A stretch of 32,000 nt of DNA. Source: Candidatus Brocadia sp. WS118 (GTDB taxonomy: Bacteria; Planctomycetota; Brocadiia; Brocadiales; Brocadiaceae). The stretch lies in NCBI GenBank assembly GCA_007618135.1, contig PHFX01000170.1, positions 516 through 32,515 of the forward strand. Direction: 5' to 3'. Under the pieces are notes generated by a model that was given only the letters and a program-made list of their open reading frames with translations, did not search any database and had not been told where the DNA came from. Of this stretch, positions 1 through 32,000 are shown piece by piece. Positions within the stretch are counted from its first letter, which is position 1. The number at the start of each line of letters is the position of its first letter. The position numbers were made by a program, and so were the translations under genes.

Positions 1-37
1 ATTTTCTTTTTGTTTATTTTCTTTTTTGTATTTGTCA

Positions 38-805
38 TTACAGAAACTCCTTTCCTAAAGTGCAAGATTTATTATTAATTTCGTGCATTTCATGAGTTAT
101 ATCAGGGATGAGCATCTTTAAGGTCTCTTTTGCCGCAAATTGCTCTGCTTCTTTCTTGCTTTTGCCCCATCCTCTGCCATATTCATTGCCTTTTATTAAC
201 ACGCTTACTTCAAATAATTTCCCGTGATCTGGTCCTACTTGCTGCAATACGCGGTAGACCGGAGTTACACCATGTTCCTTCTGACTATGCTGTTGAAGAA
301 TTGATTTGTAATTCTTCTCGTGTTGATTCTTGCAAACAATATCGATCTCTTTCTTTAAATACTTTACGGTAAACGTATAGGCTGCCTCAAGACCGCCATC
401 GAGATAGATTGCTGCAATAACAGCTTCAAATACATTTGCAAGTAAAGATTTTGGGAGAAAATTCCGATCATTTAAACCTCTTCCCACCGTAAGAAAATCT
501 TTTAAATGTGCTTCCAAGCTTACTTTGGCAAGCGTTGTTTGACTTACCACCACGGATTTTATTTTTGTTAATTCGCCCTCGCTATAATGAGGTAGTGTCT
601 TATAGAGATAGTCAGAAATAATCATTCCCAATACGGCATCGCCCAAAAATTCTAGTCGCTCATTGGAAAAATTATTTTCCAATTTACAGGAAGTATGGGT
701 AAGCGCCTTTTCAAGCACCCCGGTATTGTTGAAAAAATAACCTATTATGAATTGACACTCACTAAGTTTTTCCGGATTTATGTGACTATTCGTTTGGAGT
801 ATCAT
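38..805 (-). CDS. rnc: Ribonuclease III
   Basis: 255-aa ORF. It has the RNase III signature ERLEFLGDAVLG, the catalytic-domain motif FEAVIAAIYLDGG, and a C-terminal dsRNA-binding domain (GPDHGKLFEV...GKSKKEAEQFAAKETL). Confidence 0.93.
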   Translation of the reverse strand: MILQTNSHINPEKLSECQFIIGYFFNNTGVLEKALTHTSCKLENNFSNERLEFLGDAVLGMIISDYLYKTLPHYSEGELTKIKSVVVSQTTLAKVSLEAHLKDFLTVGRGLNDRNFLPKSLLANVFEAVIAAIYLDGGLEAAYTFTVKYLKKEIDIVCKNQHEKNYKSILQQHSQKEHGVTPVYRVLQQVGPDHGKLFEVSVLIKGNEYGRGWGKSKKEAEQFAAKETLKMLIPDITHEMHEINNKSCTLGKEFL

Positions 806-1322
806 TTTTTTGGAACTTTTTTTCCTTAAACAGCATCGATTCTTCTATAGCAGTGTACTGGGTTGCAGCATCAATAAGCTCAACGGCTGTGCTGCGTCTA
901 AATGAGACAACCTCTACCCTGCATCCATGTGCTTTTAGCATTTCAACAAGAGGTGCAAAGTCTCCGTCTCCGCTTACTAATACGACAGTATCTAATTTTG
1001 GCGCAATTGCAATTGAGTCAATAGCAATACCCATGTCCCAATCCCCTTTTGCTGTTCCATCCGGTCTTAGCCGAAGCTCCTTCGATTTGATTTCATATCC
1101 TAGCCGACTTAAGGCATCGGTGAAGCTTGATTGATCCACGTCGGGTTTTTGTACAACATACGCAATTGCGCGAATGAGATTTCTATCACCTACGATTTCT
1201 AATAAAAGCTTGCTATAGTCGATCTTCGATTGGTGCAACGCCTTTGCTGAATAAAACATATTTTGGACATCAACAAATATTCCAATCCTTTGTTGGGATC
1301 CTTTGATTCGTCCACCTACCAT
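786..1322 (-). CDS. NYN / LabA-like (DUF88) domain protein, putative ribonuclease
   Basis: 178-aa ORF. The pattern IGIFVDVQNMFY ... VVLVSGDGDFAPLVEMLKAHGCRVEVVSF is typical of the NYN/LabA family. An AGGAAG Shine-Dalgarno sequence lies upstream of the ATG. The 3' end overlaps the rnc start by 20 nt. Confidence 0.8.
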   Translation of the reverse strand: MVGGRIKGSQQRIGIFVDVQNMFYSAKALHQSKIDYSKLLLEIVGDRNLIRAIAYVVQKPDVDQSSFTDALSRLGYEIKSKELRLRPDGTAKGDWDMGIAIDSIAIAPKLDTVVLVSGDGDFAPLVEMLKAHGCRVEVVSFRRSTAVELIDAATQYTAIEESMLFKEKKFQKNDTPNE

Positions 1323-1599
1323 GTATATCTTCCTTTCTAATAAAGACTTAATACATTGAAGAATACATAATAATATAAGTACCTAACTTATTAAAGAATG
1401 TTGATCATAGAAAACAACGAAAAAAAATAGGTAGGTTAAGTAAAATAATATAGGTTCAAAGAGCAGAAGATAGCTATGACAAATTTCGTCATAACATACC
1501 TTTTTACAAAATATTATGGCAATAGCTATACAATTTCAACGTTTTATTGTAACAACCTTTTATTGACAGTCAATAAAAAACTGAAATAACTTAATTTTA

Positions 1600-1628
1600 T
1601 TGACTCTTGCCGTGAATTCTGATAGATT
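1600..1628 (+). promoter_or_regulatory. Candidate sigma-70 promoter for the pheA-tpiA-secG unit (TTGACT-17 nt-TAGATT)
   Basis: The hexamers and 17-nt spacer were read directly from an AT-rich divergent intergenic region, about 85 nt upstream of the pheA ATG. There is no experimental support. Confidence 0.3.
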
Positions 1629-1714
1629 TACCGAATTAATGAGTAAATATAAATGCTTTGTTTGCAATAACTAAAAATAAAATAAGAAATAACAGGAATT
1701 AACTGAAATTTGCT

Positions 1715-2797
1715 ATGGATATAGCCCAATTAAGGAAGGAAATTGATAAATTGGATTCAAAAATCGTAGCTCTGCTAAACGAAAGGGCTAAAATAGTTTT
1801 AAAGATAGGTGAGATAAAAAAACAAAACCGTGCTCAGGTATATGTTCCAAACCGGGAACGTGAAGTTTACTTGCAGATTACATCGCAAAATAAAGGCCCT
1901 TTAACGAACGATTGTTTAATAGCAATATATCGTGAGTTAATGGCTGGTTCACTAGTATTAGAAAAGGCTATTAAAGTATCATATCTTGGTCCTAAGGGCA
2001 CTTTTAGTTATTTCGCTGCCAAACAAAAATTTGGTTCATCGGTTGAATATGTTCCGGTAAGAGGGATTGATGATGTTTTTCGGGATGTGGCGGCAGGGAG
2101 AAGTGATTATGGAATTGTACCGGTTGAGAATTCTACAGAGGGGGGCATTCGGGAAACTCTAAACATGTTTGTAGAGTGTGATGTCAAAGTCTGTGCCGAG
2201 ATTATTTTCCCAATTCATCATAATTTAATGGCAAACTGTAAAAAGGAAGAGATTAAAAAGGTTTACTCTAAATCACAGATTTTGTCTCAATGCAGAAATT
2301 GGTTGGCAGGCAATATTCCCCATGCAGAGCTGATAGAAGTCAGTAGCAGTGCTGAGGCTGCCCGTATTTTTGAAACGACGTTAAAGTCGGTAAAAGAAGG
2401 GCACTATTGCGCGATAATTGCTAACGCCGAAATAGCACAACAGTATGGATTCAACATCCTGTTTAGAAATATTGAAGACAATCCAAATAATGTAACACGG
2501 TTTTTTGTTTTAAGCAAGGAATACGGTGCGCCGGGTGAAAAGGACAGGACGGCGGTGATGTGCTATACCAAAAATCGTCCAGGGGCGTTATTGGAAATAC
2601 TAGAACCTTTTAGAAACTACAATATTAATCTTACCAATATTGAATCGTTACCTACCCGGAAAAAGGCGTGGGAATATTGCTTTTATCTTGATTTTGAAGG
2701 ACATGTGGCAAATGAATCTGTGCAAAAGGCGCTTGACGAAGTTTTCAAAAAGTGTTCAGATATGAAGATATTAGGATCATTTCCAAAGTGTGATTAA
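1715..2797 (+). CDS. pheA: Bifunctional chorismate mutase / prephenate dehydratase (P-protein)
   Basis: 360 aa. The N-terminal region is a CM_2-like helix (LRKEIDKLDSKIVALLNERAKIV). The prephenate dehydratase core follows (VSYLGPKGTFSYFAA, NVTRFFVL). The C-terminus is an ACT domain with an ESLPTR motif (the ESRP equivalent). Confidence 0.9.
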   Translation: MDIAQLRKEIDKLDSKIVALLNERAKIVLKIGEIKKQNRAQVYVPNREREVYLQITSQNKGPLTNDCLIAIYRELMAGSLVLEKAIKVSYLGPKGTFSYFAAKQKFGSSVEYVPVRGIDDVFRDVAAGRSDYGIVPVENSTEGGIRETLNMFVECDVKVCAEIIFPIHHNLMANCKKEEIKKVYSKSQILSQCRNWLAGNIPHAELIEVSSSAEAARIFETTLKSVKEGHYCAIIANAEIAQQYGFNILFRNIEDNPNNVTRFFVLSKEYGAPGEKDRTAVMCYTKNRPGALLEILEPFRNYNINLTNIESLPTRKKAWEYCFYLDFEGHVANESVQKALDEVFKKCSDMKILGSFPKCD

Positions 2798-2817
2798 AGA
2801 GATAATATCCTGAGATA

Positions 2818-3582
2818 ATGATGAAAAAGCCTTTTATCGTGGGGAATTGGAAGATGAATCTCACCCTGAAGCAAGGAGTAGAATTTGCCGGCTTATTGAA
2901 AAACAGCTTGTATGGAAAACGTGAGATAATTTGTGGGATTTGTCCGCCCTTTGTCTTTCTCAAAGAGATTTGTAAAATACTGGAAGACTGCAATGTCTGT
3001 GTGGCTGCGCAGAATATTCATAGTGAAAGAAATGGTGCGTATACCGGAGAAATTTCCGCTCTGATGGTAAAAGAAGTCGGTTGTACTCATGTGTTGATAG
3101 GTCATTCTGAACGGAGACATATCTTTCATGAAACCGATTCCTTTATCAATGCTAAAATAAAGATGGCATTGTCTGTCACTTTAAAACCAATTTTTTGTAT
3201 CGGAGAAACATTAGAGGAAAGAGAGTCTGGAAGAACAAAAGAGGTAATTCAAAATCAATTAAAAGGAGGTTTGCACGATATTCGTGCCGACCGATTAAAA
3301 GAACTGGTGATTGCTTATGAGCCGGTATGGGCAATTGGTACGGGAAAAACTGCCTTGCCCGGGCAGGCCAATGAAGTTCATGCGTTTATCAGAAACACCG
3401 TAGCGGATGCGTACGGCAAAGATTTCGCTACGAGCTTATATATTCAATACGGTGGGAGCGTAAAACCAGAGAATGCAAAGGAGTTAATGGCCCAGCCGGA
3501 GATTGACGGACTTCTGGTGGGCGGTGCAAGTATTACTTTTGAATCGTTTTTAAAAATTATTGAGGCGGTGTCAAAGGATTAA
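2818..3582 (+). CDS. tpiA: Triosephosphate isomerase
   Basis: 254 aa with the motifs FIVGNWKMN, IGHSERR, AYEPVWAIGTGKTA and YGGSVKPENA. Confidence 0.95.
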   Translation: MMKKPFIVGNWKMNLTLKQGVEFAGLLKNSLYGKREIICGICPPFVFLKEICKILEDCNVCVAAQNIHSERNGAYTGEISALMVKEVGCTHVLIGHSERRHIFHETDSFINAKIKMALSVTLKPIFCIGETLEERESGRTKEVIQNQLKGGLHDIRADRLKELVIAYEPVWAIGTGKTALPGQANEVHAFIRNTVADAYGKDFATSLYIQYGGSVKPENAKELMAQPEIDGLLVGGASITFESFLKIIEAVSKD

Positions 3583-3619
3583 TTATTTTGATAACAGTTT
3601 TTTCATATTGGAGAGTTAG

Positions 3620-4216
3620 ATGGTGAAGGCTGAAAAGGCATTTAAATGGGGAATTGCAATTATTGTTATCTTTGGGATATTAAATGCATTCTATTTTTTT
3701 AATTTAATTATTGCATTCAAGATTGTGTTGCCGATATTATGCGTGTTCATGATCGGGTCTATCTTATTACAATCAGGAAAAGGGGGAGGATTGGCGGCAA
3801 TTGGTGGCTTGGGAGACCAGTCTGCCTTTGGTACAAGAACAAGTACCTTTTTAACGAAAGTTACCTACCTTATCGGCGCTGCATTTATTGTTGCCACCGT
3901 TTTTTTGTTTAAGCTGTCCATCTCTACAACCATGATGCATACAATGGTTCCTCAGGAAGTTTCTGAAGTGCCGCACACGCATGATCATCCTGTGCCTGAA
4001 GCGCAGCATGTACACGGCGATAATTGTTCTCATCCAGAGGAGAAAGAGGGTAGTCCCACCAATATTGGAATGCAGGAGGTTGAGGAAAAACCATCAAACA
4101 GCGCGATACAGGAAAGTTCTCCTCAAACAGACGTGAAGGGTACGGCACCGCAGGAGAAACCAGTGGGTATGAATCCTGTTCAGAAAGAAGAAAAAGCGTC
4201 AGAGAGCACAAAGTAG
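3620..4216 (+). CDS. secG: Preprotein translocase subunit SecG with a ~100-aa C-terminal extension
   Basis: The first ~100 aa have the SecG architecture: TM1, then LLQSGKGGGLAAIGG...AFGTR, then TM2. GGAGAG lies 5-10 nt upstream of the ATG. The C-terminal half is a low-complexity tail rich in His, Glu and Pro. Confidence 0.8.
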   Translation: MVKAEKAFKWGIAIIVIFGILNAFYFFNLIIAFKIVLPILCVFMIGSILLQSGKGGGLAAIGGLGDQSAFGTRTSTFLTKVTYLIGAAFIVATVFLFKLSISTTMMHTMVPQEVSEVPHTHDHPVPEAQHVHGDNCSHPEEKEGSPTNIGMQEVEEKPSNSAIQESSPQTDVKGTAPQEKPVGMNPVQKEEKASESTK

Positions 4217-4293
4217 TCCTTGAGCGAAATGGATAAACAAGCGGATAAAAATTGAGATAAATAGTTAAACAACGCACAGATTTGGTGACTTTG

Positions 4294-5178
4294 ATGCTCA
4301 AGAGCATGACAGGATTTGGCATTGCAGAATATAAGGATACGGAACGTACACTTCGTGTGGAATTGCGTTCGGTCAATAACCGGTTCTTAAAGATAGATTC
4401 GCGGTTGCCGGATATTTTGCAGGCATTTGAGAGTAAGATTGAACACTCAATTAGGGAAAAAATCAACCGGGGTACCGTTCTTTTAAATGTAAGCTATCAA
4501 TCGCTTCTTCAGGAATCTGAGTATGTCTTGAATTACGATAGGTTAAAAGAGTATTTTCGCCTGTTAAGCGATGTTAAAAAAGAGATTGGCTCCAGGGAGA
4601 AAATATCAGTAAATACCCTGACCATGCTTCCTGGGGTACTGCAAAAAAGTAAAAATAACCATGAAGCTGCTGACGTCCTGTTATCCATATGTGTTTCTCT
4701 GGTAGACGAAGCCCTCATGAAGATGCTGCAGATGAGGGAGATAGAAGGCAAACATCTGAGAGAAGATATCGAACAGAGAAAAACTGGCATTCTTGCAATG
4801 CTTGATAAGATTGAGATGCGGGCGCCGGTAGTAGTCCAGGAATATAGCAAGCGGTTACAATGCAGGGTTGCCTCACTCTTAGCCGGAACGAATATAGAAT
4901 TAACCGACAGCAACCTTTGCCGTGAAATTGCCCTCTTTGCGGAACGATCTGATATCAGTGAAGAGATAAGTCGTCTGAAGAGCCATTTACATCAACTGCA
5001 AGAAACGATTTACCTGAATGAACCAGTAGGGAGAAAGCTCGACTTTATTGTCCAAGAGATGTTCCGTGAAACGAATACCATGTGCTCAAAGGCAAATGAT
5101 AGTATTATGTTGAAGGATTTGGTGGATGTAAAAACGGAGATCGAAAAAATTCGAGAACAGATATTTAACATTGAATAG
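4294..5178 (+). CDS. yicC: YicC-family stress-induced protein (YicC_N + DUF1732)
   Basis: The N-terminus MLKSMTGFG is canonical for YicC. The C-terminal motifs SDISEEISRLKSHL and REMFRETNTMCSKAND are also typical. The ORF track begins at TTG 4282. I prefer ATG 4294. Confidence 0.85.
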   Translation: MLKSMTGFGIAEYKDTERTLRVELRSVNNRFLKIDSRLPDILQAFESKIEHSIREKINRGTVLLNVSYQSLLQESEYVLNYDRLKEYFRLLSDVKKEIGSREKISVNTLTMLPGVLQKSKNNHEAADVLLSICVSLVDEALMKMLQMREIEGKHLREDIEQRKTGILAMLDKIEMRAPVVVQEYSKRLQCRVASLLAGTNIELTDSNLCREIALFAERSDISEEISRLKSHLHQLQETIYLNEPVGRKLDFIVQEMFRETNTMCSKANDSIMLKDLVDVKTEIEKIREQIFNIE

Positions 5179-5218
5179 AGGGTATGAATTACTTCGTTTT
5201 TTTAGAGTGCCGGGAGCT

Positions 5219-5764
5219 ATGGGGAAGTTGGTAATTATTTCAGGGCCGTCAGGATCTGGCAAGACAACGGTTTGTAAACTGCTCGAAAAAGACCCTCATG
5301 TGAAGAAATCAATATCGGTTACTACGCGCTTACCCAGGTACAATGAGAAAACCGGAGAAGCATACCATTTTGTATCAACTCGTGAATTTGAAGAGATGAT
5401 CAGGAGTGGTGAACTTGCAGAATATGCTGAATATTGCGGATATTTTTATGGAACCCCGGTGAAGGCATTAAAAGAGGCGCTTATGAAAGAGGGCTTCTTT
5501 TTACTCGAAATCGAGGTGCAGGGGGCATTACAAATTATGGAAAAATTCCCGGAAACCATATCGATTTTTTTACTGCCTCCTGACAAAAAAACATTGGGCC
5601 GGCGGCTGGCGCAAAGAAAAACCAATAAAGGGCAGGATTTGGAACTTCGCTTAAAAGTTGCTGATAAAGAATTGGAATACAAAGACCGGTATAACCACTG
5701 TGTCGTGAATGACGATCTGGCGGTAACGGTAAGTACGATCCGTAAAATACTCAACCTGGCGTAA
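5219..5764 (+). CDS. gmk: Guanylate kinase
   Basis: P-loop ISGPSGSGKTT and TTRLPR, with the YFYGTP region. The track start at TTG 5171 adds 16 unconserved residues. ATG 5219 is preceded by GGGAG. Confidence 0.92.
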   Translation: MGKLVIISGPSGSGKTTVCKLLEKDPHVKKSISVTTRLPRYNEKTGEAYHFVSTREFEEMIRSGELAEYAEYCGYFYGTPVKALKEALMKEGFFLLEIEVQGALQIMEKFPETISIFLLPPDKKTLGRRLAQRKTNKGQDLELRLKVADKELEYKDRYNHCVVNDDLAVTVSTIRKILNLA

Positions 5765-5766
5765 TC

Positions 5767-6318
5767 ATGTCCTACCATATTGTTTTGGGAGTTACGGGAA
5801 GCATCGCTGCATACAAGGCTGTTGAGATTGTGTCATGTCTTAAAAGACAAGGAAATCGTGTTCTGGTGATCATGACATCTGCAGCCCAACGCTTTGTTGA
5901 TCCTGTGACCTTCCGTTCTATTTCTCAAAATCAGGTCGTAACCGATCTTTTTGTTGACAACGAGAATTACGATCCCAATCATATATCTCTGGCAGAACAG
6001 GCCGATTTGATGGTGGTTGCTCCCGCTACGGCTAATTTTATCGGCAAGGTTGCCTCGGGTATCGCCGATGATGCGTTGACTTGCACGGTTATGGCAGCAC
6101 AATCACCGGTTATTATTGCCCCGGCAATGAATGATAGTATGTATTTAAATCCCATCGTACAGGAAAATATAAAGAAGTTAGCACATCGTGGGTACAAGAT
6201 TATTGAACCTGAACAGGGCAGGTTGTGTACGGGACGGATTGGGATAGGGAGATTACCAGCTGTTGAGAAGATTGTCAGGGTAATTGAAGAAGAGCTCAAC
6301 AAGAAAAGGAAGGGATGA
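5767..6318 (+). CDS. coaC: Phosphopantothenoylcysteine decarboxylase-type flavoprotein (CoaC domain only)
   Basis: 183 aa with [41 protein letters not shown] and [13 protein letters not shown]. These match the N-terminal half of CoaBC/Dfp. No CoaB (synthetase) half follows. Confidence 0.8.
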
Positions 6319-6764
6319 ATACGTTAAAGATAAAGGTAATGAGAAAGCCGGGATGTGAGGATTTACCTTTACCCCGATATATGAGTGAAGCGGCAAGCGG
6401 TATGGATTTATATGCAGCGGTGGACACATCGGTTTTGATGGAACGCAGTGAAATTAAACTGATTCCTACCGGTATCCATATTGAGTTGCCTCGGGGATAT
6501 GAGGCGCAGGTGAGGCCAAGAAGCGGCCTGGCGCTGAAACATGGCTTGACGCTCGTAAACACTCCCGGTACCATTGATAGCGACTATCGTGGAGAGATTG
6601 GGATTATTCTCTGCAATCTTGGGAAAGATACGTTTACGGTTGAACGGGGGATGCGGATTGCACAACTCGTGATTCAACCGGTAACCAGAGCAGAATTAAT
6701 CGAAGTTGAACGTCTGGGAGAATCTCCGCGCGGGATAGGTGGTTTTGGTCACACAGGACATTAA
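6315..6764 (+). CDS. dut: dUTP diphosphatase
   Basis: 149 aa with [19 protein letters not shown] and [10 protein letters not shown]. It has an ATGA start/stop overlap with coaC. Confidence 0.93.
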
Positions 6765-6803
6765 ATTGGAATTGAATTCTTTTCCGTACTCAGAAGGAAT
6801 TAT

Positions 6804-9149
6804 ATGGGGATTAAACGTTTCGTACGTGGTGTTACCGCAGTTATCCTTATAGCCTTCGCATTATTTCTCCTGTTAAGTTTCATCAGCTATTCTTCCAACG
6901 ATCCTCCCTTTGCAGATTATCCGATGAACAATCCAGTGCATAATTTTTGTGGGCCTGCGGGTGCACAGGTTGCTGCCTACGCTTTAGCAGGCATGGGAAG
7001 AACTTCCTATCTGATCGTCATCCTGTTGGGTTGGTTGGGGACGCAATATCTTTATAAGGAAAGGATCGAATACCTGTGGGTAAGGGTGATAGGGGCTGTT
7101 CTCTTGCTGTTTTCAATCGCGTCCCTGTTATCCCTTGGGTGTTACTTATTAAAAAAGAATTTTTTATCTGTCAATGTTGGAGGGATTTTTGGAATTGTGA
7201 CGGTCTCGAGGTTACATGAGTATTTTAGTTTAACAGGTACCCTCATTGTTTTGGGATTAGGGCTTGCTATTTCGGTTATGCTCTTGCTTAACGCTACGCC
7301 GATGTCACGATTCATAAAAGTGTCAAAAATGAAAACAGAAGGAGATGGATCGGTTTCTGCACGTGACTCCGAAGCGAGAAATCTTGAGCCTCTTCGTCGT
7401 CTGAAAGATAAGGTGTTTTCTTCTGCAAGCATTTCAGCGAACGATACTCCAGAACACGATACGGAGGCCTATTTTACCGATACTACCGTGGAAACAAAAA
7501 ATGAACGGTACGAATTAAGAGGAGGGGGTAAAAAAAACCAAAAAACGTATGATGGGAAACCCTGTTTGGATGATGAGGAGATGGAAGGGGAAGGGGGAGG
7601 GGGAGGGGGAGGGGGAGATGAAGATAGGTACGATACCATTCCTGCCGAAAAGCAGGAATCTGCTTATAAACTGCCACCGCCGGATCTCCTGGAAAAACCC
7701 GACTTCAAGGGACACGGAGACGACTGGGATCAGATAACCCAGCGCGCCCAGGTGTTAAAGAATACCCTCGAACAGTTTAACGTAAAATCAGAGGTCGTGG
7801 AAATTGAAAGAGGCCCTGTTATTACCATGTACGAATTGGAATTGGCGCCGGGGACAAAGGTTGGCAAGGTTGTGGGTCTTTCAGATGATCTCGCCATTGC
7901 CTTAAAGGCGCCCAGCGTAAGGGTGGTTGCGCCACTCATGGGGAAATCTTCCATTGGTATTGAAGTTCCCAATATCCAGAGGAAAATGGTGATGTTGCGG
8001 GAGTTGCTGGATGCCTCGGAAGAAGTGCGGAAAAAGATGTCTATTCCGCTTTTGATCGGAAAAGACGTTGCGGGAAATCCCGTCATATCGGATTTGGCGG
8101 CTATGCCCCACCTGCTGATTGCGGGGACAACGGGTTCCGGAAAATCGGTTTGTTTGAATTCGGTGATCTTAAGCATCCTCTTCATGCGCCATCCTCATGA
8201 GGTTCAGCTCTTGCTGGTAGACCCGAAAATGGTTGAATTTTCATTATTCCGGGAAATTCCGCATTTAATAAGCCCTGTAGTGACTGACATGAAAAAGGCA
8301 TCAGCCGTACTGGAATGGGCGGTAAATAAAATGGAGGAACGATATGCATTGCTTGCCAGTGTGGGAGTGAAGCATATCAACGGTTATAATAGACTGGGAA
8401 TGCCAGAGATTAAAAGGCGCCTGAACCCTGACGGAGATGCGAATCTTGAAGACGTGCCTTTTTATCTTCCCCATGTGGTTATTGTGGTGGATGAACTGGC
8501 TGATCTGATGATGGTGGCATCCAAAGAGGTGGAAGGATCGGTAATACGCCTGTCACAAAAATCGCGCGCCGTGGGCATCCATCTCATCCTTGCAACACAA
8601 CGGCCTTCGGTCGATGTGATTACCGGCCTCATTAAATCAAATTTACCCTCCCGGATATCGTTTTACGTTGCTTCAAAGGTGGATTCGAGGACGATTCTTG
8701 ATCAAAACGGGGCAGAAAAACTCCTGGGAAGCGGAGATATGTTGTTCTTGCCTCCGGGAACTTCAAAACTGGTGCGCGTCCAGGGAGCGTATGTAAGCGA
8801 TGAAGAGGTAAAGAATGTCGTTGAATATCTCAGAAAATGTGCGGTACCGCAGTTTAGTCCGGAATTAAAGTGCTGGAAAGGCGCTTCAGATCAGGACAAC
8901 AGCGCCAAGGATAATCTGTATGCTGAGGCGGTAAGGATTATCCTCGAGTCGCAAAGAGGATCTGTTTCGCTCTTGCAGAGGAGACTGGAAATTGGATACT
9001 CACGAGCTGCAAAACTCATTGACTTGATGGCAGAAGACGGGATTGTGGGCGAATATAAGGGGAGTCAGGCCAGAGAGGTATTTTTAACCCTGGAAGAATG
9101 GGATGCCCAAATGGCACGAATGAATCAGGAAGAAATGGATAACGTGTAA
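6804..9149 (+). CDS. ftsK: DNA translocase FtsK/SpoIIIE
   Basis: 781 aa. It has N-terminal transmembrane helices, an acidic/Gly linker, a motor domain (Walker A GTTGSGKS, VVIVVDELADLMM, ATQRPSVDVITG), and a C-terminal gamma winged-helix domain (SVSLLQRRLEIGYSRAAKLIDLME). Confidence 0.93.
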   Translation: MGIKRFVRGVTAVILIAFALFLLLSFISYSSNDPPFADYPMNNPVHNFCGPAGAQVAAYALAGMGRTSYLIVILLGWLGTQYLYKERIEYLWVRVIGAVLLLFSIASLLSLGCYLLKKNFLSVNVGGIFGIVTVSRLHEYFSLTGTLIVLGLGLAISVMLLLNATPMSRFIKVSKMKTEGDGSVSARDSEARNLEPLRRLKDKVFSSASISANDTPEHDTEAYFTDTTVETKNERYELRGGGKKNQKTYDGKPCLDDEEMEGEGGGGGGGGDEDRYDTIPAEKQESAYKLPPPDLLEKPDFKGHGDDWDQITQRAQVLKNTLEQFNVKSEVVEIERGPVITMYELELAPGTKVGKVVGLSDDLAIALKAPSVRVVAPLMGKSSIGIEVPNIQRKMVMLRELLDASEEVRKKMSIPLLIGKDVAGNPVISDLAAMPHLLIAGTTGSGKSVCLNSVILSILFMRHPHEVQLLLVDPKMVEFSLFREIPHLISPVVTDMKKASAVLEWAVNKMEERYALLASVGVKHINGYNRLGMPEIKRRLNPDGDANLEDVPFYLPHVVIVVDELADLMMVASKEVEGSVIRLSQKSRAVGIHLILATQRPSVDVITGLIKSNLPSRISFYVASKVDSRTILDQNGAEKLLGSGDMLFLPPGTSKLVRVQGAYVSDEEVKNVVEYLRKCAVPQFSPELKCWKGASDQDNSAKDNLYAEAVRIILESQRGSVSLLQRRLEIGYSRAAKLIDLMAEDGIVGEYKGSQAREVFLTLEEWDAQMARMNQEEMDNV
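7587..7616 (+). repeat. In-frame G-tract microsatellite GGGGAA(GGGGGA)x4 inside the ftsK linker
   Basis: Read directly. There are five G4-5 tracts separated by 1-2 A. They encode the Gly run (G8) within EGEGGGGGGGGDED. Confidence 0.9.
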
Positions 9150-9150
9150 T

Positions 9151-10500
9151 ATGAAGTCAAAAAAGGTTGCGTTAATCAATCTGGGATGTCCCAAAAATCT
9201 GGTGGATGCAGAAGAGATCCTTGGCAGGGTGGCGGAGACCGGAAGCACGATTTGTCAGTATCCTGAGGATGCCGAGGTGTTGATCGTAAACACCTGCGGT
9301 TTTGTTGATGATTCGAAGAAAGAGTCCATTGATGCAATTTTCAAGATGGCAAAACTGAAAGAAGATGCCCGATGCAAAAAACTCATTGTCACGGGCTGCC
9401 TCGCCCAGCGGTATCCGGATGCATTGCAGAAAGAAATTCCCGAAATCGATCATGTGGTTGGTCTAAAAGATTTTGATACGCTGACTGATTTGTCCGGCTC
9501 TGCTGATAAAAAGAAAAAGGCGTTATCAGCGCAGTGCAGTGACGATTGGCGCAATCGCATCCGGTTGACTCCTAAACATTACGCATATCTCAGGATTTCT
9601 GATGGGTGCGATAACCGTTGTAGTTATTGCGCCATTCCTGGCATACGGGGAAGGTTTCACAGCCGGACCATGGAGAATATTCTTGAAGAGGCGCGTCAGA
9701 TGGCCGGCGAGGGGGTAAAGGAGATCAATGTTATTTCGCAGGACACCACCTCATACGGTGTAGACTTGTATGGCAAACAGCAGTTGCATATCTTACTGGA
9801 AAAACTTTCCGGGCTCAAAGGCATTGAATGGATACGGATACTCTATGCCCATCCACGGCATTTTTATCCGGAGCTTATTCATGTTGTCAGTCAGTCTGAT
9901 ACAATCTGTAAATATATTGATCTCCCTATTCAACATATCCATGACACGATTCTTAAAGAAATGGGACGGGGAGTGACGCGTGCGCGTATCGAGAGACTGA
10001 TCGATGATCTGCGGAGTCACATACCAAAACTATTTTTGAGAACCTCTGTGATTGTGGGATTTCCTGGTGAAACAGAAGAACATTTTACCGAGCTTTTGGA
10101 ATTTGTGAAAAGCGCTAAATTTGAAAGGTTGGGCGCATTTCCTTATTCCAGAGAAGAGGGCACGCCTGCTGCATCCTTCAGGAAACAGATATCCAAAGAG
10201 GTAAAGGAACAGCGGTTAAAAGAGATCATGCTCGCACAACAAAAAATTGTCTTGGAAAAGCATAAAGATCTGGTGGGAAACACAATCTCCGTTATGGTAG
10301 ATGAGAAGGGCAAAAAGAATGGAGCGTGGCTTGGACGAACTTACGGCGATGCGCCTGATGTGGATAGTAAGGTACTTATCCGGGAAAATCATTTGAAACC
10401 AGGTGATATTAAAAATATGATGATTACAGGTACTGCAGGATATGATCTGATGGGAACGGTAATTCACCGCAAAGGTGCAAAGGGAGCGAAAGAGGATTAA
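9151..10500 (+). CDS. rimO: Ribosomal protein S12 methylthiotransferase RimO (MiaB-family radical SAM)
   Basis: 449 aa. It has a UPF0004 N-terminal domain (INLGCPKNLVDAE, VNTCGF), the radical SAM motif CDNRCSYCAIP, and a C-terminal TRAM-like region. Confidence 0.9.
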   Translation: MKSKKVALINLGCPKNLVDAEEILGRVAETGSTICQYPEDAEVLIVNTCGFVDDSKKESIDAIFKMAKLKEDARCKKLIVTGCLAQRYPDALQKEIPEIDHVVGLKDFDTLTDLSGSADKKKKALSAQCSDDWRNRIRLTPKHYAYLRISDGCDNRCSYCAIPGIRGRFHSRTMENILEEARQMAGEGVKEINVISQDTTSYGVDLYGKQQLHILLEKLSGLKGIEWIRILYAHPRHFYPELIHVVSQSDTICKYIDLPIQHIHDTILKEMGRGVTRARIERLIDDLRSHIPKLFLRTSVIVGFPGETEEHFTELLEFVKSAKFERLGAFPYSREEGTPAASFRKQISKEVKEQRLKEIMLAQQKIVLEKHKDLVGNTISVMVDEKGKKNGAWLGRTYGDAPDVDSKVLIRENHLKPGDIKNMMITGTAGYDLMGTVIHRKGAKGAKED

Positions 10501-11076
10501 ATGAGTTCGTTTGATTTCGCAAGATGTACGGCATTTAATTTACCCAATCGGTTAACCTTATTAAGGCTCTTGCTGTCCATTATATTTTTTATCTTCTTGT
10601 CGTACCGTTATTACAATGTTGCCCTTGGCTCATTTTTATTTGCCTGGTTAACTGACTGGCTGGATGGTTATTTGGCGAGAAAAAAGGGACTTCTTACTGA
10701 TTTTGGACGTATCGCAGACCCATTTGTCGATAAGATCATTGTCTGCGGCGGGTTTATCTTACTCATACAGCATGCCCATGATATCATACCACCGTGGATG
10801 GTAGTAGTAATTGTGGCGAGAGAATTTCTGGTTAACAGCCTCAGAAGTTTTTCAGAATCAAGAGGAATTGAATTTGGCGCAACCATATGGGGAAAGGCAA
10901 AGATGTTTGTCCAGTCGCTTACCATTAGCCTCATCTTGCTCTTTTTCTCGCATCTCAAAGACTTTGCCATCATCAAACAGGGGATTGTTTTTATGCTATG
11001 GCTTACCGTTATTATTACATTAGTTTCCGGGATTAAATACATGGTAAAAGCAGGTCCCGCAATCCTGGCAAAGTAG
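10501..11076 (+). CDS. pgsA: CDP-diacylglycerol--glycerol-3-phosphate 3-phosphatidyltransferase
   Basis: 191-aa membrane protein with the CDP-alcohol phosphatidyltransferase motif DWLDGYLARKKGLLTDFGRIADPFVDK. It starts immediately after the rimO stop. Confidence 0.88.
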   Translation: MSSFDFARCTAFNLPNRLTLLRLLLSIIFFIFLSYRYYNVALGSFLFAWLTDWLDGYLARKKGLLTDFGRIADPFVDKIIVCGGFILLIQHAHDIIPPWMVVVIVAREFLVNSLRSFSESRGIEFGATIWGKAKMFVQSLTISLILLFFSHLKDFAIIKQGIVFMLWLTVIITLVSGIKYMVKAGPAILAK

Positions 11077-11090
11077 CCGTTTGAATTTTG

Positions 11091-11140
11091 TTTATGCTGT
11101 TTTTGGGTGGCATGGACAAACTTGTATATCCATGTTTAAC
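11091..11140 (+). repeat. REP-like dispersed element, copy a (TTTATGCTGTTTTTGGGTGGCATGGACAAAC...GTTTAAC)
   Basis: It shares the GGGTGGCAYGGACAA core with copies at 18141, 27636 and 29270. It has an internal hairpin CATGGA/TCCATG. It lies between the convergent pgsA and Uma2 genes. Confidence 0.7.
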
Positions 11141-11195
11141 ATGATTTGCTGATAAGCAATAGTGAAATGCGTTGTGAAGAAATAAGGGGTGCTCC

Positions 11196-11783
11196 CTATT
11201 CCCCTTCAAAATCCTCCCTAAACACTTCTCCCAAATCCAGGGTAAAATCCTTTAAAACTGCTGATTTAATCACCCTATTCCCGCCTTCATCCATATATCC
11301 CTCTGAAAAGAGTATGTATATGCCTTGCTCATTCAATGATAATACCTCTATACGCCTCGTATAGGGATTAACGATCCAGTACTCTTTTACCCGAAACCGT
11401 GCGTATAAATCTTTCTTCTCATAGACGTCCCGGTATTGAGTAGACGGGGAAACGATTTCCACGACGAGATCAGGCGGCCCAAAAACCCCATTTTTCCTGA
11501 TAACATCTTTATTTTCCCTTGAGATAAATAAAATATCAGGCTGTACAACGTTTTCTTCATCCAATATAACATCTGTTGGGGCGTCTACAACGTAACCCAG
11601 ACCATGCTTTTCAACAAACAAGTAAAATTTAACCGCTAGCGTCATGGCAATTCTTTGGTGGTTAAATTCGGGTGCAGGTACCATCATCGATAGTCTACCT
11701 CCTACAATTTCATACCTCTTGCCATCTGTCAAATGCAGATAGTTTTCATACGTCCATCTTTTTTCTTCTGTGATCTGTGTCAT
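11196..11783 (-). CDS. Uma2-family (DUF820) putative endonuclease
   Basis: 195 aa with YEIVGG, PAPEFNHQRI, QPDILFISRE and PDLVVEIVSPST. These are the PD-(D/E)xK-like Uma2 hallmarks. Confidence 0.8.
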   Translation of the reverse strand: MTQITEEKRWTYENYLHLTDGKRYEIVGGRLSMMVPAPEFNHQRIAMTLAVKFYLFVEKHGLGYVVDAPTDVILDEENVVQPDILFISRENKDVIRKNGVFGPPDLVVEIVSPSTQYRDVYEKKDLYARFRVKEYWIVNPYTRRIEVLSLNEQGIYILFSEGYMDEGGNRVIKSAVLKDFTLDLGEVFREDFEGE

Positions 11784-11938
11784 CTGCGATTCCTCATGAC
11801 GTGTAAATTCATCAGATTTCTACCAACTGCAGGCGGAAAGGGCGCAACGTTTTGAATCAAAAACCAGACAATTATCAAAGCATCTATACAAAGGCTTTTA
11901 AGTTTTTCATTCCTGCATTGATTTTGATGATATACGTT

Positions 11939-13729
11939 CTAAGCCACCTTTACCCCAATGCCCGTCTTTATTGCAACATTTAGTTCTCTCAATAAGTCTT
12001 CGAGGTTGACGGGATTGATCTGTACTGCTTGTCCCAGGCTGATGGTTCGGGCGAGGGTATTCCTGAGGATGGGATTTTTCAGTTGTTTGAATCCGAATCC
12101 TATCAGGATATCCAGGGTTTGTGGATACTGCTTGATGAGTTGATAGACATTGGTATTGGCAGTTGCAAGTTTGATTTGTTCTGTGGGGTCTTCTTCCATG
12201 TCGAGTTGCAGTGTTTTCCATGTGTTGATACCAAAGAAAAACATGGCCGCATATTCAAGAAAACCGCTGATCCCCATCACTGAATACAGCTGTGGATAAA
12301 AATGCGCCGAAAGGGGTTGTGCCATCACCCTGCATACACATCCGATGTTGATGAAGACGAAGGTCATGTTGAGGAGCCTGGTACTGCACAATTTCACACC
12401 CTTGCTTAACGGGATCATCTTGGATGCGCAGCCAAGGATCATCATGCTAATGAACCCAACAAAAATAGCGTGCCGGTATGCGCCAAACAAGGCATGGGAA
12501 ACCTGTTCGCCCGAAAGGGTTTCGTAAACCGTAAAAGTTAAGAGTGCACCTTCTGAAATAAACAGCCAAACGAGAGCCGCTCTGATGTATTTTCTAAACC
12601 CCGTAGGCAAGTTGGTTGTGCTTTTAACCGTTTTTCTTCTGTTAAATAAATTCAGATTGTAAATAAATAAAAATACGCCAAAGGTCTCAAGGATACCTGC
12701 AGTGCAAAATATTACGGTAAAAACCCCGTGAAGGTTACTGGTATATTCTCTATAAAACCCTGAAACCGTTCGTAATGCAATTGAGATATTTAAAATATAC
12801 AAAACGTAGCTGCTGACTTTTTGGTTGGGCTCCTGTATCCCCAGAAAAATTGGCAGGGTCTTGGTGAATATTCCTATGATAACCATGCAGGCAAATCCCA
12901 TAATCTGGATATGCCGGATGGGGTTTTTAAAGGCATCAGGAATATTGGTATTCAACACAATAGTAAAATGAAAGTATAAGGCAATGAAGGCGATAGTCTG
13001 GAAGATAAACCAGAGATAGCTGGACAGGAAAAACCATTCGTATGGTTCATATTTTTGTTTTTCCGCAGAGAAAAACGTCCTGCAAATAACATAGATGAAA
13101 AGCGCTATTGATGCAGCCTGAAGTATACATCCGAACAAGACAGGGATCTTGAAAAAGAAGAATCCCGAATAATAGGAAAGCGTTTTAAAGACAAAAGAGA
13201 GGAACATGCCGGTGACCATCAGGAAGAAAGATTTGTAAGCCAACGGTGTGCTGTACAGCATGGTATTCCAAAATTTGGGCAAGGCAAAGTAGGATATTCC
13301 CATGATGAACAAACCAACCCATCCGTACACCTGGGTGTCGCCATGGGTTTCGATCAGTATCCAGGAGACAGAAGTCATGGAATTCCGGAATGCCATGTAG
13401 GCCAATAATGATGCCCCGTAAAGACATCCTGTGGAAAGCACAATGAGGATAGCAGTCTTTACAAAGATCTCATAAACATGTTCGCTTTGCGGTCTTGTGA
13501 TAGTCACGTCGCTGTTTGAATCGACTGCTCCATCGATAAGTTTTTGAAGGTCGTCAATCAGTTTGATGGGGCTAATATTGTGCATCTTGGCGAAAAATGA
13601 CAGAGGCTTGTCGGGGAGGATATTGCCGCCGCACATAATGCCATAGGTCTCAAAGATGCGGCGGGTTACCGGAAAGTTTTCGATAATTTCTTTGACCGTA
13701 TTTTCTTGCCCTATCCTCTCCATAGTCAT
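11939..13729 (-). CDS. Polytopic membrane protein: DUF1858 + NnrS-like heme/copper membrane domain + DUF1858
   Basis: 596 aa. The N-terminal ~70 aa (VKEIIENFPVTRRIFETYGIMCGG...) and the C-terminal ~65 aa (VYQLIKQYPQTLDILIGFGF...RNTLARTISLGQA) both look like DUF1858/ScdA_N-type domains. The core has about 12 predicted transmembrane helices with conserved His-containing segments (ETHGDTQVYGWVGLF, AYRHAIFVGFISMMILG). These resemble NnrS family proteins. Confidence 0.6.
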   Translation of the reverse strand: MTMERIGQENTVKEIIENFPVTRRIFETYGIMCGGNILPDKPLSFFAKMHNISPIKLIDDLQKLIDGAVDSNSDVTITRPQSEHVYEIFVKTAILIVLSTGCLYGASLLAYMAFRNSMTSVSWILIETHGDTQVYGWVGLFIMGISYFALPKFWNTMLYSTPLAYKSFFLMVTGMFLSFVFKTLSYYSGFFFFKIPVLFGCILQAASIALFIYVICRTFFSAEKQKYEPYEWFFLSSYLWFIFQTIAFIALYFHFTIVLNTNIPDAFKNPIRHIQIMGFACMVIIGIFTKTLPIFLGIQEPNQKVSSYVLYILNISIALRTVSGFYREYTSNLHGVFTVIFCTAGILETFGVFLFIYNLNLFNRRKTVKSTTNLPTGFRKYIRAALVWLFISEGALLTFTVYETLSGEQVSHALFGAYRHAIFVGFISMMILGCASKMIPLSKGVKLCSTRLLNMTFVFINIGCVCRVMAQPLSAHFYPQLYSVMGISGFLEYAAMFFFGINTWKTLQLDMEEDPTEQIKLATANTNVYQLIKQYPQTLDILIGFGFKQLKNPILRNTLARTISLGQAVQINPVNLEDLLRELNVAIKTGIGVKVA

Positions 13730-13936
13730 GGTTCCTTACGTCTCTTGCACAAGTTGTAAAACACTTTTGCAAAAAACTATCACACAAAACATCTTGTATT
13801 TTAATAGGTATGTCGTAATAATATGAAACAATTGTTAGTTAGTAGTCAGTAATATATCAGACATGTAAAGGGGTGTCAATGACATTCTCGAATCAGGTAT
13901 TTGCTGATTAGTTCTTGAAAGGCGTTCTGGTTTTGA

Positions 13937-14095
13937 GCCTGTATTACGTTCTCGTTAAGTCTAACGGGAACGTTCGTTCTTTCTGCTACCATGCTCATCG
14001 GCAGGGTAGGTCCGCTGGTAATCGGATATTCCGTCAGGGGTAGATGCAAGATTGTCCCGATTAAATACCCGGAAGGCGTTATGTTGGTTGGATAA
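13937..14095 (+). pseudogene. Relic of the C-terminus of a TrkH/KtrB-family K+ transporter
   Basis: The short frame reads ...LSATMLIGRVGPLVIGYSV...IKYPEGVMLVG*. It resembles the conserved MFIGR(L/V)GPLT ... YPE..(V/I)..G C-terminal end of KtrB/TrkH. There is a stop codon just upstream and no start context. I recognised this by eye only. Confidence 0.4.
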
Positions 14096-14233
14096 TGAGT
14101 GTTTGTGCCTTTTTGTTTTGCTTAGTTCCGGCTATTTTGTTATGTTTAATTTTGATGTTGTTTTGAGGTTCTGATTTCATGCAGCTGATGTAATAATTTA
14201 TCATGAACAAACACTGTAAAAAAACGAAATTTT

Positions 14234-14339
14234 TGTGAAGGTATTACCTACGTCTGACTATAAGATTCAGGAAGGAAACGTTCTCGTGGTTGTTGGCAAC
14301 AGTAAGGACATTGAATTCTTTGAAAAAAATATGAAATAA
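14234..14339 (+). pseudogene. Possible frameshifted relic of a TrkA-C (RCK_C) domain C-terminus
   Basis: It reads VKVLPTSDYKIQEGNV, then a +1 shift in a TTT run at about 14280, then LVVVGNSKDIEFFEKNMK*. This has the pattern of the last strand of TrkA-C domains. The evidence is weak. Confidence 0.25.
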
Positions 14340-14340
14340 T

Positions 14341-15132
14341 ATGCGAAGTATCGCGCTGACAAATCAAAAAGGGGGAGTAGCAAAGACAACAACCACCGTG
14401 AATCTTGGCGCCTGCCTTGCCCAGATGGGTAAAAAGGTGCTTTTAGTTGATCTGGATCCTCAGGGAAATCTTAGTTCGTGGCTCGGTCTGGACATTCACA
14501 ATCTCGAACTGTCCATGTACAATGTGTTTTTGGAAGAGGTCTATTTTGAGGAAATTCTTACGAATACTTGCGTTGAGAACCTGACCCTGGCGCCTTCCAA
14601 TGTGGCATTGGCAGGTGTTGAACGGATTCTTGCTCATGAAAAGGGGAGAGACCTCATTTTACGCAAACGGTTGTCGCCCGTTACGGGTAAGTACGATTAT
14701 ATTATGCTGGATTGCCCCCCTTCTCTCGGCCTGATTACAATTAATGCATTAACCTTTGTTAAAGAGGTTTTTATCCCTTTGGAGACAAAGGTATTGGCGT
14801 TAAATGGTCTCGTAACCCTTATGAATACGGTACAAGTGGTAAAAGAACGGTTAAATCATCATCTGGAGGTGACAGGAATCATTGCCTGCCGGTTTGACGG
14901 CCGGACAAATCTCAGTAACGAGGTGTATAACCAGATTAAAGAGCGATTTAAGGAGAAGGTGTTTGATTCCATCATCAGAGAAAATACCCGCCTGGCAGAA
15001 TGTCCTATTTCCGGCAAGCCGATTACCCTGTACGCACCCGACAGCCCCGGTGCAGTCGATTACACGAATTTAGCGAAAGAGGTGTTGGAAAGGGAAAAAA
15101 ATAGAGTTTCACTGCATCATACCCCTGCTTGA
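14341..15132 (+). CDS. parA: ParA/Soj-family ATPase (orphan, no adjacent parB)
   Basis: 263 aa. It has the deviant Walker A NQKGGVAKTTT, plus LLVDLDPQGN and DYIMLDCPPSLG. Confidence 0.88.
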   Translation: MRSIALTNQKGGVAKTTTTVNLGACLAQMGKKVLLVDLDPQGNLSSWLGLDIHNLELSMYNVFLEEVYFEEILTNTCVENLTLAPSNVALAGVERILAHEKGRDLILRKRLSPVTGKYDYIMLDCPPSLGLITINALTFVKEVFIPLETKVLALNGLVTLMNTVQVVKERLNHHLEVTGIIACRFDGRTNLSNEVYNQIKERFKEKVFDSIIRENTRLAECPISGKPITLYAPDSPGAVDYTNLAKEVLEREKNRVSLHHTPA

Positions 15133-15161
15133 TAGATCATGATTACGGAAGGATTCATAAA

Positions 15162-18071
15162 ATGTATTCATGGATGAATCTTCGAACAGCAATTCAAAAG
15201 AGTATCTTGCCATTTCTTACCCTTGTTCTTCTGGTAACATTCTGTTCCCTGGCTGGTGTTGAAGGCTCAGGTTCCCCTGGACATCCGGTGAAATCCACCA
15301 ACCTTGAGGATTCGCAGGTGGATGCTTTGCTGGTTATTGACGTGTCGCGTGACAGAATGCCGATCAGTAAGTATCTTTACGGCGTAAATATAGCAAACTG
15401 GTGTCCCTGGTATTACCTGAACCTGTGTGCACCCAAACTGAGAGATGCAGAGGTTTCTGTTGTGCGTTTGGGCGCAACGAACATGGAACGTTACAATTAC
15501 AAAAATAACCGCGTCTTTAATGTTATTGCACGTGAAAATCAGTATGTACCGATGAGCTGGGGGAGTTTTGTCAAGTGGTGCAGAAAGGCTGTAAAGGCGG
15601 AACCCTTCTTACAGGTACCGGTTTACGGCCATGTGGCTGGCGCGGGAGATACCATTGACGATCCTGATTACGATCACATGCAGTCAATAGATGAAGTTGA
15701 ACGCTGGGTTTCAGAAGCCGGAAGACGTGTGAAGTTCTGGGGGATAGGAAACGAACCGTGGATAGCGTGGAAACGTGAGGATTATCCTGAACCCTATGGC
15801 GACTCTGCTCACGGAGATCAGGTACTCAACAAAGATACCTCCTATGACACCTATTTTGGCCGTTTTCTATTGCTGGCACAAGGAGTAAAACGGGCAAACC
15901 CGAAGGCGCTTGTGCTTGGTCCTACATCAGCAAACTGGTGGTTGTATTGGACAAATGACTATTCTCCGCTTTGTCCTGTTACCACGGCCAACGGAGACGC
16001 CCTTGAAAATGATTCAAAATGGAAGATCATGTCTGACATTGAGAACCAGTGGAATACAGACGTATTTCCTGACCGTGGTGCTGACCCGGAAGTAACAGGC
16101 TGGGAAACCGACAATGCCCGTGTCTTATCTCAGTATCTTATCCGGGGACAGAAGTACGAAGAAACGAATGGTACACGGGTGGCCGATTTTATGGATGTGC
16201 ATCGGTATATCAGAACTCTGACCGACAGGGATGCCGTTCAGGAACCGAGAGGTCTGTGGCAGGATGATTTCAAAAGCAGGGATCTTGAGGTTAGCTGGGA
16301 TCTTGAAACGGGTTCTTCTCAAGGGATAGAAACCAAGTTGCTGAAACGATTCCAGGATATGGTCGATGTCTATTATCCGGGTACTGAGCTGTCATTTTCT
16401 GAGTACGACTATTTTTATTGGAACGGCTATCCTTCACTGCCTCAAATTGCGGCCGTAGGGCAGATGGATTTCCTGGGTTTTTTTGCAAAGATGGGTGTGA
16501 AAGTGGCATGCAACTGGTATGTGGGGGAACCGAATCAATCAGGTAACAGCGGCAGGAAGGGAGTTGACAGCGCAAGTCAGGCCATGTTTAATGAAAGAGG
16601 CGAGCCAAACCCAAAGTACTGGGCATTCTGGCTTATGAGTCATTATTTCAGGGGCAAGGTTGTTCATGCTGAATCAAGCGACTGGGACACATTCTCGGTT
16701 CACGCCTGCAAACACGCGGGAGACGTCGTTGTTTTTGTGGCAAACAAGGGAGACTATGATCATGACTCAGGCAGTTTCATTTCTGGCCAGACAGCCAAGG
16801 TTGCGGAGATACAGATACGTGGATTCAGTGATAGTACCACTCGAAATCTGCGAATCAGGAAGATCCTGCGCTTCGGCATGAATGATCCATACGTTGTGCA
16901 TATGGAGACAAGCGGGATGAATGTTGTTCATGGCGCGTTTACCTACGAATTTCAACCGCTAGCGATTTACGCTTTTATTTTTTCGGAAAAAGGGTTTCCG
17001 GAGCAACCGGAAGGGTACCTGATGGTAAATCCAAAACGGATTGATTTTGGTCCTTATGAGACCGGTGTGATTGAAGTAGATGGGGAAAAGAAATACACCG
17101 TTCCCATTAGCATTACCAATGCAAGGCAAGGAACGACCACTTGGTCTGTTAGCAAGGATGCCGACTGGCTGAACGTCGTTGGAAACGTCAGCGGGGAAAC
17201 AAAGGTTACCGATAGCGTGTACGTAACCGTAGATCGTGACGGCTTACCCGATGGTAAGCATGAAGCGCTCGTGACAGTAATCACGTCCGAAGGCACGGTG
17301 GAACTGCCTGTAACGGTAGAGGTAGCGCCGGGAGAAGCGGATGGAGTGAAGAGGATTTGTGACTTTGAAACAGGGTCGCTTGCCCATGCATGGAATGAGA
17401 TCGAACCTTATTCCGTAGGGTGGTGGGACGGTCACGGCACGCCAGAAGACAAGGATAGTCCGTATATCTACCGTTTTTTCTTAGATCAAAAGGCGAAACC
17501 ATACCTGGGTGGTTTGGCATCTATGAGGATAGAGTTTAACCGATCAAACGGTGACACAAAAAATGGGAGGTTTTCCATGCCATTTGGCACCTATGGTCAC
17601 AAGACGGTAATTTTAGGGGATGGCGGGCAAGGAGATGTTACGTATGATGCAACAGCAAACTGGAGCGGATATTCAAGCCTTCAATTTGACATCAAAACAG
17701 ACACAAAAAATAGTGAGATAACAAGGCTTTTGATGGTAATCACCGATGAACTGGGCAATAAAGGCAAACCTGCCGTTGGGAATATGGCCTATGAGGACTG
17801 GAAGGGGCAAAACCTGTTAAAAATTACTGATGGAAAATGGCAGACGGTTGAGATACCGCTTGATGGTGTCTTTTATGATTGGCGTTATCCCGAAGGGCAG
17901 AATGGATCGAAAACGCAGCTTGATTTCAGCTGTATCTCCCAGATTGAATTTGCTCCCTGGCCGGGGAATGCCGATGCGTCCGGTACGATTTACCTCGATA
18001 ACCTTTGTGTGGTCAAGACTGAAAGCGGTGGAAGTGAAAAGCAGGAGGCGCATCTTCCCGATCAGAAATAA
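15162..18071 (+). CDS. Secreted glycoside-hydrolase-like protein (clan GH-A, GH44-like) with a BACON-like Ig domain and a C-terminal CBM-like domain
   Basis: A signal peptide follows MYSWMN (hydrophobic LPFLTLVLLVTFCSLAG). RLGATNMERYNYKNN and FWGIGNEPW (NEP acid/base motif) together with SFSEYDY (candidate nucleophile) resemble GH44. Around nt 17040-17330 there is a beta-sandwich segment (TTWSVSKDADWLNV...EALVTVITSEGTVELPVTVEV). The C-terminus ends in TIYLDNLCVVK, as in carbohydrate-binding modules. The track start at TTG 15129 was rejected in favour of ATG 15162, which is preceded by GGAAGG. Confidence 0.65.
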   Translation: MYSWMNLRTAIQKSILPFLTLVLLVTFCSLAGVEGSGSPGHPVKSTNLEDSQVDALLVIDVSRDRMPISKYLYGVNIANWCPWYYLNLCAPKLRDAEVSVVRLGATNMERYNYKNNRVFNVIARENQYVPMSWGSFVKWCRKAVKAEPFLQVPVYGHVAGAGDTIDDPDYDHMQSIDEVERWVSEAGRRVKFWGIGNEPWIAWKREDYPEPYGDSAHGDQVLNKDTSYDTYFGRFLLLAQGVKRANPKALVLGPTSANWWLYWTNDYSPLCPVTTANGDALENDSKWKIMSDIENQWNTDVFPDRGADPEVTGWETDNARVLSQYLIRGQKYEETNGTRVADFMDVHRYIRTLTDRDAVQEPRGLWQDDFKSRDLEVSWDLETGSSQGIETKLLKRFQDMVDVYYPGTELSFSEYDYFYWNGYPSLPQIAAVGQMDFLGFFAKMGVKVACNWYVGEPNQSGNSGRKGVDSASQAMFNERGEPNPKYWAFWLMSHYFRGKVVHAESSDWDTFSVHACKHAGDVVVFVANKGDYDHDSGSFISGQTAKVAEIQIRGFSDSTTRNLRIRKILRFGMNDPYVVHMETSGMNVVHGAFTYEFQPLAIYAFIFSEKGFPEQPEGYLMVNPKRIDFGPYETGVIEVDGEKKYTVPISITNARQGTTTWSVSKDADWLNVVGNVSGETKVTDSVYVTVDRDGLPDGKHEALVTVITSEGTVELPVTVEVAPGEADGVKRICDFETGSLAHAWNEIEPYSVGWWDGHGTPEDKDSPYIYRFFLDQKAKPYLGGLASMRIEFNRSNGDTKNGRFSMPFGTYGHKTVILGDGGQGDVTYDATANWSGYSSLQFDIKTDTKNSEITRLLMVITDELGNKGKPAVGNMAYEDWKGQNLLKITDGKWQTVEIPLDGVFYDWRYPEGQNGSKTQLDFSCISQIEFAPWPGNADASGTIYLDNLCVVKTESGGSEKQEAHLPDQK

Positions 18072-18140
18072 GGGTTTGTGTACGATTGCAAATGCAATAC
18101 TCAAGATGCTCATAAAAGATGAATTTTAAATTGGTAACAG

Positions 18141-18170
18141 GGTGGCACGGACAACGGAGTTTGTCTGTGC
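18141..18170 (+). repeat. REP-like dispersed element, copy b (GGTGGCACGGACAA-CGGAG-TTTGTCTGTGC hairpin)
   Basis: It has the same GGTGGCACGGACAA core as the other copies. The stem GCACGGACAA/TTGTCTGTGC includes one G-U pair. It lies 70 nt downstream of the GH gene stop. Confidence 0.7.
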
Positions 18171-18470
18171 TGGATTTGCACGGCATTGTTTACCTGCCTT
18201 CCGTTTTTCAATAAATTACCTCTGAGATGCCGGTTGAATTCTATCTATGGTATCTATTTTGCTCAACTGACTTGATTGTCAATCTCTAAAGACACACATT
18301 GTATCAAAGTTTTGCTCCTCCTGTTATACTTTTATCTAATATCTTGGTACAATACTATTTGTGCAACGGATGCTATACGCTTTGTATGGGTATTTATGTG
18401 TCTTTTGAGAATCTGAAAAAGAGACGGGGATGAGTGGTATTGTTTCATAAAAAGGGTATTCATGAAATAA

Positions 18471-19508
18471 ATGGCGAATCATAAGCGGCAGAACGGGATA
18501 AAAATTTCAGGTCGTTTCTTAGTAAATCATGGGGATACCAGGCTCTTTTGGTATATACTCATATTTGCAAATGCTTTCTTATTAACTGTTCCCATGGTAG
18601 CTGCCAGTCAAAAAATCACATCTGCTCTACAGACTAAGGTTAATAGCAATACAGCCATTGTGATACAGAGCCAGCAAATTGCCGCCTATAATGAAACAAT
18701 TAAGGGTTTTGAAGAAGCATGCAAAGAAAAGAATATTACCATTAAGACAATTTATGACCTGAGAGGCGATGCAGAAGAGAGTAAAAGGATTATTCGTGCC
18801 ATCAGGAATAGCGAACAAAAACCTCAGCTTGTTCTGGCGGTAGGTGTGCTTGCGGCAACCGTTGCAAAAGATCAAATTCCCGATATTCCGGTTATCTTTT
18901 GTATGGTCATTAATCATGACCGTTTTAATTTACGGGGAGCTAATATCACCGGTATTTCAGCCGAGGCATCGTTAGAAGATCAGTTTGCTGTTCTGAAAGA
19001 GATTCTGGGTTACCGGAAAAATGTCGGAGTTATTTATGATCCAAGGAAAACGGGAAAGATGATCTCTGATGCAATAAACGTAGCAAAAAGATTTGAAATT
19101 AATCTCTTGAAAAAAGAGGTGCTGTCGGAGAGAGAAGTCGGCGTTGCACTGAAAAATATTATCCATGATATCGATGCCTTCTGGATAATACCTGATGGTA
19201 CGGTAATTACAAGAGATTCACTTGATATGATTTTTAAAAAAACCTTAAAAGAGCGCATTCCTACCTTTTGCACTTCAAATGCAATCGTTAGGGCAGGGGC
19301 ATTGATTTCTGTTTCTCCGGATTACGCATACACCGGTCAGCAGGCAGCCCAGCTGGCACAGATACTGTTACACAACCCAACGATGCGATCGTTAGGTACG
19401 AAACAACCGGAGAAACTGAAAATAACCCTCAACACCTCTGTAGCAGAGATGATTGGAATAAATATATCATCTTTCAAATCTCGTTCAGATATAGTCTTCT
19501 ACCCCTAA
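18471..19508 (+). CDS. Periplasmic substrate-binding protein of the ABC_sub_bind (COG2984) type, probably a sensor accessory protein
   Basis: 345 aa with an N-terminal transmembrane or signal segment. It has the alternating beta-alpha pattern of type I periplasmic binding proteins (LVLAVGVLAATVA, IPVIFCMV, VGVIYDP, IDAFWIIPD). It sits directly upstream of the histidine kinase. Confidence 0.72.
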   Translation: MANHKRQNGIKISGRFLVNHGDTRLFWYILIFANAFLLTVPMVAASQKITSALQTKVNSNTAIVIQSQQIAAYNETIKGFEEACKEKNITIKTIYDLRGDAEESKRIIRAIRNSEQKPQLVLAVGVLAATVAKDQIPDIPVIFCMVINHDRFNLRGANITGISAEASLEDQFAVLKEILGYRKNVGVIYDPRKTGKMISDAINVAKRFEINLLKKEVLSEREVGVALKNIIHDIDAFWIIPDGTVITRDSLDMIFKKTLKERIPTFCTSNAIVRAGALISVSPDYAYTGQQAAQLAQILLHNPTMRSLGTKQPEKLKITLNTSVAEMIGINISSFKSRSDIVFYP

Positions 19509-19531
19509 AAAAGCAGCGATTGGGTAATGGT

Positions 19532-21997
19532 ATGATTGGTATCCGCACAAAACTTATGCTTTTTACGAGTACCCTGGTAATTATGATTAGCACCCTGAGT
19601 TGCCTCTTCTTTTTAATTCATGCAAAAAGGCAGGAGGAGGAGGCTCTGAAAAATTTTGGTATGTCACTGATCATGCTGCTCGCTCAGGATAATGAAGTGA
19701 GATATGCTATGACGTACACCCAACCTGCATTTCTTGACACCCCTGTTAAAAGGATACGAGCGCTTGACCGGGAAGAGGAACTCGGATACCTGCGTATATC
19801 AAATATCCAAAAAACCCTGATCGAAGAAAAGGCGACCTGGATGAATATCGATATGAAAGAAATTCCCACCCAAAAAGGGAGAGAAAACCAGGATGTACTC
19901 CTTACCGATTGTACGCTTGCTTGTTCACGGAAGGTATTTTACGATTTTTCTCTGGCGGTGGCTGCGGAATCGACTTTCTCTGAAGAAGCATTTGCTGCCC
20001 AGGTTCTTGAAGAAATCAAGATGAATACACAACAGCAACCTTTGGGTTTTATACAAATCGGTTTATCTTCTCATAAATTGAGTAAGAGGATTCACGAGAT
20101 TTTTTGGAAGAGTATTATTCCGCTGGGTTTAATTATTATTTCCGGCGGAATAAGTATTACCATTTTCCTTACGAAGTACCTTGTTTCACCGTTACGGCAA
20201 ATGGCTGATGTCACCCTTGATATTGCCAAAGGTGATCTCACCCGTACCGTGGATGTCCAGTCACAGGATGAAATGGGGCAATTGTCGGTGAATTTCAACA
20301 AGATGACCCGGTCGCTGAAGAAGTCGTATGACGATCTGAAGCAAGAAATTGCAGATCGCAGGAGGGCTGAGGAATTATTAGCGTTTCGGGTAAAAATCGA
20401 AGGACTTATTACTGCCATATCGGCAAACTTTATTAATCTTCCATCTACTGAAGTTGATGCAGGCATACATCGTGCCTTGAAACAGATCGGGGAGTTTTCT
20501 GGTGTTGACCGCAGTTATGTCTTTCTTAATTCAGATGGGGGAAAGAGGATGGATAACACCCACGAGTGGTGCGCCAGGGGGATTCAGTCACAAAAAGAGA
20601 ACCTTCAGGGGGTGCTCGTTGAGCAGTTTCCTTGGGGCATGGAAAAGCTCAGGCGATTCGAAACGATCCATATCCCCAGGGTCAATGACCTGCCGGATGA
20701 CGCAATGACCGAGAGAGCACTGCAGCAATCGCAACAAGTGCAGTCGTGCGTAATCGTTCCCATGATTTATGGTGGATCATTGTTTGGGCTTTTGGGGTTT
20801 GATTCGGTACGAAGAGAGAAAACCTGGACACATGAAGACATTGGGATGTTAAAAATAGTAGCGGAAATATTTGTTAATGCCTTAGAGCACAAACGCATGG
20901 AAGAGGCGCTCCGCATAAGCGAAGGAAAGTATAGAATGCTGCTTGAAAACCTTCCACAGAGGATATTTTACAAGGATGAAAATTTACGGTATGTATCGTG
21001 TAATGAGAATTATGCCAGGGATTTGAAGATTCATACGGATGAAATACAAGGAAAGACGGATTATGACTTTTATCCAGAGGTGCTCGCGGAAAAATACCGC
21101 TCGGATGACAAACGAATCATGAGATTGGAAAAAACAGAAGAAATAGAAGAGAAATATATTAACAACGGACAAGAGCTGACTGTCCATACGGTGAAAACCC
21201 CCATAAAAGATGAGAAAGGAAGTGTTATTGGGGTATTAGGTATTTTCTGGGACATCACCGAGAAAATAGCCTTGCAGACGGAGGCTATACGGTCTAGGCA
21301 TCTGGTATCAGTAGGTGAACTTGCGGCAGGTGTGGCTCACGAAATTAACAATCCCATAACGGGTATTATCAACTGTGCCCAGATACTGGTAAATAAAAGT
21401 GAAAAGGGAACCAGAGAGGAGGACATTGGCCATCGAATTGTAAAAGAAGGAAACCGGATAGCTGATATCGTAAAGAGTCTCCTCTCCTTTGCCAGGCCGG
21501 GTGACAGAAAAGAACAAAGGGTTTCAGTCCATGTCTCTGAAATTATGTCTGATACACTTGTTCTGATGGGTTCACAGTTGAAAAAGGATAATGTTGAATT
21601 GGTTTTAAACATTCCCCCCGAATTGTCAAAGGTAAGTGCGCACCATCAGCAAATTCAACAGGTCTTTTTAAATTTGATAAGTAATGCACGATACGCCTTG
21701 AATTCTAAATACCCGGGAAGGAATGAGAATAAAATTCTTGAGATTCGGGGTGAATCGATAACCATTAATAATCGCCCCTATGTGAAAGTTACTTTTCATG
21801 ATAAAGGTACTGGAATATCTGCAGATATTCTGGATAAGGTTATGAATCCATTTTTTTCCACGAAACCAAGAGGGACGGGCACTGGGCTTGGCTTGAGCAT
21901 CAGTCACGGCATTGTAAATGATCATGGCGGTAAACTCCTGATAGATTCTGTTGAAAATGAATTTACGAAGGTTACGGTTGTGCTGCCGTCAGGGTAA
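19532..21997 (+). CDS. Sensor histidine kinase (2 TM + extracytoplasmic domain, HAMP, GAF, PAS, HisKA, HATPase_c)
   Basis: H-box AAGVAHEINNPITGI, N-box LNLISNARYAL, and G-boxes DKGTGI and GTGLGLSISHGIV. The HAMP domain follows TM2 (LVSPLRQMADVTLDIAKGDLT). The PAS domain includes GVLGIFWDITEK. TTG 19520 is an alternative start. Confidence 0.88.
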   Translation: MIGIRTKLMLFTSTLVIMISTLSCLFFLIHAKRQEEEALKNFGMSLIMLLAQDNEVRYAMTYTQPAFLDTPVKRIRALDREEELGYLRISNIQKTLIEEKATWMNIDMKEIPTQKGRENQDVLLTDCTLACSRKVFYDFSLAVAAESTFSEEAFAAQVLEEIKMNTQQQPLGFIQIGLSSHKLSKRIHEIFWKSIIPLGLIIISGGISITIFLTKYLVSPLRQMADVTLDIAKGDLTRTVDVQSQDEMGQLSVNFNKMTRSLKKSYDDLKQEIADRRRAEELLAFRVKIEGLITAISANFINLPSTEVDAGIHRALKQIGEFSGVDRSYVFLNSDGGKRMDNTHEWCARGIQSQKENLQGVLVEQFPWGMEKLRRFETIHIPRVNDLPDDAMTERALQQSQQVQSCVIVPMIYGGSLFGLLGFDSVRREKTWTHEDIGMLKIVAEIFVNALEHKRMEEALRISEGKYRMLLENLPQRIFYKDENLRYVSCNENYARDLKIHTDEIQGKTDYDFYPEVLAEKYRSDDKRIMRLEKTEEIEEKYINNGQELTVHTVKTPIKDEKGSVIGVLGIFWDITEKIALQTEAIRSRHLVSVGELAAGVAHEINNPITGIINCAQILVNKSEKGTREEDIGHRIVKEGNRIADIVKSLLSFARPGDRKEQRVSVHVSEIMSDTLVLMGSQLKKDNVELVLNIPPELSKVSAHHQQIQQVFLNLISNARYALNSKYPGRNENKILEIRGESITINNRPYVKVTFHDKGTGISADILDKVMNPFFSTKPRGTGTGLGLSISHGIVNDHGGKLLIDSVENEFTKVTVVLPSG

Positions 21998-22120
21998 GGG
22001 TTTTGACAGAGATGGGAAAAGGCGTCTCTGATGCAAAGTTTAATCATGATGTCTTTGGCCTATCCTTCTTACGATAATGGAATGCCAATTGCTTTTGTCG
22101 TAGATAGGAAAGAGGGAAAG

Positions 22121-23833
22121 ATGAAGAAAAAAATTCTTATAATCGACGATGAAGAGAATATCAGGTACACCTTTGAAAGCTTTCTTACAGACGAGGGATA
22201 TGAGGTGGCATCTGCAAAGGACTATAGGGATGCTCTCGTCGCGATTGATGAGGCAGATTTTGATGTGATATTTACCGATATTCTCTTGGGTGATAAGAGT
22301 GGTGTTGATATCCTGAGAAACATTAAAGAAAAGAATCTCAATTGTCCCGTTGTTATGATCACCGGTGCCCCTGATATTGGAACTGCCTCGGAAGCTCTGC
22401 GGTTGGGTGCCTTTGACTATATTCCTAAACCTATATTGCAGGACACTTTGGTGCGTGTTGCAAAGGTGGCATTACAGCATAAAACTCTCAAAGACGAAAA
22501 GGAGAGATACCAAACAAACCTTGACGCAATATTTCGAAGTGTAAGGGATGCAATTATTACGGTGGATAAGAATTTAATGGTAGTCGAGATGAATCCTGCG
22601 GCTGAACAAATCTGTGATCTGTCTCATAATGTCATTGGAAATCTCCTCAACTCTTTTCAGACACATTGTGGTGGAAAGTGTTTTGAAATTCTTCGTGCAA
22701 CCATTGAAGAAAAACAACCTCTGGAAATACCAAGTCTTGAATGCAGGCATAACCATCGCCCGCATCAGGTTGTGAGCATCTCAACCAATCCTCTCTTAAA
22801 CAATAAAGGTATGTTTTCAGGCGCTGTTTTGGTGGTAAGAGATGATACGCATTTGGTTGAACTAGAGCGCGATATGAAAGAGCGGCGTAAATTCCATAAT
22901 ATGATAGGGAAGAGTGAGAAGATACAGATGATTTACTCGTTTATAGAAGATTTGGCAGACGTCCAGACGACAGTCCTGGTGCTAGGGGAAAGCGGGACGG
23001 GTAAGGAACTGGTTGCCGAAGCAATCCACTACAGCGGTGCACGCAGTAAAAAACCGCTGGTCAAGGTAAACTGCTCGGCTTTATCAGAGAATCTGCTTGA
23101 AAGTGAGCTCTTTGGGCACGTAAAGGGCGCTTTTACCGGCGCTCTACAGAATAGGATTGGCAGGTTTCAGAAAGCTGAAGGAGGCACGATTTTTCTGGAT
23201 GAAATTGGCGACATCTCTCCGCGGATACAACTCCAACTGCTGAGGGTTTTGCAGGAAAGAGAATTTGAGCGCGTTGGAGACTCAAACCCCATCAAGGTCG
23301 ATGTTCGGGTTATTGCCGCGACTAATCAAAACCTTCGCGAAAAAGTCAAGCGGGGCGAGTTCCGCGAAGACCTTTATTACCGGCTCAAGGTAGTGGAAAT
23401 GTGCCTGCCGCCGCTAAGAGACAGGAAAGAAGACATACCGTTGCTGGTAAAGCACTTTGTGAAAAAATTCAATAAAAAGTTAAATAAAGAGATTACTGCC
23501 ATTTCTGCGGATGTCCAGAAGATATTTATGAACTACACATGGCCGGGAAATATCCGGGAATTGGAACATACTATGGAGCATGCATTTATTCTTTGCCACC
23601 AAAACGTCATTACGGCGGATCACCTGCCCCTCAATTTTAAAGACCTTAATCAAACGAATAAGACTTCTTCTGAAGATACAAAAATTGAAGAATCGCAGTC
23701 AATTATTCGGGCACTTGAGCTGGCTTTATGGAATAAAGCAAAAGCTGCACGCCTGTTAGGCATGAGCCGAAGGACGCTCTACCGGAAAATAAGAGACCTT
23801 AAAATAGGCGTGAAGGATGATTCCAGAATATAA
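22121..23833 (+). CDS. Sigma-54-dependent response regulator (REC-PAS-AAA+ bEBP-Fis HTH)
   Basis: REC domain KKILIIDDEENI...DVIFTDILL. PAS domain between REC and AAA+. Walker A GESGTGKE. GAFTGA loop (VKGAFTGA). FLDEIGD. C-terminal HTH AARLLGMSRRTLYRKI. I chose ATG 22121, which is preceded by GAGGGAAAG, rather than the track start at 22031. Confidence 0.9.
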   Translation: MKKKILIIDDEENIRYTFESFLTDEGYEVASAKDYRDALVAIDEADFDVIFTDILLGDKSGVDILRNIKEKNLNCPVVMITGAPDIGTASEALRLGAFDYIPKPILQDTLVRVAKVALQHKTLKDEKERYQTNLDAIFRSVRDAIITVDKNLMVVEMNPAAEQICDLSHNVIGNLLNSFQTHCGGKCFEILRATIEEKQPLEIPSLECRHNHRPHQVVSISTNPLLNNKGMFSGAVLVVRDDTHLVELERDMKERRKFHNMIGKSEKIQMIYSFIEDLADVQTTVLVLGESGTGKELVAEAIHYSGARSKKPLVKVNCSALSENLLESELFGHVKGAFTGALQNRIGRFQKAEGGTIFLDEIGDISPRIQLQLLRVLQEREFERVGDSNPIKVDVRVIAATNQNLREKVKRGEFREDLYYRLKVVEMCLPPLRDRKEDIPLLVKHFVKKFNKKLNKEITAISADVQKIFMNYTWPGNIRELEHTMEHAFILCHQNVITADHLPLNFKDLNQTNKTSSEDTKIEESQSIIRALELALWNKAKAARLLGMSRRTLYRKIRDLKIGVKDDSRI

Positions 23834-23874
23834 GCGCCTATTGTCCCTTTGCTGCGACTTTCTTGGTTTTTTAT

Positions 23875-23934
23875 AAAAAAGTGTGCCATGTCACACTTTG
23901 TGACGTCACAAAGTGTGACATGGCACACTTTTTT
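23875..23934. terminator. 60-bp perfect palindrome flanked by an A6 run upstream and a T6 run downstream. It is a bidirectional intrinsic terminator and/or a protein-binding dyad array.
   Basis: AAAAAAGTGTGCCATGTCACACTTTGTGAC|GTCACAAAGTGTGACATGGCACACTTTTTT. I checked base by base that the arms are exact reverse complements. It starts 42 nt after the response-regulator stop. Confidence 0.65.
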
Positions 23935-24047
23935 ATTGTTTTCAAATAGATGCATTTCTATTAATTTTATTCCTTCCACGCATCTCGTAATAAAAATTCC
24001 GCAACAATTCAGGTTTTTTGAAACAACAAAATTATGTTTCAATTTTC

Positions 24048-24063
24048 TGGCATATGATTTGAC
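24048..24063 (+). promoter_or_regulatory. Candidate sigma-54 promoter (TGGCAT-N5-TTGA)
   Basis: The GG and TTG elements have the correct -24/-12 spacing. The -12 element reads GA rather than the consensus GC. It lies ~130-160 bp downstream of the palindrome dyads and ~215 nt upstream of the PAS ORF. Confidence 0.3.
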
Positions 24064-24277
24064 AGCCAGTAAAAAAGAATTATGGGGATGAAAATGTATG
24101 GGTAAATTTTCCATGTAAGGAAGGAGGAAAAGTATGAATATTTTTTTTGCCTTTTTAATAATCAGCATTGTGATTGCGATCACAACTATCGTGTTCTCGT
24201 AAGATTTGTGATTCTCATGGTCTCTAAAATATCAACGCGTACGTTGATTTTCATAATTTCGTTGGAGGGTTGCTCAA

Positions 24278-24670
24278 GTGGAGATGTCAAAGGTTGTTTA
24301 TAAATTGATGGAAAACGAGCTGATGAGGATATTGTTTTCTGGCGTAACCGATCTCACCTATATTTATGATGTGGAGGGAAATATCTTATTTGTAAATAAA
24401 GTATTTGAAAAATTTACGGGTCACAGGCCTGAGGAGTTTTACGGGAAACCATTTGCAACTCTTTTTGACAAGGAAAATTTAAAAAAGGCGCAGGACGCCT
24501 TTGCGGAGACATTGAAAGGAAATAGTCCGGAATACGAGCTTTATTTCCGGAATACAAAGGTGTTGTGTGAGTATAGGAACTTTCCGTTAAAGGATCAAAG
24601 CGGAAATCTTGTTGGCATAATGGGTATAGCCAGGGATATCACTGCCCGACGCAAGATAAGGAGTAGCTGA
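24278..24670 (+). CDS. Stand-alone PAS domain protein, apparently the surviving N-terminal part of a longer signalling gene
   Basis: 130 aa with a PAS fold pattern (ILFVNKVFEKFTGHRPEEFYGKPF...GIMGIARDITARRK). The ORF ends just after the DIT..R PAS boundary, where multidomain proteins normally continue. GTG 24278 or ATG 24284 may be the start. Confidence 0.6.
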   Translation: MEMSKVVYKLMENELMRILFSGVTDLTYIYDVEGNILFVNKVFEKFTGHRPEEFYGKPFATLFDKENLKKAQDAFAETLKGNSPEYELYFRNTKVLCEYRNFPLKDQSGNLVGIMGIARDITARRKIRSS

Positions 24671-24883
24671 AGGCACTGAATGAATCTATGGAGATAAGGG
24701 TGATTGAACATACCTCAAGACTGATGGAGCTAAATGAAGAGTTGGTGAAGGAAATGAAGGAAAGAGTATGACTCGAAAGGGAATTAAAGCAAGGTATGGA
24801 GAAACAAAAAATCCTTAACGGGGATGATTCAGACTATGTCCCTGACCGTTGAATCAAGAGAACCTCATTCTGCTCTTCGTTAG
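24652..24883 (+). pseudogene. Decayed continuation of the PAS gene: a coiled-coil linker plus the start of an HD-GYP-like domain, broken by frameshifts and stop codons
   Basis: An alternative frame reads QDKE*LKALNESMEIRVIEHTSRLMELNEELVKEMKERV*LERELKQGMEKQKILNG. A third frame then reads MIQTMSLTVESREPHSALR*. Compare the consensus of HD-GYP domains, L.VE.RDPYT.GH. I recognised this by eye. Confidence 0.4.
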
Positions 24884-24904
24884 GTTTATCCTGGATGCCG
24901 TGAA

Positions 24905-25207
24905 ATGAAATATAAAATATCAGTCATCATTGTGGGAGGAGATCATTTAGGTAGCATACCAAAGGAGCTTGATAAAATCGGAATTACGGAAATTCAACAC
25001 CTGACAGGCAGGACCGGGCAGAAGATGCGAGGGAAAATCCCGGAGAAGGTTGATTTTATAATCCTCCTCTACGATTTCGTTAATCATAATCTGGCTTATA
25101 AAGTAAAGAAATTGGCTATTAACCGGAACATACCTATTATCTATGCAAAGAGATCGTGGTCTTCCATTTATCAAAAGATAAAGGATAGCCGGATAACTAT
25201 TTTCTGA
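24905..25207 (+). CDS. DUF2325 domain protein
   Basis: 100 aa. The pattern VIIVGGDHLG...HLTGR...KIPEKVDFIILLYDFVNHNLAYKVKKLA...PIIY matches my recollection of the DUF2325 family. Confidence 0.65.
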   Translation: MKYKISVIIVGGDHLGSIPKELDKIGITEIQHLTGRTGQKMRGKIPEKVDFIILLYDFVNHNLAYKVKKLAINRNIPIIYAKRSWSSIYQKIKDSRITIF

Positions 25208-25224
25208 TTTCGCATCAGGTTTTT
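25203..25224 (+). terminator. Weak intrinsic terminator after the DUF2325 gene (CTGAT-TTCGC-ATCAG + G + T6)
   Basis: A 5-bp stem with a 5-nt loop followed by a T6 run, overlapping the stop codon. The stem is short, so confidence is low. Confidence 0.3.
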
Positions 25225-25405
25225 TACGGTATCGTACAAAGTTTGTTGTCGAAATTCTCCAGCCTTCTCTTATATTCTCGTCGAGTTCTTCCCCCTGCGA
25301 TTATGAAGAACTCAAAACAATTCAGAATTTACATACACCCGCAAGCAGGCGGTAAACCTTCTCCCCTTGTCCGTTTCATGGCAATTGCAGGGTGGTAAAT
25401 TGTCG

Positions 25406-25434
25406 TTGACATTAATTTTACAACTCTGTACAAT
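25406..25434 (+). promoter_or_regulatory. Near-consensus sigma-70 promoter TTGACA-17 nt-TACAAT upstream of acpS
   Basis: It has a perfect -35 hexamer, a 17-nt spacer, and a -10 hexamer matching 5 of 6 positions. It lies 75 nt upstream of the acpS ATG. Read directly from the sequence. Confidence 0.55.
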
Positions 25435-25508
25435 GCTTTTTTATTAAATAGCTACTTATGCTACAAGTAGTTACAATGATTAAAATTGCCAGTTAATAGT
25501 TATCGTTT

Positions 25509-25895
25509 ATGTATGTTGGTATTGACATTATAGAAATAAAACGCATCGAAAAATTGTTCTCTGCTCATGAGGATTTCTTACGAAGGATTTATACAAAAAA
25601 AGAGGTAGAGTATTGCAACCAAAAAAAGAACAAATATCAACATTTTGCGGCTCGTTTTGCCTCAAAAGAGGCAATGTTCAAGGCGCTGGGAACTGGCTGG
25701 GTTGGTAAAATGAAATGGACGGATATTGAGCTCTTAAATGACGAAAAAGGGAGACCCTATGTGAATCTCTATGGCGGGGTAAAAGAATTGGCAGATAAGA
25801 AACATATCGATAATATTTCTGTATCTTTATCCCACTGCCAGGACTATGCTATTGCCCAGGTTTTGTTGGTGCCAAAAAAAGAGGAATGTTCATGA
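25509..25895 (+). CDS. acpS: Holo-[acyl-carrier-protein] synthase (4'-phosphopantetheinyl transferase, AcpS type)
   Basis: 128 aa with GIDIIEIKRIEK, FAARFASKEAMFKALGTG and ISVSLSHCQDYAIAQVLL. Confidence 0.9.
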   Translation: MYVGIDIIEIKRIEKLFSAHEDFLRRIYTKKEVEYCNQKKNKYQHFAARFASKEAMFKALGTGWVGKMKWTDIELLNDEKGRPYVNLYGGVKELADKKHIDNISVSLSHCQDYAIAQVLLVPKKEECS

Positions 25896-27373
25896 AAAGA
25901 CTTGTATTAATCAATCCACATCCGATTGGAAATGTTGGAGAGGAAAATGTCTCGGTATTAAATCAAATGCCGGTGAATCTCGGCTATCTGAAGGTGTTAA
26001 CGCCAAAACACTGGCAGGCTGACATCATCGATGAAACCCAGGAACTTGCCATTGATGAAAATACCGGGGATATTACGTTTGGGGGAGCAGACCTGGTTGG
26101 CATTACCTCGGTGAGTTATCAGGCGAATCGGGCATATCAAATAGCTACTGCCTGCAGGAAACGGGGTATTCCCGTGATTATGGGCGGTATCCATGCAACA
26201 AGTTACCCGGAAGAAGCGTCAAAATACGTAGACTGCGTTGTGACCAGAGAAGCGGTAACTACGTGGGAAAAGATTATTGGCGACTTTGAAAAAGGCTGTC
26301 TCCAGAAAAGATACGATGGTGTTCTGACACCGATGGAGCTATATCAGGGATTGCGCCCGGATAGAAAATATTTGAAGGATAAATATAAATACCGTTATTC
26401 AGGTATCATAACTACTGCCGGGTGTCCTTTTAGCTGTGAGTTCTGTTCTGTGCCTCAGTTTCAGGGCAGGAAATACCGTGAAAGGCCCATCGAAGACGTC
26501 CTTGATGAATTCGAATCCATTAAGGGTCAATATCGCGGGCTGATCCTGACGGATGAAAATTTTTACGGACACAGCAAAAAATCCAACGAGCGCGTTCGGG
26601 ACCTTTTCAAAGGCATGGTGGAAAGGGGTATTTACCAGAACTGGTTCGGGTTTACCTCGCTCAATATCTATAAGGATGATGAAACCCTTGAATACATGAA
26701 AAAGAGCGGTTGCGTTGGAGTGCTCATTGGGATTGAATCCATCAATGAAGAGGCATTGAAGACGATGAACAAGAACGTAAATTTGCGCATCTCCATCGAA
26801 AATTATTTTGAGGCTATAGCCAATATCCGTAAACACGGTCTTGCCGTGTGGGGGACGATGGTCTTTGGAAACGATGCCGATACCCCGGAGACCTTTAAGC
26901 AGGTTGCTGATTTTGTCCTTGATTCACAGGTCGATATCATGACCTGCGGCATTTTGTGCCCGTTCATTAATACGCCGCTGTATCACCGGCTGAATGGCGA
27001 AGGAAGGCTTTTCAGAACAAAATTTCCGGAGGACTGGAAGTATTACACATCGCATCATCTCACCTATGTCCTGAAAAACATGTCCCTTCAGGAACTCATC
27101 GATGGATTTCAATATCTGTACGACAGGATTTATGCCACCGAGGTATTGCGGCAGAGATTCCAGAATGCGAAAGAGGTGCTGAAAGATAATATGAATGCCG
27201 CCATGTTTGCCTTCAGGGTCAATCTTGATTGGCAGTCCGTTTACCAGCATCTGATTCAAAATCTTAAAGAATTGCAGACATCAGGGTTCTATGATGAGGC
27301 ATTAAAACGATATAACCAATCGAAAAAAGCCGGGAAAAAGGTGGAATTGACACCGATTGAGGTGTCATCTTAA
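25892..27373 (+). CDS. B12-binding (class B) radical SAM protein with a DUF4070-like C-terminal region
   Basis: The N-terminal cobalamin-binding-type Rossmann domain reads DLVGITSVSYQANRAYQIATACRKRGIPVIMGGIHAT. The radical SAM cluster motif is AGCPFSCEFCSV (CxxxCxxC). The ATG at 25892 overlaps the acpS TGA (ATGA) and is preceded by AAGAGGAA. ATG 25886 is an alternative start. Confidence 0.88.
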   Translation: MKRLVLINPHPIGNVGEENVSVLNQMPVNLGYLKVLTPKHWQADIIDETQELAIDENTGDITFGGADLVGITSVSYQANRAYQIATACRKRGIPVIMGGIHATSYPEEASKYVDCVVTREAVTTWEKIIGDFEKGCLQKRYDGVLTPMELYQGLRPDRKYLKDKYKYRYSGIITTAGCPFSCEFCSVPQFQGRKYRERPIEDVLDEFESIKGQYRGLILTDENFYGHSKKSNERVRDLFKGMVERGIYQNWFGFTSLNIYKDDETLEYMKKSGCVGVLIGIESINEEALKTMNKNVNLRISIENYFEAIANIRKHGLAVWGTMVFGNDADTPETFKQVADFVLDSQVDIMTCGILCPFINTPLYHRLNGEGRLFRTKFPEDWKYYTSHHLTYVLKNMSLQELIDGFQYLYDRIYATEVLRQRFQNAKEVLKDNMNAAMFAFRVNLDWQSVYQHLIQNLKELQTSGFYDEALKRYNQSKKAGKKVELTPIEVSS

Positions 27374-27524
27374 AAGCAGGCATCCCTCTTTTCTTTAGAG
27401 AGGTTGAGTATTTTTGAGGTCAACATATTCGCTGGAACTATTTTGTGAATAGTTGACCTTTCTTATTTAAAGTTTTGTTCAGCACCCCCGCCTGACATCT
27501 TCAATCGGGGAGGAGAAACTGTTT

Positions 27525-27562
27525 TCCCCACCCCTTGCGGGAGGGGTTAGGGGAGGGGGTGG
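27525..27562 (+). repeat. G/C-tract hairpin element, copy 1 (CCCCACCCCTTGCGGGAGGGGTTAGGGGAGGGGGTGG)
   Basis: It is related to the elements at 27722-27750 and 27796-27826. It contains four G3-5 tracts. Confidence 0.7.
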
Positions 27563-27635
27563 ACAGCCGGGTAGGTTAGATTAAGAAATAGTTTGATGGA
27601 TTCGGCGTAAAAACCAAATTGTATAGGCTTTTCAG

Positions 27636-27691
27636 TTTATTTAAGCGGTTTTTTGGGTGGCATGAATAAACCCTGCTTGTCTGCGTTTAAC
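27636..27691 (+). repeat. REP-like dispersed element, copy c
   Basis: The 27-nt block TTTATTTAAGCGGTTTTTTGGGTGGCA is identical to 29270-29296. The downstream half is degenerate and the hairpin is not well conserved. It ends in GTTTAAC, as copy a does. Confidence 0.75.
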
Positions 27692-27721
27692 TTAATTGAA
27701 CATAATTTTAGCACAAACTAT

Positions 27722-27826
27722 TCCCCTCTTGGGAGGGGTTGGGGGTGGGTACCTTGATCGTGAAAATCAGTGAATATCTCACGAATTACCGGCTTACCCG
27801 CCCCTAAATCCCCTCCCAAGAGGGGA
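27722..27826. repeat. MITE-like unit: ~30-bp imperfect terminal inverted repeats (TCCCCTCTTGGGAGGGGTTGGGGGTGGGT ... ACCCGCCCCTAAATCCCCTCCCAAGAGGGGA) flanking 45 bp
   Basis: The arms at 27722-27750 and 27796-27826 are near reverse complements. Each arm also contains its own hairpin, CCCCTC-loop-GAGGGG. No coding capacity is present. Confidence 0.6.
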
Positions 27827-27850
27827 CTTTCTCACCTGAGAACGAACACT

Positions 27851-29062
27851 ATGTCAAAGGTCGTAATTACAGGGTTAGGATTGGTCACACCCGTCGGGGT
27901 TGGCGTCAGGCAAAGCTGGGAATCGTTCATCCAGGGCAGGAACGGCGCCAACGAGATGAAGTCCTTCGACACCTCAAAATATAAGGTGCATCGTTCCTGT
28001 GAAGCAAAAAATTTCCAATGGGACTTTGAACTAAAGAATCAGATCAAAGAAAACACGATCCATAAATATGTCTATTGCGCAGCCAGGGAGGCGCTCCAGG
28101 AAAGTGGTTTATTGCATGATAAGAAATTCAACCGGGAGCGATTTGGTATTGCCATAGGAACCTTGGCCGCCGAGTTGACGCCGTTTGAGAGACTCTTGCG
28201 ATTAGACACCTCGAAAAAAGACAACGGTTTCGATAAAATCGTTGCTGCCGTTTACCCGCCCAATTCGATCACCAATATCCTGTCTAAAAATTTTGATTTT
28301 GAAGGTCCCACCATGATCTCGCTGAACGCCTGCTCGTCCGGCAACCACGCCATTGCATGGGCATATGACCGCCTTGTGGATAATAAGGTTGATGTAGTAA
28401 TGGTCGGTGGAGGCGACATGATCCCTCAAACGGAATTTACCCACTTTCATAACCTCAAGGCCTTAGCGCCCGAACGTTGTCAACCCTTCGACAAAAACCG
28501 TCAGGGACTTATGATTGGCGAAGGGGCAGGGATATTGATTATGGAACGCTATGAGTTTGCCAAAAAACGCGGTGCAGCGATTATTGCTGAGATGGTGGGT
28601 TATGGGTTGAGCTGCGATGGATTTCATATGACGGCGCCCCATCCAGAAGGTGACGGGGCGGTAAAGTGCATGAGCGATGCGCTAAAAATGGCAAACATTT
28701 CTTCTGCTGATATCGGTTACATCAACGCACATGGCACAGGAACCCCGCACAATGACAAGACCGAAACAACCGCTATAAAACGCGTATTTGGCGAAGGTGC
28801 ATATAGGATTCCCTGCAGTTCCACCAAATCGATGATTGGCCACCTCATGGGCGCAGCCAGCGCTGTGGAATCAGTTGTCTGCTGTCTGGTATTGAGACAT
28901 GGAGTAGTTCCTCCGACAATTAATTACGAAATCCCCGATCCGGAATGCGATCTCGATTACGTACCCAATGCAGCGCGTGAGGTAAAAGTGGATCACGCAT
29001 TAAATAATTCCTTCGCCTTCGGCGGAAACAATGCAACTACAATATTTAGTAGGATGGGTTAA
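27851..29062 (+). CDS. Beta-ketoacyl-ACP synthase, KAS I/II (FabF/FabB-like), catalytically intact
   Basis: 403 aa from MSKVVITGLG. The active-site Cys is in LNACSSGNHAI. The catalytic His residues are in GFHMTAPHP and INAHGTGTPHND. It also has STKSMIGHLMGAAS and FAFGGNNA. The track start at 27770 runs through a repeat element, so I rejected it. Confidence 0.88.
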   Translation: MSKVVITGLGLVTPVGVGVRQSWESFIQGRNGANEMKSFDTSKYKVHRSCEAKNFQWDFELKNQIKENTIHKYVYCAAREALQESGLLHDKKFNRERFGIAIGTLAAELTPFERLLRLDTSKKDNGFDKIVAAVYPPNSITNILSKNFDFEGPTMISLNACSSGNHAIAWAYDRLVDNKVDVVMVGGGDMIPQTEFTHFHNLKALAPERCQPFDKNRQGLMIGEGAGILIMERYEFAKKRGAAIIAEMVGYGLSCDGFHMTAPHPEGDGAVKCMSDALKMANISSADIGYINAHGTGTPHNDKTETTAIKRVFGEGAYRIPCSSTKSMIGHLMGAASAVESVVCCLVLRHGVVPPTINYEIPDPECDLDYVPNAAREVKVDHALNNSFAFGGNNATTIFSRMG

Positions 29063-29269
29063 ACATGTCCTGAGCTTGCCGAATGGACGAAGCAAACCTC
29101 AAGACTGGTTATCAATCTTGCAGATTGAACCATATATTTGAACGTTACTCTAAAGCGTGAACTTGTGCATTGAGACGGAATTATACCAAATGTTTTGGTT
29201 CAATCGAGGACGAATGAACCAGCAAAGACCAGCAAAGGGACGATTGTTCCGGCAAAGAGGAATCTTCAT

Positions 29270-29323
29270 TTTATTTAAGCGGTTTTTTGGGTGGCACGGA
29301 CAAACTTTGTTCGTCCGTGTTTT
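29270..29323 (+). repeat. REP-like dispersed element, copy d, with a terminator-like hairpin (CACGGACAAAC-TTT-GTTCGTCCGTG + TTTT)
   Basis: A 27-nt block is identical to copy c. It is followed by an 11-bp stem with one A-C mismatch, a 3-nt loop and a T4 run. The element ends 12 nt before the KS2 ATG. Confidence 0.75.
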
Positions 29324-29335
29324 GTCGGGTATGCA

Positions 29336-30571
29336 ATGAAAAAACGAGTCGTTATAACCGGTTTAGGTGTCGTATCCCCTCTGGGATGCGGAAAAGAGGC
29401 ATTCTGGAACAATCTTCTTGATGGAAAATCTGGCATTGCACCGATGTCAACCCTCGACCTCTCTCCGTATAAATGTAAATTGGGAGGCGAAGTGAGGGAC
29501 CTTAAACCGGAGGTATATCTTGGCAGTAAAGGCTTAAAATATCTAAACAAGGGCACACGCTTTCTGGGGTCTGCTGCTAAGATGGCAATTGACGATGCAA
29601 GGCTTCCTACGGACGGTTCCCTGTCGGAACAGATGGGCATTGTCATCGGTTCATCCCTGGGCAATTTTTCTGAGACAACGGATTATTTTTATGAAATCAT
29701 CAGGAACAATCCCTCTGAACTATCTCCCATGCTCAGCTATGACGTTGCCTTGAATTCTTCCATTAATTACGTATCGGTCATCTTTAAAATCAAGGGACTT
29801 GCCCGCACGGTATCTGCGGGTTTCACGTCAAGTACCGATGCCATTGGAGATGCGTATAAAATGATTCAGCGGGATATGGCACAGGTAATCGTGGCGGGTG
29901 GTGTCGAGCAGATATCCATTGATCTGTATCTCATATTTTACCTGCGCGGTTTGTTGTCCGGTCTTGATGGCACACAAGAGGCGAGCCTGCCCTTTGATAA
30001 GGAGAGAAACGGTTTTGTCATGGCAGAAGGCAGTTACGTGGTCATCCTGGAAGAATTCCAGCATGCCCTGGACAGGGGCGCTCATATCTATGCGGAGGTA
30101 AAGGGATTTGGGAATACCTTCGTGGGTGGCAAAGACCATCCGGCAGAGGTACGTATGTGTCGTGCCGAAAAGGCAATGCGTGAGGCACTGGAAGATGCTG
30201 AAGTAAAGAAAGAAGACGTTGACTTCATCAGTGCAAATGCAAATGGATGCAAGATGCAGGACGCAATCGAGGCGAAGGCAATCCAATCGTTATTCGGCGC
30301 AGGGAGCATTCGTATTCCCGTATCTGCAATAAAATCGAACATTGGCGAATCGTACGGAACCGCCGGTGCTGCCCAGCTCATTTCATCAATCATGTCGATA
30401 AACACAGGTAAAATACCGCACATCATGAATCACACTAAAAAAGATCAGACAATAAATTTGAATCTCATCATAGACAAACCACTCAAAAAAGAAATCCAGA
30501 ATACGTTAATAAATACCATGGATTATGATGGGAATAATTCATGTCTGGTAGTGAGCAGGTTATGCAAATAG
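29336..30571 (+). CDS. Ketosynthase-fold paralogue lacking the Cys-His-His triad (chain-length-factor-like or 'dead' KS partner)
   Basis: 411 aa from MKKRVVITGLG. A position-by-position alignment to the upstream KS gives NACSSGNHAI vs AGFTSSTDAI (Cys->Phe), GFHMTAP vs GGKDHPA (His->Lys) and NAHGTGT vs SANANGC (His->Asn). The fold motifs are retained (PFDKERNGFVMAEG, IKSNIGES). Confidence 0.85.
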   Translation: MKKRVVITGLGVVSPLGCGKEAFWNNLLDGKSGIAPMSTLDLSPYKCKLGGEVRDLKPEVYLGSKGLKYLNKGTRFLGSAAKMAIDDARLPTDGSLSEQMGIVIGSSLGNFSETTDYFYEIIRNNPSELSPMLSYDVALNSSINYVSVIFKIKGLARTVSAGFTSSTDAIGDAYKMIQRDMAQVIVAGGVEQISIDLYLIFYLRGLLSGLDGTQEASLPFDKERNGFVMAEGSYVVILEEFQHALDRGAHIYAEVKGFGNTFVGGKDHPAEVRMCRAEKAMREALEDAEVKKEDVDFISANANGCKMQDAIEAKAIQSLFGAGSIRIPVSAIKSNIGESYGTAGAAQLISSIMSINTGKIPHIMNHTKKDQTINLNLIIDKPLKKEIQNTLINTMDYDGNNSCLVVSRLCK

Positions 30572-30579
30572 TATAATGC

Positions 30580-31158
30580 TTATTGAGTGTGTTTTATCTG
30601 ATATATATTATGGGCAACGTCTGGAATGATAGCGTAATCAGCTTTGATTCCGCATTCATTCAGTAAATATTCTAAGCCCAGCGCGGAGCCCCGTTCTTCA
30701 TCCGCAACCCCTGCCAAAAGAAATTGTCCTTTCAGAAACCTTGCAACGGCCATCATGGAGGCCATCTGCCCTTTGTTGTCTGAAGAGCCCCTGCCATAGA
30801 TTCTGCCATCTTCTCTCCATGCCTCAAAGGGATTCCTCTCCCAGTTCCAGTCGTCGCCTGCCGGCACAACGTCTAAATGACATGCAACCAGCAATGCGGG
30901 GGCGGACGGCTGTTTGTCCCTGCCTCCAATATATCCGATGATATTTGTCCGATCCTTCGTTTTTTCAAAGAGTTCATAGGGAATCTGGAGTGATTGAAAG
31001 AAATCCGCAACAACTCGCGCTGCAAGGATTTCATTTCCTGGAGGATTTTCGGTCTTTGTATTGATTAATTTGCATGCAAGATCGACGATCTCCTTTTCTT
31101 CACCTCTCAGGTATTTGCCAATAAACTCCCTGAGATTGTTTGACGTATCGTATTTCAT
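30580..31158 (-). pseudogene. Truncated M20-family metallopeptidase (ArgE/DapE/CPG2-like), N-terminal catalytic half only
   Basis: 192 aa with HLDVVPAGDDW, GRIYGRGSSDNKGQMAS and GVADEERGS. The homology stops after ADYAIIPD, at about 180 aa. The dimerisation domain and C-terminal half that are typical of ~380-aa M20 enzymes are absent. Its stop codon lies 8 nt from the convergent KS2 stop. Confidence 0.65.
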
Positions 31159-31373
31159 AGCAGTTGCACCGAAGATCTGAAATTTACGGCAAGTAAAGTA
31201 AAAATTGTGATAATATTAGCGAACAACAGGAGGGATTTCAAATTAAATCATTGATAAAAATTATAAATACTTATAAAATTATCCTGTTCATGGGAGATTT
31301 CATATGCAAAGAAAATGCCGTTCCTATAGGACTCATTTATACGATAACCTTTTTAAGTTAAGGTTGATTATGT

Positions 31374-32000
31374 ATGGGAAGTAATTTTTTACTGCCCCTT
31401 TCGCGTACAGAGGAATCTTTAATATCTGAGCTTAGGTCTTCTTTTCTTGTTTTACCCTCTCAGTTATCTGTTGAATCTGCCTGGTTGAAGAATCTGAGTC
31501 GTTTGAAGAATCTTGTTCTTAATAATGACCCTCGATTTTTTTTACGTTGGGATATTATTATAAAAACCATGTTTATTCCTGATGCGGTTTATACGCCTGT
31601 TGAGTTGAGTTATTTATTGTGTCTTTCTGACTTTGCTTCTCGGTGGTGTTCTGCTATTAAAGAGTCGCCTTTTGGCTCTCCTGCCCTCTCCAAATATTAT
31701 CCAGATAGCAGTGGTAATCTCATACATCATGCTTATCATCTTGCTCAATTTGAGTCTCTTTATAAGACTCAGGTTAATGGCATGAATTTTGTTTTAGAGT
31801 TTGGAGGTGGTTACGGTAGTATGTGCCGATTGTATTATAATCTTGGTTTCTCTGGTCGTTATATAATCTTTGATTTGCCTGAATTATCTGCTTTGCAGAG
31901 GTATTATCTTAAATCTCTTGGTTTGCCTGTTTTGTCTGTTGCCGATTTTGTGAAGGGAGATGAGGGGGTATTATGTGTTTCTGATATGCATCAGTTGTCT
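31374..32000 (+). CDS. Class I SAM-dependent methyltransferase-like protein (partial, runs off the window end)
   Basis: I translated this open frame by hand from ATG 31374 to the window edge (209 codons, no stop). It has a GxGxG-type motif LEFGGGYGSMCR, followed by IIFDLPE (the acidic residue at the end of beta-2). It resembles putative sugar O-methyltransferases. It is absent from the ORF track because it has no stop codon. Confidence 0.55.
   Translation, partial: MGSNFLLPLSRTEESLISELRSSFLVLPSQLSVESAWLKNLSRLKNLVLNNDPRFFLRWDIIIKTMFIPDAVYTPVELSYLLCLSDFASRWCSAIKESPFGSPALSKYYPDSSGNLIHHAYHLAQFESLYKTQVNGMNFVLEFGGGYGSMCRLYYNLGFSGRYIIFDLPELSALQRYYLKSLGLPVLSVADFVKGDEGVLCVSDMHQLS

What the first reader, a model, noticed from the sequence alone, without database searches (positions are those of the whole stretch)
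25406..30571. acpS - B12 radical SAM - KS - dead-KS cassette: candidate uncharacterised ACP-dependent lipid/polyketide tailoring system (ladderane-type candidate if the host is an anammox bacterium)
Seen in the sequence:
- A near-consensus promoter (TTGACA-17-TACAAT) drives acpS.
- acpS overlaps a class B (cobalamin-domain) radical SAM gene by ATGA.
- An intact KAS I/II ketosynthase follows, then a paralogue with no catalytic triad.
- The cassette contains no ACP, acyltransferase, ketoreductase, dehydratase or enoyl reductase gene, so it is not a normal fab operon.

Established knowledge:
- Active/inactive KS pairs act as heterodimers that set chain length or shape. Examples are KS-CLF in type II PKS and the KS pairs of aryl-polyene clusters.
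- Class B radical SAM enzymes perform methylation and other C-C chemistry on unactivated carbons.
- Comparative-genomic proposals for ladderane (concatenated cyclobutane) lipid synthesis in anammox bacteria centred on radical SAM genes clustered with atypical fabF-like genes. To my knowledge no enzyme for that chemistry has been demonstrated.

Inference: these four genes form one functional unit that builds or modifies an unusual ACP-bound acyl chain.
Basis: partly seen in the sequence, partly recalled or inferred. Interest (0 to 1): 0.85.

Follow-up and report, generated by a model that had tools for sequence, protein, structure and literature searches.

The report
Known anammox ladderane-candidate gene cassette
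These four genes are the Brocadia copy of a cluster (Kuenenia kuste2802-2805) proposed in 2009 as a candidate for making the ladder-shaped lipids of anammox bacteria, so the cassette is real but not new; its chemistry is still unproven, and related cassettes also occur in a few non-anammox bacteria.

Summary
The window carries a near-consensus promoter, acpS, a cobalamin-type radical SAM gene overlapping it by ATGA, an intact FabF-like ketosynthase (KS1) and a ketosynthase with no catalytic triad (KS2).

The host is a Candidatus Brocadia bacterium. The cassette is the orthologue of Kuenenia kuste2802-2805, which Rattray et al. proposed for ladderane synthesis in 2009 and Javidpour et al. expressed in E. 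coli in 2016 without a product. It is therefore already known, and its function is still undemonstrated.

What I add:
- The gene order holds in nearly all of 49 Brocadiales species loci.
- The ancestral operon continues with a FadH-like reductase, an enoyl-CoA hydratase, a short-chain dehydrogenase (SDR) and a small isomerase-like protein. Brocadia has lost these from this site.
- The radical SAM, KS1 and KS2 are old paralogues of the "Cluster I" trio (kuste3608, 3605, 3606), whose ketosynthase pair is a proven KS/chain-length-factor heterodimer.
- Four non-anammox loci (Thermodesulfobacteriota/"delta proteobacterium", Blastocatellia, one unnamed) carry orthologues of both clusters adjacent or fused.

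Most likely mechanism: a KS/chain-length-factor pair plus a radical C-C-forming enzyme acting on ACP-bound chains, together with Cluster I. A ladderane product is plausible but unproven.

The parts
25406..25434 (+). Sigma-70-type promoter, TTGACA-17-TACAAT, about 75 nt upstream of acpS
   Evidence: It matches 11 of 12 positions and is the best site in the region. The sequence was read directly. The same motif lies at the same relative position in Brocadia loci L008, L009, L012, L013, L015 and L018.
25509..25895 (+). acpS, a holo-ACP synthase (4'-phosphopantetheinyl transferase), 128 aa; orthologue of kuste2802
   Evidence: Pfam ACPS 72 bits. TIGR00516 scores 105 bits against a cutoff of 59.8. 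It is 87% identical to the Brocadia sp. AMX2 protein. It lies directly upstream of the radical SAM gene in 44 of 45 Brocadiales loci. Rattray et al. list Kuste2802 as the only acpS in Kuenenia (PMC2649909).
25892..27373 (+). Cobalamin-domain (class B) radical SAM protein, 493 aa; orthologue of kuste2803 (the 'r3' subfamily in this report)
   Evidence: It has B12-binding, Radical_SAM and DUF4070 domains and a CxxxCxxC motif. No NCBIfam equivalog cutoff is reached. The AlphaFold2 model has pLDDT 89.5, and its nearest folds are AprD4, MgmA, TsrM, CysS, TokK and OxsB at 19% identity or less. Identity is 97% to Brocadia, 83-85% to two Kuenenia species representatives (K. hertensis L032 and Kuenenia sp. 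L034), 76% to Scalindua and 54% to the paralogue kuste3608.
27374..27850 (.). Intergenic spacer of 477 nt holding G-rich palindromes and one copy of a 58-nt dispersed repeat; no ORF longer than 34 aa
   Evidence: There is no Rfam family match and no ACP-sized ORF. The spacer length varies from 2 to 749 nt among Brocadiales.
27851..29062 (+). KS1, an intact FabF-like ketosynthase, 403 aa; orthologue of kuste2804 and paralogue of amxFabF2 (46% identity)
   Evidence: The Cys/His/His triad is present. The NF005589 subfamily score is 413.8 against a cutoff of 387. The FabF equivalog TIGR03150 scores 416.5 against 493.75, so that cutoff is not reached. The best solved structure is 9s5h chain B at 419 bits.
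29336..30571 (+). KS2, a ketosynthase paralogue without a catalytic triad (Phe, Asn, Glu), 411 aa; orthologue of kuste2805 and paralogue of amxFabFmut (37% identity)
   Evidence: The active-site columns read SAGFTSS, ISANANGCK and NIGESYG. This equals the Kuste2805 signature F163 N298 N300 C302 K328 E333 in Rattray Table 2. The best solved structure is 9s5h chain C at 293 bits. The sequence is 100% identical to P0121 on JGI contig Ga0131077_10001597.

Best explanation
The cassette is the Brocadia orthologue of Kuenenia kuste2802-2805. It is one module of the specialised, ACP-dependent lipid pathway that anammox bacteria carry in addition to their ordinary fab operon.

Proposed working, in order of decreasing support:
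1. AcpS converts apo-ACPs into holo-ACPs. This covers the housekeeping ACP and the anammox-specific amxACP.
2. KS1 (active) and KS2 (dead) form an obligate heterodimer of the ketosynthase/chain-length-factor type, as their paralogues amxFabF2 and amxFabFmut do. The heterodimer decarboxylates malonyl-ACP and condenses it onto short or unusually shaped acyl-ACP chains. KS2 shapes the substrate tunnel.
3. The cobalamin-type radical SAM enzyme performs a radical C-C bond-forming step, either methyl transfer or ring closure, on the ACP- or pantetheine-tethered chain.
4. In most anammox lineages a FadH-like reductase, an ECH, an SDR ketoreductase and a small isomerase-like protein (MIase), encoded in the same operon, complete the beta-carbon processing. 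In Brocadia these genes lie elsewhere.
5. The module acts together with Cluster I (kuste3603-3608). The most likely end product in anammox bacteria is the ladderane acyl chain.

Step 1 follows from family membership. Steps 2 and 3 rest on paralogy and fold. Steps 4 and 5 rest on gene neighbourhood only.

The confidence of 0.55 is for the whole chain including the ladderane product. Identity with kuste2802-2805 alone is about 0.97, and the KS1/KS2 heterodimer about 0.75.
For: Orthology to kuste2802-2805:
- Gene order and the residue signature of the dead ketosynthase match Rattray Table 2.
- The Kuenenia hertensis locus L032 has the same four genes at 70-85% identity.

Conservation:
- Across 49 Brocadiales species loci, acpS is present in 44 of 45, KS1 in 40 of 40 and KS2 in 32 of 33, counting only contigs long enough to show them.
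- acpS and the radical SAM gene often overlap by ATGA. KS1 and KS2 overlap or lie within 20 nt in 13 of 40 loci.

Heterodimer:
- KS1 and KS2 group with amxFabF2 and amxFabFmut respectively.
- Their best PDB hits are chains B and C of one entry, 9s5h.
- The Cluster I pair is experimentally a KS/chain-length-factor-like heterodimer (bioRxiv 10.64898/2026.05.19.726425).

Radical SAM:
- It has a class B fold, and its neighbours include TokK and CysS, which were crystallised with pantetheinylated substrates.

Link to Cluster I:
- In the non-anammox loci L059, L060, L061/L093 and L090, orthologues of both clusters lie adjacent or fused. Bootstrap support is 78-100.

Extended operon:
- The reductase, ECH, SDR and MIase genes follow KS2 in Scalindua, Jettenia and other lineages.

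Not the housekeeping FabF:
- The canonical FabF is Kustd1386, in a separate fab operon (PMC2649909; Granatino et al. Fig. 1e).
Against: - No activity or product has been shown for any protein of this cassette.
- Expression of kuste2802-2805 in E. coli gave no new fatty acid, and most of the proteins were insoluble (PMC4790861).
- Orthologous modules exist in bacteria not known to make ladderanes. The conserved chemistry therefore need not be cyclobutane formation.
- acpS is reported as the only acpS copy in Kuenenia. Its position could reflect housekeeping co-regulation rather than pathway membership.
- Intergenic gaps of 477 and 273 nt in the window leave co-transcription unproven. No RNA data were available.
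- Heterodimer formation by KS1 and KS2 was not modelled or measured.
Confidence: 0.55

Rival explanations
1. The module builds a non-ladderane lipid feature that anammox bacteria share with other anaerobes. One example would be a mid-chain methyl branch such as 10-methylhexadecanoic acid. The cobalamin radical SAM enzyme would act as a C-methyltransferase on a short acyl-ACP, and the KS1/KS2 pair would elongate the branched intermediate.
For: - Orthologous radical SAM-KS-dead KS units occur in Thermodesulfobacteriota/"delta proteobacterium" and Blastocatellia genomes that are not anammox bacteria.
- Most characterised class B radical SAM enzymes are methyltransferases. The nearest folds include MgmA, TsrM, CysS and TokK.
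- The Cluster I enzymes prefer C6-C8 chains. From my own knowledge, methylation at C2 of a C8 intermediate followed by four elongations would give a 10-methyl-C16 acid. Anammox bacteria are reported to contain that acid (Sinninghe Damste et al. 2005, FEBS J; not re-read here).
Against: - Two ketosynthase pairs, a dedicated ACP and FabZ, and two or three radical SAM paralogues seem far too much machinery for one methyl branch.
- Liao et al. place the gain of kuste2805 at the origin of the anammox clade (PMC9387917).
- The lipids of the non-anammox carriers are unknown.
- I found no paper linking this family to branched fatty acids.
Confidence: 0.25
2. The four genes are not one pathway. acpS is the housekeeping phosphopantetheinyl transferase that happens to lie here. 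KS1/KS2 is an alternative initiation module for general fatty acid synthesis, acting as a malonyl-ACP decarboxylase. The radical SAM gene has an unrelated role.
For: - acpS has no paralogue in Kuenenia (PMC2649909).
- The paralogous amxFabF heterodimer only decarboxylated malonyl-ACP and formed acetoacetyl-ACP in vitro.
- The gaps of 477 and 273 nt in the window, and the variable spacers in other Brocadia, allow separate transcription.
Against: - The order acpS-radical SAM-KS1-KS2 is kept across the whole order, often with overlapping stop and start codons.
- The radical SAM-KS-dead KS unit stays together in distant phyla.
- One non-anammox supercluster also contains an ACPS gene.
- Kuenenia has FabH and a canonical FabF elsewhere.
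Confidence: 0.12
3. The cassette is part of a type II polyketide-like secondary-metabolite cluster of the aryl-polyene or ishigamide type. Its product would be a secreted or pigment-like polyene rather than a membrane lipid.
For: - It has the KS/chain-length-factor architecture.
- The Cluster I FabZ hits ApeI/ApeP-like families.
- The ishigamide ketosynthase 6kxd is among the PDB hits.
- A MacB-type ABC permease flanks the L090 supercluster.
- antiSMASH calls 'ladderane' clusters in many phyla (PMC9902471).
Against: - The cassette is universal and syntenic in a whole order of slow-growing, specialised bacteria.
- It sits among housekeeping genes.
- It is fused to the sole acpS.
- No polyunsaturated or polyene products have been detected in anammox bacteria (PMC10139942).
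Confidence: 0.06

Closest known systems
Kuenenia stuttgartiensis kuste2802-2805 cluster (Rattray et al. 2009; Javidpour et al. 2016)
   Same: The four genes, their order and the dead-ketosynthase signature (F163 N298 N300 C302 K328 E333) are the same. The host is also an anammox bacterium. Identity to the Kuenenia hertensis locus is 70-85%.
   Different: Only species-level divergence. In this Brocadia the intergenic spacers are longer and carry repeats. A truncated M20 peptidase gene abuts the 3' end.
Anammox 'Cluster I', kuste3603-3608 (amxACP, amxFabZ, amxFabF2, amxFabFmut, phytoene-dehydrogenase-like protein, B12 radical SAM)
   Same: It also contains an active plus dead FabF-like pair and a closely related cobalamin radical SAM protein. 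Identities to the window proteins are 46%, 37% and 54%. It is likewise conserved across Brocadiales. It lies next to the homologue of this cassette in the non-anammox superclusters.
   Different: This is a different locus and a different paralogue set. Cluster I has its own ACP, FabZ and desaturase-like gene and no acpS. Its dead subunit has Val or Thr rather than Phe at the Cys position. Its gene order is also different.
Type II polyketide KS/chain-length-factor heterodimers (actinorhodin KS-CLF 1tqy; ishigamide Iga11/Iga12 6kxd)
   Same: Two adjacent thiolase-fold genes, one with and one without the catalytic triad, often translationally coupled.
   Different: The classical chain-length factor has Gln at the Cys position, which drives decarboxylation; this protein has Phe. 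Sequence similarity is higher to FabF than to polyketide ketosynthases. No aromatase or cyclase genes are present.
Class B cobalamin-dependent radical SAM enzymes (TsrM, TokK, CysS, MgmA, OxsB, BchE, HpnJ)
   Same: An N-terminal Rossmann-type B12 domain, a radical SAM barrel with CxxxCxxC and a helical C-terminal domain. TokK and CysS were crystallised with pantetheinylated substrates, a precedent for carrier-bound chains.
   Different: Identity to any solved member is 19% or less, and every NCBIfam cutoff is missed. The family (r1, r2 and r3) forms its own cluster at 50% identity, and the next relatives are at 44% or less. The reaction is unknown.

Membership tests
kuste2802-2805 cluster of anammox bacteria | Gene order acpS, B12 radical SAM, FabF-like, non-canonical KS on one strand | tested here: met
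   Window ORFs. The same order occurs in K. hertensis L032 and in nearly all of the 49 Brocadiales loci. The gene functions listed in PMC4790861 Table 2 match.
kuste2802-2805 cluster of anammox bacteria | Dead ketosynthase with Phe163, Asn298, Asn300, Cys302, Lys328, Glu333 (Rattray Table 2) | tested here: met
   The window KS2 columns read SAGFTSS, ISANANGCK, AIKSN and NIGESYG, against Table 2.
kuste2802-2805 cluster of anammox bacteria | Host is a member of Brocadiales | tested here: met
   All four proteins are 87-97% identical to Brocadia sp. AMX2. The flanking synteny is shared with Brocadia loci L008 and L009.
Anammox Cluster I (kuste3603-3608) | amxACP, amxFabZ and a phytoene-dehydrogenase-like gene next to the ketosynthase pair and the radical SAM gene | tested here: not met
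   None of these genes is in the window. The Cluster I loci L062-L089 are separate places in the same genomes.
KS/chain-length-factor heterodimer | Adjacent paralogues, one with Cys-His-His and one without | tested here: met
KS/chain-length-factor heterodimer | Physical heterodimer with a shared substrate tunnel | not testable with these tools
   Only single-chain prediction is available. Indirect support: the best PDB hits of KS1 and KS2 are chains B and C of entry 9s5h.
KS/chain-length-factor heterodimer | Gln at the active-site Cys position of the inactive subunit (classical type II PKS) | tested here: not met
   The window KS2 and all anammox orthologues have Phe. One non-anammox orthologue has Trp.
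Class B (cobalamin-dependent) radical SAM | CxxxCxxC cluster motif plus an N-terminal B12-binding domain | tested here: met
   Pfam PF04055 scores 75 bits. PF02310 scores 33.1 bits against a cutoff of 32.1. C178, C182 and C185 are invariant. The fold matches TsrM, TokK, OxsB, CysS and MgmA.
Class B (cobalamin-dependent) radical SAM | Actual cobalamin binding and use | not testable with these tools
   The top fold hit, AprD4, is annotated as a diol dehydratase rather than a methyltransferase. From my own knowledge AprD4 has this architecture but does not use cobalamin, so the fold alone does not prove cobalamin use.
TIGR04072 rSAM_ladder_B12 (NCBIfam 'lipid biosynthesis B12-binding/radical SAM protein') | Score at or above the curated cutoff of 360 bits | tested here: not met
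   81.9 bits. That model describes a different radical SAM family.
Canonical FabF (TIGR03150 equivalog) | Score at or above 493.75 bits | tested here: not met
   KS1 scores 416.5 bits and KS2 324.2 bits. KS1 passes only the broader subfamily model NF005589 (413.8 against 387).
AcpS-type phosphopantetheinyl transferase | ACPS domain above the curated cutoffs | tested here: met
   PF01648 scores 72.1 against 25. TIGR00516 scores 105.1 against 59.8.

The most novel reading that the evidence does not exclude
The cassette is half of an older, laterally mobile lipid pathway with two KS/chain-length-factor pairs, two or three paralogous cobalamin radical SAM enzymes, a dedicated ACP and FabZ, and ECH, SDR and isomerase-like genes. 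Anammox bacteria split it into kuste2802-2805 and kuste3603-3608, while some Thermodesulfobacteriota and an unnamed high-GC bacterium keep it contiguous. Blastocatellia keep a reduced form: KS1-like, KS2-like and the r3 and r1 radical SAM genes, separated by one DUF374 gene. If so, the two anammox clusters work as one pathway. Ladderane-like lipids, or their evolutionary precursor lipids, are then made outside anammox bacteria, and the contiguous versions are a better starting point for reconstitution than the anammox genes.
Probability: 0.4. Interest if true: 0.75.

Novelty: already known. Interest (0 to 1): 0.42.

Why it matters
How cells build concatenated cyclobutane (ladderane) chains has been an open problem since 2002. 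No enzyme for the ring-forming step is known, and anammox bacteria cannot be manipulated genetically.

This cassette is one of the few standing candidates, so re-finding it adds no new hypothesis. The comparative results do sharpen the existing one in four ways:
- They tie kuste2802-2805 to Cluster I by gene fusion in other phyla.
- They predict a second KS/chain-length-factor heterodimer.
- They show the ancestral operon carried its own reductive enzymes.
- They point to non-anammox carriers whose lipids and genes could be examined or expressed.

Tried and rejected
- An exact look-up of the 495-aa radical SAM ORF found nothing because the real start is two codons later.
- I briefly suspected a chimeric or transferred radical SAM gene. 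Its named hits were 'Wujingus' and Scalindua, whereas the KS2 hits were Brocadia. Direct comparison showed the Brocadia AMX2 radical SAM is 97% identical, and Wujingus is filed under Brocadiaceae. Rejected.
- I looked for a hidden ACP gene or a riboswitch in the 477-nt spacer before KS1. There is no ORF longer than 34 aa and no Rfam match.
- I tested whether the 58-nt repeat before both ketosynthase genes is a sigma-54 promoter, since a sigma-54 activator lies upstream. The spacing does not fit TGGCAC-N5-TTGC. The repeat is dispersed and occurs only in close relatives. I treat it as an intergenic repeat.
- Locus L042, labelled Thermodesulfobacteriota, looked like a non-anammox carrier. Its GC content (41.5%) and its identities equal those of Scalindua, so it is probably a mis-binned contig.
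- The representative-library search has no names or context. It only showed that the r1/r2/r3 family is one tight cluster.
- I could not name the organism of assembly GCA_037446155.1.
- A literature search for a link to 10-methyl fatty acids found nothing.

Full report
**What is in the window**

The region 25.4-30.6 kb holds four genes on the + strand.
- acpS, 25509-25895.
- A 493-aa radical SAM gene. Its most plausible start, ATG 25892, overlaps the acpS stop as ATGA.
- KS1, a 403-aa ketosynthase, 27851-29062.
- KS2, a 411-aa ketosynthase, 29336-30571.

Pfam and NCBIfam give the following.
- acpS has an ACPS domain.
- The radical SAM protein has B12-binding, Radical_SAM and DUF4070 domains. 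It misses every curated NCBIfam cutoff, including TIGR04072 'rSAM_ladder_B12' (81.9 against 360 bits).
- Both ketosynthases have the two ketoacyl-synthase domains.
- KS1 passes only a FabF subfamily model, not the FabF equivalog.

An alignment shows KS1 keeps Cys-His-His. In KS2 Phe replaces the Cys, Asn the first His and Glu the second His. TTGACA-17-TACAAT at 25406-25434 is the best promoter-like site in the region. It recurs about 100 nt before acpS in six other Brocadia loci.

**Whose genome, and which cluster**

KS2 is 100% identical to a protein on JGI metagenome contig Ga0131077_10001597, which contains the window sequence. The four proteins are 87-97% identical to those of Candidatus Brocadia sp. 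AMX2. The upstream histidine kinase, sigma-54 regulator, PAS and DUF2325 genes are syntenic with that genome.

Rattray et al. (PMC2649909) list Kuste2802 as the only acpS of Kuenenia and Kuste2803 as a B12 radical SAM protein. They describe Kuste2805 as a non-canonical 'FabB' with F163, N298, N300, C302, K328 and E333. That is exactly the KS2 signature, which K. hertensis also shows.

Later papers treat the same cluster as follows.
- Javidpour et al. (PMC4790861) treat kuste2802-2805 as 'a complete cluster'. They expressed it in E. coli and saw no new fatty acids, and the proteins were mostly insoluble.
- A review names Kuste2803 as a potential cyclobutane-forming catalyst (PMC9204698).
- No paper up to 2026 reports an activity for these four proteins.

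The finding is a rediscovery of a published candidate.

**Conservation**

A scan of one genome per GTDB species with a radical SAM alignment returned 49 Brocadiales loci of this type. They come from Brocadia, Jettenia, Kuenenia, Loosdrechtia, Wunengus, Scalindua, Subterrananammoxibius, Anammoxibacter and groundwater lineages.

Counting only contigs long enough to show each gene, acpS precedes the radical SAM gene in 44 of 45 loci. KS1 follows in 40 of 40 and KS2 in 32 of 33. The acpS and radical SAM genes are 20 nt or less apart in 27 of 45 loci, often with the same 4-nt overlap. KS1 and KS2 overlap or lie within 20 nt in 13 of 40.

In Scalindua, Jettenia ecosi and one groundwater lineage the operon continues directly after KS2. 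The extra genes are:
- a 675-aa Old-Yellow-Enzyme/FadH-like reductase;
- an enoyl-CoA hydratase (ECH);
- an SDR ketoreductase;
- a muconolactone-isomerase-like protein (MIase).

Several other lineages keep the reductase-ECH block after KS2, further downstream in some, and three more keep at least the reductase. In Wujingus it lies about 4.7 kb downstream. Brocadia, including the window, has lost these genes from this site.

**Relation to Cluster I**

The best Kuenenia stuttgartiensis hit of the window radical SAM protein in the first search was KustE3608. It lies in Cluster I: amxACP, amxFabZ, amxFabF2, amxFabFmut, a phytoene-dehydrogenase-like gene and the radical SAM gene. The window radical SAM, KS1 and KS2 are 54%, 46% and 37% identical to KustE3608, KustE3605 and KustE3606. 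The two clusters are thus paralogous triplets at separate loci in the same genomes.

Granatino et al. (bioRxiv 10.64898/2026.05.19.726425) showed the following for amxFabF2 and amxFabFmut.
- They form a KS/chain-length-factor-like heterodimer.
- The heterodimer decarboxylates malonyl-ACP.
- It prefers C6-C8 probes.

The best solved-structure hits of KS1 and KS2 are chains B (419 bits) and C (293 bits) of one entry, 9s5h. I take 9s5h to be that heterodimer, but the preprint text held here gives no PDB code. By paralogy, gene adjacency and frequent translational coupling, KS1/KS2 is most likely a second heterodimer of this kind. This is an inference.

**The radical SAM enzyme**

An AlphaFold2 model from a 26-sequence alignment is confident (pLDDT 89.5). 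It has the class B layout. Foldseek finds AprD4, MgmA, TsrM, CysS, TokK and OxsB, all at 19% identity or less. By sequence alone nothing in the PDB scores above 48 bits.

In a library clustered at 50% identity the whole family collapses into one cluster. The next relatives are at 44% or less. The fold therefore fits radical C-C chemistry on a tethered substrate. It does not say whether the reaction is methylation or ring formation.

**Outside anammox bacteria**

Three species-representative genomes that are not Brocadiales carry radical SAM proteins 59-61% identical to the window protein. That is closer than the paralogue KustE3608. They are:
- a 'delta proteobacterium' MAG (L059, 381-kb contig, 69% GC);
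- a Guaymas Thermodesulfobacteriota MAG (L060, 68% GC);
- a soil Blastocatellia MAG (L061, 50% GC, flanked by typical acidobacterial genes).

The gene content of these loci and of two more found through protein hits is as follows.
- L059 reads FabF2-like, FabFmut-like, desaturase-like, three paralogous radical SAM genes (r1 = 3608-type, r2, r3 = this type), KS1-like, KS2-like, ECH, SDR and a fourth radical SAM gene.
- L090 is an unnamed assembly, GCA_037446155.1 (506-kb contig, 65% GC). It reads ACP, FabZ, KS, degenerate KS, r1, r2, r3, KS, dead KS, MIase, ECH, SDR, ACP, FabH, ACPS, KS, KS-like and a MacB-type permease. Identities to the anammox counterparts are 29-57%.
- L093, a forest-soil contig whose r3 radical SAM protein falls in the same 90%-identity cluster as one NCBI names as Blastocatellia, has KS, dead KS, r3, a DUF374 gene and r1.

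The dead subunits keep Phe (or Trp) and Glu at the former Cys and His positions. In bootstrapped neighbour-joining trees each anammox paralogue groups with its own non-anammox counterparts. Support is r3 95, r1 99, KS1 100, KS2 100, FabFmut 93 and FabF2 78 out of 100. The duplications therefore predate the anammox clade.

The two anammox clusters are neighbours elsewhere, which is guilt-by-association evidence that they work together. It also means the statement that these genes are unique to ladderane producers needs qualification. antiSMASH 'ladderane' calls in other phyla have been noted before without analysis (PMC9902471). In 2009 Rattray et al. saw 'very limited' similarity of Kuste2803 to genes of other organisms.

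These carriers are rare. They are 3 of the 80 best loci from 185,579 species genomes, plus L042. L042 is labelled Thermodesulfobacteriota, but its 41.5% GC and Scalindua-level identities mark it as a probable mis-binned contig.

**Judgement**

The identity of the cassette is settled. It is a real and well-conserved operon head in a Brocadia genome, orthologous to kuste2802-2805.

The most likely mechanism has three parts.
- AcpS primes the carrier proteins.
- A KS1/KS2 heterodimer elongates ACP-bound chains.
- The cobalamin radical SAM enzyme modifies those chains by radical chemistry.

In most lineages the operon's own reductase, ECH, SDR and isomerase-like genes complete the processing. The module probably works in concert with Cluster I.

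Whether the product is the ladderane chain remains open. The non-anammox orthologues allow two readings. Either related lipids exist elsewhere, or the conserved chemistry is something simpler, such as C-methylation. Co-transcription, heterodimer formation, the radical SAM reaction and the product could not be tested here.

**Surroundings**

The rest of the window is housekeeping. It encodes RNase III, PheA, TIM, SecG, YicC, Gmk, dUTPase, FtsK, a MiaB/RimO-type enzyme, a CDP-alcohol phosphatidyltransferase, ParA and a two-component system with a sigma-54 activator. No Rfam family is present.

Noticed in passing
window 27631-27688, 29265-29322 and 11067-11123: A repeat of about 58 nt (core TTTTTGGGTGGCAYGRA) lies just upstream of both ketosynthase genes and once in a distant convergent intergenic region. 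Three copies are found against 0.03 expected. It also occurs before KS2 in Brocadia carolinensis (L031) and after the Cluster I radical SAM gene in another Brocadia (L068). It looks like a dispersed intergenic repeat, and it does not fit a sigma-54 promoter.
   Followed up: partly
window 27480-27830: G-rich palindromes (CCCCTC..GAGGGG type) fill the 477-nt spacer before KS1. They include a long hairpin at 27722-27826 that ends 25 nt before the KS1 start. Spacer length at this position ranges from 2 to 749 nt among Brocadiales.
   Followed up: partly
window 23873-23936: A perfect 64-nt palindrome (two 32-nt arms, no spacer) lies between the sigma-54 response-regulator gene and the PAS-domain gene.
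   Followed up: no
window 30580-31158 (- strand): A truncated M20 peptidase ORF (192 aa, covering only the first half of the domain) converges on KS2 with 8 nt between the two stop codons. Brocadia sp. AMX2 has different genes here, so this is a rearrangement breakpoint. It coincides with the place where other lineages carry the reductase-ECH-SDR-MIase genes.
   Followed up: partly
window 19520-25207; L008 and L009 1-5706: A histidine kinase, an NtrC-type sigma-54 activator, a PAS protein and a DUF2325 protein precede acpS in this genome and in Brocadia sp. AMX2. They are absent from that position in Scalindua and Wujingus. Whether they regulate the cassette is unknown.
   Followed up: no
L091 3080-4516 (Candidatus Bathyanammoxibius amoris): A third radical SAM subfamily (r2) sits between r1 and r3 in the non-anammox superclusters. 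In Bathyanammoxibius it occurs as a stand-alone gene with no ketosynthase neighbours.
   Followed up: partly
L042 (labelled uncultured Thermodesulfobacteriota): This contig carries the cassette at Scalindua-level identities (radical SAM 77%, KS1 64%) and has 41.5% GC. It is probably a Scalindua contig mis-binned into a Thermodesulfobacteriota MAG.
   Followed up: partly
L005 18575-18603 and L020 11958-11986: The same TTGACA-17-TAYAAT promoter motif precedes the detached FadH-like reductase-ECH block in Wujingus and in a groundwater Brocadiaceae genome. This suggests the split-off half acquired or kept its own strong promoter.
   Followed up: no
L026 10440-14900; L012 and L015 between KS1 and KS2: Some Brocadiaceae have 0.9-4.4 kb inserted between KS1 and KS2, so the pair is not always contiguous.
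   Followed up: no
L093 11424-12125 and L061 8553-9278 (- strand): In the Blastocatellia-type loci a DUF374 gene sits between the r3 and r1 radical SAM genes. DUF374 is a lysophospholipid-acyltransferase-like family by my recollection, which I did not check. If so, it hints that the product enters membrane lipids.
   Followed up: no
window 9151-11076: A MiaB/RimO-type radical SAM methylthiotransferase gene is immediately followed by a CDP-alcohol phosphatidyltransferase (phospholipid head-group) gene.
   Followed up: no

Follow-up and report, generated by a model that had tools for sequence, protein, structure and literature searches.

Two anammox systems are among the closest described counterparts of the locus considered here. 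In Kuenenia stuttgartiensis, the genes kuste2802-2805 code, in this order, for acpS, a B12 radical SAM enzyme, a FabF and a non-canonical ketosynthase (KS) (PMC2649909, PMC4790861). The last of these, Kuste2805, was described as a 'non-canonical FabB' with Phe163, Asn298, Asn300, Cys302, Lys328, Glu333 and Gln342, in a table following E. coli FabB numbering in which the reference pattern is His298-x-Thr300-x-Thr302 and Lys328...His333; the same work listed acpS as the sole holo-ACP synthase gene of the organism (Rattray et al. 2009, PMC2649909). When kuste2802-2805 were expressed in E. coli, the protein was insoluble and no new lipid was obtained (Javidpour et al. 2016, PMC4790861). The second system, amxFabF2/amxFabFmut of Cluster I, is a KS/chain-length-factor-like heterodimer of known crystal structure (PDB 9s5h/9s5i), the subunits of which are each inactive alone, co-purify and are active jointly (Granatino et al. 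2026, 10.64898/2026.05.19.726425). In 9s5h the helix-loop-helix of the dead subunit lines the tunnel of the active subunit; Phe135, Thr138 and Val139 of amxFabFmut narrow this tunnel near C8, mutations of Phe135 and Val139 alter the chain-length preference, and a catalytic role for amxFabFmut was rejected by the authors (Granatino et al. 2026).

[quoted passage not shown] The chain-length factor (CLF or KS-beta) of type II PKSs, such as the actinorhodin CLF (PDB 1tqy_B), is likewise an inactive KS paralogue encoded beside an active KS; the two make up an obligate heterodimer in which the CLF determines the size of the tunnel. Classical CLFs have Gln at the Cys position.

Gene content and organization of the locus

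The window, that is, the whole stretch of 32,000 nucleotides from Candidatus Brocadia sp. WS118 that was analysed, contains acpS, a B12-binding radical SAM gene and two adjacent KS genes, here termed KS1 and KS2 (Table 1), in the same order as kuste2802-2805. KS1 and KS2 are both full two-domain ketosynthases (Pfam PF00109 plus PF02801) with 28% identity to each other in BLASTP. The KS2 open reading frame can be extended to a GTG (29291-30571), but its ATG start (MKKRVVITGLG...) is backed by orthologues, in agreement with the coordinates and peptides given for this gene in an earlier note on this DNA; likewise, the KS1 reading frame opens with a GTG at 27770 but its orthologues begin at the ATG given in Table 1.

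Table 1. Genes, key residues and repeats of the locus, with positions in the window
Feature	Position	Strand	Remarks
acpS (holo-ACP synthase)	25509..25895	+	PF01648 4.8e-20; TIGR00516 105 bits vs cutoff 59.8
B12-binding radical SAM enzyme, DUF4070 tail (kuste2803 type)	25886..27373	+	PF02310 + PF04055 + PF13282
58-nt direct repeat, copy 1	27631..27688	+	~160 nt 5' of KS1 start; repeat family D1
KS1, catalytically intact FabF-type ketosynthase (kuste2804 type)	27851..29062	+	Pfam PF00109/PF02801
KS1 Cys161	28331-28333	+
KS1 His294	28730-28732	+
KS1 Lys326	28826-28828	+
KS1 His331	28841-28843	+
KS1 gate Phe390	29018-29020	+
58-nt direct repeat, copy 2	29265..29322	+	ends 14 nt before KS2 ATG
KS2, triad-less FabF homologue (kuste2805 type)	29336..30571	+	411 aa, Pfam PF00109 + PF02801
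KS2 helix-loop-helix, residues 101-150	29636..29785	+	most conserved part of KS2
KS2 Phe163	29822-29824	+	at Cys position; opposite Cys of TAC*ATG
KS2 Lys266	30131-30133	+	non-catalytic loop (KS1 DGFHMTAP vs KS2 GGKDHPA); no triad residue
KS2 Asn301	30236-30238	+	at first catalytic His (AHGTGT motif; KS1 INAHGTGT vs KS2 ISANANGC)
KS2 Lys333	30332-30334	+	catalytic-site Lys retained
KS2 Glu338	30347-30349	+	at second catalytic His (KSxxGH motif; KS1 KSMIGH, His331)

acpS, which corresponds to kuste2802, is the first gene of this conserved four-gene cluster and overlaps the start of the radical SAM gene by 10 nt. The radical SAM enzyme is 75-97% identical across anammox loci (dN/dS 0.02-0.03) and, with 81.9 bits against a cutoff of 360 for TIGR04072 'rSAM_ladder_B12', belongs to a family other than that of the Cluster I enzyme. 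KS1 passes the cutoff of the NCBIfam FabF subfamily NF005589 (413 against 387 bits), evolves with a dN/dS of 0.05-0.10 and keeps its Cys, His, Lys, His and gate Phe in 29/29 orthologues. The order acpS-radical SAM-KS1-KS2 holds wherever the contig is long enough: among 35 orthologous loci, nine of them truncated or interrupted, acpS lies upstream in 25, the radical SAM gene is present in 28, and 33 have KS1. Of the two loci without a visible KS1, one has a contig end 135 nt upstream and the other has no KS1 within 8 kb.

In five loci the KS1 stop and the KS2 start abut or overlap (gap of 0 or -4 nt), suggesting translational coupling, whereas the 273-nt spacer in the window, with a hairpin and a T-run, and distances of 0.7-4.4 kb in some genomes indicate that strict co-translation is not universal. 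The spacer holds the second copy of a 58-nt direct repeat, the first copy of which precedes KS1; the two copies share an identical 27-nt core, with 0 matches expected by chance, and the hairpin (29296-29314) followed by the T-run lies inside copy 2. The same element also precedes KS2 in loci L001 and L002. KS2 may have an upstream element of its own in the window. A sigma-54 activator is encoded upstream, which led us to consider a sigma-54 promoter within the repeat; this was rejected, since the -24 half (TGGCACG) is the only match and a correctly spaced -12 TTGC is missing. The window as a whole yielded no matches in Rfam or tRNA scans.

KS2 retains the ketosynthase fold but lacks the catalytic triad

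The AlphaFold2 model of KS2, built on an alignment of 57 diverse sequences, has a pLDDT of 94.4 and a pTM of 0.94 and superimposes on B. subtilis FabF with a TM-score of 0.94 and an rmsd of 2.0 Å (Foldseek); in this model, KS2 keeps the full-length KS (thiolase)/FabF fold. It falls below the curated FabF cutoffs, with 325.6 against 387 bits for NF005589 and 324 against 493.75 bits for TIGR03150.

BLASTP, a HMMER alignment to B. subtilis FabF (4ls5) and a MAFFT alignment that took in BsFabF, TtFabF, 9s5h_B and 9s5h_C concordantly place Phe163 of KS2 opposite the catalytic Cys, which bears out the Cys-to-Phe exchange of the earlier note. We located the remaining triad positions from these agreeing alignments together with published residue numbers. 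As a check of the numbering, the published amxFabF2 triad of Cys165/His298/His335 (Granatino et al. 2026) falls on the TAC, AHGTGT and MMGH motifs, and the His298 and His333 columns of Rattray et al. (2009) are the same two motifs as His298 and His335 of amxFabF2. On this mapping, Asn301 does replace a histidine, as the earlier note had said, but it is the first catalytic His rather than the second; the Lys that the note had put at the first His position, Lys266, sits in a non-catalytic loop; and Glu338, at the second His, had been overlooked. By these alignments KS2 is thus without the Cys-His-His triad, as claimed, though the true pattern is F/N/E and not F/K/N. A structural salt bridge may link Lys333, which is retained, to the newly acquired Glu338.

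Comparison with the known systems brings out the position of this protein. Phe163, Asn301, Asn303, Cys305, Lys333, Glu338 and Gln347 of KS2 stand at positions aligned with the seven residues reported for Kuste2805 and match them one for one. The two differ at the gate position (Tyr397 in KS2, Phe392 in Kuste2805) and in genus (Brocadia versus Kuenenia). On the combined strength of synteny and residue pattern, the locus in the window is the orthologue of kuste2802-2805, and both the triad loss and the Phe were already published in 2009 (Rattray et al., PMC2649909), so the finding as first stated is not new. In sequence searches, from which we take the relation to 9s5h, KS1 has the active subunit 9s5h_B (amxFabF2; 8.5e-125) as its top PDB match, and KS2 the dead subunit 9s5h_C (4.4e-86). 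amxFabFmut (kuste3606 type) resembles KS2 in its full-length FabF fold; like KS2 it has Asn and Glu in place of the two histidines and keeps the Lys, and its gene adjoins that of an intact KS within a cluster that also contains a B12 radical SAM gene. It is, however, a paralogue, about 37-40% identical to KS2-type proteins (L040/L041), with Val or Thr at the Cys position where KS2 has Phe, and with Phe135/Thr138/Val139 as tunnel residues in place of Ser/Val/Ala. Cluster I also includes genes for an ACP, FabZ and a phytoene-desaturase-like protein, whereas the cluster in the window has acpS and the different radical SAM family.

The likeness to the CLFs of type II PKSs is more distant. KS2 has Phe163 where those have Gln, it scores 253 bits against BsFabF (above its score against the actinorhodin KS as well) versus 163 bits against the actinorhodin CLF, and so has a separate origin within the FAS-type ketosynthases, and the genes for PKS-type ACPs, cyclases or aromatases that accompany CLFs are absent from the window. 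The premise of the earlier note that classical CLFs change only the Cys does not hold either, given that ActB and Iga12 are also reported to be without the typical Cys-His-His triad (Granatino et al. 2026). Iga11, the closest structural homologue of amxFabF2 in that work, is a strong match of KS1 (1.5e-81), while Iga12 is absent from the best 60 PDB sequence matches of KS2. As against ApeO/ApeC, KS2 is full length, with both Pfam KS domains.

Conservation and selection

Across 120 KS2 orthologue clusters, Phe and Lys are present in 120/120, Glu in 119/120 and Asn in 118/120; the 36 genomic orthologues, which include five from Scalinduaceae, have Phe, Glu and Lys in 36/36 and Asn in 34/36. All 156 orthologues examined thus have Phe at the nucleophile position, and none has Gln. 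To judge from these sequences, the F/N/E plus Lys pattern is all but invariant among the Brocadiales and conserved far above chance. Over the 36 genomic orthologues, KS2 has no invariant Cys or His at any position, which excludes a cryptic alternative triad.

The KS2 reading frame is uninterrupted, at 408-414 aa, in 35/35 orthologous loci and is under purifying selection (dN/dS 0.08-0.12 where dS<1). Orthologues within Brocadiaceae are 76-90% identical among the matches listed, and the identity between Scalinduaceae and Brocadiaceae is still 57-59%. KS2 nevertheless evolves about 1.5-2 times as fast as KS1. In all, 120 of its 411 positions are invariant, and conservation is lowest in its C-terminal half, where the former catalytic loops lie and which is relaxed relative to KS1.

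The helix-loop-helix and the acyl tunnel

Constraint on KS2 peaks in the helix-loop-helix, where 34/50 positions are invariant as against 94/361 elsewhere (Fisher p=1.2e-8); an equivalent enrichment was not seen in this segment of KS1. Within it, Ser134, Val137 and Ala138, which align with the tunnel-narrowing residues Phe135, Thr138 and Val139 of amxFabFmut, are conserved in 120/120 orthologue clusters. Since these KS2 residues are small and the tunnel residues of KS1 are those of amxFabF2, we predict by analogy that the KS1-KS2 pair would take chains that are longer or bulkier than those of the Cluster I heterodimer, which prefers C6-C8. A rough tally of net charge over the helix-loop-helix and the partner helix failed to recover the electrostatic asymmetry published for 9s5h, including when it was applied to the chains of 9s5h.

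Phylogeny, fusions and distribution

In a neighbor-joining tree, KS1 and amxFabF2 form one clade (95%), and all 51 triad-less partners, including KS2 and amxFabFmut, form another (75%). Nested clades of KS1-type (100%) and KS2-type (92%) proteins contain matching organisms, which indicates that the pairs have co-diversified. There are also natural fusions of about 800 aa, in which an N-terminal KS with Cys, His, Lys and His is joined to a C-terminal degenerate partner; the KS domain of one of these, P0141, falls inside the KS1/amxFabF2 clade. A further candidate, P0337/L043, was dropped as an ordinary ACP-FabF pair with an intact CHKH set. Over the wider partner family many different residues occupy the Cys position (F, M, I, V, T, E, Q, G and others), with Phe the commonest among the nearest dead-KS representatives (20/71 domains), and the Lys-Glu pair is retained in 46/71 related triad-less domains. 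The view taken in the earlier note, that a Phe with the loss of both histidines amounts to a radical remodelling, is accordingly overstated, the more so as the same combination had been published for Kuste2805.

The KS1/KS2 pair is present in every anammox genome surveyed. B12 radical SAM enzymes of the same family (49-70% identical) adjoin KS1/KS2-type pairs in anammox loci, and the combination recurs in a Blastocatellia (Acidobacteriota) genome, whose locus L038 has a KS, its partner and two radical SAM genes, and on one metagenomic contig, L041 of SRR13254584. This contig joins the module to a Cluster I-like ladderane locus, with genes for FabZ, an amxFabF2-like and an amxFabFmut-like protein, a desaturase-like protein, three radical SAM enzymes, a KS1-like and a KS2-like protein and an enoyl-CoA hydratase.

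Proposed role of KS2

Based on these observations, we propose that KS2 is probably a non-catalytic, CLF-like subunit of a KS1-KS2 heterodimer. This is the best-supported reading in view of the purifying selection on KS2, its place beside an intact KS, the peak of conservation in the helix-loop-helix and the natural fusions; the core of what the earlier note had suggested, a structural or tunnel-shaping partner of KS1, is retained, if not all of the reasoning that led to it. By homology with amxFabF2/amxFabFmut, we infer both a physical KS1-KS2 heterodimer and a tunnel-shaping role. In such a complex, KS1 would carry out decarboxylative condensation on ACP-bound chains with its working Cys-His-His-Lys site, and the KS2 helix-loop-helix (about residues 101-150) would cap and shape the KS1 acyl tunnel, the former active site of KS2 being closed by Phe163 in place of the nucleophile and by Asn301 and Glu338 in place of the histidines. 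The B12 radical SAM enzyme encoded alongside may then use the product as its substrate. The literature searched contains no biochemical test of a pair of the KS1-KS2 type.

Several other roles were weighed against this proposal. Kuste2805-type proteins were originally suggested to recruit a non-FAS unit, such as a pre-formed ladderane, into fatty-acid synthesis (Rattray et al. 2009), and KS2 might accordingly be an enzyme itself, with a pocket remodelled around Phe163, Asn301, Asn303, Lys333 and Glu338 for a non-Claisen reaction or for the recruitment of such building blocks. The invariance of the Phe, Lys and Glu and near-invariance of the Asn across anammox genera, even at 57-59% identity, could point to a function of the dead pocket in its own right, and the Lys-Glu pair recurs well beyond the KS2 type. 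Yet the nucleophile is gone with no invariant Cys or His elsewhere in the protein, the Cys position is freely variable in the wider partner family as would be expected of a space-filler, the half in which the catalytic loops used to lie shows the weakest conservation, and the paralogue amxFabFmut is inert alone and was judged non-catalytic by its authors; we regard an enzymatic KS2 as quite unlikely. Alternatively, KS2, with or without KS1, might be mainly a docking scaffold, which would keep an ACP-tethered chain within its vestigial tunnel and offer it to the B12 radical SAM enzyme; the conserved module would then be the radical SAM enzyme, the KS and the dead KS together. The recurrence of same-family radical SAM genes beside KS1/KS2-type pairs in anammox bacteria, Blastocatellia and the metagenomic contig fits this, as does the dead subunit of 9s5h, which has a surface-open tunnel that bound PEG and an ACP contact of about 300 Å2. 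The case is, however, purely contextual; that tunnel was judged unlikely to be functional, and adjacency is equally explained by a radical SAM enzyme acting on the released product of the heterodimer, so that a scaffold role seems unlikely, though it is compatible with a KS1-KS2 heterodimer.

It is very unlikely that KS2 works apart from KS1 as a homodimer, for instance as an ACP-binding regulator or sequestering protein. The amxFabFmut of Scalindua brodae, expressed alone, did crystallise as a homodimer (Granatino et al. 2026), and both the variable KS1-KS2 spacing and the possible upstream element of KS2 would suit independent action; but in that homodimer the helix-loop-helix is disordered and the protein inactive, whereas in KS2 this is the most conserved segment, which argues for a specific ordered interface, and the KS and partner lineages co-diversify and are known as fusions. 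As for KS2 being a decaying pseudogene, a possibility named in the earlier note, and here one that would stem from tandem duplication, the loss of all catalytic residues and the faster evolution relative to KS1 are what such decay might produce, but the low dN/dS and the intact reading frames in every orthologous locus, along with the identity kept between Scalinduaceae and Brocadiaceae and the high-confidence fold, refute it, and we put its chances at practically nil. A broader and speculative extension, to which we give little credence, is that the selected unit comprises the B12 radical SAM enzyme, the active KS and the Phe-type dead KS; here the invariant F-N-K-E pocket and tunnel of KS2 would be a functional site instead of a plug, holding an ACP-tethered chain for radical C-C chemistry by the radical SAM enzyme, and the two anammox KS/dead-KS pairs would divide between them the short linear and the bulky cyclised parts of ladderanes.

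Implications for ladderane biosynthesis

The biosynthesis of ladderane lipids is still unsolved, and the Cluster I heterodimer, with its C6-C8 preference, is the only condensing enzyme from a candidate ladderane cluster to have been defined biochemically. KS1/KS2 is a second anammox pair of a KS and a dead KS, co-encoded with acpS and a distinct B12 radical SAM enzyme, and the smaller KS2 residues at the tunnel-narrowing positions yield the testable hypothesis that it elongates longer or bulkier intermediates. At the same time, the occurrence of the module outside anammox bacteria tempers the assumption that these genes are specific to ladderanes, and offers a simpler host lineage in which its product could be found.

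Active-site residues of KS2

The loss of all three triad residues that the earlier note described for KS2, the paralogue adjacent to the intact FabF-type ketosynthase KS1, stands in our alignments, although not as the Phe, Lys and Asn named there. The quoted KS1 and KS2 peptides are found in the sequence as given, and Phe163 of KS2 lies, as claimed, on the nucleophilic Cys in three independent alignments, namely BLASTP of KS1 against KS2, HMMER with B. subtilis FabF (4ls5), and a MAFFT alignment of KS1 and KS2 with two FabF structures and both chains of 9s5h; the same three pair Asn301 with the His of the AHGTGT motif. In the MAFFT alignment the second catalytic His (His331 of KS1, in KSMIGH) corresponds to Glu338 of KS2, and five residues before it the conserved Lys is kept as Lys333. 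The residue previously taken as the first His (KS1 DGFHMTAP; Lys266 in KS2) lies outside the triad, in a non-catalytic loop that belongs to the gating loops of FabF; in E. coli FabB the residue there is Asp instead of His. Published assignments provide a reference for these positions. The triad of B. fulgida amxFabF2, the active subunit of the anammox Cluster I heterodimer, is Cys165/His298/His335 with Phe394 as the gate (Granatino et al. 2026, 10.64898/2026.05.19.726425), and on the 9s5h_B sequence this numbering falls on C, H, H and F in the TAC, AHGTGT, MMGH and AFGG motifs. The E. coli FabB-numbered table of Rattray et al. (2009, PMC2649909) lists His298, Thr300, Thr302, Lys328 and His333, a spacing which is exactly that of the AHGTGT and second-His motifs. 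Based on the alignments and the published triad positions, the correct description of KS2 is Cys to Phe, His to Asn and His to Glu with Lys retained, such that the initial observation was right in substance and wrong in one residue assignment.

The residue in the nucleophile column varies widely among 71 triad-less domains from the nearest representatives, with Phe the commonest (20 domains; 18 of the 39 stand-alone proteins), and a Geobacter paralogue with Phe163 has also been tabulated (Rattray et al. 2009). The variability and mostly hydrophobic character of this position fit a space-filling role. A derivation of KS2 from the chain-length factors (CLFs) of type II polyketide synthases is ruled out by its higher score to B. 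subtilis FabF (253 bits) than to the act CLF (163 bits). The contrast drawn with classical CLFs, which were said to alter the Cys alone, is contradicted by ActB and Iga12, as these also lack the typical triad (Granatino et al. 2026). With respect to the curated NCBIfam thresholds, KS2 falls below every one, whereas KS1 exceeds that of the FabF subfamily model.

Orthologues, conservation and selection

The window's acpS (holo-ACP synthase), B12-binding radical SAM (rSAM), KS1 and KS2 genes follow the same order as kuste2802-2805 of K. stuttgartiensis. Kuste2805 was reported with Phe163, Asn298, Asn300, Cys302, Lys328, Glu333 and Gln342 (Rattray et al. 2009), to which the aligned residues F163, N301, N303, C305, K333, E338 and Q347 of KS2 correspond; hence, the triad loss is already published for the orthologue, and its general interpretation for a paralogous pair (Granatino et al. 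2026). Kuste2805 has further been termed a "non-canonical FabB", and expression of kuste2802-2805 in E. coli gave insoluble protein and no new lipid (Javidpour et al. 2016, PMC4790861); it is also included in a phyletic-pattern figure of ladderane-related genes (Liao et al. 2022).

The window is chromosomal DNA of a Candidatus Brocadia species. A protein database search recovered an exact copy of KS2 in a JGI metagenome and, among the matches listed, the closest named relatives from Brocadia, Jettenia and other Brocadiaceae (76-90% identity). The 120 KS2 orthologue clusters listed have Phe in 120, Asn in 118 (His in two), Lys in 120 and Glu in 119 (Asp in one). Scanning one genome per GTDB species yielded 35 orthologous loci, nine of them cut short or interrupted, in genomes of Brocadia, Jettenia, Loosdrechtia, Wunengus and Scalinduaceae. 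The four-gene order is kept wherever the contig extends far enough upstream (of the 35 loci, 25 show acpS, 28 the rSAM and 33 KS1). Together with the window, Phe, Lys and Glu are each present in 36/36 and Asn in 34/36. The few orthologues with His for Asn at the first catalytic-His site (ISAHANGC; two of the clusters and two of the 36 loci) keep the Phe and Glu, and may represent a reversion or a polymorphism. The near-universal Lys-Glu pair, whose residues are also kept in 46 of the 71 triad-less domains, suggests from its conservation a possible structural salt bridge.

The KS2 reading frame is intact (408-414 aa) in every orthologous locus, and 120 of its 411 positions are invariant in the 36 sequences, with no Cys or His among them. 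Its dN/dS relative to the window (Nei-Gojobori) is 0.08-0.12 where dS<1, as compared with 0.05-0.10 for KS1 and 0.02-0.03 for rSAM, the best-conserved gene of the cluster; thus, KS2 is somewhat faster-evolving than KS1, yet clearly under purifying selection. The AlphaFold2 model of KS2 is confident (pLDDT 94.4, pTM 0.94; 57-sequence alignment) and superimposes on FabF structures with TM 0.94 and rmsd of about 2.0 Å, best on B. subtilis FabF, which is likewise the nearest structural neighbor of amxFabFmut, the dead Cluster I subunit (Granatino et al. 2026).

KS2 as a probable partner of KS1

We consider it probable that this conserved, selected, triad-less FabF paralogue pairs with KS1 as its non-catalytic, tunnel-shaping subunit. 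Four new lines of evidence favor this CLF-like reading of the pair: tunnel residues, the distribution of constraint, phylogeny and fusion proteins. Among solved structures 9s5h is the nearest, with KS1 matching its chain B (amxFabF2; 8.5e-125) and KS2 its chain C (amxFabFmut; 4.4e-86). These subunits belong to Cluster I (kuste3603-3608); each is inactive alone, but they co-purify, crystallize as a heterodimer, and jointly decarboxylate malonyl-ACP and form acetoacetyl-ACP (Granatino et al. 2026). A helix-loop-helix of the dead subunit (residues 110-140) lines the tunnel of the active one, with Phe135 and Val139 influencing chain-length preference, which is lost in the F135G/V139G mutant (Granatino et al. 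2026). KS1/KS2 is a paralogue of this pair encoded by different genes, and the preprint makes no mention of kuste2804/2805. Identity is about 37-40% between amxFabFmut and the KS2-type proteins of two loci (L040, L041), against 76-90% for the Brocadiaceae KS2 orthologues.

On the amxFabF2 side of the tunnel, the preprint's Ala110, Ala164, Phe203, Met337 and Phe394 are all matched in KS1; its Ile112 is unmapped, the column being Glu in both 9s5h_B and KS1. On the other side, amxFabFmut Phe135, Thr138 and Val139 correspond to Ser134, Val137 and Ala138 of KS2, a trio invariant in 120 orthologues. In light of these residues and the F135G/V139G effect in the paralogue, we infer that the KS1-KS2 tunnel is roomier than that of the Cluster I enzyme, which prefers C6-C8, and would take longer or bulkier chains. 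Residues 101-150 of KS2, spanning the helix-loop-helix, are invariant at 34/50 positions versus 94/361 elsewhere (p=1.2e-8), an enrichment not found in those columns of KS1, and from about residue 250 on, in the former catalytic loops, KS2 is conserved far below KS1. This pattern indicates that the interface and tunnel cap, rather than the surroundings of the dead pocket, are the main targets of selection.

In a neighbor-joining tree (78 sequences, 100 bootstraps) KS1 and amxFabF2 form one clade (95%), as do all 51 triad-less proteins (75%). The organisms of the KS1-type (100%) and KS2-type (92%) clades match, which argues that an ancestral KS/partner pair was duplicated and that both pairs co-diversified. 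A 1.84-billion-protein representative library contains about 30 fusions of about 800 aa (range 750-880) of an N-terminal ketosynthase with intact Cys, His, Lys and His (CHKH) and a C-terminal degenerate partner, and the KS domain of one of these (P0141) falls within the KS1/amxFabF2 clade. By the Rosetta-stone argument, such fusions would support a physical association of KS and partner. Their C-terminal patterns (proteins P0123-P0256) include YNKE, WSKE, MTKE, LGKE and QSKE.

In five orthologous loci there is no spacer between the two genes, KS1 ending at the KS2 start or overlapping it (gap 0 or -4 nt), an arrangement consistent with translational coupling. The gap is 273 nt in the window and 0.7-4.4 kb in some genomes; a spacer widened to 0.4-4.5 kb is seen in L008, L016, L018, L027, L029, L030 and L036, where insertions or assembly problems may account for it; KS2 is intact in all of these, and KS1 appears as two overlapping pieces in L016.

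Gene layout and the direct repeat

Features of the acpS-KS2 locus and its flanks
Feature	Positions	Strand	Remarks
Histidine kinase (HAMP-GAF-PAS), sigma-54-dependent response regulator, small PAS protein, DUF2325 protein (next row)	19520-25207		upstream of acpS
DUF2325 gene	24905-25207	+	
acpS	25509-25895	+	10-nt overlap with rSAM start
B12-binding radical SAM gene (rSAM) with DUF4070 tail	25886-27373	+	
Direct repeat, 58 nt, copy 1	27631-27688	+	about 160 nt upstream of KS1
KS1	27851-29062	+	ORF from GTG 27770; ATG 27851 backed by orthologues
Direct repeat, 58 nt, copy 2	29265-29322	+	ends 14 nt before KS2 ATG
KS2	29336-30571	+	starts with ATG
Truncated M20/ArgE-DapE-type peptidase gene	30580-31158	-	192 aa, profile positions 1-169 of 373; its end is 9 nt past KS2 stop codon
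AT-rich stretch	31160-32000		36% GC, few ORFs; beyond peptidase fragment

Both Pfam ketosynthase domains are present in KS1 and in KS2, which share 28% identity; no ACP gene was found in the gaps between genes at this locus. Kuste2802 is listed as the sole acpS of K. stuttgartiensis (Rattray et al. 2009), and an essential housekeeping gene therefore appears to head this specialized operon. The acpS/rSAM overlap recurs in many other anammox loci; in some, these genes lie about 100-670 nt apart. The upstream kinase/sigma-54 regulator/PAS/DUF2325 order is kept in several Brocadia genomes (L003, L007, L011-L013, L031). Downstream of KS2, a peptidase homologue is absent from the other 35 anammox loci, and in B. 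pituitae this place is taken by zwf, pgl and, about 1 kb away, an enoyl-CoA hydratase gene; the region resembles a breakpoint in synteny, or the remnant of a gene, peculiar to this genome. Housekeeping genes make up the remainder of the window (RNase III, pheA, tpiA, secG, gmk, dut, ftsK, miaB-like, pgsA-like, a two-component/sigma-54 system and others).

The two repeat copies are 83% identical and share the 27-nt core TTTATTTAAGCGGTTTTTTGGGTGGCA. Copy 2 includes a hairpin with a T-run after it and is kept in L001 and L002, the two Brocadia loci closest to the window. Within the element TGGCACG resembles a sigma-54 '-24' box, but there is no '-12' element. One possibility is that a regulatory leader was duplicated on the separation of KS1 and KS2 in this lineage.

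The radical SAM enzyme and related modules beyond anammox bacteria

Membership of the window's rSAM in the NCBIfam family TIGR04072 'rSAM_ladder_B12' is ruled out by its 81.9 bits against a cutoff of 360, and it is above threshold for no other curated family; it represents a distinct, unnamed B12-rSAM/DUF4070 family. In Blastocatellia (Acidobacteriota; L038/L039, from MAG GCA_035652355.1 and JGI 3300005529, 6799-13133), a KS1-like gene (49% identity) and the KS2-like gene after it (39%; F-S-K-E at the Cys, His-1, Lys and His-2 positions) overlap at stop and start, and downstream of them lie two B12 rSAMs of this same family (58% and 51% to the window's). Accordingly, the KS1/KS2 and B12 rSAM module is not confined to ladderane producers. 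Close relatives of this type number only about four in a 5.8-billion-protein collection, with the anammox KS2 proteins next nearest, which suggests sporadic distribution or horizontal transfer.

The contig L041 (Logan SRR13254584, 1-12202) physically links both anammox modules, joining a Cluster I-like ladderane locus, comprising FabZ-like, amxFabF2-like (64%), amxFabFmut-like (56%, E-G-K-E) and desaturase-like flavoprotein genes, to a kuste2803-2805-like module of three B12 rSAMs (49-58%), KS1-like (56%) and KS2-like (44%, F-A-K-E) genes, after which comes an enoyl-CoA hydratase gene; the genes stand in this order. Another lipid-type cluster with a KS/dead-partner pair (L042, MAG GCA_002428445.1, 1-8218) codes, in order, for an ACP, an amine-oxidase/desaturase-like protein, a PlsC-type acyltransferase, a B12 rSAM only 22% identical to the window's, an ACP, a KS, a KS (CHKH) and a partner (A-A-K-E) with an overlapping start; it is similar to the clusters of Desulfotalea type that Rattray et al. 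(2009) discuss. The tunnel-residue differences, together with these occurrences beyond anammox bacteria, make the biochemistry of KS1-KS2 and its tie to the adjacent rSAM slightly more tractable.
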